Shown here: piece after piece, positions 1 through 40,000 of the stretch
Layout: the number at the start of each line of letters is the position of its first letter
How positions within the stretch are numbered: position 1 is the stretch's first letter
Source: Bordetella sp. H567
Lineage (GTDB): Bacteria; Pseudomonadota; Gammaproteobacteria; Burkholderiales; Burkholderiaceae_B
Length of the DNA stretch: 40,000 nucleotides
Reading direction: 5' to 3'
Assembly (NCBI RefSeq): GCF_001704295.1
Contig: NZ_CP012334.1
Span: forward strand, 716,084 to 756,083
Notes under the pieces: model-generated
Databases searched by the model: none
What the model saw: the letters and a program-made list of their open reading frames with translations, nothing else
What the model was told of the DNA's origin: nothing
Program-made: the position numbers and the translations under genes

Positions 1-97
1 GGCCGCGCGCGCCGGTCGTTCGAAAAGCGACGCCATGCCGGACTTTTTCACCGCTTTGGAGGGCCGCGATTTGTCGGATACTTGGGCCATTTGAGCC

Positions 98-1108
98 ATG
101 AACATTGCGGGAATCAAAGCGCGCCGTCTTCGTGAAAGCATGCCTACGCTGGCACAGGCATTGGATCGGTATCTCAACGAGGTGTCATCCACGAAAAAGG
201 GATACGTTCAGGAGCGCTCGATCGCCCGCGCTTGGCTCGGGACGCGTCTCGCGCAGCGGCCGGTCGATCGGATACGGAACACCGATCTGATCGCGATCCG
301 AGATGCCTGGCAGGCAGAGTGCGCCGCGTCCACGGTGGTGCGGCGCCTGGCGCTTCTATCGCATGTTTACACGGTTATCCGGAAGGACTGGGGGTTCGAT
401 GCGCTGGCAAATCCGGTGCAGCTCGTGCGCCGGCCTGCTGTCGACGACGCGCGCGATCGCCGTTTCCTTGATCGCATCCGGTTGCGAGGTCTTTCCGAGG
501 CGGATTGCCCGCGGCAAGAGGTGGTATGGCTTATGCGCGCCACCCAATCTCAGGAGCTACCGACTATCTTGACCGTGGCCGTGGAAACCGGCATGCGAAG
601 GTCGGAGATAGTCGGCGTCAGGCGTGAGAACTTGGACCTGCAGCACGGCGTTATCCATATCCCGCACTCGAAGAATGGCCGGTCAAGGGACGTCCCCCTG
701 ACGCCCGTGGCACGGGAGGCGTTGAGGCAGTGGGTGGTCGGTAAGCCCATGCGCGGCCGCATTTTTTCTATGCAGCCAGGCTCGGTGACACGGGCGTTTA
801 TCCGCGCGCGCCAACGGGCCAGGCGCCAGTATGAAGCGCTGTGCAAGACCAACGGTCGGCGGCCGAACCCGGCTTACTTCAACGACCTCCGGTTCCATGA
901 CGCGCGCCATGAAGGCACATCGCGTTTAGCGACGGTGTTCGAGATCCACGAATTGGCGAAGGTCAACGGCAATGTGGATACGCGGATGCTTCTACGCTAT
1001 TACCACCCGCTTGGCAGGGAACTCGCACAGAAGCTTGCGCGGAGCGCGCTAGGCAGGCGGCAGATCGCCGAGATTCGCGAGAGCCGCCTGCTGCTTGAGG
1101 CCGCTTAG
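98..1108 (+). CDS. Tyrosine recombinase, Rci-like; candidate shufflon recombinase, alternatively the prophage integrase
   Basis: 336 aa. Catalytic-domain motifs: AVETGMRRSEIVGVRRENLDLQHGVIHIPHSKNGRSRDVPL (Arg box), LRFHDARHEGTSR (H-x-x-R), LLRYYH (Tyr). N-terminal LAQALDRYLNEVSSTKKGYVQE...NPVQLVRRPAVDDARDRRF parallels my recollection of R64 Rci. Convergent with the tfa gene; stops overlap as TTAG at 1105-1108. Confidence 0.85.
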   Translation: MNIAGIKARRLRESMPTLAQALDRYLNEVSSTKKGYVQERSIARAWLGTRLAQRPVDRIRNTDLIAIRDAWQAECAASTVVRRLALLSHVYTVIRKDWGFDALANPVQLVRRPAVDDARDRRFLDRIRLRGLSEADCPRQEVVWLMRATQSQELPTILTVAVETGMRRSEIVGVRRENLDLQHGVIHIPHSKNGRSRDVPLTPVAREALRQWVVGKPMRGRIFSMQPGSVTRAFIRARQRARRQYEALCKTNGRRPNPAYFNDLRFHDARHEGTSRLATVFEIHELAKVNGNVDTRMLLRYYHPLGRELAQKLARSALGRRQIAEIRESRLLLEAA

Positions 1109-1449
1109 TCGCCAACTTGCGCGACCGGCGCGGTGGCCGTAAGCCAATCCGGTATCGGCCCCCAACCGGCGTAGGCCACCTGGTCGCCGCCTATCTCGAT
1201 CACGCTGCCGTGCGTGTACTGCTCGCTGGTGTCGACCACGTACAGCGCGGCGGCGCGGTGGTCCTCCACACTTTCCCAGGCGGCGCCGGTCCAGCGTGCC
1301 ACCTGTCCTTCCGCTACTTGCGGCGGGGGACTCTCCACCGCCCCATAGGGCACATTGAAGCTGCCAGCCTGCAGGGCAAGCTCGTTGGCGATGGTTTCGT
1401 AGAGGAAGAGTCCATCGAGATTTGTCTGAAAAACGGTCTTGGTTTTCAC
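1105..1449 (-). CDS. gpG: Tail fibre assembly protein (P2 gpG / Tfa family chaperone)
   Basis: 114 aa with a Tfa-like core: PPPQVAEGQVARWTGAAWESVEDHR...GPIPDWLTATAP. GTG start preceded by AAGGTGA. Lies immediately outside the last cassette. Confidence 0.75.
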   Translation of the reverse strand: MKTKTVFQTNLDGLFLYETIANELALQAGSFNVPYGAVESPPPQVAEGQVARWTGAAWESVEDHRAAALYVVDTSEQYTHGSVIEIGGDQVAYAGWGPIPDWLTATAPVAQVGD

Positions 1450-1474
1450 AATTCACCTTCATAGGTTGGATTTG

Positions 1475-1486
1475 CACTGCAAATGC
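1475..1486 (+). repeat. Core repeat S1 (CACTGCAAATGC), start of cassette E
   Basis: Exact 12-mer. Extended context CACTGCAAATGCGAGGACGCTGGGAA encodes TANARTLG. Confidence 0.9.
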
Positions 1487-1748
1487 GAGGACGCTGGGAA
1501 CTCGGCAGGCCGACGCTGGCCAGCGGTTCTCTGGCAACGTGAACTCTGTGCTGCGCGTGTCGCAGACTGAGGTCGCCGATGGAGTCTTCGTTAACCATCC
1601 TGTGCCCCAGCCTTTGCCGGTAAACACAGGCAGCACGTCGAGCGTCGTCGGCATAGTCGGGTTCAGCATCGACAATGCGAGACAGATCCGCGCGTCCACC
1701 GAAACCCGCGCTCTCAATACCGCCTTTTGTCCGCGCATCCATGTTTGA
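1475..1748 (+). other. Silent tail-fibre C-terminal cassette E (inverted relative to H)
   Basis: Open from the core: TANARTLGTRQADAGQRF...STETRALNTAFCPRIHV*. It is the most divergent cassette. Confidence 0.7.
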
Positions 1749-2019
1749 CGTACCTTTCACTGCAAATGCGAGAGCGCTGGGATCGCGCCAGTCCGCAGCC
1801 ATCGGCGGCCACCGGCACGCCCTTCGGTCCGCCTCCTCGGGCTCGTTTCCAAATACCCTTGGCACCGCCGGATCCTCGGATGCACTTGCATTGAAAGACA
1901 TGGCCGGCCCCATCTCGATCAATGCGTCTTTGGACATCAACGTAATGACGTCCGGCGAGAATGTTGGGAAAGAAACGCGCCCGGCGAACACCGCCTTCCA
2001 TCCTCGCATCCATGCCTGA
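1741..2019 (+). other. Silent tail-fibre C-terminal cassette D (inverted relative to H)
   Basis: MFDVPFTANARALGSRQSAAIGGHRHAL...GKETRPANTAFHPRIHA*. No SD; its ATG overlaps the end of cassette E. Confidence 0.75.
1758..1769 (+). repeat. Core repeat S2, start of cassette D
   Basis: Exact 12-mer. Context TTTCACTGCAAATGCGAGAGCGCTGGGAT encodes FTANARALG. Confidence 0.9.
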
Positions 2020-2284
2020 CGTCCTTTTCACTGCAAATGCAAGGGCATTCGGCGGCCGACAACTGGACGCCTTCCAAAACATCTACGGCTCCATCCCGGC
2101 TACCGGTACGCAGATAGAGTTGGCTACGGGAGTTTTCCAGCTTATGCCTCAGCCGCAAGCGTTTTGGACCGGAACGTCGGCGGCCGGCTTCGATGGGTTC
2201 AACTTCGATGCCAGCCGGGTGGCGCGGACGTCGTCGGAAACGCGGCCTGTCAACGTCGTTTTTCATCCGCGTATTCATGCCTAA
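2012..2284 (+). other. Silent tail-fibre C-terminal cassette C (inverted relative to H)
   Basis: MPDVLFTANARAFGGRQLDAFQNIYG...SSETRPVNVVFHPRIHA*. Its stop lies 1 nt from the convergent stop of cassette B. Confidence 0.75.
2029..2040 (+). repeat. Core repeat S3, start of cassette C
   Basis: Exact 12-mer. Context TTTTCACTGCAAATGCAAGGGCATTCGG encodes FTANARAFG. Confidence 0.9.
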
Positions 2285-2285
2285 T

Positions 2286-2522
2286 CTATGCGTGGATTCT
2301 CGGCGAAAACGCGGTATTCGTTGGGCGGGTTTCTGAACCGCCAGTTGGTGCGATGGAAGTCAGCACGAACGTTCCGCCGGTATTCGGCAGATTCGCGGTC
2401 GGACCGGTGCCGCCGCCGACCACATTGGCGCCGCTCTGGAGATTGTGGATGTGCGACCGGAACGCGTCAATCTGTCGACTTCCCAGTGCCCTTGCATTTG
2501 CAGTGAAAGGCACGTCACGCAT
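2286..2522 (-). other. Silent tail-fibre C-terminal cassette B (same orientation as H, directly downstream)
   Basis: MRDVPFTANARALGSRQIDAFRSHIHNL...GGSETRPTNTAFSPRIHA*. Its ATG overlaps the H stop (CATGCGTGACGTGCC). Confidence 0.75.
2494..2505 (-). repeat. Core repeat S4 (inverted relative to S1-S3), start of cassette B
   Basis: Plus strand reads GCATTTGCAGTG. Reverse complement context is TTTCACTGCAAATGCAAGGGCACTGGGAA. Confidence 0.9.
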
Positions 2523-3837
2523 GGATTCGCGGGTGATAAGCGGCGTTGACGGGGCGCGTCTCGGTTCCGCCGGTGACCAGGGTGGTGTACGTCAGCGCGC
2601 CGCCGCCGTCGAGGACCGATTGGTTGGCGCCAGACGCAGCCGCCGTGTTGCTGTATCGGAGATTGTGGGCGTGGGACTGAAGCTGGGCCGTCTGGCGGCT
2701 GCCCAGTGCCCTCGCATTTGCAGTGTCAGCGTCAGTCCCGGTGTAGCGGCGGAACATGTTGCGCAGATCCGGTACCCGGAAATTGTTGGCGTCCACGTCG
2801 ACGAAGTAGTGCGCGCCGACGTTGGCCGTCCAAACGGCCTGTGAGACCAGCAGGCCGTTTTGCTGGGCATACCCCCAAAGCGCGCCGTAGGCAGTCTTGC
2901 TCAGCAAGCCGCCGACCGCGTCGACCTCGGAGGGTAGAGGGCTCACCGTGTGGCCGTCCACGGGCCTGCCGCAAAGCGGAGATTTGTACCCGGTGAAATA
3001 TGCCGTGCTTACCCAGGTCCAGATCTCGGCGGCTTCGATGACCAGGATCGGGCCCTGGTCCTGAGCTGGCAACGCCAGGATCGAATACGCCTTCGGGTAC
3101 GACGCGAGGGCTTGCGTTATCGCGGCGGCGATCTGCAAATCCTGGAAGACCTCCGCCGGTGTCCGAGGGACCAAGGCGTTCACGCCGTCGCCCTTTAGGT
3201 AGGACCCAGCGGCGACGGAGGCAAGCCCGGTACCGCCCCGTGGCACCGGCAGGGTGCCTGCGGTGGCTTTACTCACGTCCAATGCCTTGACCACAATCTG
3301 GATGTCGCCGGCGCCGTCGAGCGCCACGGCATCGGCCGTCGCGCCGCCCGTAACCGAAATGTTCTTGTGCAGCTTGTCGTCGACGTACTTGCGCGTGGCC
3401 AGGACAACGGCAGGGTCGATCTTCAGGACAAATGCGGCGGTGCTGGCGACCATCAGCACCAGGCGCACGATTTGCTCCCGCGCGGATCCTTCCGCGAGCA
3501 CCGGCTTGTACGTCTCCGGGCAGTTCGCCACGGCCACAAGATCCCCATCGGCGTCGTAGAGGCCAATTTCTCGGATGTACCAGCCGCCCGCGTCTTCCGG
3601 GATCACCTGCTCGGCGATTAGGTAGTTCGGATTGTTCTCGTCCTGCTTCAGCGTGTTCAGCGGCGCCCGCCGCTTCTCGTCGATGAGCGCCGTCTGCGCT
3701 CGATCGGGGATTGGCGTGGCGCCGCCGCCGTCGCCCACGGCCATATGCGTAATTTGCACCAGCCGATTAATGGCCTGGGCGGCTGCCTGTTTGTTCTCTC
3801 CGATACGGGTCAGGAGGCCGAAGAATTGTTGAGTCAT
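2515..3837 (-). CDS. gpH: Tail fibre protein (P2 gpH-like), currently carrying cassette A as its C terminus
   Basis: Start at MTQQFFGLLTRIGENKQAAA..., with ATGA overlap onto the gpI stop; the 593-aa track ORF is an upstream over-extension. N terminus is gpH-like. C terminus is tail-collar-like: NNFRVPDLRNMFRR...SHAHNL...GGTETRPVNAAYHPRIHA. Confidence 0.9.
   Translation of the reverse strand: MTQQFFGLLTRIGENKQAAAQAINRLVQITHMAVGDGGGATPIPDRAQTALIDEKRRAPLNTLKQDENNPNYLIAEQVIPEDAGGWYIREIGLYDADGDLVAVANCPETYKPVLAEGSAREQIVRLVLMVASTAAFVLKIDPAVVLATRKYVDDKLHKNISVTGGATADAVALDGAGDIQIVVKALDVSKATAGTLPVPRGGTGLASVAAGSYLKGDGVNALVPRTPAEVFQDLQIAAAITQALASYPKAYSILALPAQDQGPILVIEAAEIWTWVSTAYFTGYKSPLCGRPVDGHTVSPLPSEVDAVGGLLSKTAYGALWGYAQQNGLLVSQAVWTANVGAHYFVDVDANNFRVPDLRNMFRRYTGTDADTANARALGSRQTAQLQSHAHNLRYSNTAAASGANQSVLDGGGALTYTTLVTGGTETRPVNAAYHPRIHA
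2714..2725 (-). repeat. Core repeat S5, inside the expressed tail-fibre gene at the constant/variable junction
   Basis: Plus strand reads GCATTTGCAGTG. Reverse complement context is GACGCTGACACTGCAAATGCGAGGGCACTGGGCA, encoding DADTANARALG. Confidence 0.9.
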
Positions 3838-4451
3838 GGGTATACCGTCACGGTGTCGATGATATGTTGACCGATAGCCGGGGCGGCGGTAGCGGTGGCC
3901 ACCAGCTCTTCGGGGATGTAGGGGTAGACCGTCATGGTGTCGCCGTCGTAGGCAGCGACCGCATAGTTCACCTGTGCCTCCGTCTGCATGGTGATGGACA
4001 GGCCGATCAGGTGTCGGCTGAGCGGCTTTGCGTCGTCGATCAGCCGCTCCAGCTCGTAATACAGATCCTCGGTGATCCCGGTATCGAGCACGCCCACGGA
4101 CAGGCGGAATGTGCCCGGCACGCCCCTCGGCGCCATGCGATACCACTCGATGAATTCCACCACGAAGCCAAGCGGCTCGACGGCTTTGCGAATGGCCGCT
4201 CGCGTTCCCTTGCGCTGGTGCAGGTTGAAGGACTCGGCGATGACCCTGCGCTTCACGTCCACCGGCCAGGACTCTACCCAGCGGTCGACCGACCACGCAG
4301 AGGCCAGATGTACCAGGAATGGTTCAGGGCAGTTGTACGGATCCCACAAGGCGCGCAGCGGGATCTCGACGCGCTCAATACCGGCCGCCGCGAGCGCGGT
4401 GCTGCGCTCCAGCGGCGTGGCGTTTGCGGGCAGCATGTCACGTTTAGCCAT
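3834..4451 (-). CDS. gpI: Baseplate/tail protein I (P2 gpI)
   Basis: 205 aa. MLPANATPLERSTALAAA...WDPYNCPEPFLVHLASAWSVDRW is typical of gpI. Position between J and H. Confidence 0.85.
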   Translation of the reverse strand: MAKRDMLPANATPLERSTALAAAGIERVEIPLRALWDPYNCPEPFLVHLASAWSVDRWVESWPVDVKRRVIAESFNLHQRKGTRAAIRKAVEPLGFVVEFIEWYRMAPRGVPGTFRLSVGVLDTGITEDLYYELERLIDDAKPLSRHLIGLSITMQTEAQVNYAVAAYDGDTMTVYPYIPEELVATATAAPAIGQHIIDTVTVYP

Positions 4452-5373
4452 TGTCGGTATCCACAGCAGCGGTGACGATCACGTCGGTGCAGGTCGCCGC
4501 CTGCGCGGCGGTGAGCACGATGTCAGCGGCAGGCTCTTCCAGGTCAAGGTGGGACACGCCTTCGACGTGGAGAAGCGCGGAGATCTGGGTGCGCCAGACG
4601 GACGCCCCTTGGCGCTGCGCACGCGACACGAATGCCTGCACGCGCGAGATGGCGGCGTTCACCGCCTCGGTCTGGCCAGGGCCGGAATTGCGCAGGTACA
4701 GCGTGGCCTTGACCTGGAACGGCACGATCTCGGAGGACTGGACGATCACCTCGTCGGCAAGCGGGCGGATCGTTTCCAGGTCCAGGGCGGCGTCCACCTT
4801 GGCGAGCAGGTCGGCGCTGGCTGTGCCGTCGCCCTCGCGTGACAGCACGGAAACGACTACTTGGCAGGGCGTTGGAGATACCGCGCTCACGTCGGCGATC
4901 GCGCCGTCAGCAGATCGGGCATGGTAGAGGTATGCGCCGCGCGGGCCAGCCACCGACATTCCCTCAAACGCTTCCGGAACGCGCTGGCGCAGAGAATCGT
5001 CGGTCTCGTAAATCGCAGGCACAGGAGGATAGGCAGTGTCGTCGCCTGGGGAGACAAGGAGCCGGGTGACGTTGTGCCGGGCGGCCAGGTTGTCGAGGTC
5101 GGCCTTGACCGCCGTCGCGACCAAGACCGCGCGGCACGCCTCGTTCACGCGCTGGCGCCACGTCAGTTCGCGTAGCGCGTTTTCCTGCAGGAGAATGGTC
5201 AGCGGCTCGGATTCTAGGGCCAGCACCGCGGCGATCGCCGGCTGCATGTCGACCGGGCACAGCGCGAGCAGGTCTGCCTTGCGTGTCGCCAGGATGGTTT
5301 CATAGTCCAGCGTCTCGACCACGTCGGGAACGGGGAGCAGGGACAGGTCGATAGGCGTCGATGCAGCGGCCAT
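4444..5373 (-). CDS. gpJ: Baseplate assembly protein J (P2 gpJ)
   Basis: 309 aa of Baseplate_J-like sequence, in synteny W-J-I. Confidence 0.85.
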   Translation of the reverse strand: MAAASTPIDLSLLPVPDVVETLDYETILATRKADLLALCPVDMQPAIAAVLALESEPLTILLQENALRELTWRQRVNEACRAVLVATAVKADLDNLAARHNVTRLLVSPGDDTAYPPVPAIYETDDSLRQRVPEAFEGMSVAGPRGAYLYHARSADGAIADVSAVSPTPCQVVVSVLSREGDGTASADLLAKVDAALDLETIRPLADEVIVQSSEIVPFQVKATLYLRNSGPGQTEAVNAAISRVQAFVSRAQRQGASVWRTQISALLHVEGVSHLDLEEPAADIVLTAAQAATCTDVIVTAAVDTDNG

Positions 5374-5374
5374 G

Positions 5375-5731
5375 CTATTGCCTTAAGGATGAGGTGGCGG
5401 TGAAGGGTTGCGTCTGGCCGTCGATGTCCGCGTCGCCCTCGACCGTGAGCGCGTAGGCGCCCGGGCTGCCGGCGTCCGCCGTCGCCGACACGCGCTTGAC
5501 CGTGACGCGCGGATCCCACGTCATGATCGCGGTAGCCGCCACGGCGTAAAGGCGAAGCAGCGTGGCTTGATTGCCGGGCTGGTCAATGAGGTCGGGCGCC
5601 TTGCTGCCGAATCGGCGCCGCATCGTGCGCGAGCCGATCATGGTGGTCAGAATCTTCCCGATCGACTGGACCAGATGGTCCAGTCCGGAGATCCAGCGGC
5701 CGGTCGCCGCGTTCATGCCGGTGTAGCTCAT
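5375..5731 (-). CDS. gpW: Baseplate protein W (GPW/gp25 family)
   Basis: 118 aa. GLDHLVQSIGKILTTMIGSRTMRRRFGSKAPDLIDQP is a gp25/GPW-type motif. Confidence 0.85.
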   Translation of the reverse strand: MSYTGMNAATGRWISGLDHLVQSIGKILTTMIGSRTMRRRFGSKAPDLIDQPGNQATLLRLYAVAATAIMTWDPRVTVKRVSATADAGSPGAYALTVEGDADIDGQTQPFTATSSLRQ

Positions 5732-6348
5732 TTATTCGGCCCGTCCGTATTGGAGCCGCCGCGCTGCACGCCGCCGTGATCGTGCGTGTCCAGCACGACG
5801 CCATTACTCGACAGCTCGCCATTGCTTTGAATGAAGTCGCCTTCGATCGAGGTCCTGTTGCCTTTGCCGTTGGTGCCCGACATGCCGGCCTGGTACGTGA
5901 GCAGATCCTCGATAACCACCTTGCCCTTGAAGGTGGTCAGCGGACAGTCGAACTCGGCCGATACCGTGGCCTGCACGCGGGCGGTCTTGATGCCGGTTGC
6001 GGATAGCGCGCCCGCCGCGAAGTCGTATTCGATTCGCGCGCCGTCCGGATACACGCGGAGATGCTTGTCCGGGCTGTTGGAGGGAGCATCCTGGCCGTCG
6101 CTGTACAGGGACATCAGGACGATGGCGCCGGCAAGTTCTCCCTCCGGGCATGCAAGCAGTACTTGCTCGCCGACGGTGGGCGGGTCCCATGTGACCGAGG
6201 TGCCAGCACGCTGGACCTTCCAATCGATCCAATCGGTTAGGTTTTCGCCCGTTTGAACGCGCACCTTCTTCGCGTCGTAGTCGGTCTGCGCGACATAACC
6301 GATGCGAAGCAAATTCGAGATGAGGCGGATGATTTCGGCGGCGTTCAT
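5728..6348 (-). CDS. gpV: Baseplate assembly protein V (spike)
   Basis: 206 aa. IGYVAQTDYDAKKVRVQTGENLTDWIDW...WDPPTVGEQVLLACPEGELAGAIV is the gpV pattern. Confidence 0.85.
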   Translation of the reverse strand: MNAAEIIRLISNLLRIGYVAQTDYDAKKVRVQTGENLTDWIDWKVQRAGTSVTWDPPTVGEQVLLACPEGELAGAIVLMSLYSDGQDAPSNSPDKHLRVYPDGARIEYDFAAGALSATGIKTARVQATVSAEFDCPLTTFKGKVVIEDLLTYQAGMSGTNGKGNRTSIEGDFIQSNGELSSNGVVLDTHDHGGVQRGGSNTDGPNK

Positions 6349-6411
6349 ATACCGCCCATGTTGCCGGGCAACCCTCGCGCGCGCACGGAGTGCGGGCCGT
6401 TGCTCTCGTTT

Positions 6412-6885
6412 CTACGTGCCGTGCCCGGCGAGATGGCGAAGGATGGAATCCTGGATCGTCGAAAGGTCCGCGTCGGTGAAGGCGAGCAGCACGCGCTGCG
6501 GGTATCGAACGGACTTGCCTCCGCGCTCGACCAGGTCAACGAGACCATCCTGGTGAACGCGGGCGATCCGCGCGGCGCGGCCGAAGAAGCCGACCGTAAG
6601 ATCGGTGTCGGTTGCGGATACTCGAAGGTATCGCGCCGTGCGCAGCTTGGCGAACATCGCCCGCCGGCGTATGGAACCCTTCTTCGTGGCGCGGCGTGCC
6701 TTGCGTGGTTCGTAGGCGCTCCCATCCGGATTGCGCTGCTGCGCGATGCGCTTCCCTTGGCTGCGGCGCAGGTCGGTACCGACCTTTCGATTCAGCCTGC
6801 GCCGCTCGGCAGGGTCTAGGCGCGCGAGCAACCCTTGCGCCCAGGTCGCGACGTGCTCGAAGTCGCTCACAGCTCGGGATCCCAT
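6412..6885 (-). CDS. gpS: Virion morphogenesis / tail completion protein (P2 gpS)
   Basis: LARLDPAERRRLNRKVGTDLRRSQGKRIAQQRNPDGSAYEPRK is gpS-family. Start uncertain: ATG at 6885, GTG at 6870 or ATG at 6927. Confidence 0.75.
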   Translation of the reverse strand: MGSRAVSDFEHVATWAQGLLARLDPAERRRLNRKVGTDLRRSQGKRIAQQRNPDGSAYEPRKARRATKKGSIRRRAMFAKLRTARYLRVSATDTDLTVGFFGRAARIARVHQDGLVDLVERGGKSVRYPQRVLLAFTDADLSTIQDSILRHLAGHGT

Positions 6886-7364
6886 TTCTGCATGGGCAGC
6901 TCGGCAAGCTTCTGATCGCCTGCCCACACCTCCGTGATGCTGTCCTCGGTCGGCATATCCGGGTTCAGCGGCTCGGGCACATATTCGACCGTCAGCCGAG
7001 CATCGACGCCCTTGGTGACGCGGACGCGTTCCGTCATATCGACTTCGATCTCCACGTCCACGGTGTCGTGGTTCAGGATGTCGGCTTCGAAGCGGATCGC
7101 ATCCTTACGCTGGGTCGTGTTGTCGAATATCTCCGGCTGATTTCGACGCAGCCAAACCAGCAGCGGCACCATGAGCGCCTCGGGCTCGCCGTTAAAGTCC
7201 GTCGCGAACAGGGTCAGCGTGTAGCGATACTCGTACGAGAGTGACGCGGTGCCGGTGCTGACAAGGTGACCCTTTCCGACGAAGACCTGCAGCTTTTCCG
7301 GGCTCGTGCGAAACGTCTCGATCGCGGCAGTCATGAACGCGCGCAGTTCAACGGGCTTTTGCAT
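6867..7364 (-). CDS. gpR: Tail completion protein (P2 gpR)
   Basis: 165 aa. MQKPVELRAFMTAAIETFRTSPEKLQVFV...LVWLRRNQPEIF aligns with the remembered P2 gpR N terminus. Confidence 0.85.
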   Translation of the reverse strand: MQKPVELRAFMTAAIETFRTSPEKLQVFVGKGHLVSTGTASLSYEYRYTLTLFATDFNGEPEALMVPLLVWLRRNQPEIFDNTTQRKDAIRFEADILNHDTVDVEIEVDMTERVRVTKGVDARLTVEYVPEPLNPDMPTEDSITEVWAGDQKLAELPMQKWDPEL

Positions 7365-7620
7365 CGGCCGGCTCGGATTGACATTTCACGATGCTGTCGA
7401 CCACCGCGGCGCATATCGCCCAGTCATTTTCCGCCCGTTCCAGCTGCAGGTTCAGGTCCCCCGACGTTCGGGGGTTGCTGGCCGTCAGGCTGCAAGGGCT
7501 GACGATGGGACAAGTACTCGGAATAGGCGGCAGATCCGGTGATGGCTGGACGCTGGCGCAGCCGGATAACAGCGTCAGGCAAAGGCTGATCAGCCCAGGC
7601 TTGCAGTTCTTCGGTGGCAT
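7348..7620 (-). CDS. lysC: Outer-membrane spanin lipoprotein (LysC/Rz1-like)
   Basis: Start at MPPKNCKPGLISLCLTLLSGCAS, with lipobox LSGC. Begins inside the i-spanin gene in another frame and extends past it, which is the P2 overlapped architecture. Confidence 0.75.
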   Translation of the reverse strand: MPPKNCKPGLISLCLTLLSGCASVQPSPDLPPIPSTCPIVSPCSLTASNPRTSGDLNLQLERAENDWAICAAVVDSIVKCQSEPADAKAR

Positions 7621-7897
7621 GTTGAAGGCTCCGTATTTCGATCTCGCGTTGTGAAAGCGCGCCGCGCAGCTGGTCCTGCCCACGCTGCAAATCGCGGGTG
7701 TTCTGATCCGCCACCACCTGTGCGTCGTGGATCTGGCCGAATCGCTTCGATACGGTGGCGGCGTGCTCTTTCAAACCGGCTATCTCGGTATCCTGCGAAG
7801 CGATGGTGCCGTGCTGCGACCACAGCGCCCAGCCCAGCAGCCCGCAGCAAAGATACGGGCCGAGCCGGGCCAGGAATGACATCAGGGCAGCGCTCAT
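7424..7897 (-). CDS. lysB: Inner-membrane spanin (LysB/Rz-like)
   Basis: MSAALMSFLARLGPYLCCGLLGWALW is an N-terminal TM helix, followed by a coiled-coil-like charged region. ATGA overlap with the endolysin stop. Confidence 0.75.
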   Translation of the reverse strand: MSAALMSFLARLGPYLCCGLLGWALWSQHGTIASQDTEIAGLKEHAATVSKRFGQIHDAQVVADQNTRDLQRGQDQLRGALSQREIEIRSLQHATEELQAWADQPLPDAVIRLRQRPAITGSAAYSEYLSHRQPLQPDGQQPPNVGGPEPAAGTGGK

Positions 7898-8706
7898 GCG
7901 GGCTCCTCGGCGGGATGCATGGCTGTGAACCGGTCGAAAGCACGGGCCAATTTCGCGTCGTAGAGGTTGGCCGCATAGTCGGCGCCGTTGTAGCCCTTGG
8001 CGAACGCCGGCCATTTCTGGGCGCGCAGGGCGTTCAGTAACGTGGGATTCGCGTTCAGGAACCGCACGAGGGCCTGAAGCTGTTCGCCTTCGCCCGCCTT
8101 CTGCCGCTCCACGTAGTCGGCAACGCTGCTGTAGCCCATGGCCTGCCAGTGATAGCCCATGATCTGAAACAGGCCCCAACTGGCCGACTCCAGGGCCGCT
8201 GCTTCGTGTATCCGCATGGCGATCGCCAGGCGGCCATACTCGGCCGCGCCGCCGGCGTAGCCGCCGCGCTCTTGGCATAGGACGGTGGCGGGCGCCGTCA
8301 CCGTCGCGGGATCGATGCCCGCCTTCTTCAGGCGGTCCCAGAACACATGCCGCTCGAACAGGATGACCGGCCGTCCGTCAGGCAGGAAGCCCTCCCCGCG
8401 CGATTCAACGTTGTTCACGGCTTTGATGGCCGCGATCGGCACGTCAAGCGCCCGCGCCGCGTCGGCAATATCCTGCTCGGTCAAGAGCCGGCCGGAGGCT
8501 AGGCCGGCAAGGTAGGCGCGGGTCTTCGGGCCGCAGATGCCGTCCTCTACCAGGCCGGCGCGCTGCTGAATGGCACGGACGGCCTGCGCCGTCGCTTCGT
8601 CGTACAGGCCCGTGGCCGGTGCGCGGACGCCTGCCCGGTTGAGTGTTTGCTGCAGGTCCGCCACGGCGCGGCCGGTGGCGCCGAGCGTCAAAAGGTTATC
8701 CATCAA
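7894..8706 (-). CDS. Endolysin: N-terminal peptidoglycan-binding domain plus DUF3380-type N-acetylmuramidase
   Basis: 270 aa. GATGRAVADLQQTLNRAG...GLYDEATAQAVRAIQQRAGLVEDGICGPKT is PG_binding_1-like; VESRGEGFLPDGRPVILFERHVFW is the muramidase family motif. Confidence 0.85.
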   Translation of the reverse strand: MMDNLLTLGATGRAVADLQQTLNRAGVRAPATGLYDEATAQAVRAIQQRAGLVEDGICGPKTRAYLAGLASGRLLTEQDIADAARALDVPIAAIKAVNNVESRGEGFLPDGRPVILFERHVFWDRLKKAGIDPATVTAPATVLCQERGGYAGGAAEYGRLAIAMRIHEAAALESASWGLFQIMGYHWQAMGYSSVADYVERQKAGEGEQLQALVRFLNANPTLLNALRAQKWPAFAKGYNGADYAANLYDAKLARAFDRFTAMHPAEEPA

Positions 8707-8995
8707 TCGGGCTCCGTATAAGGTGTGCCAGGTTGCCGCGTGAGGCCATGGCCGCGCGCCACAGCGCGATTGCGATGATGAGTTCGGGGAGAGAGACCGG
8801 ATCCGCGCGAAGCAGGATGCTCGCTGCGCGGCAGGCCAGAGCCGCCACCACGATCGTCACCGCGGCGGACAGGCCGTGCCGGTGGCGCGACCCGTTCGGG
8901 CGGAAGCACAGCAGGCGCAGCGCCGTCGCCATGTAGACGAGCACCGCAGCCGTGGGGACGGCATGCGACGCGAAGGAAAGCAGGGGATGGATCAC
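8696..8995 (-). CDS. Small phage membrane protein (holin/antiholin candidate)
   Basis: 99 aa with about 3 hydrophobic helices, directly upstream of the endolysin. Confidence 0.55.
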   Translation of the reverse strand: MIHPLLSFASHAVPTAAVLVYMATALRLLCFRPNGSRHRHGLSAAVTIVVAALACRAASILLRADPVSLPELIIAIALWRAAMASRGNLAHLIRSPIDG

Positions 8996-9351
8996 AGCTT
9001 GCCTCCCAGGGAGCGGAAAAACGCCCCGATGTCGAATTGATCGATACGGGCCAGGATGGTGAGCGATATCGGCATGACCATCAGCGCGCCCACGAAGGCC
9101 GCCGTGAAGGACTGGTCGATGATGGTCTTGCTGACGATTTCGGGCGCCATGAAGTACCCGCAGATCGCCGAGATCAGGAACGTCATCGCGCGCGTCCAGC
9201 CCCGGACGTCTTTCTTGGTGCTTGCGACCACCGCGGCGCCCATGAACGCGCCGAACACTGCGGTGGCATCGACATAGGGCAGGATCAGGGCCAGCGACAG
9301 GCCGGCGGACGTATTCAGGACGGTCGCCGTCAGCGTTGAGGGTTCGGCCAT
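8992..9351 (-). CDS. Phage holin-family membrane protein
   Basis: 119 aa with 3-4 hydrophobic helices, located between tail protein X and the lysis genes. Confidence 0.6.
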   Translation of the reverse strand: MAEPSTLTATVLNTSAGLSLALILPYVDATAVFGAFMGAAVVASTKKDVRGWTRAMTFLISAICGYFMAPEIVSKTIIDQSFTAAFVGALMVMPISLTILARIDQFDIGAFFRSLGGKL

Positions 9352-9359
9352 TGGTCAGG

Positions 9360-9563
9360 TCACCAGAGTTTGACGGAGGGAGCCGTCGCGGGTTGGGATT
9401 GGATCTGGGGCAACTCGACCTCGGTGCCTTCGGGCAGCACCGTACCGAGGTCGGCCAGGCCGGGATTCAGTTCGAGGGTCAGTTCCACCATGCCGGCAGT
9501 AATGCCGAAGGTGCGATAGCAGATGGCATCGACGGTGTCGTTCTGGCGCGCGTAGGCGATCAT
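9360..9563 (-). CDS. gpX: Tail protein X (P2 gpX)
   Basis: MIAYARQNDTVDAICYRTFGITAGMVELTLELNPGLADLGTVLPEGTEVELP parallels P2 gpX. TGATG overlap with gpL. Confidence 0.85.
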   Translation of the reverse strand: MIAYARQNDTVDAICYRTFGITAGMVELTLELNPGLADLGTVLPEGTEVELPQIQSQPATAPSVKLW

Positions 9564-10039
9564 CAGATCAACTCCACCGTGCTGCGGGAAGCGCCCACCA
9601 GCTGCCGCGCGGCCCAGCGGCCATTGCGGCGGTGCTCGTCGGGGGAGCATTGCTGCAGCTCGCTACGCTTGATACCGGACGCCGTGGTGTCATAGTCCAC
9701 GTAGCGTTCGATCAGGTCGGCGGTGGCGAACGAATAGATGGCCCGCCGATACAGGTAGACCAGGCGGCTGACGCCGTCGACCTGGGGCGCGCTCACGTCT
9801 TCGAGTTTCGTCTTGCCTTCCGCCGCGCGCGCCGTCGCCCAGGCTTGCACGGGGCCGTCCATGTTCACTTCCAGGATGGCGCCGGCCAGGGCGTGGTGCA
9901 GCCGTTCGTCGGTGACCGTGCCATCCAGCCGCATGGTCTGGCGCGCGGTGGCGAGATCGAAGTCCGGCCACCAACCATCATTCGTGATGGTCGCCGCGCT
10001 GGGTTCGTTCGTCGGAGGGGCGGATGCGAGGAATGGCAT
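9563..10039 (-). CDS. gpL: Head completion/stabilisation protein (P2 gpL)
   Basis: 158 aa, called from synteny between M and X and gpL-like sequence. Confidence 0.8.
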   Translation of the reverse strand: MPFLASAPPTNEPSAATITNDGWWPDFDLATARQTMRLDGTVTDERLHHALAGAILEVNMDGPVQAWATARAAEGKTKLEDVSAPQVDGVSRLVYLYRRAIYSFATADLIERYVDYDTTASGIKRSELQQCSPDEHRRNGRWAARQLVGASRSTVELI

Positions 10040-10125
10040 GGTCGAATAAGACGGCGGTGGGGGGGGCGTCCGGGATCAATCAAGAACCTTCAGCCCCCCG
10101 CCGCCGAGCGTGCGGGGGCACTCGG

Positions 10126-10833
10126 TTAGCCGGGGTTTCCGGCGTGATTCTTCAGGCGACGTTGCAGACCTTCGATTTCCTTCTTGACGCCGATCTTCGG
10201 GAACAGTTGCATGGCACGCTCGAAGGCTTCGAGGGCGCGCTGCGCATACAGCAGGGTCGTTTCCGTCTCGGTGACGCCAGGGCAGCTCAGGGACAGCAGG
10301 GCGGCGCCCATGACCTTGAACAGCTTTGCGCGGGCCTGGTCGGGAGCATCGAATTTCTGGGTGAGGCGATCCGTCGCGTCGGCGATCTCGAAAACGGTCT
10401 TCGGATCCTCAACCTTGCCGATCAGCAGGGCGTCGGCCACCTCGTCGATAAGCGCGGTATGTAGGTCGCGCTTGTATCGTTGTGGCAGCTTGATGCCATG
10501 CGCCAAGAGGTAAGCGCCAATCTCCAGGGCACGAGCGAACCGGCCAGCGTCGATGTTCCAGATGCACAGGGTAGAGAGAACTTCGTCCTGTGCGCCTGAG
10601 CCGCCCAGCAGCACGCCGTCGATGTAATCGTCGTACTCGGGCACCAGCGTGGCCTTGGCCTCGATCTTGCGCTCGGTGGACTGAATGTCCTTGAGCCGGC
10701 GCATGTCGGTGATCAGCTTGGCCAGGAACAGATCGTAGATCGCGCCCGAGGCGACCACCTGGCCGGCCTCGGTTGCGGCGCCGCGCGCCCGGGCCAGCTC
10801 GCGCTCGCGATGACGTTGAGCAGGGCTGACCAT
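10126..10833 (-). CDS. gpM: Terminase endonuclease (small) subunit (P2 gpM)
   Basis: 235 aa, located directly after the capsid gene (1-nt gap). Confidence 0.8.
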   Translation of the reverse strand: MVSPAQRHRERELARARGAATEAGQVVASGAIYDLFLAKLITDMRRLKDIQSTERKIEAKATLVPEYDDYIDGVLLGGSGAQDEVLSTLCIWNIDAGRFARALEIGAYLLAHGIKLPQRYKRDLHTALIDEVADALLIGKVEDPKTVFEIADATDRLTQKFDAPDQARAKLFKVMGAALLSLSCPGVTETETTLLYAQRALEAFERAMQLFPKIGVKKEIEGLQRRLKNHAGNPG

Positions 10834-10834
10834 G

Positions 10835-11851
10835 TTAGGCGCCCGTCACGATTTCGATGTTCTCGGCCAGCGCGACAAAGCCGTAGTCTTCGACCACATA
10901 GTCGTCGTTGGACGATTCGTAGAACTCGACGCGATCGCGTTTCGCCGCGTCTTGGATATGAGTGCGGCGCGCGCCCTCCTGCCAGTACAGCGACAGGTTT
11001 TCGAACGCGGTGAGCAGCACCTTCCCCGGCGGGAAGTACGGCACGCTGAATGCCGGCCGGCCGCCCAGGCGCTTGGTGCTCATGATGACGTCGGCCGCGA
11101 CCTTCTCCGTCGCCTTGTCGCTGGTGTTGACGATCGGGAAGTACTTGTCGTGCAGCAGCCCGCTGCCGACGATGGCAACGAGGCGCGGATCTTCCTGATA
11201 CCAGGGGTCCAGCAGCTGGACCATGTCGAACACCAGCGCGTCCAGGTTGCCGTAGTCGCCGCCCGGGCCGACCTCGATCTTGCCGGAGGCCGCGACCACT
11301 TCCTTCATGACGTGCGCCGGCGCCCGCTCCCGACACTTTTGCAGCCAGCCCTTGTTGACGTCCTGCAGGAGCGGGTTCGCGTCGAGGTCGGTCGTGGCGG
11401 CGATGCTGGTGCCGTTGAAGCCGATCATGATGCGGTCCAGCTGCTGGCGCCGGATACGCGCGTTCGTGATGCGCACCTGGAAGTCCGGGAATTTCGCCCA
11501 GGAGTCCAGCAGCGCGTAGGGGATGTGCGTGTCGAAGTTGGTCTTTTGGCAGTCGTAGCCGTCCGTGTTCAGCGTCGTCAGATCGCGGGTGCTGCGCTCG
11601 GCGCCGCCGGACGTATTCGTGCGGCCGGAGGCGGGGCCGGAAACGCCCAAGCCGATTTTTTCGCCGGCCTTGTCCTGGACGCCGATGACGTTGATGCGCG
11701 TGAGGAAATCGCTGCTTTCCTGGATTCGGGTTTCGAGGGTCTGCTGCACAGACGGAGCGGCGCTGAATTTGACCGACGCGTCGGCGATGCCGTTCAGTTC
11801 GGCTTGGCGGGCCAGGTAGCCCGAAAAGAGGGTGCGGGTAGCGTTACGCAT
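10835..11851 (-). CDS. gpN: Major capsid protein (P2 gpN)
   Basis: 338 aa. MRNATRTLFSGYLARQAELNGI...IQESSDFLTRINVIGVQDKAGEKIGLGV closely parallels P2 gpN. Confidence 0.92.
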   Translation of the reverse strand: MRNATRTLFSGYLARQAELNGIADASVKFSAAPSVQQTLETRIQESSDFLTRINVIGVQDKAGEKIGLGVSGPASGRTNTSGGAERSTRDLTTLNTDGYDCQKTNFDTHIPYALLDSWAKFPDFQVRITNARIRRQQLDRIMIGFNGTSIAATTDLDANPLLQDVNKGWLQKCRERAPAHVMKEVVAASGKIEVGPGGDYGNLDALVFDMVQLLDPWYQEDPRLVAIVGSGLLHDKYFPIVNTSDKATEKVAADVIMSTKRLGGRPAFSVPYFPPGKVLLTAFENLSLYWQEGARRTHIQDAAKRDRVEFYESSNDDYVVEDYGFVALAENIEIVTGA

Positions 11852-11900
11852 GGAAGCGGTAGTCCTGTGTGGTGGCTATGGGCGTGAACTGTCGTTTCGG

Positions 11901-12722
11901 TCAGCAGTCGGCGCGCTGGGACGCGTCGGTGCCAGTGGCCGGTTTCAGCGGCGTAAACGAGCGCGGGGTGTTGTCCAGCTGTTCCTTCAGCTGGTTAAAG
12001 GCTTCGGCCGACACGTACTTGGAGGCGAACGACTCGAAGCGGTCGGCCATTTCCTTGAGCAGCTTGTCCCCCGCGGTGAACTTCGCCGTGACGTGCTCGG
12101 CCAGTTGGGTGACCGCTTCTTCGACCTGCTTGAAATGGTCGGCATCGTTGGCCTTTTCCCGGCTCAGCAGTTCACGCAGGCGCTGGAACAGCTTCGGCGT
12201 TTTATCGTCGGCGGGCGGCTCTTCGTCCGCGAAGTCGAAGACCGTTTCGAGGGCCGACGAGAAGAGGCAATCCGCGTTGCGTTTGCGGCTCGCGTAGGGG
12301 TGCTTGTCGGGGTTCTGCGCGGCGAATGCCAGAATGTCCGTGCCCAGGCTTGCCGGCGTGTCGGTAACGGCCAGGCCGGTCAGGTAGGCTTTGCCGCTCT
12401 TGGCGAAGTTGGGATCCACCTCGATCGAGGTGTAGATCTTCTGCCGCGACTTCGACAGCGCCACCAGTTCGGGCGTGGGGTCGATCTGGACCTGCAGCTG
12501 CAGCTTGCCGTCGGTCTCGATGGTCTGGGCGGCGGTCACGTCGCCATACGCGCGGAAAATGCTGTCGGGAATGAGGCTGATGAGGTGTTCGACCGAGACG
12601 CGCGCGCCGTAGGTCTTCTGGCTGTAGGTTTGGGCGATCTGTTCCAGCCAGGCGCGTTCGATGACGCGCCCGTCAGTGGTTTGGCCTTCGGTGGCAACGG
12701 TGAACCATTTCGGGGTCGGCAT
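11901..12722 (-). CDS. gpO: Capsid scaffolding protein (P2 gpO)
   Basis: MPTPKWFTVATEGQTTDGRVIERAWLEQIAQTY...VEHL...FRAYGDV parallels P2 gpO. The track ORF start at 12758 is a TTG and looks less likely. Confidence 0.85.
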   Translation of the reverse strand: MPTPKWFTVATEGQTTDGRVIERAWLEQIAQTYSQKTYGARVSVEHLISLIPDSIFRAYGDVTAAQTIETDGKLQLQVQIDPTPELVALSKSRQKIYTSIEVDPNFAKSGKAYLTGLAVTDTPASLGTDILAFAAQNPDKHPYASRKRNADCLFSSALETVFDFADEEPPADDKTPKLFQRLRELLSREKANDADHFKQVEEAVTQLAEHVTAKFTAGDKLLKEMADRFESFASKYVSAEAFNQLKEQLDNTPRSFTPLKPATGTDASQRADC

Positions 12723-12790
12723 TGTGGTCTCGCGGGTGGTTGTTCGGGATGTCTGCAAGGAGTGATGACATGGTGGCCCCGCTGCCGCGA

Positions 12791-12823
12791 CTGATCAACG
12801 CGCCCAAAGCGTAGCGTTATCAG
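12791..12823. promoter_or_regulatory. Imperfect dyad in the divergent O/P late-promoter region (candidate late-activator site)
   Basis: CTGATCAACGC-N12-GCGTTATCAG, inverted arms with one extra base, centred about 68 nt upstream of the P start codon. Confidence 0.3.
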
Positions 12824-12874
12824 TCACATACGGCAGTCTCGCGCGCGCGTGAAAAATTCCTTCAGGATGGCGGC

Positions 12875-14629
12875 ATGTTAGAAATTGCCAACGATCTTGA
12901 GCCGCGGCGCGTGGCGCGCACCCTGTATTTCCAGGGCTGGCGCGTGTCATCTATCGCGCGGCATCTGGGTGAGCGGCGTACCACGGTGCAGAGCTGGAAG
13001 GCACGCGACAAGTGGGATGCTGCGTCCGTTGTTGAAAAGGTCGAGACCGCGCTCGAAGGGCGCCTCGTGCAGCTGATCGCCAAGGACAAGAAGGAAGGCG
13101 GCGACTACAAAGAGATCGACCTGCTCACGCGGCAGATCACCCAGATGGCTCGTGTTCGGCGCTATGACGCCGGCGGTAACGAAGCGGACCTGAACCCCAA
13201 CCTCGAACGGCGCAATGCTGGCCCGAAGACCAAGCCGACCAAGAACGCCTATAGCGATGCGCAGAAGGACAAGCTTTTCCAGGCGTTCAAGGCTTCCTTG
13301 TTCGATTACCAGAAAGTCTGGTACCGGAATGGCGATCAACGCACTCGCATGATACTGAAGTCGCGCCAGATCGGTGCGACTTGCTACTTTGCCCGAGAGG
13401 CGTTTATCGACGCCCTGACCACCGGGCGCAACCAAATTTTCATGTCTGCGTCGAAGGCGCAAGCCCATGTTTTCAAGCAGTACATCATCCAGTTCGCGCG
13501 TGAAGAAGCGGACCTTGACCTGAAGGGCGATCCGATCGTCCTGCCGAATGGCGCGACCCTGTATTTCCTAGGCACCAATTACCGCACGGCGCAGAGCTAT
13601 CACGGCAACCTCTATCTGGACGAGGTGTTTTGGATCCCGCGCTTCACCGAGCTGTACAAGGTCGCCAGCGGCATGGCGATGCACAAGCAATGGCGCAAGA
13701 CCTATTTTTCGACGCCGTCGAGCATGGCGCACGAAGCCTACCCGCTTTGGTCGGGTGCCGCGTTCAACAAGCGGCGGGCGAAGAACGATCAGAAGATCAT
13801 CGACGTTTCACACACTGCGCTGGCCGAGGGGCGGCTGTGCAACGACAAGATCTGGCGTCAGATCGTCACCATCCTGGACGCGGAGAAGGGCGGCTGCAAC
13901 CTGTTCGATATCGACGAGCTGCGCGACTTCGAATACAGCCCGGATCAGTTCGATAACTTGCTGATGTGCAACTTCATCGACGACACGGCTTCCGTGTTCC
14001 CGCTGTCGATGTTGCAGGGCTGCATGGTGGACAGCTGGATCGCATGGCGTGATGTGCTGCCGTTGATGACGCGGCCGTTCGGGTTCAACCCGGTATGGAT
14101 CGGCTATGACCCTTCGCACACTGGCGACTCCGCGGGGTGCGTGGTGATGGCGCCACCGGCCACGCCAGGCGGAAAATTTCGCATTCTGGAGCGCCATCAA
14201 TGGCGCGGGCTGACTTTCGCGCAGCAGGCCGAGAAGATCGAACAGTTGACGAAACGGTACACGGTCGCCCACATCGGCATTGACGTTACGGGTATCGGCC
14301 AAGGCGTTTACCAACTGGTCAAGCAGTTTTTTCCTGCCGCGCGGGCAATCACGTATTCCGTCGAGGTGAAGACGCGCCTCGTTATGAAGGCTGTCGAGGT
14401 GATGCGGACCAAGCGCCTGGAATTCGACGCGGGATGGACCGATATCGCGCAGTCCTTCATGGCGATTCGCAAGACGATGACGGCCAGCGGGCGGAGCGTG
14501 ACGTACGCGGCCGGCAGGTCGGAAGAGGTGAGTCATGCGGACCTGGCCTGGGCCTGCATGCACGCAATTGATAACGAGCCCTTGGAAGGCGAAACCCAGA
14601 TGAACCGGAACGTAGTGGAGATTTTTTGA
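12875..14629 (+). CDS. gpP: Terminase large (ATPase) subunit (P2 gpP)
   Basis: 584 aa. N terminus RRVARTLYFQGWRVSSIARHLGERRTTVQSWKARDKWD is gpP-like. Confidence 0.92.
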   Translation: MLEIANDLEPRRVARTLYFQGWRVSSIARHLGERRTTVQSWKARDKWDAASVVEKVETALEGRLVQLIAKDKKEGGDYKEIDLLTRQITQMARVRRYDAGGNEADLNPNLERRNAGPKTKPTKNAYSDAQKDKLFQAFKASLFDYQKVWYRNGDQRTRMILKSRQIGATCYFAREAFIDALTTGRNQIFMSASKAQAHVFKQYIIQFAREEADLDLKGDPIVLPNGATLYFLGTNYRTAQSYHGNLYLDEVFWIPRFTELYKVASGMAMHKQWRKTYFSTPSSMAHEAYPLWSGAAFNKRRAKNDQKIIDVSHTALAEGRLCNDKIWRQIVTILDAEKGGCNLFDIDELRDFEYSPDQFDNLLMCNFIDDTASVFPLSMLQGCMVDSWIAWRDVLPLMTRPFGFNPVWIGYDPSHTGDSAGCVVMAPPATPGGKFRILERHQWRGLTFAQQAEKIEQLTKRYTVAHIGIDVTGIGQGVYQLVKQFFPAARAITYSVEVKTRLVMKAVEVMRTKRLEFDAGWTDIAQSFMAIRKTMTASGRSVTYAAGRSEEVSHADLAWACMHAIDNEPLEGETQMNRNVVEIF

Positions 14630-15687
14630 TGAAAGCTACCCAGCGCGCAGCGAATAAAATGGACGTGCCGCAGGCGCCAGCACATTCGACAAGCGTTCAG
14701 GCATTTTCGTTCGGCGAGCCCGAGCCAGTGCTGAATCGGCGCGAGATCCTGGACTATATCGAATGCTGGAATAACGGCCGATGGTACGAGCCGCCGGTCA
14801 GCTTCGCCGGCCTCGCGAAGTCGTTCCGGGCCAGCACGCACCACAGTTCCGCGATCTACTTTAAGGCCAATATCCTGGCTTCGACGCTCCGGCCGAATCC
14901 CTACTTGAGCCGTCTCACGATGAAGAAGCTGGCCGTCGATTTCCAGATCTTCGGCAATGCTTACCCGGTGCGCTCTCTGAGCATGACCGGCAAGCTTCTT
15001 TCCGTTGAATCGCGGCTCGCCAAGTACGTGCGCCGTGGCTTGGACATGGACACCTATTATTGGGTGCCGGCCTACAGCCAAGAGCAGCAGTTCGCGCCCG
15101 ACGAGATCTTCCAGCTGATCGACCCGGACGTGAATCAGGAGGTCTATGGGCTCCCGGAGTATCTCAGCACGCTCCAGTCGGCCTGGCTGAACGAATCGGC
15201 GACGCTGTTCCGCCGGAAGTACTACAACAACGGCAGCCACGCCGGGTTCATTCTGTACATGAACGATGCGGCCCAGAATCAGGAGGACATCGACAACGTG
15301 CGCGAGGCGATGAAAAACGCGAAGGGGCCGGGCAACTTCCGGAACCTGTTTATCTACTCGCCCAACGGCAAGAAGGACGGCATCCAATTGATCCCGGTCA
15401 GCGAGGTCGCGGCGAAGGATGATTTTTTCAACATCAAGAACGTCACGCGCGACGACATCCTTGCGGCGCATCGCGTTCCGCCACAGCTTATGGGCATTGT
15501 GCCGAGCAACACCGGCGGGTTTGGCGCAATCATTCCCGCGGCTCAGGTGTTCGCCACGAATGAGATCGAACCATTGCAGGCCAGATTCATGGAGATCAAT
15601 GATTGGCTAGGGGTAAAGGCGATCGCCTTCGATCCTTATCGCGTGGACGTTACAGTATCGAGTGGCGAGAAGCCATCGGTCACCTAA
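14626..15687 (+). CDS. gpQ: Portal protein (P2 gpQ)
   Basis: 353 aa. ATGA overlap with P, giving the P-then-Q order of P2. Confidence 0.9.
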   Translation: MMKATQRAANKMDVPQAPAHSTSVQAFSFGEPEPVLNRREILDYIECWNNGRWYEPPVSFAGLAKSFRASTHHSSAIYFKANILASTLRPNPYLSRLTMKKLAVDFQIFGNAYPVRSLSMTGKLLSVESRLAKYVRRGLDMDTYYWVPAYSQEQQFAPDEIFQLIDPDVNQEVYGLPEYLSTLQSAWLNESATLFRRKYYNNGSHAGFILYMNDAAQNQEDIDNVREAMKNAKGPGNFRNLFIYSPNGKKDGIQLIPVSEVAAKDDFFNIKNVTRDDILAAHRVPPQLMGIVPSNTGGFGAIIPAAQVFATNEIEPLQARFMEINDWLGVKAIAFDPYRVDVTVSSGEKPSVT

Positions 15688-16673
15688 ACCCGCGCGGCGC
15701 GTTCACCGGTGACTTTCCGCGCCGGCTTATCTTCCCGCACGCCCTGGAACGATGCCTGCCGCAGAATGCCGCCATCCGTGATGGTGGTGTAGGCCACTTC
15801 CACGACGAGTTCCGGCCGCACCCAGTGCATGGTGGGCTTGGAATTGCCGCCCCACCGATCGGACAGGACCGGCCGCTCCGTGAACGGCATCTCGTCCGTC
15901 GCCAACGGCGCCAAGCGCTTCATGAGCATGTCGATGGTGCCGCCGCTGAAACCCGTGCCGACTCGGCCGGAATAGCGCAGCTTGTCGCCCTCACGCAGCC
16001 CGACGAGCAGGGCGCCGAAGCCCGTGCGCGATCCGCCCGGGTTTGTCCAGCCACCGACGACGAATTCCTGACGCGGCCGGCATTTCAACTTGATCCAGGT
16101 ATCCGTGCGGCCGGCGCGGTACGGCGCGTCCTTGCGCTTGCCTATCAGCCCTTCCAGCTGCCGCCGGCAGGCTTCAGCCAGCAGCTCGGCCGCGTGATCG
16201 CCCGTATCGACGTCGGCCACCACGCTGCGGACGATGGCTGCGTTCTCCGGCACGCCGGCCAGCACCGCCTGCAGGGCCTTGGCACGCTCCGAAAAAGGGT
16301 AGTCGCGTAGGTCCTTCCCGTTCCAGTACGGGACGTCGAACGCGACGAACTGCACCTGCTTCGCTACGCTCTTGTCCATCGCGTTTTGCAGGCGCTGGAA
16401 GCTGCTGATCCCGTATTCATCCATGACGACGATCTCGCCGTCCAGCCAGCCGGTGCCGGTGCCCAGCTCCAGCGCTCGGATGCGCGCGACCAGGTCGGCG
16501 AGCTTCGGCGTCCAGTCCTTTGCCTCGCGGCTGTAGAAGCGCGCGCCCGCGTCGTCGATCCGGCACAGCATCCGATAGCCGTCGAACTTGACCTCGTAGG
16601 CGTAGCCGCCGGAGGGCGGCTCCTTCACCAGCGTGGCCAGTGGCGGCTTGACGAAGTCGGGCAGGGCGGACAT
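15684..16673 (-). CDS. ATP-dependent DNA ligase, stand-alone LigD/LigC-type ligase domain
   Basis: 329 aa. Nucleotidyltransferase motifs EVKFDGYRM (I, KxDGxR), LDGEIVV (III), FVAFDVPY (IIIa), EGLIGKR (IV), WIKLK (V), followed by an OB-fold-length tail. Confidence 0.88.
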   Translation of the reverse strand: MSALPDFVKPPLATLVKEPPSGGYAYEVKFDGYRMLCRIDDAGARFYSREAKDWTPKLADLVARIRALELGTGTGWLDGEIVVMDEYGISSFQRLQNAMDKSVAKQVQFVAFDVPYWNGKDLRDYPFSERAKALQAVLAGVPENAAIVRSVVADVDTGDHAAELLAEACRRQLEGLIGKRKDAPYRAGRTDTWIKLKCRPRQEFVVGGWTNPGGSRTGFGALLVGLREGDKLRYSGRVGTGFSGGTIDMLMKRLAPLATDEMPFTERPVLSDRWGGNSKPTMHWVRPELVVEVAYTTITDGGILRQASFQGVREDKPARKVTGERAARV

Positions 16674-16675
16674 GG

Positions 16676-16855
16676 CTATTTCTTGAGCGCCGCGCGGACC
16701 TTCTCCGCCGAATTACTGCCGGCGTCCTTCACTGCCTGGCGCAGCTGCTCCGGGCTGCAGCCCAGCTCCTTGGTCCAGTACCGGACCTCATGGTCCTGCT
16801 CCAAGCTGATACGGGCACGGTCGCGGGGCCCACGGTCGTTTAGATTGTCCGACAT
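16676..16855 (-). CDS. DUF3606 domain protein
   Basis: 59 aa from MSDNLNDRGPRDRARISLEQDHEVRYWTKELGCSPEQLRQAVKDAG. Strong SD: AGGAGcaaatcATG. Confidence 0.75.
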   Translation of the reverse strand: MSDNLNDRGPRDRARISLEQDHEVRYWTKELGCSPEQLRQAVKDAGSNSAEKVRAALKK

Positions 16856-16933
16856 GATTTGCTCCTGGGTGAATGCGGCAATGCCGCAGAGCAAAGTGCG
16901 TGCCGTCGCGGCCGCGGCGGTTCCCGGCGCGCC

Positions 16934-17323
16934 TCACCGCCGCCGCGGCTTACGCTTTGCCGCCCCGATCTCAGCCGCGCGGGCCTGCCATCGTTCAGGC
17001 GGCCCGACGAATCGGTCGACCATGCTGCTGCCCAGGACCTGGGGAATCTCCAGGTGTGGACGCCCACCGGGCTCGGCCTCCAGATCCCGCCGAAACTCTT
17101 CCCAGATCGAATCGAGGCAGCTGCCCGGCCGAGGGAAGCGGTCGCGCAGCTCTCTCGCACGCTGGACGATCTCGCGCAGGCGATCGACCTCGCCAAGCAG
17201 GACGGCCATGTCCCGCTCCACCGCCGCGCCGTCGAACATGCATGGCGCGCGGGCCGGCGTCACCTCGTAGCGTAGGCGGATGCGGTGCAGGTCGTCATGC
17301 GTGAGCGGCGGCCGGGCGGGCAT
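16934..17323 (-). CDS. Hypothetical protein (129 aa)
   Basis: Open frame in operon position upstream of DUF3606/ligase. No recognisable motif, no clear SD, start uncertain. Confidence 0.45.
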   Translation of the reverse strand: MPARPPLTHDDLHRIRLRYEVTPARAPCMFDGAAVERDMAVLLGEVDRLREIVQRARELRDRFPRPGSCLDSIWEEFRRDLEAEPGGRPHLEIPQVLGSSMVDRFVGPPERWQARAAEIGAAKRKPRRR

Positions 17324-17338
17324 GGTCGGGTAGAGAGG

Positions 17339-17354
17339 CTGTATGGATATCCAG
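17339..17354. promoter_or_regulatory. LexA (SOS) box-like palindrome
   Basis: CTGTATGGATATCCAG has the CTG-N10-CAG form and differs from CTGT-N8-ACAG at one position. Lies 15 nt upstream of the 129-aa ORF start. Confidence 0.4.
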
Positions 17355-17361
17355 TGTATCG

Positions 17362-18084
17362 CTACTCCAGGGCGAACGGCTGCTGGCCCTGCTCAACCGG
17401 TTCTATGGCGTCGGGCCGCTCGTAGCGATAATTGCCGACTTCCTGGCGCACGCGGTGCCAGGTGAAGGCGGATTCCGGCAGCGCATGCGCGAGTATTTCC
17501 CGGGCGCGCGTCAGCGTGGTCGCGGGGTCGACCCATTCGACGGCCAACTCCGGCGGCAGGGCCACCGGGCGCCGGTCATGCATGTCCACCATGCCGCCCT
17601 GGGTATCGTTCGTCACGATGGCCATGCCGTGTTCCTTGCCGTGCTCGCGGCCAGGGCGCCAGGCGCACACCGCGGCTAAGAACAGCGGTTCGTCGTTGGC
17701 GTGGTGGATGAAGTAGGGCACCTTCGGCCCCTTGGGATCGTCGGTCAACCACTTCCATTCGTACCAGCCATCGGCCGGCACGATCGCGCGGCCGCCTTCC
17801 TTCAGCAGCCAATTCCACGGCCATTTGCCCGCGGCGATGGTTTCGGTCTTGGCGTTGCTGATCGGCGCGCGGCGCCAGTCGCTGGGCTTGTAACCCCAGT
17901 AGATGCGCTCCACCTCCAGCTGCCCGCCGCTGAACCGATGGAAGGCCATGGGCCGTGCGCCCGGCGGGATGTTGTAGCGCGGGCCGACAGGGTCGGGCGG
18001 GAACAGCTCGCCCGCTCTGGGCGCCCTGATGATCTTTTCCAGGTAATCGTCCGGGTTGTTCTTCTGCACGATACGGCCACACAT
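17362..18084 (-). CDS. SOS response-associated peptidase (SRAP/YedK family)
   Basis: Start at MCGRIVQK (catalytic Cys2). The 344-aa track ORF is an upstream over-extension. Confidence 0.88.
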   Translation of the reverse strand: MCGRIVQKNNPDDYLEKIIRAPRAGELFPPDPVGPRYNIPPGARPMAFHRFSGGQLEVERIYWGYKPSDWRRAPISNAKTETIAAGKWPWNWLLKEGGRAIVPADGWYEWKWLTDDPKGPKVPYFIHHANDEPLFLAAVCAWRPGREHGKEHGMAIVTNDTQGGMVDMHDRRPVALPPELAVEWVDPATTLTRAREILAHALPESAFTWHRVRQEVGNYRYERPDAIEPVEQGQQPFALE

Positions 18085-18439
18085 GAGGCGCTCCGATTCG
18101 AAGGGGTACCTGGACATGGTATCGCAGCCGACAGCCCAACAGCGGGCCCGTATTACGGCCCCAGGGGCATCGGCGCTCGGGTGCGGCGCCGGCCCGCGGG
18201 CCGCGGCCCATCCCAGCCCGGCGCGCGCCGTCATCCCCCCACCTCGCCCGCTCGCCAAACGGAGCGCTTTTGACTCAGACCTGCGTCGTCCCGCCAGCCC
18301 GGCGCCATGCGGCGCTTTCGGGCATTGAGGCTCGCCTATTGGTGACGCAAAAAGACGCAGTCTGAGCCCGGCTCCGACCATGGATCGCCGGGGCATCGGC
18401 GGTGTACTCTCAGCGTTTTACAAATTGACCGGGTGACCC

Positions 18440-18985
18440 ATGAAGGACGAGGTGCAAGGGTTTTTCAAGATGCTGGCCACGTCGCCTAAGACGGTCTCCC
18501 TTGCAGCCGGGGTCGCCTGCATGACGCCCTATCTGTTGCGCGAGAAGAGTGGCTTGCCGGCGACGTATACCGGCTTTTTCTCCGTCGCCGCGATTTTCTT
18601 CCTGACCTTGTTCGCTGTGCTTGTTGTCCGTGCTTGTACTGACGGTCTGCGGGAATCTGGACGGGCGAAGAAAGCGCGCAAGGCCCGCTTCGAGGGGCTG
18701 GCGCTTGAAGAGCTTGAGGTGCTGGCTGCGTTTGTGATTCAGCAGGTGGACTCCCTGTTTTATCCCAGCGATCTGGTTGTCATCTCACGACTCTGGCGAC
18801 GCGAAATGTTGGTGTGCCTGCACACGCCTGACCTGATACAGCGATTCGAGATCGCCGACTGGGCACGGAAGGAACTCGAACTCGACCCGTCATTGCTTAA
18901 GGGGACGGACGGCGCTCACGCTGTGTCGGTCTCTACCGACTATTTCGATCGAAAGAAGAACGGCGAGTACGCCGCCCGTCGGTGA
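18440..18985 (+). CDS. Membrane protein resembling superinfection exclusion protein B (SieB family)
   Basis: 181 aa. Two N-terminal TM helices, a KKARKARF linker, then LALEELEVLAAFVIQQVDSLFYPSDLVVISRLWRREMLV, which matches my memory of the SieB-family pattern. Confidence 0.5.
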   Translation: MKDEVQGFFKMLATSPKTVSLAAGVACMTPYLLREKSGLPATYTGFFSVAAIFFLTLFAVLVVRACTDGLRESGRAKKARKARFEGLALEELEVLAAFVIQQVDSLFYPSDLVVISRLWRREMLVCLHTPDLIQRFEIADWARKELELDPSLLKGTDGAHAVSVSTDYFDRKKNGEYAARR

Positions 18986-19062
18986 GCAAATCCTCGACAA
19001 TCAGCTTTCTCTCAAACGTCGCGGCCAGGCCGGTGAGGCACCCTTCCCGAGAGACAAGGCAA

Positions 19063-19701
19063 TTAAGCCCTGGGGGCGGCCGTTATCCGTTTGGCCGCGT
19101 GAAGTGCAAGTACGTTGCACACAAAACGGTTGCCACTGTTGCGAGAGGCCAGCGCCGTCAAGATGTACTGCACTGCAAATAGCACAAGGCTCGCCTTTAC
19201 TATCAAGGACGTCGCGTCGAAACACCATAGAACGAAGGGAACGACAATGGACAGCAGCAGCGATAAACTTGCGGCGTCCCGCCACAGCAAGTATGACTTG
19301 TGTGCCCCAACTACCCTGGTATCCGACTCGACACGTTTGTACAGCCTGTACCACGTGGCATTTTGCTCTTTGGGATCGACGGGAAGTTTTCCCACGTGCC
19401 GTTGTAAAGCACTCATGTCGATGCGTGGGTCTGACGGCCCATGCGTTGTGAATGCGGCGTGCCCGGGTAACGCATTCTCGACCTTCCAGAAGACCAGGAC
19501 GGCCTTGAGGTTGGGCGAGGCAACCTCGACCAACAAAAGTATTGCTACCGGAAGCAAAGTGACAACACTGCCTTGTACAACCCGCGAAATGGTCATCGCC
19601 TCCGCGATGTGTGGATACGCAAAGGAAAGCGCTATCGCCATGTCTAAAGCGGCCAACGATACGAGCAGCTTTAAGTTTGAATTCTTTAGGCTGTCTTTCA
19701 T
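19063..19701 (-). CDS. Multi-pass membrane protein (about 4 TM), unknown family
   Basis: 212 aa. Hydrophobic helices at the N terminus (x2) and C terminus (x2) flank a soluble segment, ENALPGHAAFTTHGPSDPRIDMSALQRHVGKLPVDPKEQNATWYRLYK. ATGA overlap with the upstream MBL gene. Confidence 0.7.
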   Translation of the reverse strand: MKDSLKNSNLKLLVSLAALDMAIALSFAYPHIAEAMTISRVVQGSVVTLLPVAILLLVEVASPNLKAVLVFWKVENALPGHAAFTTHGPSDPRIDMSALQRHVGKLPVDPKEQNATWYRLYKRVESDTRVVGAHKSYLLWRDAASLSLLLSIVVPFVLWCFDATSLIVKASLVLFAVQYILTALASRNSGNRFVCNVLALHAAKRITAAPRA

Positions 19702-20555
19702 CCGTTGTACTCGGTCGAGATCGTAAACGCACCGGCGGAATCTACATCAAACTGGATCCATCCATCGCGCCGTGTAGTTAGGACGTGGCGGCGTTTTCCA
19801 GTGGTGGCAACATAAACTCCGGCCGGGTGCCTATCTATCACGCGCTGTCGGTACGTCTGGGTCATGCGTTGCGTATCGTGATGAATGGCCTTGTCCGACA
19901 TAACGATCGCCCTTGGCGAGCAATAGTCAAAGAGTTCCGCGCAATAGCCGTTTTCGCGGCCATGGTGTGAAGCCACCAGTACGTCAACGTCACCGAGGTC
20001 TGCTCGAAAGGCCGGCCGTTCCAAGAGCGCCCTCCAGCCAGCCACTTCAAGATCTCCGGGGAAAAGGATTGAAAAACCGCAGTACTTGAGGAACACCACC
20101 AAGCTGAGATCGTTTGTAGTCTTAAACTCCGGGTAACGGTTGAAGTAGTAGGTCGCCGTGATGCCGCCCATTCCTTCATTAAAGGGCAGTGCCACGGGCG
20201 CGGTGTACCTTCCATGCATGGACAAGAATTCGTCGATGTCATCGGTCGGCGTGCCGCCAGCTTGCTTGATCGAGCGAAGGGCGTCAGCGGGCGGGTGCGG
20301 ATTCCGAATCAGTGTCTCGACCGATATGCCCGCACGGCGTAAACCGGCTAGATCACTCATATGGTCTTGGTCCGCGTTCGTGATGAACAGGTAATCGACA
20401 TTCGTCCGTTTGAGTGTGCCGCGGATATAGTCGCTGGGCCGCCAGTCGGGTGTGCATCCAGAGTCGATCATGGCTAGACGGCCCCCGTAGGTGCCAATTT
20501 GGTGCTGAACCATAGCGCAGGCGCCGTGCTCTACATCCCAGACTCTCAATCGCAT
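19698..20555 (-). CDS. Metallo-beta-lactamase-fold protein, ComEC/Rec2-like
   Basis: MRLRVWDVEHGACAMV...LAMIDSG, FITNADQDHMSDL (degenerate HxHxDH) and VLVASHHGRENGY. An alternative TTG start lies at 20618. Confidence 0.75.
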   Translation of the reverse strand: MRLRVWDVEHGACAMVQHQIGTYGGRLAMIDSGCTPDWRPSDYIRGTLKRTNVDYLFITNADQDHMSDLAGLRRAGISVETLIRNPHPPADALRSIKQAGGTPTDDIDEFLSMHGRYTAPVALPFNEGMGGITATYYFNRYPEFKTTNDLSLVVFLKYCGFSILFPGDLEVAGWRALLERPAFRADLGDVDVLVASHHGRENGYCAELFDYCSPRAIVMSDKAIHHDTQRMTQTYRQRVIDRHPAGVYVATTGKRRHVLTTRRDGWIQFDVDSAGAFTISTEYNG

Positions 20556-20857
20556 CTGACCGACCACGAACTCTCTCCCATCGCAAATTTGTACTAGATG
20601 CGTCGAGAATTTACACAAAGCGGCGTTTTTTCGCTGGACCGAGCTACAGCCGCGATCCTATAAACGTGCAGACTTGTTGTGATATTTGTTGTTATTTATG
20701 GTTTACGAACAACGGAGAGCGAGCAAAATTGACGTTCTTCGGCCTGTATTCGAAGGCCCCTCTGTCCGCCAAGAACATTCCTCAGGTTGCCCCGCGTTGC
20801 CCCACAACCCGCATGAACATTGGTTCTGCGGGTTTTTGTTTGCCCCGTGTTGCCTCA

Positions 20858-21118
20858 CGTTGCCCCTATGTGACCCATTTGGGCGATGGGGGCGGCCTGT
20901 CGCTGTTGGCAAAGACTGAGGGGGCTAAGCACTGGTGGTACCAGTAGCGCTATCACGGCAAGCAGCAGACGATGGCGCTGGGCGTTTATCCCGCGGTCTC
21001 GGCCCGCTCGGCGCGTGAGAAGCACGCGGTTGCTCCTGAACAGCTGGCCAGCGGCCTTAATCCCACAGCGGAAAAGCGACTGGCGAAACTCAAGGCGACC
21101 GAGGACGTGCGCAAGTAG
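20858..21118 (+). pseudogene. P4-type (DUF4102) integrase, N-terminal fragment only
   Basis: CPYVTHLGDGGGLSLLAKTEGAKHWWYQ*RYHGKQQTMALGVYPAVSARSAREKHAV...NPTAEKR matches the N-terminal arm of P4-like integrases. In-frame stop at 20945-20947; truncated after about 85 codons. Confidence 0.65.
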
Positions 21119-21350
21119 CCCAGGTCCTGTGCAACCCGGGTCACGGGCTACCCTCCACTCAAACGTTCGATGGCTGTGAGTAGACAGACCTGCTGGCGCC
21201 ACGCGGCAGGCTCGCGCCGGTCTGCCCACGGAAAAGCCGGGTGAATGTCCGCCGGCTCATTCCCACTTCGGCAGCCATCACGTCGAGCCCGATGGCAATC
21301 GAAGGCTCATCCCGTCCTTGTTCTACACGGCTCGTTCGGTGACGCCCACT
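21119..21350 (-). pseudogene. AraC/XylS-type HTH remnant, frameshifted and truncated
   Basis: Minus strand reads ...EPSIAIGLDVMAAEVGMSRRTFTRLFRGQTGA. After a 1-nt shift it continues PAAWRQQVCLLTAIERLSGG*PVTRVAQDLGY, then stops abruptly where the integrase stub ends. Confidence 0.45.
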
Positions 21351-21400
21351 CGTTCGAATCGAGCGAACCTTGGTTGTCCCCGATGAGTTTAGCTACGTGT

Positions 21401-21730
21401 TCATGGACGTGGGGTACGGCTTTCGTAACCACGAACTGGTTCGAGCCATTCGAACCGCCGCTCGGACTTCAGCAGCTTCTTGAGCTTAGCCTCGTAGTCG
21501 ACACGATAGTCCTTCTTCAGATGATGCTCTTGAAAGTATTGCGCACTGCATGCCCAAGTTTCGTAGAGGACCAGCGTGTCGGGATCTTCCGCCGACCGGT
21601 GCAGGTAGGTGTTGATGAAGTCCGGTTCGTGTGACATTGCGTCGAGTACCTTGATGAGGCTTGTATAAAGTTCATCGCGTACCTCCGGTTTGCCGGGCAG
21701 GTGGACGATAAACGAGATGCTCTCGCTCAT
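21401..21730 (-). CDS. Antibiotic-biosynthesis-monooxygenase (ABM) domain protein / putative quinol monooxygenase
   Basis: 109 aa. ISFIVHLPGKPEVRDELYTSLIKVLDAMSHEPDFINTYLHRSAEDPDTLVLYETW is an ABM-type pattern. SD is AGGAG. Confidence 0.75.
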   Translation of the reverse strand: MSESISFIVHLPGKPEVRDELYTSLIKVLDAMSHEPDFINTYLHRSAEDPDTLVLYETWACSAQYFQEHHLKKDYRVDYEAKLKKLLKSERRFEWLEPVRGYESRTPRP

Positions 21731-21880
21731 GATGGGCTCCTAATGGATGACGCTTATGCGTTGACCCGCGTCACGTTCGGCGACGCTTGCTGATTAATGT
21801 ACTGCTTGGCTCCTGATTCGCATCGAGAAAATTCGTAAGCGCTTATTTGACAGCGTCTTGCAGGCTAGGACGGCTTGTTG

Positions 21881-22027
21881 TTACTCGCCTGGGCTTGCCC
21901 TGTCTGTCTGAACCGCCCCGGGGCGGTTCAAGGTGCCTGGCTTCATACCTTTGGCAGCTACCGCGCCCGTTTCGCGCAGAGTGGCCGCCCAATCGCGGCG
22001 AGTGGTAATGGTCAGTTTACGTTCCAT
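21881..22027 (-). CDS. Small ORF (48 aa), possibly a truncated regulator/antitoxin-like gene
   Basis: MERKLTITTRRDWAATLRETGAVAAKGMKPGT... preceded by GGAGAAAATAACC. Below the track's size cut-off; translated by hand. Confidence 0.25.
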   Translation of the reverse strand: MERKLTITTRRDWAATLRETGAVAAKGMKPGTLNRPGAVQTDRASPGE

Positions 22028-22146
22028 GGTTATTTTCTCCGGCCGTCTTCCGCGATGAAGTAATCGATCAACTCGCCCACACGGGACGAATGGTGCGAGT
22101 TAGAGCATTGGAGAGGCTTGACGGGGAAGAGGCCGGTGCCGGCCTC

Positions 22147-23148
22147 TCAATGTAGCGGCTTAATGTTGCGCATCCGCAGAATTCCGTTCCAACGGTCAGT
22201 CTCTTCGACGATGAGTTCCTTGAACGCGGCCGGCGTGTTGGGTTGCAGCGGCGTAGCAAAGGCCTGTTGCGCCATGGCGTCGTGCAGTGCCGGGTCCATC
22301 AGCGCTGCATTGATGGATCGGTTGAGTTTTGCGATCACATGGGGCGGTGTGCCAGCCGGCGCGACCAAGCCGCTCCAGTCCCCAAGCTCGAGCCCCGACA
22401 GTTCCGACACGCCGGCTTCATCCAGCGTCGGCACATGAGCCATGGCCGGTATCCGTCGAGGCGACATCGCGACGATCGGCCTGAGTTTTCCCGCCCGGAT
22501 GTGGGGCAGCGTCCCGGCAACAGGCGCGATATAGATGTCTATCCGACCGCCCATTACGTCCGTTAGCGCCTGCGCGCCACCGCTGTATGGCACATGCCGG
22601 ATGTCGAGATCCATTTCCTGTTGCAGCAGTTCACACAACAGATGCGCGGTTGTCCCTGTCCCGGGGGACGCGCAACTCAGCGCCCCTGGATACGTACGGG
22701 CGATCCTTACCACATCCTGTACGGTAGCGATCGGGCTGTGCGTGGCGCTCACCATGACGAACGGTAGTCTGGCGACCAGCCCAACCGGGACCAGATCGCG
22801 TGCGAAGTCATACTTCATGGTTCCATACATCGATTTGTGTATGGTGTTCGGCCGTCCTCCAAGGAAGACCGTATAGCCGTCCGGCGTCGCGCGGGCGACA
22901 TATTCCGCGCCGATGTTGCCGCCGGCGCCAGGTTTGTACTGGACGATCACTTTTTTTCCGAGGGCTTCGCCCATGGAATGCGCGAGGAGCCGGGCCAGGG
23001 CATCGGCACTGCCGCCGGGTGGGAAACCAATCACCAGCGCAACCGGACGCTGCGGGTATACCGCTTCCTGGTCGGCCGCCATAGCTCCCCATGGCGCAGC
23101 CGCGGTCATCAAGGCAATGGCTGCGAGGTCCTGCTTGAGATGCTGCAT
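22147..23148 (-). CDS. Bug-family (TctC-like) tripartite tricarboxylate transporter substrate-binding protein, copy 1
   Basis: 333 aa with a signal peptide. YPQRPVALVIGFPPGGSADALARLL...QYKPGAGGNIGAEYVARATPDGYT is the Bug family signature. Confidence 0.9.
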   Translation of the reverse strand: MQHLKQDLAAIALMTAAAPWGAMAADQEAVYPQRPVALVIGFPPGGSADALARLLAHSMGEALGKKVIVQYKPGAGGNIGAEYVARATPDGYTVFLGGRPNTIHKSMYGTMKYDFARDLVPVGLVARLPFVMVSATHSPIATVQDVVRIARTYPGALSCASPGTGTTAHLLCELLQQEMDLDIRHVPYSGGAQALTDVMGGRIDIYIAPVAGTLPHIRAGKLRPIVAMSPRRIPAMAHVPTLDEAGVSELSGLELGDWSGLVAPAGTPPHVIAKLNRSINAALMDPALHDAMAQQAFATPLQPNTPAAFKELIVEETDRWNGILRMRNIKPLH

Positions 23149-23176
23149 CTTGTCTCCGCTCTACTCTTATTTGCAA

Positions 23177-23211
23177 CATGCCGGCATGAACCCGCGAAGG
23201 TTGCCGGCATG
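23177..23211. promoter_or_regulatory. Paired palindromic motif upstream of Bug copy 1
   Basis: CATGCCGGCATG (perfect 12-bp palindrome, 23177-23188) and TGCCGGCATG (23202-23211). The same pair is conserved upstream of copy 2. Confidence 0.35.
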
Positions 23212-23499
23212 ATTTCGGGAAGATGATCCACCCTGAATCGGGCGACCGTGGGTAACGGCGTGCAGTCACGCGTTCCTGGCGCGGAAAGCGGGGGGCGATA
23301 CCTTGCCGTTTCGTGCGGGCATCGGCATGTGAGCGCGCACACGGTGGCGCAGGCTTACCAGCAGGACTGCGCAATCAAAAAATAACGGCGCGTAGATGAC
23401 TACGCGCCGTACAGCCCCAGATGCCGGGAGCATATCCTCGCAAGAGGGATGTATCACCGAGAGCTGTGTTGACGGACGCGGAGTGCAGCGTCCCGTCTA

Positions 23500-23988
23500 C
23501 TAGGCCAGGTTCGTATAGACCCTGACTTCCACGTTATGTTTGTTGCGGAAATCGTCCCTGGGGCGGCCGCACCGCTTTGCGCCGGTTTCAATATCCTTTG
23601 TGACCCCCGCGCCTTGCAAATAGGTGTCCAGGAAATGTTCCGCCGCGGCCGCGCTTCTCTTGGCGCCTTCATTGACGTACTTATAGCAACCGTCCATCTC
23701 GATCTTCGTATATTTGCCTGGATCCTTTTTGATCTCGCTGCCCAGTTCGGTCAGGGTGTTCCGGACGGCATCTCTCAGCTTTCCCGTTTCAGCGACGTTC
23801 TTCAGTTCTATCGTTTGCGTCGCGGTGTCGCGCTTTGCGCGTTCCTGATGCGACTCGGATGACTTTGGGGGTTGGTAAGCCGCGAAGGCTTCCTGCGCCG
23901 AGGTATGTGGGGTGGGGGAAGTCTGCGAACTCGGGGCGGAGTATGCGTCGAAACGAGCCGGATTGACGTTGGTTACTTGCATAGTCAT
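23500..23988 (-). CDS. Hypothetical protein (162 aa) with an S/T/P/Q-rich N terminus
   Basis: Lower-GC ORF with a perfect SD (AGGAGGTT). The spacing favours the second Met (MQVTNVN..., 23982). No recognisable domain. Confidence 0.6.
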   Translation of the reverse strand: MTMQVTNVNPARFDAYSAPSSQTSPTPHTSAQEAFAAYQPPKSSESHQERAKRDTATQTIELKNVAETGKLRDAVRNTLTELGSEIKKDPGKYTKIEMDGCYKYVNEGAKRSAAAAEHFLDTYLQGAGVTKDIETGAKRCGRPRDDFRNKHNVEVRVYTNLA

Positions 23989-24187
23989 AACCTCCTACGA
24001 TGGGCCACTGAATGCGGAAGGGACATCCCTGCGCGCAAGGCGCAGGTTCTTCCAACCATGCGGTGTCCGCAGCATGCGTAGAGAAGTTCCGGACTCAATT
24101 ACCGTTCGTCCCTTGGCCCGTCCGAGTTCGTTCGGCGCGGCAGCATCGCCGAAGCACGTCACCAGCGTAGCGTCCGGTGATGGCTCT

Positions 24188-25189
24188 TCAATGTAGCGGC
24201 TTGATATTGCGCATCCGCAGGATTCCGTTCCAGCGGTCGGTCTCTTCGGCGATGAGTTCCTTGAATGCAGCCGGCGTGTTGGGTTGCAGCGGCGTAGCGA
24301 AAGCTTGCTGCGCCATGGCGTCGTGCAGTGCGGGCTCCATCAGCGCTGCGTTGATGGATCGGTTGAGTTTTGCGATCACATGCGGCGGCGTGCCGGCGGG
24401 CACCAGTAGACCGCTCCAGGCTCCAAGCTCAAGTCCTGACAGTTCCGACACGCCGGCTTCTTCCAGCGTGGGCACATCGGGTATTGCGGGTGTCCGTAGA
24501 GAAGACATGGTGACGAGCGGCCTGAGCCTGCCTGCGCGGATGTGGGGCAGCCCCTCGGCAACGGTTGCGATATATAGGTCTATCCGACCGCCCATCACGT
24601 CTGTCAACGCTTGCGCGCCACCGCTGTAAGGAACATGCTGCATGTCGATGCCCACTTCCTGTTGGAGCAATTCGCAAAGCAGATGGGACGTTGTTCCCAT
24701 GCCGGAAGAGGCACAACTGAGCCCCCCGGGATACGTTCGGGCCAGCCTCACGACATCGTGTACGGAGGCGATGGGGGCATGGGTGCTGGTCACCATGACG
24801 AAGGGTATCGTTGCGACCAAACCCACCGGGACCAGATCGCGCGCAAAGTCATACTTCATGGTCCCGTACATCGTTTTGTGTATGGTGTTCGGTCTTCCAC
24901 CAAGAAAGACTGTATAGCCATCCGGTGTGGCGCGCGCGACATATTCCGCACCGATATTGCCGCCGGCGCCAGGCTTGTACTGGATGATCATTTTTTGGCC
25001 AAGCGCCTCGCCAACGTGGGCCGCGAGGAGCCGGGCCAGCGTATCCGCACTACCGCCGGCCGGGTAGCCAATTACCAGGGTAACCGGGCGCTGCGGGTAT
25101 ACGGCTTCCTGGTCGGATGCCATCGCCCACCACGGGGCGATGGCGCTTGCCAGCACGACGGCGGCGAGGTTTCTCTTGAGAAGGTGCAT
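24188..25189 (-). CDS. Bug-family (TctC-like) substrate-binding protein, copy 2
   Basis: 333 aa, colinear with copy 1. The last ~70 aa are almost identical. Confidence 0.9.
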   Translation of the reverse strand: MHLLKRNLAAVVLASAIAPWWAMASDQEAVYPQRPVTLVIGYPAGGSADTLARLLAAHVGEALGQKMIIQYKPGAGGNIGAEYVARATPDGYTVFLGGRPNTIHKTMYGTMKYDFARDLVPVGLVATIPFVMVTSTHAPIASVHDVVRLARTYPGGLSCASSGMGTTSHLLCELLQQEVGIDMQHVPYSGGAQALTDVMGGRIDLYIATVAEGLPHIRAGRLRPLVTMSSLRTPAIPDVPTLEEAGVSELSGLELGAWSGLLVPAGTPPHVIAKLNRSINAALMEPALHDAMAQQAFATPLQPNTPAAFKELIAEETDRWNGILRMRNIKPLH

Positions 25190-25217
25190 CTGGTCTCCGT
25201 TCTACTTTTATTCCGAG

Positions 25218-25254
25218 CATGCCGGCATGAGGCCCAAGAACCGTTCCCGGCATG
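25218..25254. promoter_or_regulatory. Paired palindromic motif upstream of Bug copy 2
   Basis: CATGCCGGCATG (25218-25229) and TCCCGGCATG (25245-25254). Confidence 0.35.
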
Positions 25255-25611
25255 ATTTCGGAAAGATGATCCACGCTGGGATCAGCGCGCGCGTGAGTGA
25301 CGGCGGGCACTCGCACGTTCCGGGCGGCATGTCGCACCCGGTGTGGCTTCCATGTTCCGGCATGTGCGGCATGTGAGCCCGCCGGCAACGGTAGGCTGAC
25401 AACCCCAGGGGCCGTGGTTCCGTCCGTTCATTATCGGGTGCTAACATTCCGCGCGCATCGGAAAAGCACGCATCCGCAACCCATCCAACGTCCTCGTGGG
25501 CGTAAGAAAAAATATGCCAGACAAGCGATCAACGGACGCCTCGATCCCGTTGCGGCGCCAAGGACAGTTCTCCCAACGGCGGGCCCACGGGCCCCGCGGC
25601 GGAAGGCGTCC

Positions 25612-26616
25612 ATGACGGTCAGGAAGGTGGCGATCGTCATTCATGAAGGCGTTCAGGCCCTGGATGTGGCAGGACCGGCCGATGCCCTGCACGGCGCCAA
25701 TGCCTACCTGCCCGCGGCCGAGCGATACGAAACCGTACTTGTCGCGGGACATCGCTGCCCCTTGCGGGCCTCCAACGGAATGCAGCTGGTTGCGGACCTG
25801 AGCTTCGATGACGCGGTCGGTGATTTCGACATGCTGCTCGTTGCCGGCGGTCCGGCCATGCCGGATGCGCCGCCGGATCCTGCACTGACGGCTTGGCTGC
25901 GCAAGGCGCCGCAGATTGCCCGTCTGTATGGGTCGGTGTGTACCGGCGCTTTCGCGCTGGGTTATGCCGGCCTGCTCGACCAGCGCCGTGCCGCGACGCA
26001 TTGGCAGCATGCCGGGAAGCTGTCCAGGCGATTCCCGGAAGCCAGGGTCGAGCCGGACGCGATCCATATCCGCGACGAGCGGCTGATGACGTCCGCCGGC
26101 GTCACGGCTGGCATAGACCTGGCCCTGGCGGTGATAGGAGAGAACCACGGGCATGGCCTCGCATTGGCTGTTGCCAAGCGATTGGTGATGGTTGCCCAGC
26201 GCCAGGGCGGCCAGTCGCAGTTCAGCCCTTACCTGACGGCGCCTTCGGACCCGGACTCACCCGTGGCGCGCGTCCAGGCCTTGGTGATGGGCAATATCGG
26301 CCAGCGGCATACCCTGCAATCGCTGGCGGCCGCCGCCTGTATGAGTACCCGCAACCTGACGCGGTATTTCATGCAGGAAGCCGGCATCACGCCTTATGCG
26401 TTCGTGCAGCAGGCGCGTGTGGACGCGGCCCGCAAGATGCTGGAGGCCGGCGATCAGCCCCTCAAATCCGTGGCCTTCAGCTGCGGCTTCGGGACCGTCG
26501 ACAGGATGCGCATCGTTTTCAACGAACGTTTGGGCGTGACGCCGGCCCAGTATCGCGCCAGTTTCCACCGGCGCATTGGTCACAGGCCGAGCGCCTTCGC
26601 GACGCCGCCGCCGTAG
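25612..26616 (+). CDS. GlxA-family transcriptional regulator (DJ-1/PfpI domain plus AraC HTH)
   Basis: Start at [26 protein letters not shown] with SD GGAAGG. C terminus [36 protein letters not shown]...[23 protein letters not shown]. Confidence 0.88.
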
Positions 26617-28043
26617 GCAGGGTCTGCCTTCGCGCAGTTTTCAATGTGGCGCCGCTTCACTTCCTCGCGTGCATCGCCCATCGCACGTGCCGTGTTTTCG
26701 AATAGCAGCTGTTGCTGCGCGGGCGTCATCAGGCGGAAGAGATTTCCCGGCTGCTCGTAGTGATCCTCGTCCACCCGGTGGTCCCAGTGCGCGGCCGCGC
26801 CGTCGAGCTCCAGTGGCGGCTCCTGCAGCGACGGATCGTCGCCTATCCACGCCCCCTTGCTGTTGGGCCAGTAGGTAGGCGTACCGCCCAGGTTGCCGTC
26901 GGTGCGCATGGCGCCGTCGCGGTGATAGCTGTGGAACGGGCATTGTGGCGCGTTGACCGGGATGTGGTTGAAGTTCACGCCCAGGCGATAGCGCTGTGCG
27001 TCGCCGTAGGAGAACAGCCGCGCCTGGAGCATTTTGTCGGGGGAGAACCCGATACCGGGCACGACGTTCGCGGGCGAAAAAGCGGCCTGTTCGACTTCGG
27101 CGAAGTAATTTTCAGGATAGCGGTTCAGTTCCATCACGCCGACTTCGATCAGCGGATAGTCGGCCTTGGGCCACACCTTGGTCAGGTCGAACGGATTGTG
27201 CTTGTGGCGCTGGGCCTGGCCCTGTGTCATGACCTGGATGTATAGCTTCCAGCGGGGGAAATCACCGCGCTCGATGGCCTGCAGCAGGTCGCGGCCATGG
27301 CTTTCGCGGTCGCCTGCCACCACGCTGGTGGCGCCCTGGTCCGTCAGGTTCTCGATGCCTTGCTGGCAACGGAAGTGGAACTTGACCCACACGCGCTCGT
27401 TGTCGGCATTGATCATCGAGAACGTGTGGCTGCCGAACCCATGCATGTGCCGGAAGGTCTTCGGAATGCCGCGATCCGACATTACGATGGTCACCTGGTG
27501 CAGCGCCTCGGGCAGCAGCGACCAGAAGTCCCAGTTGTTGTCGGCCGAGCGCAGCCCCGTGCGCGGGTCGCGCTTGATCGCGTGGTTCAGGTCCGGAAAG
27601 CGGAACGGATCGCGGAAGAAGAACACCGGGGTGTTGTTGCCCACGATGTCCCAGTTGCCTTCCTCGGTGTAGAACTTCACGGCGAAGCCGCGGATGTCGC
27701 GTTCGGCGTCCGCCGCGCCGCGTTCGCCGGCCACGGTGGAAAAGCGGGTAAACATAGGGGTCTGCTTGCCCACTTCGGAGAAAAGCTTGGCCTTGGTGTA
27801 GCGCGTGATGTCGTGCGTGACCGTGAACGTGCCGTACGCGCCCCAGCCCTTGGCGTGCATGCGGCGCTCGGGGATCACTTCACGATCGAAATGGGCCAGC
27901 TTCTCGATCAGCCAGATGTCCTGCAGCAGTACCGGCCCGCGCGGCCCGGCGGTCATCGTATTCAGGTTATCGGCCACCGGCGCACCGGTCGCGTGCGTGA
28001 GGGATTGCGTTCCAGTGATGTCGGGGGATCGCTTGTCGGTCAT
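26580..28043 (-). CDS. katA: Monofunctional haem catalase (small-subunit type)
   Basis: 487 aa from [39 protein letters not shown] and [21 protein letters not shown] are canonical catalase motifs. SD is GGAG. Confidence 0.93.
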
Positions 28044-28383
28044 TCGGATAGCTCCAATAGGCGGTCGGGTTGCCGTGGCGGAAGTGGATATGCGGCGTCT
28101 GGCCCATCGCTGCCGGGCCCGGCGCCGCGGCCATTTCAGCATGGGCATTCCGGGCGATCAACGATCATGTGACGCCGGATCTGGACAACCCGACGCCGTT
28201 TTGCGCCAGAGCTGGGTCGCGGCATGGTGGGACGGCCGCCATGGCGGCCGTGTTTTTCGGTCGCCCGGGGGACATTGGGGTTAATCTGGCGTGTGCGCCG
28301 ATATCGTTATCCGTCCGGCGCGGGGATAGCGCCTGGGCACGGCGATGCCACGCATCGGCGCGGGAGCGTCACGGAGGGCTTCC

Positions 28384-30759
28384 ATGCAGCCGAACTCCAT
28401 GAATGAAGCCGACAGCGACCTCCCCGGAGGCGGGCCTCCCTTCGACAGCGTTCGCTTCGCGGCCAACCTGCTCAGCGCGACCCTGATCGTCGCCGGCCTT
28501 TACTACGGCCGCGAAGTCCTCATACCCCTGGCGTTCGCCTTCCTGATCAGCTTCGCCCTCAGCCCCCTGGTGACCTGGCTGGGGCGCTTGCGCCTGCCGC
28601 GCGGCGCGAGCGTCATTGGCGTCATGGCGGTGGTCATCGTCGTGCTGGGCGGGCTGGGGCTGTTGCTGGGCACGCAGCTGCGCGCCCTGGGCGAGCAGCT
28701 GCCTACTTATCAGTCGACCATGGAGGCCAAGGTGGTCGACCTTCGGACACGCCTGAAGGCGCCCGGCGTATTGGACCGCGCGCTGGAAACGATTACGTCG
28801 CTCCGCAAGGAAGTGGAAAGCACGACGCTTCCGTCGGCCGACGAGGCGCAGCGCGTGGCGGTGGTTCCCGGCCCGGAGTCTCCGCTGAAAACCGCCGGCG
28901 CCTGGATCGCTCCGGCGCTGCAGCCGCTGGCGACGATGGGCATCATCCTGGTCTTCGTCTTCATCGCCCTGTATGACCAGGGCGATCTGCGCGATCGTGC
29001 GCTGACGATCCTCGGTGGCGACCTCCATCGTTCCACCGATGCGCTGCAGGAGGCCGCCACGCGCATCGCCAAGTATCTGCGGATGCAGCTGCTGGTCAAT
29101 GTGGGTTATGGCGTGCCCATGGCGCTGGGCCTGTGGCTGATCGGCGTGCCGGGGGCGCTGCTGTGGGGCACGCTGGCGGCCGTGATGCGCTTTGTGCCGT
29201 ATGTGGGCCCCATGATTTCGGCGATATTTCCCATCGGCCTGGCCTTTGCCGTCGACCCCGGGTGGCACATGCTGCTGTGGACCATTGCCTTGGTGGTCGT
29301 CCTGGAGCTCATCAGCAACAATGTGGTGGAGCCTTTGCTCTATGGCACCAGCACCGGCTTGTCGGCGATGTCGCTGATCGCCGCGGCGACCTTCTGGACC
29401 GTGCTGTGGGGGCCAGTGGGGCTCATCCTGTCCACGCCCTTGACCGTATGCATCCTGGTGATCGGGCGCCACCTGCCGCAGCTGCAATTCTTCGAGACCC
29501 TGCTGGGCGCGGCGCCCGCCCTGGACGCGCCGACACGGCTCTATCAACGCTTGATCGCGGATGATGCCGACGAAGCGATCGAGCTCGCGAATGCCGAAGT
29601 CAGGCGGTCATCGGTTCAAGCGTTCTACCATGACATCGGCATCGAGGTGCTGCGTATCGCCAGCCGGGAGCACCTGCGCAGTGCCACCGCCGCCCATCGC
29701 TGGCGCGTGGCAAACGGCATGGAAAGACTGCTCGATGACCTGCGCGAGGAGTACCCGCCGCAAGGCGAAGGCGACAATGCCATGGCCGTCGTTTGCCTGG
29801 GGGGAAAGTGGGAGCTGGACAACCTTGCGTCCGAAATGCTCGCGCACGCGCTCCAGATGGAATCCATCCGCGCGGACTCCCGGCGTGTCTTCGCCATCAC
29901 GTCGAAGGCCATCGAAACGCTGGCCCTGGATGAGGCGGATCTTGTCTGTGTGAGCTACTTCGCCGCGAACCCACAGGCGCCGGCGCGTCACTTCTGCCGG
30001 CGCTTGCGGCGCCGCTGGCCACGGCTGCGGATCATGCTTGTGTTGTGGAACGCGCCCGCCGACTTGCTGGAGAACGACTCTCACAAGACGCTAGGCGCGG
30101 ACGAAGTCGTCACCACGGTGAACGAGGCAGTCCTGCGCATCCAGGCCATGGCGGCGCCGCCCGCCGCGAAGCAGGAGCGGAAAACCGACGCCGTGCCGAT
30201 CGACCCTGCACGGGAGGCCGCGCTCGATGTCTCGGGCATCGTTGCGGGCCAGGTGCGCGAAGTGTTGGACGGGCTCGCGCAGCGCGCCGCGGATGTGTTT
30301 GACGTCGGCTACGCCGTGATCGTGTTGACCAGCGGGGATCGCGAGCTTGTCGTCGGCCAGAATCGGCCATTACAGGGCACCTTGCCCCGCGACGAGGGAA
30401 ATATGATCGCGATGCCGCGGGACGAAGCGATCGGCAAGCCCGTCGTCGGCCAGGACGAAGCGCTGGTTGTCCCGGACACGGAGCGCGATCCGCGCTTCGC
30501 CGGCCATCCCGTGGTGCGGCTATGGGGCATGCGCTTCTTCGCGGGTGTGCCGCTGCGCACCCGGGATGAACGTGTGTTCGGGGCCCTGTGCCTGTTCGAC
30601 AAGGAGCCGCGCACGCTGGACGAGCGGGCCATCGAATTGCTGGACAGCATGGCCCTGGAGCTGGCGGCGGTGATTATATCGACCCTGGCCGTACCGGAGG
30701 CGCCGTCGCCGCAAGCGGAGGCGACCTCGGCGACGGTGGCGCAGCCGCTGCCCGAATAG
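28384..30759 (+). CDS. AI-2E (PerM/UPF0118) family transporter fused to a C-terminal GAF domain
   Basis: N-terminal ~380 aa is a multi-TM AI-2E-like region. C terminus VPDTERDPRFAGHPVVRLWGMRFFAGVPLRTRDERVFGALCLFDKEPRTL is GAF-like. Start at MQPNS with SD GGAGGG. Confidence 0.8.
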   Translation: MQPNSMNEADSDLPGGGPPFDSVRFAANLLSATLIVAGLYYGREVLIPLAFAFLISFALSPLVTWLGRLRLPRGASVIGVMAVVIVVLGGLGLLLGTQLRALGEQLPTYQSTMEAKVVDLRTRLKAPGVLDRALETITSLRKEVESTTLPSADEAQRVAVVPGPESPLKTAGAWIAPALQPLATMGIILVFVFIALYDQGDLRDRALTILGGDLHRSTDALQEAATRIAKYLRMQLLVNVGYGVPMALGLWLIGVPGALLWGTLAAVMRFVPYVGPMISAIFPIGLAFAVDPGWHMLLWTIALVVVLELISNNVVEPLLYGTSTGLSAMSLIAAATFWTVLWGPVGLILSTPLTVCILVIGRHLPQLQFFETLLGAAPALDAPTRLYQRLIADDADEAIELANAEVRRSSVQAFYHDIGIEVLRIASREHLRSATAAHRWRVANGMERLLDDLREEYPPQGEGDNAMAVVCLGGKWELDNLASEMLAHALQMESIRADSRRVFAITSKAIETLALDEADLVCVSYFAANPQAPARHFCRRLRRRWPRLRIMLVLWNAPADLLENDSHKTLGADEVVTTVNEAVLRIQAMAAPPAAKQERKTDAVPIDPAREAALDVSGIVAGQVREVLDGLAQRAADVFDVGYAVIVLTSGDRELVVGQNRPLQGTLPRDEGNMIAMPRDEAIGKPVVGQDEALVVPDTERDPRFAGHPVVRLWGMRFFAGVPLRTRDERVFGALCLFDKEPRTLDERAIELLDSMALELAAVIISTLAVPEAPSPQAEATSATVAQPLPE

Positions 30760-30871
30760 CGCCGGCGATGCGTCCGGCATCGGACACCGCCATGATTCAA
30801 GCTCCGAACTTTCGCATTATTGGGACGGCCTTGCGCCCGTATGGTGGTTCCTTTTACGCGGAAACCGACGC

Positions 30872-31525
30872 ATGCCATTCCATCCTCCGTTCAAGCAGGA
30901 GTTCGAACCCGGCGATCTTGTCTACGGCCTGGCGCTTCCGCGCGGTAGATATCCATACGAATATCCTCACTTTCACCAAGCCCACGATTGCGATCCCGTT
31001 TCCGGGGTGCGGCAGATCAGCCGCATCGACCAATATGCGGCGATACGCAGCGAACAATGGGAGCAGAAGTGCTTCAACAGGCATGTCCCGCCGAACCAGG
31101 CGGAGTTCCTGGCCAGCATAAAGCGGCATCCCAAGTACAAGAGCGTGCTCGCGGCGCAGCAGGCGACCGTCAAGGCCGTTTCGCGCAAATGCAAGGCGGG
31201 CCTGGCGTGGGCGACGAACTCGGAGATGTCGGTCCATTTCATCCTGGACCGGATCGACATGGAGCAGGTCGTCGCGAAGTCCCATCCCCGGGACAAGGAT
31301 GGGGCCTCGTATACCGGCTGCGAATTAAGGTGGATATACCGGAACAGGCACCATGGCCAGGTGCAACAGTGCGTCCAGTTCTGGATGAACGGCAGTGCCA
31401 CCCTGCCTCCTTGGGAGGGCAGGGACGCATCGATATGGTCGCGGTACAAGCCGTCCCACGAGTCTTCCAGTTCGCCGTCGATGTTGTCGACGCTTTTCGG
31501 CTGCTGGCGTGCGGGCGTTCGTTGA
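30872..31525 (+). CDS. Hypothetical protein (217 aa)
   Basis: Long open frame with somewhat lower GC than its neighbours. No signal peptide or recognisable domain. Confidence 0.5.
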   Translation: MPFHPPFKQEFEPGDLVYGLALPRGRYPYEYPHFHQAHDCDPVSGVRQISRIDQYAAIRSEQWEQKCFNRHVPPNQAEFLASIKRHPKYKSVLAAQQATVKAVSRKCKAGLAWATNSEMSVHFILDRIDMEQVVAKSHPRDKDGASYTGCELRWIYRNRHHGQVQQCVQFWMNGSATLPPWEGRDASIWSRYKPSHESSSSPSMLSTLFGCWRAGVR

Positions 31526-31766
31526 ATACCAGGCGGCGTGCGGATGCGGCGATAGGTAGGCGGCCGGGCGCCGTCGCGGGGCCTATCGCGCGTGCAGGGC
31601 GTTGACGGCGGTCGCTTGCCGGGCGCGGGCCAGCCAGCCCCGGCATGTGGCCGGTTGCGGCAATTGGAAGGAGGCATTAACTTCTGCAAGCGCATTCTCC
31701 GCGGGCGCCTGTCCTTGCGCGCTTGTCGCGGCCCACATCGTCGGATTGCTGACTGGAGCTTGAAAC

Positions 31767-32522
31767 GTGAAACTTGCCCTTGTGCTATTTGCCGCCTCCA
31801 GCTTCGCGCTGGCGTCCTGCGCCCAGGCGCCGCATGGCCGGCCCGATGCCGCCATTGCCGCGGCCGTCGCGTCGCCCGACCGTCCCGCCGCGGACGTGCA
31901 GCGCGATGCCGCGCGCAAGCCCGCCGAATTGATGGCTTTCGCGGGCATCAAGCCGGGCGATCGCGTCGCCGACCTGATCCCGGGCGGCGGGTACTTCACC
32001 CGTCTCTTCAGCAAGACTGTCGGTGCCACCGGGCATGTCTACGCCGTGGTACCGGAAGAGATCATGAAGATCGCGCCCAAGTCGCTGGCGACGGCGCAGG
32101 CCATTCCCACGGGTGCCTACGCCAATGTCAGCGTCATCAGCCAACCGCTGTCCGCGCTTTCCCTCCCCGAGCCGCTGGATGTCGCCTGGACTTCGGACAA
32201 CTATCATGACGTGTACGGGTTTGCAGGCGCGGCGGCGGCCGCGCAACTCGATGCCGCGGTGTACCGGGCACTGAAACCCGGTGGCGTGTTCATCGTCGTG
32301 GACCATGTGGCCAATGCGGGCACGAGCGACGCCAGCTCACATACCCTGCACCGTATCGACCCGGAAACCATCAAGCAGCAGGCCCAGGCCGCGGGCTTCA
32401 GGCTGGAAGCGGAAAGCAGCGTCCTGCGCAACGCGCAGGATCCCCATGACGTGCCGGTGTTCGCGCCGACGATCCGCGGCCATACCGATCAGTTCGTACT
32501 CAAGTTTCGCAAGCCGGGCTGA
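31767..32522 (+). CDS. Secreted/lipoprotein class I SAM-dependent methyltransferase-like protein
   Basis: MKLALVLFAASSFALASCAQ is a lipobox. DLIPGGGYFTRLFSKTVGATGHVYAV is a methyltransferase motif-I-like sequence. Confidence 0.75.
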   Translation: MKLALVLFAASSFALASCAQAPHGRPDAAIAAAVASPDRPAADVQRDAARKPAELMAFAGIKPGDRVADLIPGGGYFTRLFSKTVGATGHVYAVVPEEIMKIAPKSLATAQAIPTGAYANVSVISQPLSALSLPEPLDVAWTSDNYHDVYGFAGAAAAAQLDAAVYRALKPGGVFIVVDHVANAGTSDASSHTLHRIDPETIKQQAQAAGFRLEAESSVLRNAQDPHDVPVFAPTIRGHTDQFVLKFRKPG

Positions 32523-32657
32523 GCCTGGGCGAACCGCCGCGGAGCAGGCAACGCAGGCGTCGCGGCATCGCGCCATGTAGATCCCATGCAGATCGTCCCG
32601 GGCGCCGGTGGTATGGCGCTTGCGGCGGTGCGTCGTCGATTGCACGCATGGGAGTAG

Positions 32658-33425
32658 ATGATGAATCGCTTTGAGGGAAAAGTCGTGGTGGTGACGGGCG
32701 CCGGCTCCGGCATCGGCGCGGCCACCGCGCAACGCTTTGCGCGGGAAGGCGCCAACGTCGTCCTGGCTGGCCGCACCGAGTCCAAGCTGCGCCAGGCCGC
32801 GCAAGGGCTCGATGGAGGCAGGGTGTTGATCCATACCGCGGACGTGTCACGGCTGGACGAGGTGGAAGCGCTCGTGCAGGCCGCGGTGCAGCGCTTCGGC
32901 CGGCTCGATGTCATGGTCAACAACGCCGGTACGGCGGTCGAAGGCACCGTGACCGAGGCGTCCCCGAACGACTGGCGCACGGTCATCGCCACGGACCTGG
33001 ACGGCGTGTTCCACGGCTGCCGGGCGGCGATGCCGGAATTGATCAAGACACGCGGCTGCATCGTCAATGTCTCGTCCGTGTCCGGATTGGGCGGGGATTG
33101 GCGCATGAGCTTCTACAACGCCGCCAAGGGCGCCGTCACCAACTTCACGCGGGCGCTGGCCATGGACCATGGCAGGGACGGCGTCCGCGTGAATGCCGTC
33201 TGCCCGAGCCTGACGCGCACGGAGATGACCAAGGACATGTACGCCGACAAGGCGCTGATGGACAAGTTCGCCGAACGCATTCCGCTGGGGCGGGGTGCCG
33301 AACCCGAGGAGATCGCGGCGGTGATCGCCTTCCTGGCCAGCGATGACGCCGTCTTCGTGACCGGCGTCAATCTTCCCGTGGACGGCGGGCTGAGCGCCTC
33401 CAACGGCCAGCCTCCGCAAGCCTGA
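32658..33425 (+). CDS. SDR-family oxidoreductase
   Basis: 255 aa with TGAGSGIGAA (TGxxxGxG), NNAG and YNAAK (YxxxK). Confidence 0.9.
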   Translation: MMNRFEGKVVVVTGAGSGIGAATAQRFAREGANVVLAGRTESKLRQAAQGLDGGRVLIHTADVSRLDEVEALVQAAVQRFGRLDVMVNNAGTAVEGTVTEASPNDWRTVIATDLDGVFHGCRAAMPELIKTRGCIVNVSSVSGLGGDWRMSFYNAAKGAVTNFTRALAMDHGRDGVRVNAVCPSLTRTEMTKDMYADKALMDKFAERIPLGRGAEPEEIAAVIAFLASDDAVFVTGVNLPVDGGLSASNGQPPQA

Positions 33426-33531
33426 CGCCGCGCACGCAGCCGGGCGCAGGCCCGGCGGTGCCCGGAAGAGTCAGCAACGCCGCATGCATGCATCGGCTCG
33501 CCCGGACATGCCGCCTTGTGCGTGGCTCGCG

Positions 33532-34155
33532 TCAACGCCGCACTGCACGCACCGCATAGCCGACGGCCAGCATGGCCAGCGCGCCTACCGTGAAAGTGGC
33601 CACGGGCATGCCGCGCGCCATGTCGCGCGCGATCTGCGTCGTGCGTGGGCCGGTCAGTTGCAGCCGGCGCCGCGTCATTTCCGCTCCCAGCTCCTGCAGG
33701 CGCGTTTCGGAGAACAGCCGTTCCGCTTGCGGCAGCAGCACCGTTTCTTCATCCGCCACGTGGTGGATGACGTCGCGCATCAGCGCCAACAGCGTTTCGT
33801 CGTAGCGCGTATCGCTGGGGGTCATGGCGCGCAGTTCATCGATCAGGCGGCGCATTTCCATGTGTTCGGGAACGCTCTTGCGCAGCACCTCGTCATCCGT
33901 GACGGCGCGCAGGGCGGGGTAGAAGATTTCTTCTTCGAGCGTGGCATGGATTTCCAGCGCGGTACAGATGACGCCGACCAGCCCGGCCTTGCGCGAGAGC
34001 GGGATGTCGCGGCGGTAGCGGTGGAAAGTGGTCAGGACATGGGTGTGATCCAGGCGGATCATGCTCGTGGCGCGCGGGATCAGGCGCTGGTACAGCGGCT
34101 GGCCGCTGCCGTCGGCGGAGTAGGCGGCGTCGGAGGGGAAGTCGGTAGCGTTCAT
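33532..34155 (-). CDS. Hemerythrin-domain protein with a C-terminal TM anchor
   Basis: Start at MNATDFP. Contains HTHVLTTFHRY, EEIFYPALR and IHHVADEE his/glu motifs. C-terminal hydrophobic stretch is VATFTVGALAMLAVGYAV. Confidence 0.75.
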   Translation of the reverse strand: MNATDFPSDAAYSADGSGQPLYQRLIPRATSMIRLDHTHVLTTFHRYRRDIPLSRKAGLVGVICTALEIHATLEEEIFYPALRAVTDDEVLRKSVPEHMEMRRLIDELRAMTPSDTRYDETLLALMRDVIHHVADEETVLLPQAERLFSETRLQELGAEMTRRRLQLTGPRTTQIARDMARGMPVATFTVGALAMLAVGYAVRAVRR

Positions 34156-34236
34156 GGGAGGCTCGCGGGATGGGGCGGCCGGAAGTCGGCCGCAGCCGGC
34201 GCGACGCGCAAGCCTCATTCCCATTGATTGCCTCGC

Positions 34237-34270
34237 AAAAAAAAGCCGCGTCGCCTTATCGCGACGCGGC
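34237..34270 (-). terminator. Rho-independent terminator
   Basis: Perfect 10-bp stem GCCGCGTCGC/GCGACGCGGC with a 6-nt loop, followed on the minus strand by T8. Downstream of the lyase-family gene. Confidence 0.75.
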
Positions 34271-34482
34271 TCTCCCTTGCGGCGGGGCCGTCAGGACCGA
34301 CTGCTCATCGATAGTCCATCTCGGATGCCGGGGCGGCGGCCTTTTCTTCCTTGGGTAGGTCGGCCTCTTGATTTCTCGCATCGGGCCTACGACGCGCACC
34401 GACGGCACGCCGGTGACGGCGTCGCGGTCCTGCTGGGCCTTGTGGCATCCAGGACGGATTACGTCCCTGCGAAGTAACCTCG

Positions 34483-35835
34483 CTAGTTTGCGCCGTGGCC
34501 GGCAGCGCGCATCCGATCCACCATGCGGGGCGCGGCCCCCAAGTAGTTGGCGGGGTCGCACAGCCGTTCGATCGCGGGCTGGTCCAGGTGCGCCGTGACG
34601 CGCGGTTCCCGCGCCAGCACGTCGGCCAACGGACGTTGCTCCGCCAGCGCCAGCCGGCAGGCGTCGTATACAACGTCGTGTGCCGTCTGGCGGCCCAGGC
34701 AGGGCGCCAGGCCCATCATCACCGCCTCGGAGACGATCAGGCCCCCGGTCAAGTCCAGGTTGCGGCGCATGCGCTGGGTGTCGACTTCCAGGCCGCCCAG
34801 CATGAACTTGGCCTGGCGCAGCGCGCCGGCGGTCAGCACGAAGGACTCGGGAATGGCCGACCACTCGATATGCCAGGGCCCGGTGGCGCGTTCGAAGTCC
34901 TGCACCATGGCGTCCAGCGCCAGGCCGGCGTGCTGGCGCACCACTTTCGAGGCGCTCAGCATCAGCTCGCAGGAGATGGGGTTGCGCTTCTGCGGCATGG
35001 TGCTGGATGCGCCCCGGTTCTTGACGAAAGGCTCGAAGGCCTCGGCCACTTCGTTGGTCATCATGAGCATGACGTCCAGCGCGATCTTGCCCAGCGACCC
35101 GGTAAGCAGCCCCAGGAACTGGACGGTCTCCGCCAGGCCGTCGCGGGCCACGTGCCAGGTCACCGGCGCGGCATGCAGGCCCAGGTCGCGCATCAGCGCC
35201 TCCTGGACAGCGATGCCTTGCTCGCCTAGCGATGCCAGCGTTCCCGCCGCGCCGCCGAATTGCCCGACCAGCACGCGGGGGCGCAATTGCGCCAGGCGCT
35301 CGCGGTGGCGCCGCACCATCAGCAGCCACACGGCGGCCTTGTAGCCGAAGGTGATGGGCAGCGCGTGCTGCAGATGGGTGCGGCCGGCCATGGGCGCGTC
35401 GCGATAGCGCTGCGCCAGCGCATCCAGGATGCCGTCCAGCTCGGCCAGGTCGGCCTCGACCAGATCCAGCGCCTCGCGTATCTGCAACACCGTCGCGGTG
35501 TCCATGATGTCCTGCGTGGTCGCGCCCCAGTGCAGGTATTCGCCTTCGTCCCCGCACATTCGCGCCAGCTGGTGCACCAGCGGCAGGATGGGGTAGCCCA
35601 CGATTTCGGTTTCGTGCTTGAGTAGCGCCATGTCCAGGCGCGACGCGTCGGCGCGCGCCGCGATGGCATCGGCGGCCGCCTGCGGGATGATGCCCAGCCC
35701 GGCCTGCACGCGCGCCAGCGCGACCTCCGTTTCGACGTAGCGCCGCAGCGTGGCCGCGTCGTCGAACACCGCGCGCATCGCGGCGGTGCCGAACATGTCT
35801 TTGAACACGGCGGATTCGATTACGGATATGGGCAT
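34483..35835 (-). CDS. Fumarate-lyase superfamily enzyme (adenylosuccinate lyase / 3-carboxy-cis,cis-muconate cycloisomerase-like)
   Basis: 451 aa from MPISVIESAVFKDMFGT. Carries the signature GASSTMPQKRNP. Confidence 0.85.
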   Translation of the reverse strand: MPISVIESAVFKDMFGTAAMRAVFDDAATLRRYVETEVALARVQAGLGIIPQAAADAIAARADASRLDMALLKHETEIVGYPILPLVHQLARMCGDEGEYLHWGATTQDIMDTATVLQIREALDLVEADLAELDGILDALAQRYRDAPMAGRTHLQHALPITFGYKAAVWLLMVRRHRERLAQLRPRVLVGQFGGAAGTLASLGEQGIAVQEALMRDLGLHAAPVTWHVARDGLAETVQFLGLLTGSLGKIALDVMLMMTNEVAEAFEPFVKNRGASSTMPQKRNPISCELMLSASKVVRQHAGLALDAMVQDFERATGPWHIEWSAIPESFVLTAGALRQAKFMLGGLEVDTQRMRRNLDLTGGLIVSEAVMMGLAPCLGRQTAHDVVYDACRLALAEQRPLADVLAREPRVTAHLDQPAIERLCDPANYLGAAPRMVDRMRAAGHGAN

Positions 35836-36022
35836 GTTGGCTCTGTCGCTAGATTGGAAAAAGGGGCTGGCGCATGCCGGCGGTCGCTCCCGGCCATGGA
35901 AGCCGGCGCGCATGGCCGGGATGAGGATCTCGGCGGCGGATGGGACACGGGGCAGGACCACAAGGAGAAAGCGGCGGCGGGCGGCCGCACGCCGAGTGGG
36001 CGGGGCCGCCCGTGCGCCGCTC

Positions 36023-36066
36023 TATTATGTATAGACATAATATTAAGTACAGGACATATATGATGT
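36023..36066. promoter_or_regulatory. AT-rich pair of palindromes (candidate operator) upstream of the lyase-family gene
   Basis: TATTATGT-ATAG-ACATAATA (36023-36042) and GACAT-ATATG-ATGTC (36052-36066), within otherwise GC-rich intergenic DNA. Confidence 0.3.
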
Positions 36067-36158
36067 CAACCGCGGCGCGGCGCAGGTAAGCCGCGCCCCG
36101 GGACATCAGGCGGCACACGCCACCGCTCGCCTGGTCGGCGAGCGGATCGTTGCTGTCT

Positions 36159-36596
36159 TCAGGTCCAGGCCCGCGGGCGCGGCACCTCGCAGGGGCCCTG
36201 CACCGGTATGCTGGTGAAGTCCGCCGGGCCGACGATTTCCAGGTATTCCATGTCGCGCGAATAGTCGAACAGGAAGTGGCGGATGCCCGGCCGCTGGTGC
36301 ACGCAGTCGCCCGCGCTGACGAGGGTCTCGCGGTCTTCATACATGAAGCGGGCCCAGCCCTTGAGCATGTAGACGATGTGGAACTGCGCCTCGTGGATGT
36401 GCCAGCCCGTCCCGGCCTCCGGCGCTTCGTTGGCCCTTACCAGTTGGGCGATGACCTTGCCGCGCGTCGCCGCGGCGATGCCCAGGTCCCGGTAGAGAAA
36501 GAAATCCCGTAATCCTCCCGATCGGAATTCCGTATCGCCCGGCCGGACGTGTGAGAATAGGCCGCCAGTATCCAGGTCTGCCGTGTCGTTTGCCAT
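36159..36596 (-). CDS. Cupin-domain protein
   Basis: 145 aa. GTGWHIHEAQFHIVYMLKGWARFMYEDRETLVSAGDCVHQRPGIRH is a cupin motif pair. Confidence 0.75.
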   Translation of the reverse strand: MANDTADLDTGGLFSHVRPGDTEFRSGGLRDFFLYRDLGIAAATRGKVIAQLVRANEAPEAGTGWHIHEAQFHIVYMLKGWARFMYEDRETLVSAGDCVHQRPGIRHFLFDYSRDMEYLEIVGPADFTSIPVQGPCEVPRPRAWT

Positions 36597-36804
36597 TGCT
36601 CTTTCTCCAAATGGGAAGTAGGGCGTCGAGCCAGCGGGGTCAGGTGGAGCGCGGTCGCCCTGAGGGCGCGCTCCCTCCCTTGGGGAGGCAGTCGCGCAGC
36701 GACAGGAGGCCAGTCTAGTCAGCGCGCCTGGTTGGCGGCAATACCGTAAAACTACGTTGTGGCGCCCAGGGGTGGCGGTGGCCCCGCGTTCCGGAGATCG
36801 AACG

Positions 36805-37365
36805 ATGAGCCCGTCCGATATCGACTACAAGGAAGTCCTGATGCGCGCGCCCGTCGGCATGTGCGTGTCCCGCAACCGCGTGATCCAGTTCGCCAACCCG
36901 GCGCTCGAGGCCATGTTCCGCTATGGTGCCGGCGCGCTGGACGGCATTTCGTTCGAGCCGCTGTATCCCACCGCCGCGGAATTCGCCCGCACCGGTCGCC
37001 GCCTGCTGCGCCTGCTGGGCCAGGCCGATGCGTATTCCGACGAACGCATCATGAAGCGCCGGGAAGGGGAGCTGTTCTGGTGCCATACGAGCGGCCGTTC
37101 CCTGGTCTCGCGCAACCCTCACGCCGCCGTCATCTGGGTGTTCGAGGACTTGAGCGCGAAACGGCCGGTGGCCTCCGGACTGAGCGCGCGGGAACGCGAA
37201 ATCGCCGCGCTCATCGCCGAAGGCAAGACCAGCAAGGTCATCGCGAAGCAGCTGGACCTCAGCCCCCGCACCGTCGAAATGTACCGGGCCCGGCTGATGG
37301 CGAAATTCGCCGCCAGGACGTCCGCCGGCCTGGTCCACAAGCTGATGAGCTTTTCGGCGGCGTAG
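36805..37365 (+). CDS. PAS-domain / LuxR-family (GerE HTH) transcriptional regulator
   Basis: Start at MSPSDIDYKEVL with SD GGAGA. C terminus LSAREREIAALIAEGKTSKVIAKQLDLSPRTVEMYRARLMAKF. Confidence 0.85.
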   Translation: MSPSDIDYKEVLMRAPVGMCVSRNRVIQFANPALEAMFRYGAGALDGISFEPLYPTAAEFARTGRRLLRLLGQADAYSDERIMKRREGELFWCHTSGRSLVSRNPHAAVIWVFEDLSAKRPVASGLSAREREIAALIAEGKTSKVIAKQLDLSPRTVEMYRARLMAKFAARTSAGLVHKLMSFSAA

Positions 37366-37386
37366 CGGATACGGCCGCCGACAAGG

Positions 37387-37626
37387 TCATCCACCCACGG
37401 AGCGGTTCTGCGCCGTGCCGAGCACGTCGTCGACGCGCTCCTCATAGGCCGCCCGTGCCTCGTCCGGCCATTGCGCGGCGTGCCGGTCCATCCACTCCAG
37501 CACATCGACCTTCATCTGAGCGATGAAGGTTTCAGGGTCCTGCTGCTGCCTTGCGATGAGGCGCACGAACTCCGAGAGGATGCGTGCGTCGGCGGCCAGG
37601 AGAGCGAAATTCGGATCCATCATCAC
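37387..37626 (-). CDS. Hypothetical small protein (79 aa)
   Basis: Open frame only; no motif recognised. Confidence 0.4.
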   Translation of the reverse strand: MMMDPNFALLAADARILSEFVRLIARQQQDPETFIAQMKVDVLEWMDRHAAQWPDEARAAYEERVDDVLGTAQNRSVGG

Positions 37627-37666
37627 ATCACCATTTGGCGTGTTCTGTCGTGCCGCATCGTCCGGA

Positions 37667-38311
37667 TCAGCTCACGGACGGCGACCCGACCTGCAAGGCG
37701 GCCAGCGAGGCGTTCAAGGTATAGATCGCCGTCAGCGATGCCTCGTCCAGCACATGCCCCTGCATGGCGTCCAGCACGTCCGTGGCCTTGAACGGGTCCG
37801 GCAGCGCGAGGGTGGGGACGGACAGCGCATATACCGTGAAGCGGTAGCGATGCGCGCGGGCGTCGTTCCACGGCGGTGCCGGCCCGCCGTAGCTCTGGCC
37901 TATGGCCGCGCTCATCTCCGGCATGTCGGCGTAGTCGTTGTAGCCCAGGCGGCATGGCGGTGCGGCCATCACCGCTGGCGCGCCGTCTTGCGGTAGGGAG
38001 ACGAAAGCGCCTTCCTCGATCTCCCGGACCGACACGGGCAGATCGACGACGACCCAGTGATAGAACTCGCAGCGGGGAATATCGTCCGGCGGCACCGTTC
38101 CGGCTTCGTTGACGCGCGAGCGGTCGCGGGGAGCGTCCAGGTCGGCGCACAGCAAGGCGAACGAGGCGGTGCCTTCGGGCACGTCATCCCAGGCAAGGTG
38201 CGGATTCAGGTTCTCCGCGGGGACCAGCGTGGTGGGACTGCTGTTGCGGGAGAGGGCGTACCGGTCCGGAATGGCCTCTCCCTCTAGAAACGAAAGACTG
38301 TTGAGTTTCAC
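37667..38311 (-). CDS. YbhB/YbcL-family PEBP (Raf kinase inhibitor-like) protein
   Basis: 214 aa. NLNPHLAWDDVPEGTASFALLCADLDAP...HRYRFTVYAL is the PEBP pattern. Confidence 0.85.
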   Translation of the reverse strand: MKLNSLSFLEGEAIPDRYALSRNSSPTTLVPAENLNPHLAWDDVPEGTASFALLCADLDAPRDRSRVNEAGTVPPDDIPRCEFYHWVVVDLPVSVREIEEGAFVSLPQDGAPAVMAAPPCRLGYNDYADMPEMSAAIGQSYGGPAPPWNDARAHRYRFTVYALSVPTLALPDPFKATDVLDAMQGHVLDEASLTAIYTLNASLAALQVGSPSVS

Positions 38312-38404
38312 TATTGCGCCGCCTTCTCATGCCGTGGGGACCGCCCACCTCGTGCCGCGGGCGCGACATCGCGCCACGGCGTGGCGTGCATGCAAGCCTC
38401 GTTC

Positions 38405-38671
38405 CTATCGCCGTGCATGGCCCGCGGCGCGCAGGTCATCGGCCGTGATGGTGACGTCGCCGGCGTGCGCGGCTCCCAGCTGCTGGGCCAGGGCGTGGAT
38501 GGCGCGGAAGTTGGCACGGTAGGCCTCCAGCATACGGCTGCCGCCGCTGTCGGCCCCGAAATACTCGGCCAATGCGTCGCCGCGAATGCGGACGGTGCGC
38601 ATGCCGTCGGGAAAATGCATCGTGAAGCGGACATCGCCGCCATCGATGCGCGCATCGGGATCGAAACTCAT
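38405..38671 (-). CDS. DUF1488-like small protein
   Basis: Start at MSFDPDARIDGGDVRFTMHFPDGMRTVRIRGDALAEYFG with SD GGAG. The family call is from memory. Confidence 0.55.
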   Translation of the reverse strand: MSFDPDARIDGGDVRFTMHFPDGMRTVRIRGDALAEYFGADSGGSRMLEAYRANFRAIHALAQQLGAAHAGDVTITADDLRAAGHARR

Positions 38672-39001
38672 GGCTGCTCCAGGAATGGGCGCCCGGAAAT
38701 TCCGGCGCGTCGCCGCCCATGGCATGGGCAAGCGCCATGCGCGGGCCCGGCACGGCTGGCGTGGCCGGGGCATGCGACGAAAGGGAGCTCATCCGTGGCA
38801 CACGGTGCCTGGGCCCCTGTCCGGATGGCCCGGCCGGCCAGGCCATCCGGACAGGGTACGCATTGCCCCCTCGGATTTCTCGCGCGGCGCGCGATCGCGC
38901 TGACGAGCGATTTGCAGCCGAATCCGACGCCACGGGGAACGTGGTACAAGCATAGGCGCCCGCGCGCCATGCGCGGGCCTGCCGCCATTTCCGGATTCCC
39001 G

Positions 39002-39268
39002 ATGAAAAAGACCGACCTCGAAAAAAACAAAGCCCTGAAGCTGATGGGCAAGCTCAACGCCGCCGTCCCACCCGGACGCTACGCCGGCACCACCCCCGTG
39101 CCGGACCGGCGTGAACAACGCAAGCTGGACCAGGCCGCCGGACTGGTGCCCTTCCCGGTCAAGCTGCAACAGCGGCTGGTGGATGCCTTGCGTGCCAGGG
39201 CGGATGCCGAAGGGGTCAGCCCCAACGACCTGATCAACACGCTGCTGTCCGAGGCGTTGAAAGACTGA
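39002..39268 (+). CDS. Hypothetical protein (88 aa)
   Basis: [19 protein letters not shown]... with a C-terminal helix, [28 protein letters not shown]. Lies 4 nt upstream of yaiI. Confidence 0.5.
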
Positions 39269-39272
39269 CGCC

Positions 39273-39752
39273 ATGCATATCTGGGTCGACGCCGATGCCT
39301 GTCCCGCGGTAGTCAAGGACATCCTTTACCGCGCGGCGCAGCGGTCGCAACGGCACCTGACGCTGGTGGCCAACCAGATGCTGCGCACGCCGCCGTCGCC
39401 GTGGTTGCACGCCGTGCAGGTGCCGCGCGGTTTCGACGTGGCGGACGACTACATCGTGCAGCACGCCAAGGCCGGAGATCTGGTCATCACGGGGGATATC
39501 CCCCTGGCGGCGCAGGTACTGGAAAAGGGCGCGCTGGTGCTCAACCCGCGCGGCGAGCGCTATAGCGCCGATACGATACGCGAGCGCCTGTCGATGCGGG
39601 ACATGATGGAAGAGTTGCGCAGCGCCGGCGTCGATACGGGTGGTCCCTCGGCGTTCAGCCAGGCTGACCGCCGCGCCTTCGGCAATGCACTGGATAGCCT
39701 TATCGCGGCGCGCGACCGCGCCGACCGCGCCGCCGCATCCGTGCCGAAGTAG
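39273..39752 (+). CDS. yaiI: UPF0178 / DUF188 protein YaiI
   Basis: [24 protein letters not shown]...[12 protein letters not shown]...[10 protein letters not shown]...[49 protein letters not shown] aligns along its length with remembered E. coli YaiI. Confidence 0.9.
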
Positions 39753-39780
39753 CCGCCTTGCCTGGTATGCAGGGCTGGCG

Positions 39781-39978
39781 CTACAGCCTCGTGTCCGGCC
39801 GCAGATAGGTCAGCAGGCAGCAAACCACCAGGCCGAACCCCAAGTAGGGATGCCACAGCGCCAGTATGCCGCTGAGCGTGAAGATCGCCAGGGTCAGCGA
39901 GGACCGCCGGTGCATGGCGGTCCTGCTGGTCGCCGATACGTCGGGATGCGCCGTCCTGTCCATGGTTTCACGCATCAA
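39781..39978 (-). CDS. Possible small membrane protein (65 aa)
   Basis: Two hydrophobic stretches, LTLAIFTLSGILALW and LGFGLVVCCLLTYL. No other support. Confidence 0.3.
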   Translation of the reverse strand: MMRETMDRTAHPDVSATSRTAMHRRSSLTLAIFTLSGILALWHPYLGFGLVVCCLLTYLRPDTRL

Positions 39979-40000
39979 GGCGATATAGCTCAGATTGACC

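Follow-up and report, generated by a model that had tools for sequence, protein, structure and literature searches.

The tyrosine recombinase gene considered here lies near the left end of a 40-kb stretch of DNA from Bordetella sp. H567 (the whole stretch that was analysed, hereafter the window). To its right there are a gene for a tail-fibre assembly chaperone, an array of short coding cassettes and the tail-fibre gene H (Table 1). The recombinase open reading frame (ORF) is intact, starts with ATG and encodes 336 aa. Its stop codon TAG (1106-1108, + strand) overlaps the stop codon of the chaperone gene (1105-1107, - strand), and the two genes are convergent, just as the first-pass annotation of this DNA had described them. 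In addition, the 12-bp core of the array occurs in five copies in the window, all of them within 1475-2725, and only 0.31 matches would be expected by chance with one mismatch allowed. Three copies are in + orientation and two in - orientation, and the recombinase gene is 370 bp from the array.

Table 1. Features of the recombinase, cassette array and tail-fibre gene (positions in the window)
Feature	Position	Strand	Evidence or remark
Tyrosine recombinase of the Rci/DusA-integrase-related group, proposed shufflon invertase	98..1108	+	Pfam PF00589, Rci alignment, AF2 model
G-like chaperone for tail-fibre assembly, 114 aa, at a fixed place outside the invertible region	1105..1449	-	PHROG 105 'tail fiber assembly', E 3.6e-8
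Crossover core s1, CACTGCAAATGC	1475..1486	+	
Silent C-terminal cassette C, 90 aa + stop	1476..1748	+	Intact frame TANARTLGTRQ...PRIHV*
Crossover core s2	1758..1769	+	Short-read contig L003 stops exactly at 1769
Silent cassette D, 86 aa + stop	1759..2019	+	
Crossover core s3	2029..2040	+	Short-read contig L002 stops exactly at 2040
Silent cassette E, 84 aa + stop	2030..2284	+	
Silent cassette B, 72 aa + stop, oriented as H	2286..2504	-	
Crossover core s4	2494..2505	-	
Currently expressed cassette A, 69 aa + stop, in-frame fusion to H	2515..2724	-	
Crossover core s5, constant/variable junction of H (GCTGA-CACTGCAAATGC)	2714..2725	-	Same 17-mer in 97 IMG/VR stretches
Tail-fibre gene H, constant part, ~369 aa	2726..3831	-	Pfam Phage_tail_fib N-terminal domain, E 9.7e-57; PHROG 327, E 2e-98

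The sole Pfam match of the recombinase was Phage_integrase (PF00589) on residues 145-304 (E = 5.9e-19; score 68.9 bits, cut-off 27.1). R167, K192, H267, R270 and Y301 form the catalytic set, which bears out the R...HxxR...Y motifs named in the first-pass annotation. R167 and Y301 are invariant in both homologue alignments (A1 and A2), K192 is invariant in A2 and nearly so in A1, and in A1 and A2 there is hardly any variation at H267 and R270. The His/Trp catalytic position is occupied by Asn292, and most homologues have His there. When the protein was compared with NCBIfam, no family reached its cut-off, and the XerC and 'tyrosine-type DNA invertase' models were far below threshold. Among the 120 matches listed, the homologues are full length, share 62-95% identity with the recombinase and come mostly from Bordetella, Achromobacter, Pandoraea and Burkholderia. 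Because there are at least 120 such full-length homologues, the ORF is not a chance ORF. AOB33361.1 had been suspected to be a second paralogue in Bordetella sp. H567; it is the same gene with a different annotated start.

The AF2 model of the recombinase (pLDDT 87) includes only a core-binding and a catalytic domain, and the alignment begins at the core-binding domain; an N-terminal arm-binding domain is absent. Its fold matches those of Tn1549 Int, lambda Int, XerA and IntI, and the best matches are the arm-less constructs of the Tn1549 and lambda integrases. The protein ends about 23 aa past the last aligned helix of the catalytic domain. Promoter and terminator scans of the recombinase and array region gave nothing above background.

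Each core sits in the codons for (D)-T-A-N-A of a conserved fibre motif, D-T-A-N-A-R-A-L-G, and opens an intact frame of 69-90 aa, which begins with TANARALGSRQ and closes with ETRPxNxAxxPRIHA before the stop. The five cassettes are conserved at their ends, and their middles are only 32-49% identical. In addition, imperfect repeats of 40-100 bp, with 76-85% identity, recur among the cassettes. At the core that ends at 2725, the expressed tip is fused to the constant 369 residues of H, and when the fibre was compared with the phage collection the matches covered the constant part only. The left flank of the cassette-site cores is variable and the right flank is semi-conserved, the latter being confounded with coding constraint. 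The codons of the core are rare in this phage (ACT is 4.9% of Thr codons, GCA 7.7% of Ala codons and AAT 25% of Asn codons), yet the 12-bp core is identical across the Bordetella, Pandoraea, Burkholderia and Herminiimonas loci. These two observations together argue for selection on the core as a DNA sequence. A full-text literature search for the core sequence matched only unrelated eukaryotic primers. On the whole, the window has the layout of a shufflon, with five cores in both orientations, five intact cassettes and a recombinase gene adjacent to them.

The surroundings of the recombinase gene can be followed beyond the window, since contigs with an identical recombinase protein reach 6 kb further to the left. 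There, the gene is followed by one for a D12-class methyltransferase and then by the genes for tail sheath, tube, chaperone and tape measure. The gene order is V-W-J-I-H, array, G-like chaperone, recombinase, methylase and FI. These contigs confirmed the suggestion of the first-pass annotation that the recombinase occupies the slot between G and the tail sheath gene, which matches the Z/fun slot of P2. In relatives, the slot between G and sheath holds methylases and a gene with a RES domain. Rightward in the window, lysis, capsid, terminase and portal genes extend to 15687, and host genes come next. An att site or host junction just to the left of the recombinase gene was looked for as well, and tail genes were found there instead. 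Because tail genes continue on both sides, the recombinase gene is internal to the integrated prophage, with no adjoining att site.

Related prophages showed comparable arrangements. A Bordetella bronchialis prophage has the same layout with a recombinase that is 82% identical, and a distinct integrase of 342 aa is encoded at the far left end of this prophage, adjoining host genes. In B. multivorans, a prophage whose tail module is Mu-like has the recombinase gene adjoining the fibre array, and an integrase of 419 aa, which includes an arm-binding domain, is encoded separately. In B. petrii and Hylemonella, the recombinase homologue is at the edge of the prophage or contig beside host genes. 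The Hylemonella locus was set aside as context evidence, as its contig stops right at the gene. A homologue of the chaperone lies between array and recombinase in most of the related loci.

To place the recombinase among known families, we used the Rci proteins of IncK and IncI2 plasmids, each encoded beside pilV and sfx repeats, as proxies for R64 Rci. The IncK gene lies just downstream of pilV and of a series of GTGCCAATCCGGTNNGTGG repeats; this sequence is the sfx consensus recovered from the IncK shufflon. In BLASTP, the recombinase shared 33% identity with IncK Rci over 318 aa (137 bits, E = 5e-42), and its match to P2 Int reached 24 bits over 84 aa. The Rci sequence blocks that had been quoted in the first-pass annotation were all present and aligned with IncK and IncI2 Rci, with one correction, RFHDARHE in place of HFHDxRHE. 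Furthermore, a tblastn search of plasmids with the recombinase returned 2,291 records, 2,007 of them conjugative, and most were from E. coli and Salmonella. However, the recombinase is about as close to Rci (36%) as to the phage integrases of PAJU2 (38%) and RS-PII-1 (35%), and these two homologues occupy ordinary integrase positions. Against the phage collection, tblastn gave 107 matches with at most 36% identity, and no Bifidobacterium phage was among them.

When 23 sequences were placed in a small bootstrapped NJ tree, the recombinases linked to fibre arrays formed a clade of their own (96% support) inside the Rci/integrase group (88% support), and the nodes that join this clade to Rci or to the integrases had 41-54% support. 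The clade also has its own insertions of roughly 20 aa. Meanwhile, IncK and IncI2 Rci run about 75-90 aa beyond the end of the recombinase, which has no such C-terminal extension. Rci itself is without an N-terminal arm-binding domain (PMC8138268). A Paraburkholderia terrae plasmid protein (42% identity) and a P. luteola protein were considered as further members of the module and rejected, as no fibre array or core is nearby.

The first-pass annotation had also stated that no serine invertase of the Gin/Hin/Cin type accompanies the array. In agreement with this, when the window and five related loci were translated in six frames and searched with Mu Gin (phmmer), no match was found (best E = 0.21), and a second tyrosine recombinase was not detectable in the 40-kb window. 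All these results support the view that the protein is an Rci-like tyrosine recombinase, neither a serine invertase nor a prophage integrase. The term Rci-like needs to be qualified, though. The scores against Rci and P2 Int speak for it, but the recombinase is equally near to integrases, ends without the Rci extension and is associated with an unrelated site. On the sequence comparisons, then, the term is valid for the wider group only, and the protein is a member of a distinct clade rather than an Rci orthologue.

Natural rearrangements were found at the cores of related loci. For B. bronchialis, we compared the genome CP178749 (L006) with contigs from other runs (L007 and L008). The recombinase is identical in these sequences and the flanks are 100% identical, and the arrays are inverted and permuted relative to each other. 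One segment of 507 bp is inverted, two segments of about 240 bp are in swapped order, and H is fused to a different cassette. At all four sites, the left and right flanks are re-paired exactly across the 12-bp core. In our reconstruction, three successive inversions would suffice to interconvert the two arrangements. Likewise, an inversion of about 410 bp, bounded by cores, separates two Pandoraea sputorum sequences (L014 and L015), whose flanks are 99.8-99.9% identical. The differences observed in B. bronchialis and Pandoraea are all inversions or permutations, and no sequence was lost.

Short-read assemblies break inside the array. Two independent short-read contigs with exactly the recombinase of the window stop at 1769 and 2040, in each case at the 12th base of a core. 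In an assembly graph, a mixed population would be expected to give contig ends at this base, where hybrid junctions would first diverge. The ends at cores s2 and s3 may reflect a population of the window's phage with mixed arrangements. From these breaks and from the relatives, we infer that inversion probably takes place at the window's own locus as well.

The recombinase and the core are linked in a larger set of sequences. The 17-mer at the H junction, GCTGACACTGCAAATGC, is present in 97 IMG/VR stretches. A recombinase homologue was found 0.7-4.8 kb away in 21 of the 24 stretches that have at least 4 kb of DNA beyond the junction; these homologues are 45-93% identical to the recombinase and nearly always convergent. 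Of the 15 stretches with 2.5-4 kb, 12 have a homologue. In the DNA at hand of the three exceptional loci among the 24, neither a tyrosine recombinase nor a Gin-like recombinase was found. The arrays contain 2-9 cores. At least one core is inverted relative to the H junction in 53 of 56 arrays, and inverted cores number 105 against 19 direct ones. The other three arrays are wholly direct, a state that inversions can neither create nor exit. Bordetella, Pandoraea, Burkholderia and Herminiimonas carry the module, in the company of P2-like tail modules as well as Mu-like ones. In the phage collection, no isolated phage has this system and there is no close relative. The proposed link between the enzyme and its sites has its basis in this co-occurrence.

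Taking these results together, we proposed that the recombinase gene very probably encodes a dedicated site-specific invertase of the tyrosine superfamily that acts on the H-fibre array. Its lineage, carried by phages, would be sister to plasmid Rci and the DusA-type integrases. The invertase is predicted to bind the five 12-bp cores in the Thr-Ala-Asn-Ala codons and to carry out strand exchange between inversely oriented cores. With each inversion, the constant 369 residues of H would be joined to another C-terminal tip of 69-90 residues, and repeated inversions would permute the array as in a shufflon. A population of lysogens could then release virions with up to five receptor-binding tips, and the exchange of tips would be expected to change the host range.

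Several observations count against this reading. The C-terminal extension of Rci, called essential for recombining asymmetric sfx sites where PMC4482086 cites Gyohda 2006, is missing in the recombinase. Asn292 stands in place of the usual His/Trp. The protein group of the recombinase includes genuine integrases, those of PAJU2 and RS-PII-1. In addition, there are the 3 of 24 loci without a recombinase nearby and the three all-direct arrays, for which inversion does not account.

Other explanations of the locus have to be weighed against a dedicated invertase. Pfam, PHROG and RefSeq all label the recombinase an integrase, and it could in principle be the prophage's own integrase, oddly placed and unrelated to the array. 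The real phage integrases in its group agree with such a role, and so does the edge position beside host genes in B. petrii and Hylemonella. However, the tail genes on both sides leave it no adjacent att site, the prophages of B. bronchialis and B. multivorans carry separate integrases, and the arm-binding domain is lacking. Furthermore, the recombinase accompanies the fibre array in prophages of different backbones, and its edge position in prophages with Mu-like tails mirrors that of gin in Mu. We therefore consider an integrase extremely improbable.

The array might also rearrange by homologous recombination between the cassette ends, and the recombinase would then be unrelated cargo or a remnant. 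The imperfect repeats shared by the cassettes would offer substrates, and the methylases and the RES-domain gene of relatives mark the G/sheath slot as a cargo site. Against this, all breakpoints in the two independent comparisons fall within 12 identical bases despite the wider similarity, and RecA-type recombination normally requires more than 12 bp. The invariant core with its rare codons across genera, and the presence of a full-length recombinase with its catalytic residues kept in 21 of 24 loci, also make this explanation very unlikely. A third possibility is that the enzyme does act on the cores but mainly deletes or captures cassettes between direct cores, like an integron, instead of inverting them reversibly. 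The domain missing relative to Rci is linked to the blocking of direct-site recombination, the arrays vary from 2 to 9 cores, and three are wholly direct, all of which would suit such an activity. We regard it as similarly improbable, since inverted cores outnumber direct ones by 105 to 19 and the natural differences are inversions and permutations without loss of sequence. Thus, the dedicated invertase is the reading that we retained.

What is new here is the combination of an Rci-related enzyme without the Rci C-terminal domain, a new 12-bp site, and tiny cassettes with a chaperone in common. Among myovirus prophages of Burkholderiales the system is widespread; it belongs to a known class of mechanism, and the variant is apparently undescribed. 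No description of it was found in the searchable literature. The locus may be the type example of a tail-fibre shufflon module that is portable and undescribed, made up of an Rci-related invertase lacking the C-terminal domain, a 12-bp core, cassettes of 69-90 aa and a single chaperone, which would have moved between P2-like and Mu-like tails across the Burkholderiales and would take the position of gin in Mu-like prophages; to this wider reading we give about even weight for and against. If it is true, the bias towards inversion would need to be enforced in another way, as the domain that is believed to restrict Rci to inversion is absent.

The switching of tail fibres sets a phage's host range. 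Serine invertases have been credited with it in Proteobacteria, and diversity-generating retroelements in Bordetella phages. The present system would add a different class of enzyme for fibre switching in common prophages of Burkholderiales associated with cystic fibrosis (Bordetella, Achromobacter, Pandoraea and Burkholderia). It has been overlooked because automatic annotation labels the gene 'integrase'. In prophage annotation and host-range prediction, such fibres should be treated as multi-allelic, and candidates for phage therapy that come from these hosts may have mixed tropisms. A further use may be multiplex inversion, an application for which Rci is already being engineered (PMC11850598); the recombinase is a candidate tool, being compact, without a large C-terminal domain and with a core of 12 bp.

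Among the known systems, the Rci shufflon of R64 and other IncI plasmids is similar in several respects. Both have an arm-less tyrosine recombinase with homologous core-binding and catalytic domains (33% over 318 aa) and a multi-inversion array that exchanges the C-terminal segment of an adhesin-type protein (PilV in the plasmids). Both also have asymmetric sites, with a short invariant core and one flank better conserved than the other. However, the target of the Rci shufflon is the tip of a conjugative pilus, whereas the target here is a phage tail fibre. The Rci site sfx, GTGCCAATCCGGTNNGTGG, is unrelated to CACTGCAAATGC, and the rci gene is co-directional with its target gene, whereas the gene here is convergent. 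Furthermore, Rci has the C-terminal extension of about 75-90 aa and lacks the clade-specific insertions of about 20 aa, and the recombinase here falls in a separate clade.

The integrases that are associated with DusA or resemble Rci in Pseudomonas, Ralstonia and Burkholderia phages (for instance, PAJU2 and RS-PII-1) are similar to the recombinase in length and in the lack of a C-terminal extension, and are 35-38% identical to it. They differ in being at integrase positions with no fibre array or cores nearby, and they are outside the tail-fibre clade with its 96% bootstrap support.

The G segment of Mu with Gin, and the Cin, Pin and Min systems of P1, e14 and p15B, are similar in the fibre gene, the invertible C-terminal segments, the presence of an invertase and the outcome. 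In addition, a Com-like gene and a DNA-modification gene follow the module in relatives of the present locus, as in gin-com-mom of Mu. However, these systems use serine invertases, and a resolvase-type protein is absent here. Each segment of Mu carries its own chaperone, whereas the 69-90-aa cassettes share one fixed chaperone. A recent example of the Gin type is FR-phi, which has a gin-driven tail-fibre shufflon with three isoforms (PMC13418256).

The first-pass annotation had held that a tyrosine-recombinase shufflon acting on a phage receptor-binding protein would be unusual. It is unusual but not unprecedented, as the Rin shufflon of Bifidobacterium prophages, in which a tyrosine invertase acts on the receptor-binding protein, was described in 2018 as the 'first of its kind' (PMC6109161). 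As in the present locus and its relatives, the Rin gene is a phage tyrosine invertase gene beside alternative C-termini of the receptor-binding protein, the crossover repeats are short and asymmetric, and a separate integrase is found elsewhere in the Bifidobacterium prophage (PMC6109161). By its description, Rin is set apart by the actinobacterial host, the siphovirus type, its XerD-like enzyme and the 11-bp rix site TTCCCTAACCC (PMC6109161). Another similar case, from a 2026 preprint (PMC13596623), is a BV01-like Phocaeicola phage. It has a multi-cassette shufflon at the distal end of a tail-fibre gene, a flanking recombinase and a 10-bp directional motif; compared by this description, it differs in its Bacteroidota host and in the motif itself, TGGGAGAACT.

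The isolated Burkholderia P2-like and Mu-like phages matched the tail fibre (window 2726-3000) only approximately up to the crossover point. Thus, the recombination site coincides with a natural boundary between domains (collar-type domain), and at this boundary fibre tips are exchanged in evolution too.

The loci compared are named by L-numbers (table). In three arrays (L025, L052, and L022), all cores were oriented like the H junction, the core at the constant/variable boundary of H. The all-direct state can be neither produced nor escaped by inversion, which points to locked variants, misassembly, or events of deletion or duplication in these arrays. In addition, short-read contigs repeatedly stopped within the array or just past it; in B. 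bronchialis, many runs broke at this same place. Thus, these loci are systematically fragmented in public assemblies.

Coordinates of the features discussed
Feature	Location	Remark
All-direct array	L025:857-2107	six cores
All-direct array	L052:4257-5195	
All-direct array	L022:20-236	
Short-read contig ends	window 1769 and 2040	
Contig end	L008 (11894)	B. bronchialis
Contig end	L123 (9237)	Herminiimonas contaminans
Isolated phages matched	window 2726-3000 vs phage records	KS14, KL3, KS10, phiE202-like group
Divergent recombinase locus	L028:2472-4079	IMG/VR
RES-domain gene	L006:7545-8618	B. bronchialis prophage, G/sheath cargo slot
Putative lysis cassette	L123:6001-9237	between recombinase and chaperone/array
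Com-like zinc-ribbon gene + N6/N4 DNA methyltransferase	L006:8816-9740	B. bronchialis
Com-like zinc-ribbon gene + N6/N4 DNA methyltransferase	L012:10990-11896	
Com-like zinc-ribbon gene + N6/N4 DNA methyltransferase	L014:8728-9625	Pandoraea sputorum
D12-class methylase	L002:4918-5709	left of window
ATP-dependent DNA ligase	window 15684-16673	directly after portal gene
SRAP/SOS-response peptidase	window 17362-18396	
SieB-like superinfection-exclusion gene	window 18440-18985	

In the window recombinase, Asn292 (window 971-973) occupies the active-site position at which a His is conserved in tyrosine recombinases. This Asn is common to the window and B. bronchialis recombinases, and most other members of the clade have His. 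The start of the gene at window 98-1108 differs between annotations (331 aa in GenBank AOB33361.1 vs 336 aa in RefSeq WP_235610737.1); AOB33361.1 was considered as a second paralogue and rejected, being the same gene as WP_235610737.1. The L028 recombinase is much more divergent (45% identity). It immediately follows a two-core array, is encoded on the strand of H instead of being convergent, and may represent a second lineage that uses the same core.

The RES-domain gene of the B. bronchialis prophage is flanked by the methylase and the sheath gene, and the window's phage has no such gene. The putative lysis cassette of Herminiimonas contaminans consists of four unannotated ORFs resembling holins, endolysin, and spanin, and it separates the recombinase from the chaperone and array. 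The recombinase need not abut the array directly. To the right of the portal gene, the block at window 15684-18985 is followed by clear host genes (two TctC paralogues, an AraC/DJ-1 regulator, and a catalase).

Furthermore, in relatives a Com-like zinc-ribbon gene and an N6/N4 DNA methyltransferase adjoin the recombinase, and in the window's own phage a D12-class methylase takes the place of this pair. This arrangement of fibre, invertible segment, invertase, com, and DNA-modification gene resembles that of phage Mu (S-U, G segment, gin, com, and mom).

Follow-up and report, generated by a model that had tools for sequence, protein, structure and literature searches.

The window, by which we mean the whole 40,000-nucleotide stretch of Bordetella sp. 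H567 that was analysed, holds a P2-like prophage whose right end lies at the portal gene, about 15.7 kb in. P2-type markers were matched for Tail_P2_I, Baseplate_J and the PF12571 fibre, for GPW, V, S, R and lysis genes, and for the terminase; this fits the P2 arrangement, in which terminase, portal and capsid genes accompany the order V-W-J-I-H-G. The tail-fibre gene H occupies 3837..2515 on the minus strand, and homologues of P2 I, J, W and V stand upstream of it on the same strand at higher window coordinates. Past the 3' end of H come the cassette array, a fibre-assembly gene and a recombinase gene, beyond which lie the sheath, tube and tape-measure genes. The features are as follows.

98..1108, plus strand: Rci-like tyrosine recombinase, presumed shufflon invertase, 336 aa (Pfam PF00589, E 5.9e-19)
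1105..1449, minus strand: tail-fibre assembly (chaperone)-like gene, 114 aa (PHROG matches); constant, outside the invertible region
1470..1486, plus strand: S1, terminal crossover site (core 1475-1486), adjoining the assembly gene
1476..1748, plus strand: cassette E, 90 aa, silent, inverted relative to H
1758..1769, plus strand: S2 crossover core, exact 12-mer
1759..2019, plus strand: cassette D, 86 aa, silent, inverted
2029..2040, plus strand: S3 crossover core, exact 12-mer
2030..2284, plus strand: cassette C, 84 aa, silent, inverted, convergent with B
2286..2504, minus strand: cassette B, 72 aa, silent, on the strand of H
2494..2505, minus strand: S4 crossover core, exact 12-mer
2515..2724, minus strand: cassette A, 69 aa, the current C-terminus of H
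2714..2725, minus strand: S5 crossover core, within H at the constant/variable boundary
2726..3837, minus strand: constant part of H, P2 gpH-like N-terminus (Pfam PF12571, E 8e-58)

Promoter and terminator scans of positions 1-4000 gave nothing above chance. An earlier description of this DNA made from its letters alone, which we call the sequence-only reading, missed the Rci-like recombinase at 98-1108, the assembly gene at 1105-1449 and the precedents in the literature.

Cassettes and the variable end of H

The sequence-only reading had claimed an open segment behind each core and a common end to all of them. On translation all five cassettes are intact, at 69-90 aa, and each closes with ETR(P/A)xNxxxxPRIH(A/V)-stop. 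The cassettes are also alike at the 5' end (TANARALGSRQ), cassette E for example reading TANARTLGTRQ...ETRALNTAFCPRIHV in frame up to its stop, and they carry no second ORF. The layout proposed earlier stands as well, with B following H on the same strand and C, D and E on the opposite one, and S5 does lie within H where unique H sequence meets cassette sequence, as the alignment of H homologues is conserved up to ...TDADTANARALGSRQ. An AlphaFold model of H is confident at constant residues 250-360, and the cassette has pLDDT < 50. A Foldseek search against the PDB gave no fold match for the cassette and matched the N-terminal fibre domain only, while the Pfam Collar family matched the H-B fusion at E 0.044, a value that makes a tail-collar domain for the tip a lead only. 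The isoforms are presumed to differ in receptor specificity.

The product of 1105..1449 matched phrog_105 ('tail fiber assembly', E 3.6e-8) and phrog_1807 (E 1.4e-8), and the place of this gene between recombinase and array is kept in related loci. The common extreme C-terminus (ETRPxNxxxxPRIHA) probably lets this single assembly gene serve every isoform.

Crossover cores

The exact 12-mer CACTGCAAATGC occurs five times, at 1475, 1758 and 2029 on the plus strand and at 2494 and 2714 on the minus strand, which are the copies that had been claimed; with one mismatch allowed, 0.31 matches are expected by chance and 0 of 100 shuffles reached five. All five cores share one codon phase, a leading C being followed by ACT-GCA-AAT and then GC to give TANA, and here too the sequence-only reading was correct. 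It had placed F or D before the T of this motif, which fails at S1, where a Cys stands there. Its remark that the sequence to the left of the core is similar only at S2-S4, each of which follows the end of a cassette, was borne out by the site alignment. At S1 the core and left flank form the palindrome ATTTGCA-C-TGCAAAT, and exactly one site preceded by ATTTG is found in 41 of 68 multi-site loci.

In alignments of the five sites and of 70 distinct sites from relatives, the 12-mer was invariant, the left side was variable and the right side was partly conserved, a conservation that is inseparable from protein-coding constraint. In the right flanks the third codon positions vary, as constraint at the protein level alone predicts. 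The core behaves differently. Its Thr-Ala-Asn is written ACT-GCA-AAT, codons that account for 5.9%, 8.8% and 28% of synonymous usage in the genes of the prophage, and this stretch is identical in all five copies in the window. The entire 12-mer is unchanged across loci of Bordetella, Achromobacter, Corticimicrobacter, Pandoraea and Burkholderia with recombinases of only 64-82% identity. Rare codons free of synonymous variation indicate that the core is under selection at the level of the DNA sequence itself.

The recombinase

In BLASTP the product of 98-1108 is 35% identical to the Rci of IncI plasmids (Rci residues 10-283, 307 aligned columns, E 1e-43), and tblastn against plasmids returned 2291 records, mostly IncI-type conjugative plasmids, some of them annotated rci. 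The alignment starts at the N-terminus, so the enzyme, as is the case for Rci, is without an arm-binding domain. The family alignment retains Arg, Lys, HxxR and Tyr at positions of the catalytic type; the window recombinase has an Asn where the catalytic His/Trp is usual (GNVDTRMLLRYYH). The alignment stops at residue 283 of the 384 of Rci and the window recombinase has just 23 residues more; it is therefore missing the C-terminal extension of about 100 residues that is thought to enforce the inversion-only behaviour of Rci (PMC11852207).

Among IMG/VR loci with enough flank, a homologue of this recombinase lies about 0.3-2 kb from the array in 27 of 32, and in the other five, the nine-core locus L178 among them, there is no recombinase within 2 kb. 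The order recombinase-chaperone-array-fibre is conserved in P2-like and Mu-like tail modules, and no serine-recombinase (resolvase/invertase) family was found among the Pfam families of the neighbouring genes, here or in relatives. Judged by this homology and linkage, the recombinase at 98-1108 is most likely the enzyme that does the inversions. It could instead be the integrase of the prophage or an unrelated moron, with the inversions done by an enzyme encoded elsewhere. The best matches in the phage database are annotated integrases at about 36% identity, the PHROGs families are named 'integrase', and the five arrays that lack an adjoining copy would fit such a reading. It conflicts, however, with the position of the gene, which has the fibre-assembly gene on one side and methylase and sheath genes on the other and so sits in the middle of the tail cluster and not at the prophage end. 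The conserved gene order and the annotated neighbourhood free of serine invertases also count against it, and a related Achromobacter prophage (L092) has a separate, canonical arm-binding integrase. We consider this explanation very unlikely.

A genome scan also returned recombinase homologues of 32-53% identity (L013-L084) that have no repeated short-core arrays beside them and thus are probably ordinary integrases.

Evidence for shuffling

Comparing the locus across related genomes was the check proposed with the original claim, and in Bordetella bronchialis, Achromobacter and Pandoraea the cassettes are permuted between identical or near-identical flanks. Three B. bronchialis loci (L085, L086 and L087) share one recombinase sequence and flanks that are 100% identical. 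Their segments run a-b-c, b-c-a' and b-a-c', every breakpoint falls within the 12-bp core, and H measures 368 aa in L085 and 354 aa in L086. Ten Achromobacter loci that share one identical recombinase have 3-6 sites and the same cassette sets in differing orders and orientations, and across these ten the fibre gene is joined to six different cassettes. A single inversion between two cores separates two assemblies of Pandoraea sputorum, and L089 and L091 differ by the precise gain or loss of one cassette between direct cores. The exchange point had been placed in or just after the core, and this agrees with the left and right half-sites of the relatives, which reassort at the 12-bp core with at most 4 adjacent identical bases.

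These breakpoints bear on whether a dedicated site-specific recombinase is needed at all, since similar cassettes might also be exchanged by general, RecA-dependent homologous recombination or gene conversion. The conserved cassette ends, 5' TANARALGSRQ and 3' ETRP..PRIHA, could indeed pair. However, the exchanges in relatives fall within the core and its few identical neighbouring bases and do not spread across the longer conserved stretches, and the length that RecA normally needs far exceeds 12 bp. Conservation of the synonymous sites of the core against codon bias and the tight linkage of the core to an Rci homologue argue in the same direction, and we regard the RecA-dependent route as extremely unlikely.

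For the H567 element itself, activity is read from the ends of Logan contigs. Contig L002 ends exactly at 1769, the end of the S2 core, L001 ends exactly at 2040, the end of the S3 core, and L088, which approaches from the constant part of H, stops at 2711, which is the S5 core plus 'GAG' and the point where R5 and R2 diverge. Logan assemblies are built with k=31, which exceeds the longest repeat between the sites (22 bp), and no repeat of 30 bp or more lies at the contig ends. Because three contigs stop 0-3 nt past cores where no repeat would break an assembly, the reads of this element appear mixed.

An alternative is that the array is frozen, in that paralogous cassettes were left by past duplication or shuffling, nothing inverts now, H-A is the sole product and the silent cassettes are relics. 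Contiguous sequence does show one arrangement alone, both in the window and in L003, which runs across S1-S3 in the same arrangement, and some related arrays are without a nearby recombinase. Against this, the five cassettes, the recombinase and the five cores are all intact. The three contig ends are also independent of one another, and close relatives demonstrably shuffle. A frozen array is therefore improbable.

Proposed mechanism

Taken together, the array is very likely a phage tail-fibre shufflon that works as a multiple-inversion switch. The Rci-homologous recombinase would recombine oppositely oriented pairs of CACTGCAAATGC and invert the DNA between them. Since S5 is in frame in H and every core has the same phase, each inversion at S5 swaps the last 69-90 residues of H; the common phase thus upholds the earlier prediction that inversion between S5 and S1, S2 or S3 would fuse H in frame to E, D or C. 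That prediction also held that five tips can be made, with B reached by two inversions. Enumerating the configurations by inversion only, from the starting state H-A, gave 48 reachable configurations and five H isoforms, with C, D and E one inversion away and B two. The single assembly gene just past the array would serve all isoforms through their common C-terminus. Fibre tips would then be mixed within a population of lysogens and among the virions released from it, which presumably spreads risk over different host surface receptors.

Distribution and implications

The shufflon family spans P2-like and Mu-like prophages of Burkholderiales, with arrays of up to nine cores, and the loci fetched here encode 180 distinct cassette proteins. 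Among isolated phage genomes, a search with positions 1-5400 for near-identical DNA gave no match and tblastn with the H tip gave single-copy matches only, so the array is in no sequenced isolate of that phage collection. A literature search for the core sequence returned unrelated primers only, and no description of this switch family was found.

It is possible, though we hold it only tentatively and think it rather unlikely, that the array belongs to a pool of receptor-binding tips that is shared horizontally, much as in integrons. One and the same 12-bp core occurs in P2-like and Mu-like prophages from five genera or more, and in two cases phages that are otherwise unrelated have one cassette in common at about 96% identity, the block of high identity beginning exactly at the core. 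It is the shared core, the domain of Rci that is missing here, the gain or loss between direct cores and these nearly identical cassettes that suggest this reading. If it were true, cassettes would leave one array as excised circles and enter others, and co-resident or co-infecting phages could trade host-range tips.

With the tail-fibre shufflon as the preferred reading, a programmed host-range switch of up to nine tips would be carried by temperate phages of several opportunists of the cystic-fibrosis airway, namely Bordetella, Achromobacter, Burkholderia and Pandoraea. This is relevant to the prediction of phage host range and to the engineering of phage therapy and tailocins. It also matters for genome assembly, as such an array breaks short-read contigs and reference genomes hold one arbitrary state. 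The core is in none of the shufflon-invertase reporters of PMC11852207, and hence the compact Rci-like recombinase could be an orthogonal tool for shuffling sequences in vivo.

Comparison with known systems

Multi-inversion tail-fibre switches (Min, Rin, BV01 and Gin-driven) and Rci shufflons are already known. The sequence-only reading had called the present switch richer than the Mu G or P1 C segments, which is true, but it is not new in this respect, having precedents in Min of p15B and in Rin (PMC6109161). Min, on the plasmid-prophage p15B, uses several crossover sites to reach many configurations, so that multi-site tail-fibre inversion has long been known (PMC6109161), and the FR-phi shufflon is driven by Gin and makes three isoforms (PMC13418256). 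As in Min, Gin, Cin and FR-phi, inversion here would exchange the C-terminal portion of a myovirus tail fibre and so alter host range; those enzymes are serine invertases, whereas the adjoining recombinase here is of the tyrosine type (PF00589). In Mu and P1 every variable segment has its own assembly gene. The present array has one such gene placed outside it, and its cassettes, only 69-90 aa long, share a C-terminal motif.

The Rin shufflon of Bifidobacterium prophages has a tyrosine recombinase without an arm-binding domain, an 11 bp asymmetric repeat and five alleles (PMC6109161), and in the architecture described there it likewise sets a prophage tyrosine recombinase beside an array of C-terminal cassettes for a receptor-binding protein. 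It differs in its actinobacterial host and siphovirus-type phage, in its rix repeat (TTCCCTAACCC), and in its cassettes, each a whole gene with little identity to the others, while ours are sub-domain tips with shared ends. A BV01-like phage of Phocaeicola has 10-bp directional motifs, with all configurations present in read data (PMC13596623). It too has a recombinase-flanked multi-cassette array over the distal end of a tail-fibre gene, but it is a phage of Bacteroidota with an unrelated motif (TGGGAGAACT), and its three cassettes give six variants through different stop positions.

The diversity-generating retroelement (DGR) of BPP-1, acting on Mtd, also targets the tip of a Bordetella phage tail fibre and switches tropism by diversifying it. 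That system alters a single variable repeat through mutagenic reverse transcription, whereas the present one uses inversion to swap discrete, pre-made cassettes that differ in length. A DGR was set aside for the present locus because the cassettes differ in length and in sequence throughout, and not at adenine-templated positions.

A further comparison is with the R64/IncI shufflon of Rci, sfx and pilV. There the target is the PilV pilus adhesin and here it is the tail fibre H, and the core CACTGCAAATGC is unrelated to sfx (GTGCCAATCCGGTACSTGG). The window enzyme lacks the C-terminal part of Rci, and Rci is described as inversion-only, unlike what the cassette gain or loss in L089 and L091 shows for relatives of the present system. 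The two systems nevertheless share a homologous recombinase adjoining the array, and three or more crossover sites in both orientations that bound invertible segments. In both, the sites are asymmetric, with the core and right side conserved and the left side not (PMC11852207). Both supply alternative in-frame C-termini to a single surface adhesin gene, and rearrangement at the sites is seen among close relatives and is indicated indirectly, by the contig ends, for the H567 element itself.

The array and its gene neighbourhood

The P2 gpH-like tail-fibre gene H belongs to a P2-like prophage. Downstream of it lie its alternative C-terminal cassettes (A to E, of which A is currently fused to H), then a small gene on the H strand and a recombinase gene.

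Features of the array in the window
98-1108, convergent with the assembly gene: tyrosine recombinase, 336 aa (PF00589)
1449..1105, minus strand: tail-fibre-assembly-like gene, 114 aa, matching tail-fibre-assembly PHROGs
1475, 1758 and 2029, plus strand: core copies of crossover sites S1 to S3
2494 and 2714, minus strand: core copies of crossover sites S4 and S5
3837..2515, minus strand: H, with a PF12571 N-terminus; protein 100% identical to AKI39_03175 of Bordetella sp. H567
Cassettes, in residues: A 69, B 72, C 84, D 86, E 90; all open and intact

Upstream of H are homologues of I, J, W, V, S and R, together with lysis genes, capsid genes, terminase and portal. The prophage ends just after the portal gene, about 15.7 kb into the window, where host genes begin. 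Directly past the portal (15684-18396) are an ATP-dependent DNA ligase (PF01068/PF04679) and an SRAP-domain protein. Further on, two 333-aa TctC-family tripartite tricarboxylate receptor paralogues share a strand about 1 kb apart (22147-23148 and 24188-25189); such pairs are ordinary in Bordetella-like genomes.

Past the left edge of the window come a D12 methylase and then sheath, tube and tape-measure genes, which places the recombinase midway through the tail cluster and not at an attachment site. The interval between recombinase and sheath is a variable cargo slot, holding the D12 adenine methylase in this phage (L001, a Logan contig of this element, 4801-5592) and, in B. bronchialis (L085 3545-5740), an N6/N4 methylase with a Com-type zinc ribbon and a RES-domain protein.

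The recombinase is 35% identical to Rci, the IncI plasmid shufflon recombinase, over Rci residues 10-283 (E 1e-43), and its plasmid matches are overwhelmingly conjugative and IncI-type. The alignment begins at its N-terminus, as a likeness to Rci, but it is without the C-terminal stretch of about 100 residues. The crossover sites also differ, since the sfx repeat GTGCCAATCCGGTACSTGG of the IncI shufflon is unrelated to the core in the window. Rci itself is a member of the IntP2 subgroup without an arm-binding domain (PMC8138268).

Crossover sites

An exact search gives exactly five copies of the 12-mer CACTGCAAATGC, on the strands that the sequence-only reading had assigned; with one mismatch tolerated 0.31 matches are expected, and 0 of 100 shuffles gave five. 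Translation bears out the claims of a common codon position and of open cassettes with shared ends: all five cores are read as C-ACT-GCA-AAT-GC (Thr-Ala-Asn-Ala), and each cassette starts with TANAR(A/T)(L/F)G and finishes with ETR(P/A)xNxxxxPRIH(A/V)-stop. The F or D said to precede the threonine is a cysteine at S1; the rest of that description stands. Comparison of the sites likewise agrees that left-flank similarity is restricted to cores with a cassette end upstream. The longest stretch common to any two sites of this element is 22 bp.

The core DNA sequence as such is under selection. Among synonymous codons in the prophage genes, ACT accounts for 5.9% (Thr), GCA for 8.8% (Ala) and AAT for 28% (Asn), giving a probability of about 0.0015 that a single Thr-Ala-Asn is written ACT-GCA-AAT, and all five copies use it. 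The identical 12-mer adjoins recombinases of only 64-82% identity in Bordetella bronchialis, B. pseudohinzii, Achromobacter, Corticimicrobacter, Pandoraea and Burkholderia multivorans. Right of the core it is third codon positions that vary, the pattern expected of a constraint on the protein alone.

The site adjoining the assembly gene contains a 7-1-7 palindrome, ATTTGCA-C-TGCAAAT (window 1470-1484), made of the core and the non-coding left flank. Of 68 multi-site loci, 41 have exactly one palindromic site and none has two.

Rearrangement in relatives and signs of it in this element

Three B. bronchialis sequences (L085, L086 and L087) share one recombinase sequence and flanks that are 100% identical, while their internal segments are ordered a-b-c (L085, a complete genome), b-c-a' and b-a-c'. 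All the breakpoints fall inside the 12-bp core. The length of H is 368 aa in L085 versus 354 aa in L086. When the sites are split into left half, core and right half, the same four left and four right halves recur in different pairings, which has the signature expected of conservative site-specific exchange.

Ten loci from Achromobacter, with one identical recombinase distinct from that of B. bronchialis, lie beside a baseplate module of Mu-like type. The number of sites ranges from three to six, and the shared cassette sets vary in order and orientation, the fibre gene being joined to six different cassettes across the ten. Two of them (L089 7641-8150 and L091 7641-8422) are separated by one inversion and by a single cassette, precisely lost or gained between two directly oriented cores; direct-repeat recombination therefore occurs at least now and then. 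Two Pandoraea sputorum assemblies are a single inversion apart, between two cores. Comparison across related genomes, proposed as a check in the sequence-only reading, thus yields permuted arrangements.

For the array in the window we used Logan short-read contigs whose encoded recombinase or protein I is identical. Contigs end at window 1769 and 2040, the final bases of the S2 and S3 cores, and at 2711, three bases beyond the S5 core and exactly where the right halves R5 (gagG) and R2 (gagA) diverge. Logan assemblies are built with k=31. Given that the longest inter-site repeat is only 22 bp, a uniform genome should not branch at these ends, and a mixture of arrangements in the sequenced populations is the simplest explanation. 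For this copy the evidence is indirect and forms the weakest part of the case. Short-read contigs bearing these recombinases are often only 1.5-8 kb, and several that we inspected end within the array. Draft genomes may break systematically at such arrays, and complete genomes hold one arbitrary state.

Extent of the family

A 20-mer over the H junction and core occurs in 83 IMG/VR viral contigs, with one to nine cores per array. A recombinase homologue (45-93% identity) adjoins the array in 27 of the 32 loci with enough flank, typically with the assembly gene alone between them; no such arrays flank the homologues of 32-53% identity. The largest array (L178 10176-12257, nine cores) has no recombinase homologue in the 2.1 kb past its assembly gene, and four further arrays have none nearby; these may be served in trans or frozen.

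All fetched loci together hold 256 cassettes with a stop codon, encoding 180 distinct proteins. In Achromobacter and Burkholderia multivorans (L089-L098, L101) the recombinase-chaperone-array module, with identical core, sits on a Mu-like baseplate and fibre module recognised by Gp44-48 homologues. The same module is also attached to P2-like ones, which makes it portable from one tail type to another. In two cases a lone cassette is about 96% identical in otherwise unrelated viral contigs (L151 10189-10440 with L184 4125-4376; L154 12398-12608 with L105 1-211). The high-identity block begins exactly at the core, and the neighbouring sequence is unalignable or, in the fibre constant region, 74-75% identical, which suggests horizontal exchange of cassettes between phages. 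Taken together with the direct-core loss or gain and the palindromic site, integron-like cassette exchange is possible.

Discussion

The finding is real and was correctly read from the sequence; the analysis adds a candidate enzyme, a putative chaperone and, at the level of sequence, proof of activity in relatives. Inversion requires oppositely oriented cores, and S1 (beside the assembly gene) and S5 (within H) are the outer sites, which stay fixed. From the reference state, a full enumeration of inversions reaches 48 configurations and five H isoforms, with C, D and E one step away and B two, as had been predicted. The exchange point lies somewhere inside the 12-bp core, and the data localise it no more finely. 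On the model of sfx, with its 7-bp spacer and conserved right arm (PMC11852207), CACTGCA may be the spacer and AATGC the start of the right arm.

The common extreme C-terminus and the lone assembly gene outside the array suggest a single chaperone for all tips. In this the array differs from Mu and P1, where every variable fibre part has its own assembly gene. The classic setting of Rci shufflons is plasmid pilV. Another fourteen homologues of Rci were assayed recently, none with the core of the window and without mention of a phage context (PMC11852207), and we found no description of this core or array family in open-access papers and preprints. Multi-site tail-fibre inversion is known from the serine invertase Min of p15B, with Rin a tyrosine-recombinase version in Bifidobacterium prophages (PMC6109161), and more recently from a Gin-driven system with three isoforms (PMC13418256) and a BV01-like Phocaeicola phage (PMC13596623). 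Programmed inversions are statistically enriched in tail-fibre genes across bacteria (PMC9881135). The array family is widespread and represents a kind of system already known, not a new kind.

Follow-up and report, generated by a model that had tools for sequence, protein, structure and literature searches.

Related defence systems

Membrane sensors that act together with a cytoplasmic DNA-targeting effector are known from Kiwa (KwaA/KwaB) and Zorya (ZorAB plus ZorC/D). The 6A-MBL operon is said to be the type '6a' operon of Iyer, Burroughs and Aravind from 2006, and the system was reportedly validated as anti-phage in Pseudomonas aeruginosa by van den Berg and co-workers in 2024. NCBIfam contains two models named 'anti-phage 6A-MBL system': NF058523 for cap2_3, a Cap2/Cap3-type E2-E1-JAB fusion (Prok-E2_A + ThiF + Prok-JAB), and NF058524 for the metallo-beta-lactamase (MBL) enzyme. 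MBL proteins homologous to the one described here are DNases in Hachiman, Avs, Lamassu, DRT and Canu systems. HamM (Hachiman), Avs1a and CanC (Canu) are pro-nucleases that are gated by an adjacent trypsin-like or caspase-like protease and whose active site is blocked by two disordered insertions (PMC12799240). From the P4 hotspot, a system composed of a HAD-like hydrolase and a transmembrane (TM) protein has been reported (Rousset et al., 2022).

The two genes considered here encode an MBL-fold protein, MBL-S, and a protein with four TM helices. They are located in the window, i.e. the whole 40-kb stretch of DNA that was analysed. The pair resembles the HAD/TM system in that two genes, for a hydrolase and a membrane protein, occupy a mobile-element hotspot beside a P4-type integrase, but the hydrolase fold is different, PADLOC yields no match to that system and the host clade is another one. 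The 'hydrolase + multi-TM' system named in the original prediction is, thus, not the same. With HamM, Avs1a, CanC and the Lamassu/DRT MBLs, MBL-S shares the ComEC-like clade and weak model matches. In addition, beside an MBL gene, a distant relative of the TM protein forms a fusion with a CHAT protease, which is caspase-like; this agrees with the published design of a sensor-fused protease activating an MBL nuclease (PMC12799240). In contrast to these systems, the partner in the window is a membrane protein with no protease gene alongside (no protease domain was detected in the flanking genes scanned, 14626-21730), and no clear pair of disordered gating insertions is seen in the MBL-S model. 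The model displays only short low-confidence stretches, with pLDDT < 50 solely at 199-202 and one low block at ~221-230 (AF2). Kiwa and Zorya are similar in their logic alone, a small multi-TM protein co-encoded with a cytoplasmic DNA-directed effector, whereas homology to the pair is not detectable. No paper describing an MBL + 4-TM pair was found.

Gene organization

The features of the locus are listed in Table 1. The predicted overlap of the two genes by ATGA is confirmed by the sequence: the junction reads ...TAC AAC GGA TGA, with ATG AAA GAC in the +1 register. This overlap implies that translation of both genes is coupled. They lie in the stretch with the lowest GC content, as had been stated (0.551 at 19001-20000 compared to ~0.65 elsewhere in the window). 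MBL-S translation starts most likely at GTG 20567 rather than at ATG 20555, which would yield 285 aa. The GTG start provides the N-terminus MVGQMRLRVW, which corresponds to the MPGQM/MVGQM N-termini of homologues and has the MVGQM start in common with the orthologue from Bordetella genomosp. 9. Furthermore, an identical contig carries a 289-aa gene call. A scan for promoter and terminator consensus sequences was uninformative, with no promoter above expectation.

Table 1. Positions of the gene pair and neighbouring features in the window.
Feature	Position	Strand	Description	Basis
MBL-S gene	19698..20567	minus	289-aa cytoplasmic ComEC-type MBL-fold hydrolase (predicted)	ORF, sequence, family comparison
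TTG-extended ORF of MBL-S gene	19698..20618	minus	306 aa	ORF list
TM gene	19063..19701	minus	212-aa inner-membrane protein (predicted), 2 TM + ~75-aa helical loop + 2 TM	
ATGA stop/start overlap (GGA-TGA / ATG)	19698-19701	minus		sequence
Purine-rich GGGAGAGAG	20568..20585	minus	probable ribosome-binding site, ~7 nt upstream of GTG	sequence
P4-type integrase N-terminal stub	~20860-21120	plus	pseudogene, in-frame stop	
P2-type portal gene	14626-15687			domain search

MBL-S, a predicted ComEC-type hydrolase

The ComEC/Rec2-like MBL fold proposed for the first protein is corroborated by two approaches. In a profile search against PDB, ComEC is the best match (E 4e-6), and in Foldseek with the MBL-S model (pLDDT 86.7), the ComEC MBL domain 9ic4 ranks first (E 5e-12, TM-score 0.65-0.70). 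The motifs VWDVEHGACAMV, MIDSG, NADQDH and VASHHGRENGY are all found in MBL-S and are (nearly) invariant across the family. ComEC and MBL-S have the motifs H/N-x-D-x-D-H, GD and HHG in common. In contrast to ComEC, MBL-S is a separate soluble protein without channel or OB domain and with a patchy, mobile distribution instead of a core competence locus. It scores 14.9 bits against the ComEC equivalog TIGR00361 (cut-off 190), Pfam detects neither a Competence nor an OB domain, and a signal peptide is absent.

Numbered from ATG 20555, motif 2 comprises N60-A-D62-Q-D64-H65, motif 4 GD168 and motif 5 H197-H198. It had been assumed that NADQDH lacks two His ligands and that catalysis is altered or lost. 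Asn indeed replaces the first His, but Asp at the second position is the norm in ComEC, whose metal motif is H-x-D-x-D-H (THPDADH in 9ic4). Moreover, the Asn is invariant across the MBL-S family. This means, NADQDH is a family signature and not a sign of decay, and the idea that the enzyme is dead was rejected. At metal site 1, N60, D62 and, presumably, N139 appear to take the place of His/Asp/His of ComEC; therefore, the substrate could be other than DNA. MBL-S is most likely a metal-dependent ComEC-type phosphodiesterase acting as a DNase, since the ComEC MBL domain is its closest relative, the LmuA, RTasMBL and Avs1a MBL models match weakly in a PADLOC search and homologous MBL proteins are DNases.

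The PADLOC search suggested for the pair identified MBL-S as candidate PDC-M48B (PADLOC-DB v2, PDLC04674; E 4.2e-58), with residues 22-290 of the 306-aa ORF covering positions 1-257 of the 270 of the profile; a model for the TM partner does not exist. The B component is thus matched over its full length, whereas an A component beside the pair was not detected: neither the TM, SieB-like, SRAP and ligase proteins of the window nor 20 further partner proteins from related loci match PDC-M48A. PDC-M48 is a predicted system that is mentioned in no paper found.

The 4-TM protein

Four hydrophobic segments (~10-30, 44-66, 143-163 and 166-186) surround a soluble helical loop of ~75 aa, in agreement with the original description of two TM helices at each end and an unrecognised loop. 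Conservation peaks in the cytoplasmic loop and not in the helices, and conserved loop residues include LPG..AF, D91, R93, QN..WY and L138..RD142. The family comprises 1468 clusters at 50% identity and is unannotated. No matches were obtained in Pfam and NCBIfam, and none in PADLOC, even at E = 10. Foldseek searches with the high-confidence model (pLDDT 91.9) found no significant fold relative in PDB or BFVD, and the protein is unrelated to the ComEC channel domain (no fold match).

One family member is a CHAT-protease-TM fusion encoded upstream of a 6A-MBL enzyme gene. This fusion suggests that the TM protein is a sensor and not an effector. As the protein has neither a recognisable domain nor a fold relative, the label 'sensor' is based on one fusion and on analogy. 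Most likely, the TM protein would serve as infection sensor or anchor.

Co-conservation, selection and the 6A-MBL link

The co-occurrence survey proposed for the two genes, performed from the MBL side as well as from the TM side, found them strongly co-conserved. Among 80 genome loci retrieved with the MBL protein, 66 encode a member of the TM family, 63 of them immediately downstream, and 59 of these 63 retain the GGATGA junction, as do most metagenome loci. Conversely, the metagenome search with the closer TM sequences gave 76 informative loci, 75 of which carry a ComEC-like MBL gene within the TM operon. In detail, of all 80 loci retrieved by this search, 62 have MBL-S directly upstream, six another adjacent ComEC-like MBL and seven the arrangement 6A-MBL enzyme - cap2_3 - TM without MBL-S; four have no flanking sequence, and a single one has room but no MBL. 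The TM family also joins other ComEC-like MBL subfamilies in reversed gene order (L046, L064, L088-L093), and the other MBL subfamilies joined to it match the PADLOC models PDLC04673, 04675 and 04676. By these sequence comparisons, the pairing of MBL-S and TM is not due to chance. Both genes are under purifying selection even though the surrounding prophage decays, as judged by dN/dS values of 0.089 (MBL-S) and 0.075 (TM) against the orthologues of Bordetella genomosp. 9.

About half of the homologous pairs are located directly downstream of both 6A-MBL genes in one operon. In these four-gene operons, MBL-S starts 1-4 nt past the cap2_3 stop. The window lacks both 6A-MBL genes: tblastn with the cap2_3 protein of locus L019 (a four-gene operon of Fulvimonas soli), which NF058523 scores with 714 bits, found no cap2_3 in the 40 kb, and no window protein matches NF058523. 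MBL-S does not match NF058524 at E <= 0.01, whereas the large MBL protein of L019 reaches 400 bits (cut-off 220). MBL-S belongs to another, shorter subfamily than the ~380-aa 6A-MBL enzyme, and the 4-TM protein is not a named component of that system. On the MBL-S tree, 44 two-gene and 42 four-gene loci are separated by only ~3 state changes. Hence, the stand-alone form as present in the window constitutes old, separate clades in this tree, and pairs have persisted without linked cap2_3.

A conserved C-terminal glycine is common to MBL-S and the 6A-MBL enzyme, both of which are ComEC-like. MBL-S of the window terminates with TEYNG-stop, and a terminal Gly (TE-x-x-G-stop) is present in 62 of the 63 loci with a TM gene downstream. 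Seven loci of the close clade that have no following TM gene retain the Gly as well, so that the overlap does not force it. In a non-redundant metagenome set, MBL-S ends in Gly in 40 and in Ala in 3 of 45 cases. The C-terminus of the 6A-MBL enzyme reads ..PPRAG or carries two residues behind the Gly. In the orthologue of Bordetella genomosp. 9, the Gly is lost (..TTERN) at unchanged purifying selection.

Genomic neighbourhood and mobility

The pair was correctly described as lying a few kb past a P2-type portal gene, with a SieB-like gene on one side and the stub of a P4-type integrase on the other. The SieB-like neighbour scores 26.3 bits (Pfam cut-off 26), the stub shares 36% identity with a complete P4-type integrase along 76 aa (E 4e-14), and the portal gene, 3.4 kb away, belongs to a defective P2-like prophage in which the genes for tail sheath, tail tube and replication are missing. 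Bordetella genomosp. 9 retains an orthologous pair within a remnant that has eroded still further. In both genomes, 3.4 kb separate the pair from the portal gene, on whose cos side it lies. The cos-proximal defence hotspot of P2, located between gpA and gpQ, has been defined in E. coli; the truncated prophage of the window contains no gpA, and the pair is followed by the integrase stub instead. The framing as an enterobacterial P2/P4 hotspot was rejected, as the genome is Bordetella-like.

Elsewhere, the pair is carried on islands with P4-type integrases, in prophage remnants, and in ICE-like regions and plasmids alongside DUF932, RadC and relaxase genes. It often lies within or next to known defence genes, namely those for Hma, restriction-modification of types I and IIG, AbiE and regulators of the BrxR/WYL kind, and at related loci it is embedded between HmaA and HmaB. 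The expected proximity to defence and mobile elements was, thus, found, but the enrichment is modest: of the 135 ORFs located up to 3 kb from 35 two-gene loci, only a minority are integrases (4) or defence genes (methylases/type IIG 2, Fic 2, RmrA 2). Among 50,697 phage records, no meaningful match was obtained (two weak Firmicutes-phage matches for the MBL protein, none for TM), and 2.9 million viral contigs yielded three loci with the MBL and two with the TM search. Due to this near-absence, the idea of typical phage cargo was rejected; the prophage hotspots assumed before are not the usual home of the pair.

Proposed function and alternatives

Because the pair is tightly conserved, mobile and in many other bacteria attached to the validated 6A-MBL system, it is very probably a so far undescribed module of phage defence. 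We give about even chances to the view that it is a stand-alone two-gene module directed against phages or other mobile DNA that works by the mechanism proposed here. The original prediction of such a module gains from the co-conservation, the defence neighbours, the PDC-M48B match and the 6A-MBL operons and loses from the rarity in phages and the modest enrichment. In the proposed mechanism, the 4-TM protein would sense infection or act as anchor, and its cytoplasmic helical domain would hold, gate or activate MBL-S at the inner membrane. The ATGA coupling might set a fixed ratio of both proteins, and cytoplasmic MBL-S would be the effector nuclease that does the damage. In other bacteria, the pair could be an in-operon accessory of 6A-MBL (Cap2/Cap3 fusion + MBL), and the window would harbour the autonomous form.

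The reverse division of labour, favoured originally, would be abortive infection: the 4-TM protein kills by depolarisation or as a pore, and MBL-S senses or regulates, e.g. by acting as phosphodiesterase in the production or removal of a small-molecule signal, or by sensing phage nucleic acid. Small multi-TM proteins are indeed effectors in several known systems (PMC9122126), the loci with 6A-MBL genes but without MBL-S (the seven metagenome loci as well as Burkholderia glumae and Xanthomonas citri plasmids) look like the exchange of an effector, and the altered metal site with its few His ligands could be suited to a substrate other than DNA. We regard it as unlikely, since the CHAT-TM fusion assigns a part in sensing or transduction to the TM domain, the characterised defence MBLs of this clade are all effector nucleases and the cytoplasmic loop, not the helices, is conserved most. 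An inert remnant left over in a decaying prophage or island would fit the pseudogene integrase and the missing phage genes, but would be very surprising: both ORFs are intact, every family-invariant residue is present, and dN/dS stays below 0.1 against a pair in a more eroded remnant. Hardly probable, too, is a role in mobile elements other than phage defence, such as entry exclusion, DNA processing at the membrane by a split ComEC-like protein, or addiction. According to NCBIfam and PDB names and to a paper citing Silale 2021, the ComEC MBL domain works on DNA at the membrane, and the relaxase-containing ICE and plasmid regions are compatible with such a role. However, MBL-S has no signal peptide, its partner does not resemble the ComEC channel, and repeated insertion into defence operons together with the validated anti-phage link fits defence better.

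The model of a membrane sensor and a nuclease effector leaves the conserved C-terminal Gly unexplained. It would be accounted for if the pair were not autonomous: a Cap2/Cap3-type E2-E1-JAB enzyme encoded elsewhere might adenylate the Gly and conjugate MBL-S to a target, as with CD-NTases in type II CBASS. The conservation of the Gly with and without a TM gene, the similar end of the 6A-MBL enzyme and the tight spacing behind cap2_3 in four-gene operons point in this direction, and TEYNG of the window has the end sought as conjugation feature, which is our own inference and not a published criterion. However, the window contains no E2-E1-JAB gene, two-gene clades have persisted without a linked cap2_3, and the nearest orthologue, from Bordetella genomosp. 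9, has dispensed with the Gly under the same selection, so that dependence on such an enzyme is improbable. A joint reading unites both lines in a new autonomous anti-phage system and is doubtful, albeit conceivable. One part of this joint claim is a new class of membrane sensors, a 2TM-loop-2TM family of ~1,500 clusters (50% identity) that would directly control ComEC-like nucleases; the other is a conjugatable effector nuclease with a ubiquitin-like C-terminal Gly, which Cap2/Cap3-type enzymes would attach covalently. Should the latter part be true, an effector nuclease would be a protein modifier, and 'cGASylation' would extend to a second enzyme class.

If the pair defends, it would add a compact two-gene system with a wide distribution inside and outside Proteobacteria. 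A large orphan membrane-protein family would then gain a function, and the extra genes in many 6A-MBL operons would have a role. Such a role bears on how bacterial E1-E2-JAB enzymes regulate non-CD-NTase effectors. Current annotation tools miss the pair, as PADLOC sees one gene and Pfam and NCBIfam none. Concrete handles for mutation are the terminal Gly and the metal site, which is invariant and rich in Asn and Asp.

Membrane proteins of similar layout

MotA/PomA/ExbB/TolQ-type proteins have the same 2TM-loop-2TM layout as the TM protein and are its top fold matches, which were rejected as non-significant (Foldseek E 1 at best, TM-score <= 0.30). Small TM partners of distant MBL relatives (types L033, L072, L066, L074 and L078) were compared by hhalign; as all probabilities were < 4%, homology to the TM family is not claimed. 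These partners, too, show the 2TM-loop-2TM layout and contain similarly placed W..P and Y-x-x-R-D/N motifs.

Structure of the gene pair

MBL-S, a ComEC-type protein with metallo-beta-lactamase (MBL) fold, and a membrane protein with four hydrophobic segments (TM protein, 2TM-loop-2TM) are encoded by two minus-strand genes proposed to form an anti-phage module. As predicted, they overlap by ATGA in the lowest-GC stretch of the window: The MBL-S gene ends with TAC AAC GGA TGA, within which ATG AAA GAC of the TM gene begins. MBL-S probably starts at a GTG codon, since the resulting N-terminus MVGQMRLRVWDV agrees with MPGQM/MVGQM of homologues. An identical contig carries a gene call of the matching length, 289 aa, and ~7 nt 5' of the GTG lies a GGGAGAGAG stretch.

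MBL-S remains just under the Pfam Lactamase_B threshold (21.8 vs. 22.7 bits). Its ComEC-like fold was corroborated by a PDB match of the family profile to the ComEC nuclease domain (E 4e-6) and by an AlphaFold model (pLDDT 86.7), whose best structure match is the ComEC MBL domain 9ic4 (E 5e-12, TM 0.65-0.70), followed by phosphorylcholine esterase Pce. An assignment of the pair as ComEC itself was rejected. Among 21 diverse homologues, N60, D62, D64, H65, D168, H197, H198, D221 and K222 are invariant. The metal motif NADQDH had been interpreted as replacement of two His ligands with altered or lost catalysis. The first His is indeed replaced by an invariant Asn. By contrast, ComEC itself carries T-H-P-D-A-D-H, so that Asp is what the clade normally has in the second position and the change is confined to the first His. 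N139 is the sole invariant polar residue at the expected position of the motif-3 His. If it is the motif-3 ligand, metal site 1 would be Asn/Asp/Asn, which would point to a changed preference for metal or substrate and not to decay.

The TM protein proved as unfamiliar as anticipated: Pfam, PADLOC and NCBIfam gave no match, and neither PDB nor BFVD contained a significantly similar fold. Its model is all-helical and confident (pLDDT 91.9). The loop is positively charged and, by the positive-inside rule, cytoplasmic; conservation peaks here (LPG..AF, D91, R93, QN..WY, L138..RD142). In an exhaustive HMM search, the family comprised 1468 clusters (50% identity), with a length of ~210 aa in almost all of them.

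Co-conservation of both genes

Co-occurrence was surveyed from both sides. The MBL alignment yielded 80 loci in one genome per species. TM family members are present in 66 of them, in 63 immediately 3' of MBL-S, and 59 of these 63 retain the GGATGA junction. With the TM alignment, another 80 loci were obtained from metagenomes: MBL-S is directly upstream in 62, another ComEC-like MBL adjoins in six, and seven contain the 6A-MBL enzyme (see below), then the E2-E1-JAB and TM genes, without MBL-S. Flanking sequence was too short in four, and one locus had room on both sides and no MBL. The TM family also partners other MBL subfamilies (318, 323, 359 and 363 aa) in reversed gene order. Distant MBL-S relatives (40-43% identity) are partnered with other small 2TM-loop-2TM proteins, whose homology to the TM family is not demonstrable.

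Connection to the 6A-MBL system

At many homologous loci, MBL-S begins 1-4 nt past the stop codon of a 748-aa Prok-E2_A + ThiF + Prok-JAB protein preceded by an MBL protein of ~385 aa. This arrangement is the '6a' operon (Iyer et al., 2006; PMC1779556). NCBIfam (June 2026) contains the models 'anti-phage 6A-MBL system cap2_3 protein' (NF058523) and 'MBL-fold protein' (NF058524); the proteins of L019, a four-gene operon (6A-MBL, MBL-S and TM protein) of Fulvimonas soli, exceed both cut-offs (714 and 400 bits, respectively). Two papers cite 6A-MBL as experimentally confirmed in Pseudomonas aeruginosa among anti-jumbo-phage defences, the primary paper being van den Berg (2024). Neither cap2_3 nor the 6A-MBL enzyme gene was found in the window, and with both defining genes missing, the pair was rejected as a 6A-MBL member. 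When 121 MBL-S sequences were placed on a tree, among them 44 two-gene and 42 four-gene loci, both forms segregated with only ~3 state changes, so that by phylogeny the two-gene form is old and self-sufficient.

Of the 63 loci with downstream TM gene, 62 encode an MBL-S that ends with T-E-x-x-G-stop. As the same end occurs in seven close-clade loci without a following TM gene, the glycine is not forced by the gene overlap. In a non-redundant metagenome set, 40 of 45 MBL-S proteins end in Gly and three in Ala. The 6A-MBL enzyme likewise ends with ..PPRAG or with Gly plus two residues. By analogy to the CD-NTases of type II CBASS and their Cap2/Cap3 enzymes, both proteins appear to be substrates of E1-type adenylation and conjugation.

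Near-identical four-gene operons (~6500-11550 where the locus is complete) were seen at L006, L007, L008, L011, L012 and L014, adjoining conjugation-type genes, in records whose assigned genera differ widely (Ectothiorhodospira, Stutzerimonas, Pseudomonadaceae, Sinimarinibacterium, a Burkholderiales MAG and a Thermoflexus MAG). Either the operon has spread horizontally in recent times or the MAG bins are contaminated.

Proposed mode of action

In a 2025 study, the ComEC-like MBL proteins that accompany Hachiman, Avs, Lamassu, DRT and Canu systems were shown to be DNases that stay inactive until cleaved by a sensor-fused protease (PMC12799240). MBL-S matches the PADLOC models of these proteins weakly. 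One TM family member, P0373 (L099, 5194-6978), carries a CHAT (caspase-like) protease fused N-terminally to the 4-TM domain. As the published design has the protease fused to the sensor, this fusion would, by analogy, assign a sensing role to the TM domain. Downstream at L099, a 6A-MBL enzyme ending ..APRAG and cap2_3 follow; the locus may be a 6A-MBL variant with membrane-bound protease. In the favoured reading, the TM protein would sense or anchor at the inner membrane, its cytoplasmic loop would control MBL-S, and MBL-S would be the nuclease effector; ATGA coupling might hold both at a fixed ratio.

That the TM protein is instead the effector is unlikely in view of the CHAT fusion. Reliance on a cap2_3 encoded elsewhere in the genome, to which the terminal glycine might point, is quite improbable: No cap2_3 is linked to the pair, the two-gene clades are old, and the closest orthologue of MBL-S has lost this glycine. 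A non-defence role for a mobile element has a very small chance.

Pairs are located terminally on islands that carry P4-type integrases, on a conjugative plasmid in Burkholderia glumae and, adjoining WYL regulators, on plasmids of Xanthomonas and Acinetobacter; they are almost missing from phage records and viral contigs. Others accompany defence genes: between HmaA and HmaB (L074), downstream of a type IIG enzyme (L078, E 6.6e-285), with flanking type IIG genes (L041), next to AbiEi/AbiEii (L046), and behind a type I restriction-modification system that is BrxR-regulated and has an Abi_C insert (L088-L091). The island/defence signal is modest: the 135 ORFs located up to 3 kb from 35 two-gene loci include four integrases, two Arm-DNA-binding proteins, two methylases/type IIG enzymes and two each of Fic, RmrA and transposases, the remainder being housekeeping. 

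As a further alternative, an inert remnant is barely credible. Comparison with the orthologues in Bordetella genomosp. 9 gave dN/dS values of 0.089 (MBL) and 0.075 (TM), which are approximate because dS is saturated (1.3-1.7), and both genes are maintained while the prophage around them erodes.

Under the favoured sensor/effector reading, the closest known systems in working are defence modules built on ComEC-like nucleases, a growing class. They differ in that the partner here is an orphan membrane protein, which would be a new kind of partner. PADLOC yielded half a match: MBL-S matches component B of the candidate system PDC-M48, and component A was not found. The 'hydrolase + multi-TM' system originally invoked consists of a HAD-hydrolase and a TM protein; with an MBL-fold enzyme, the pair was rejected as a member.

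Two three-gene variants hint that effectors are exchanged around the MBL core. L066 (4629-7254) encodes MBL-S, a 260-aa TM protein and a SIR2-like protein. L010 (9989-12968) encodes MBL-S, a second MBL (PDC-M48B model PDLC04673, E 1.7e-139) and a third protein, by its GGGVRA motif a putative patatin-like phospholipase, for which PADLOC gave no match and family scans brought no confirmation.

Genomic neighbourhood

Features of the window around the gene pair
Feature	Position	Strand	Remarks
Defective P2-like prophage	1-15687		left 15.7 kb; integrase, tail fibre, baseplate, lysis, capsid, terminase, portal
P2-like prophage integrase	98-1108		directly abuts tail-fibre and baseplate genes
Terminase	12875-14629		
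P2-type portal gene	14626-15687		
Cargo, cos side of portal gene	15684-18396		following four genes
ATP-dependent DNA ligase	15684-16673		stand-alone
DUF3606 gene	16676-16894		
phrog_32761 protein gene	16934-17323		
SRAP/YedK-type ORF	17362-18396		domain begins at MCGR, residue 105
SieB-like gene (superinfection exclusion)	18440-18985		convergent with TM gene; Pfam 26.3 bits, borderline (cut-off 26)
GC minimum	19001-20000		0.551 (window ~0.65)
TM-protein ORF	19063-19701	minus	212 aa; downstream of MBL-S ORF
ATGA overlap	19698-19701	minus	MBL-S stop, TM start
MBL-S ORF	19698-20618	minus	306 aa, TTG-extended
MBL-S start (probable)	20567	minus	GTG
P4-type integrase N-terminal (Arm-type) fragment	~20860-21120	plus	in-frame stop (TAG)
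Bug/TctC tandem duplication	22128-25189		copies 22147-23148 and 24188-25189
Unannotated ORF	23500-23988		162 aa; separates the Bug/TctC copies

The SieB-like gene, P4-type integrase stub and P2-type portal gene named as neighbours are all present. The host is not enterobacterial. Bordetella genomosp. 9 has the closest relatives of MBL-S (80% identity) and of the TM protein (76%), and its pair-SRAP-portal-terminase remnant adjoins dnaX-ybaB-recR. The SieB-like gene, which has no match in PADLOC or NCBIfam, is kept in identical contigs and missing from this locus; it is therefore outside the pair. A 104-aa N-terminal extension of the SRAP ORF is probably spurious. The P2-like prophage (window 1-15687) showed neither tail sheath, tail tube and tape-measure genes nor a repressor or a replication gene of gpA type. 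The P4-type fragment shares 36% identity over 76 aa with a full-length P4-type integrase (E 4e-14); its original attachment site is invisible, because the window contains no tRNA gene. Further downstream, the tandemly duplicated genes for Bug/TctC-family periplasmic binding proteins have a repeat spacing of 2041 nt and 87% identity over a 300-nt seed.
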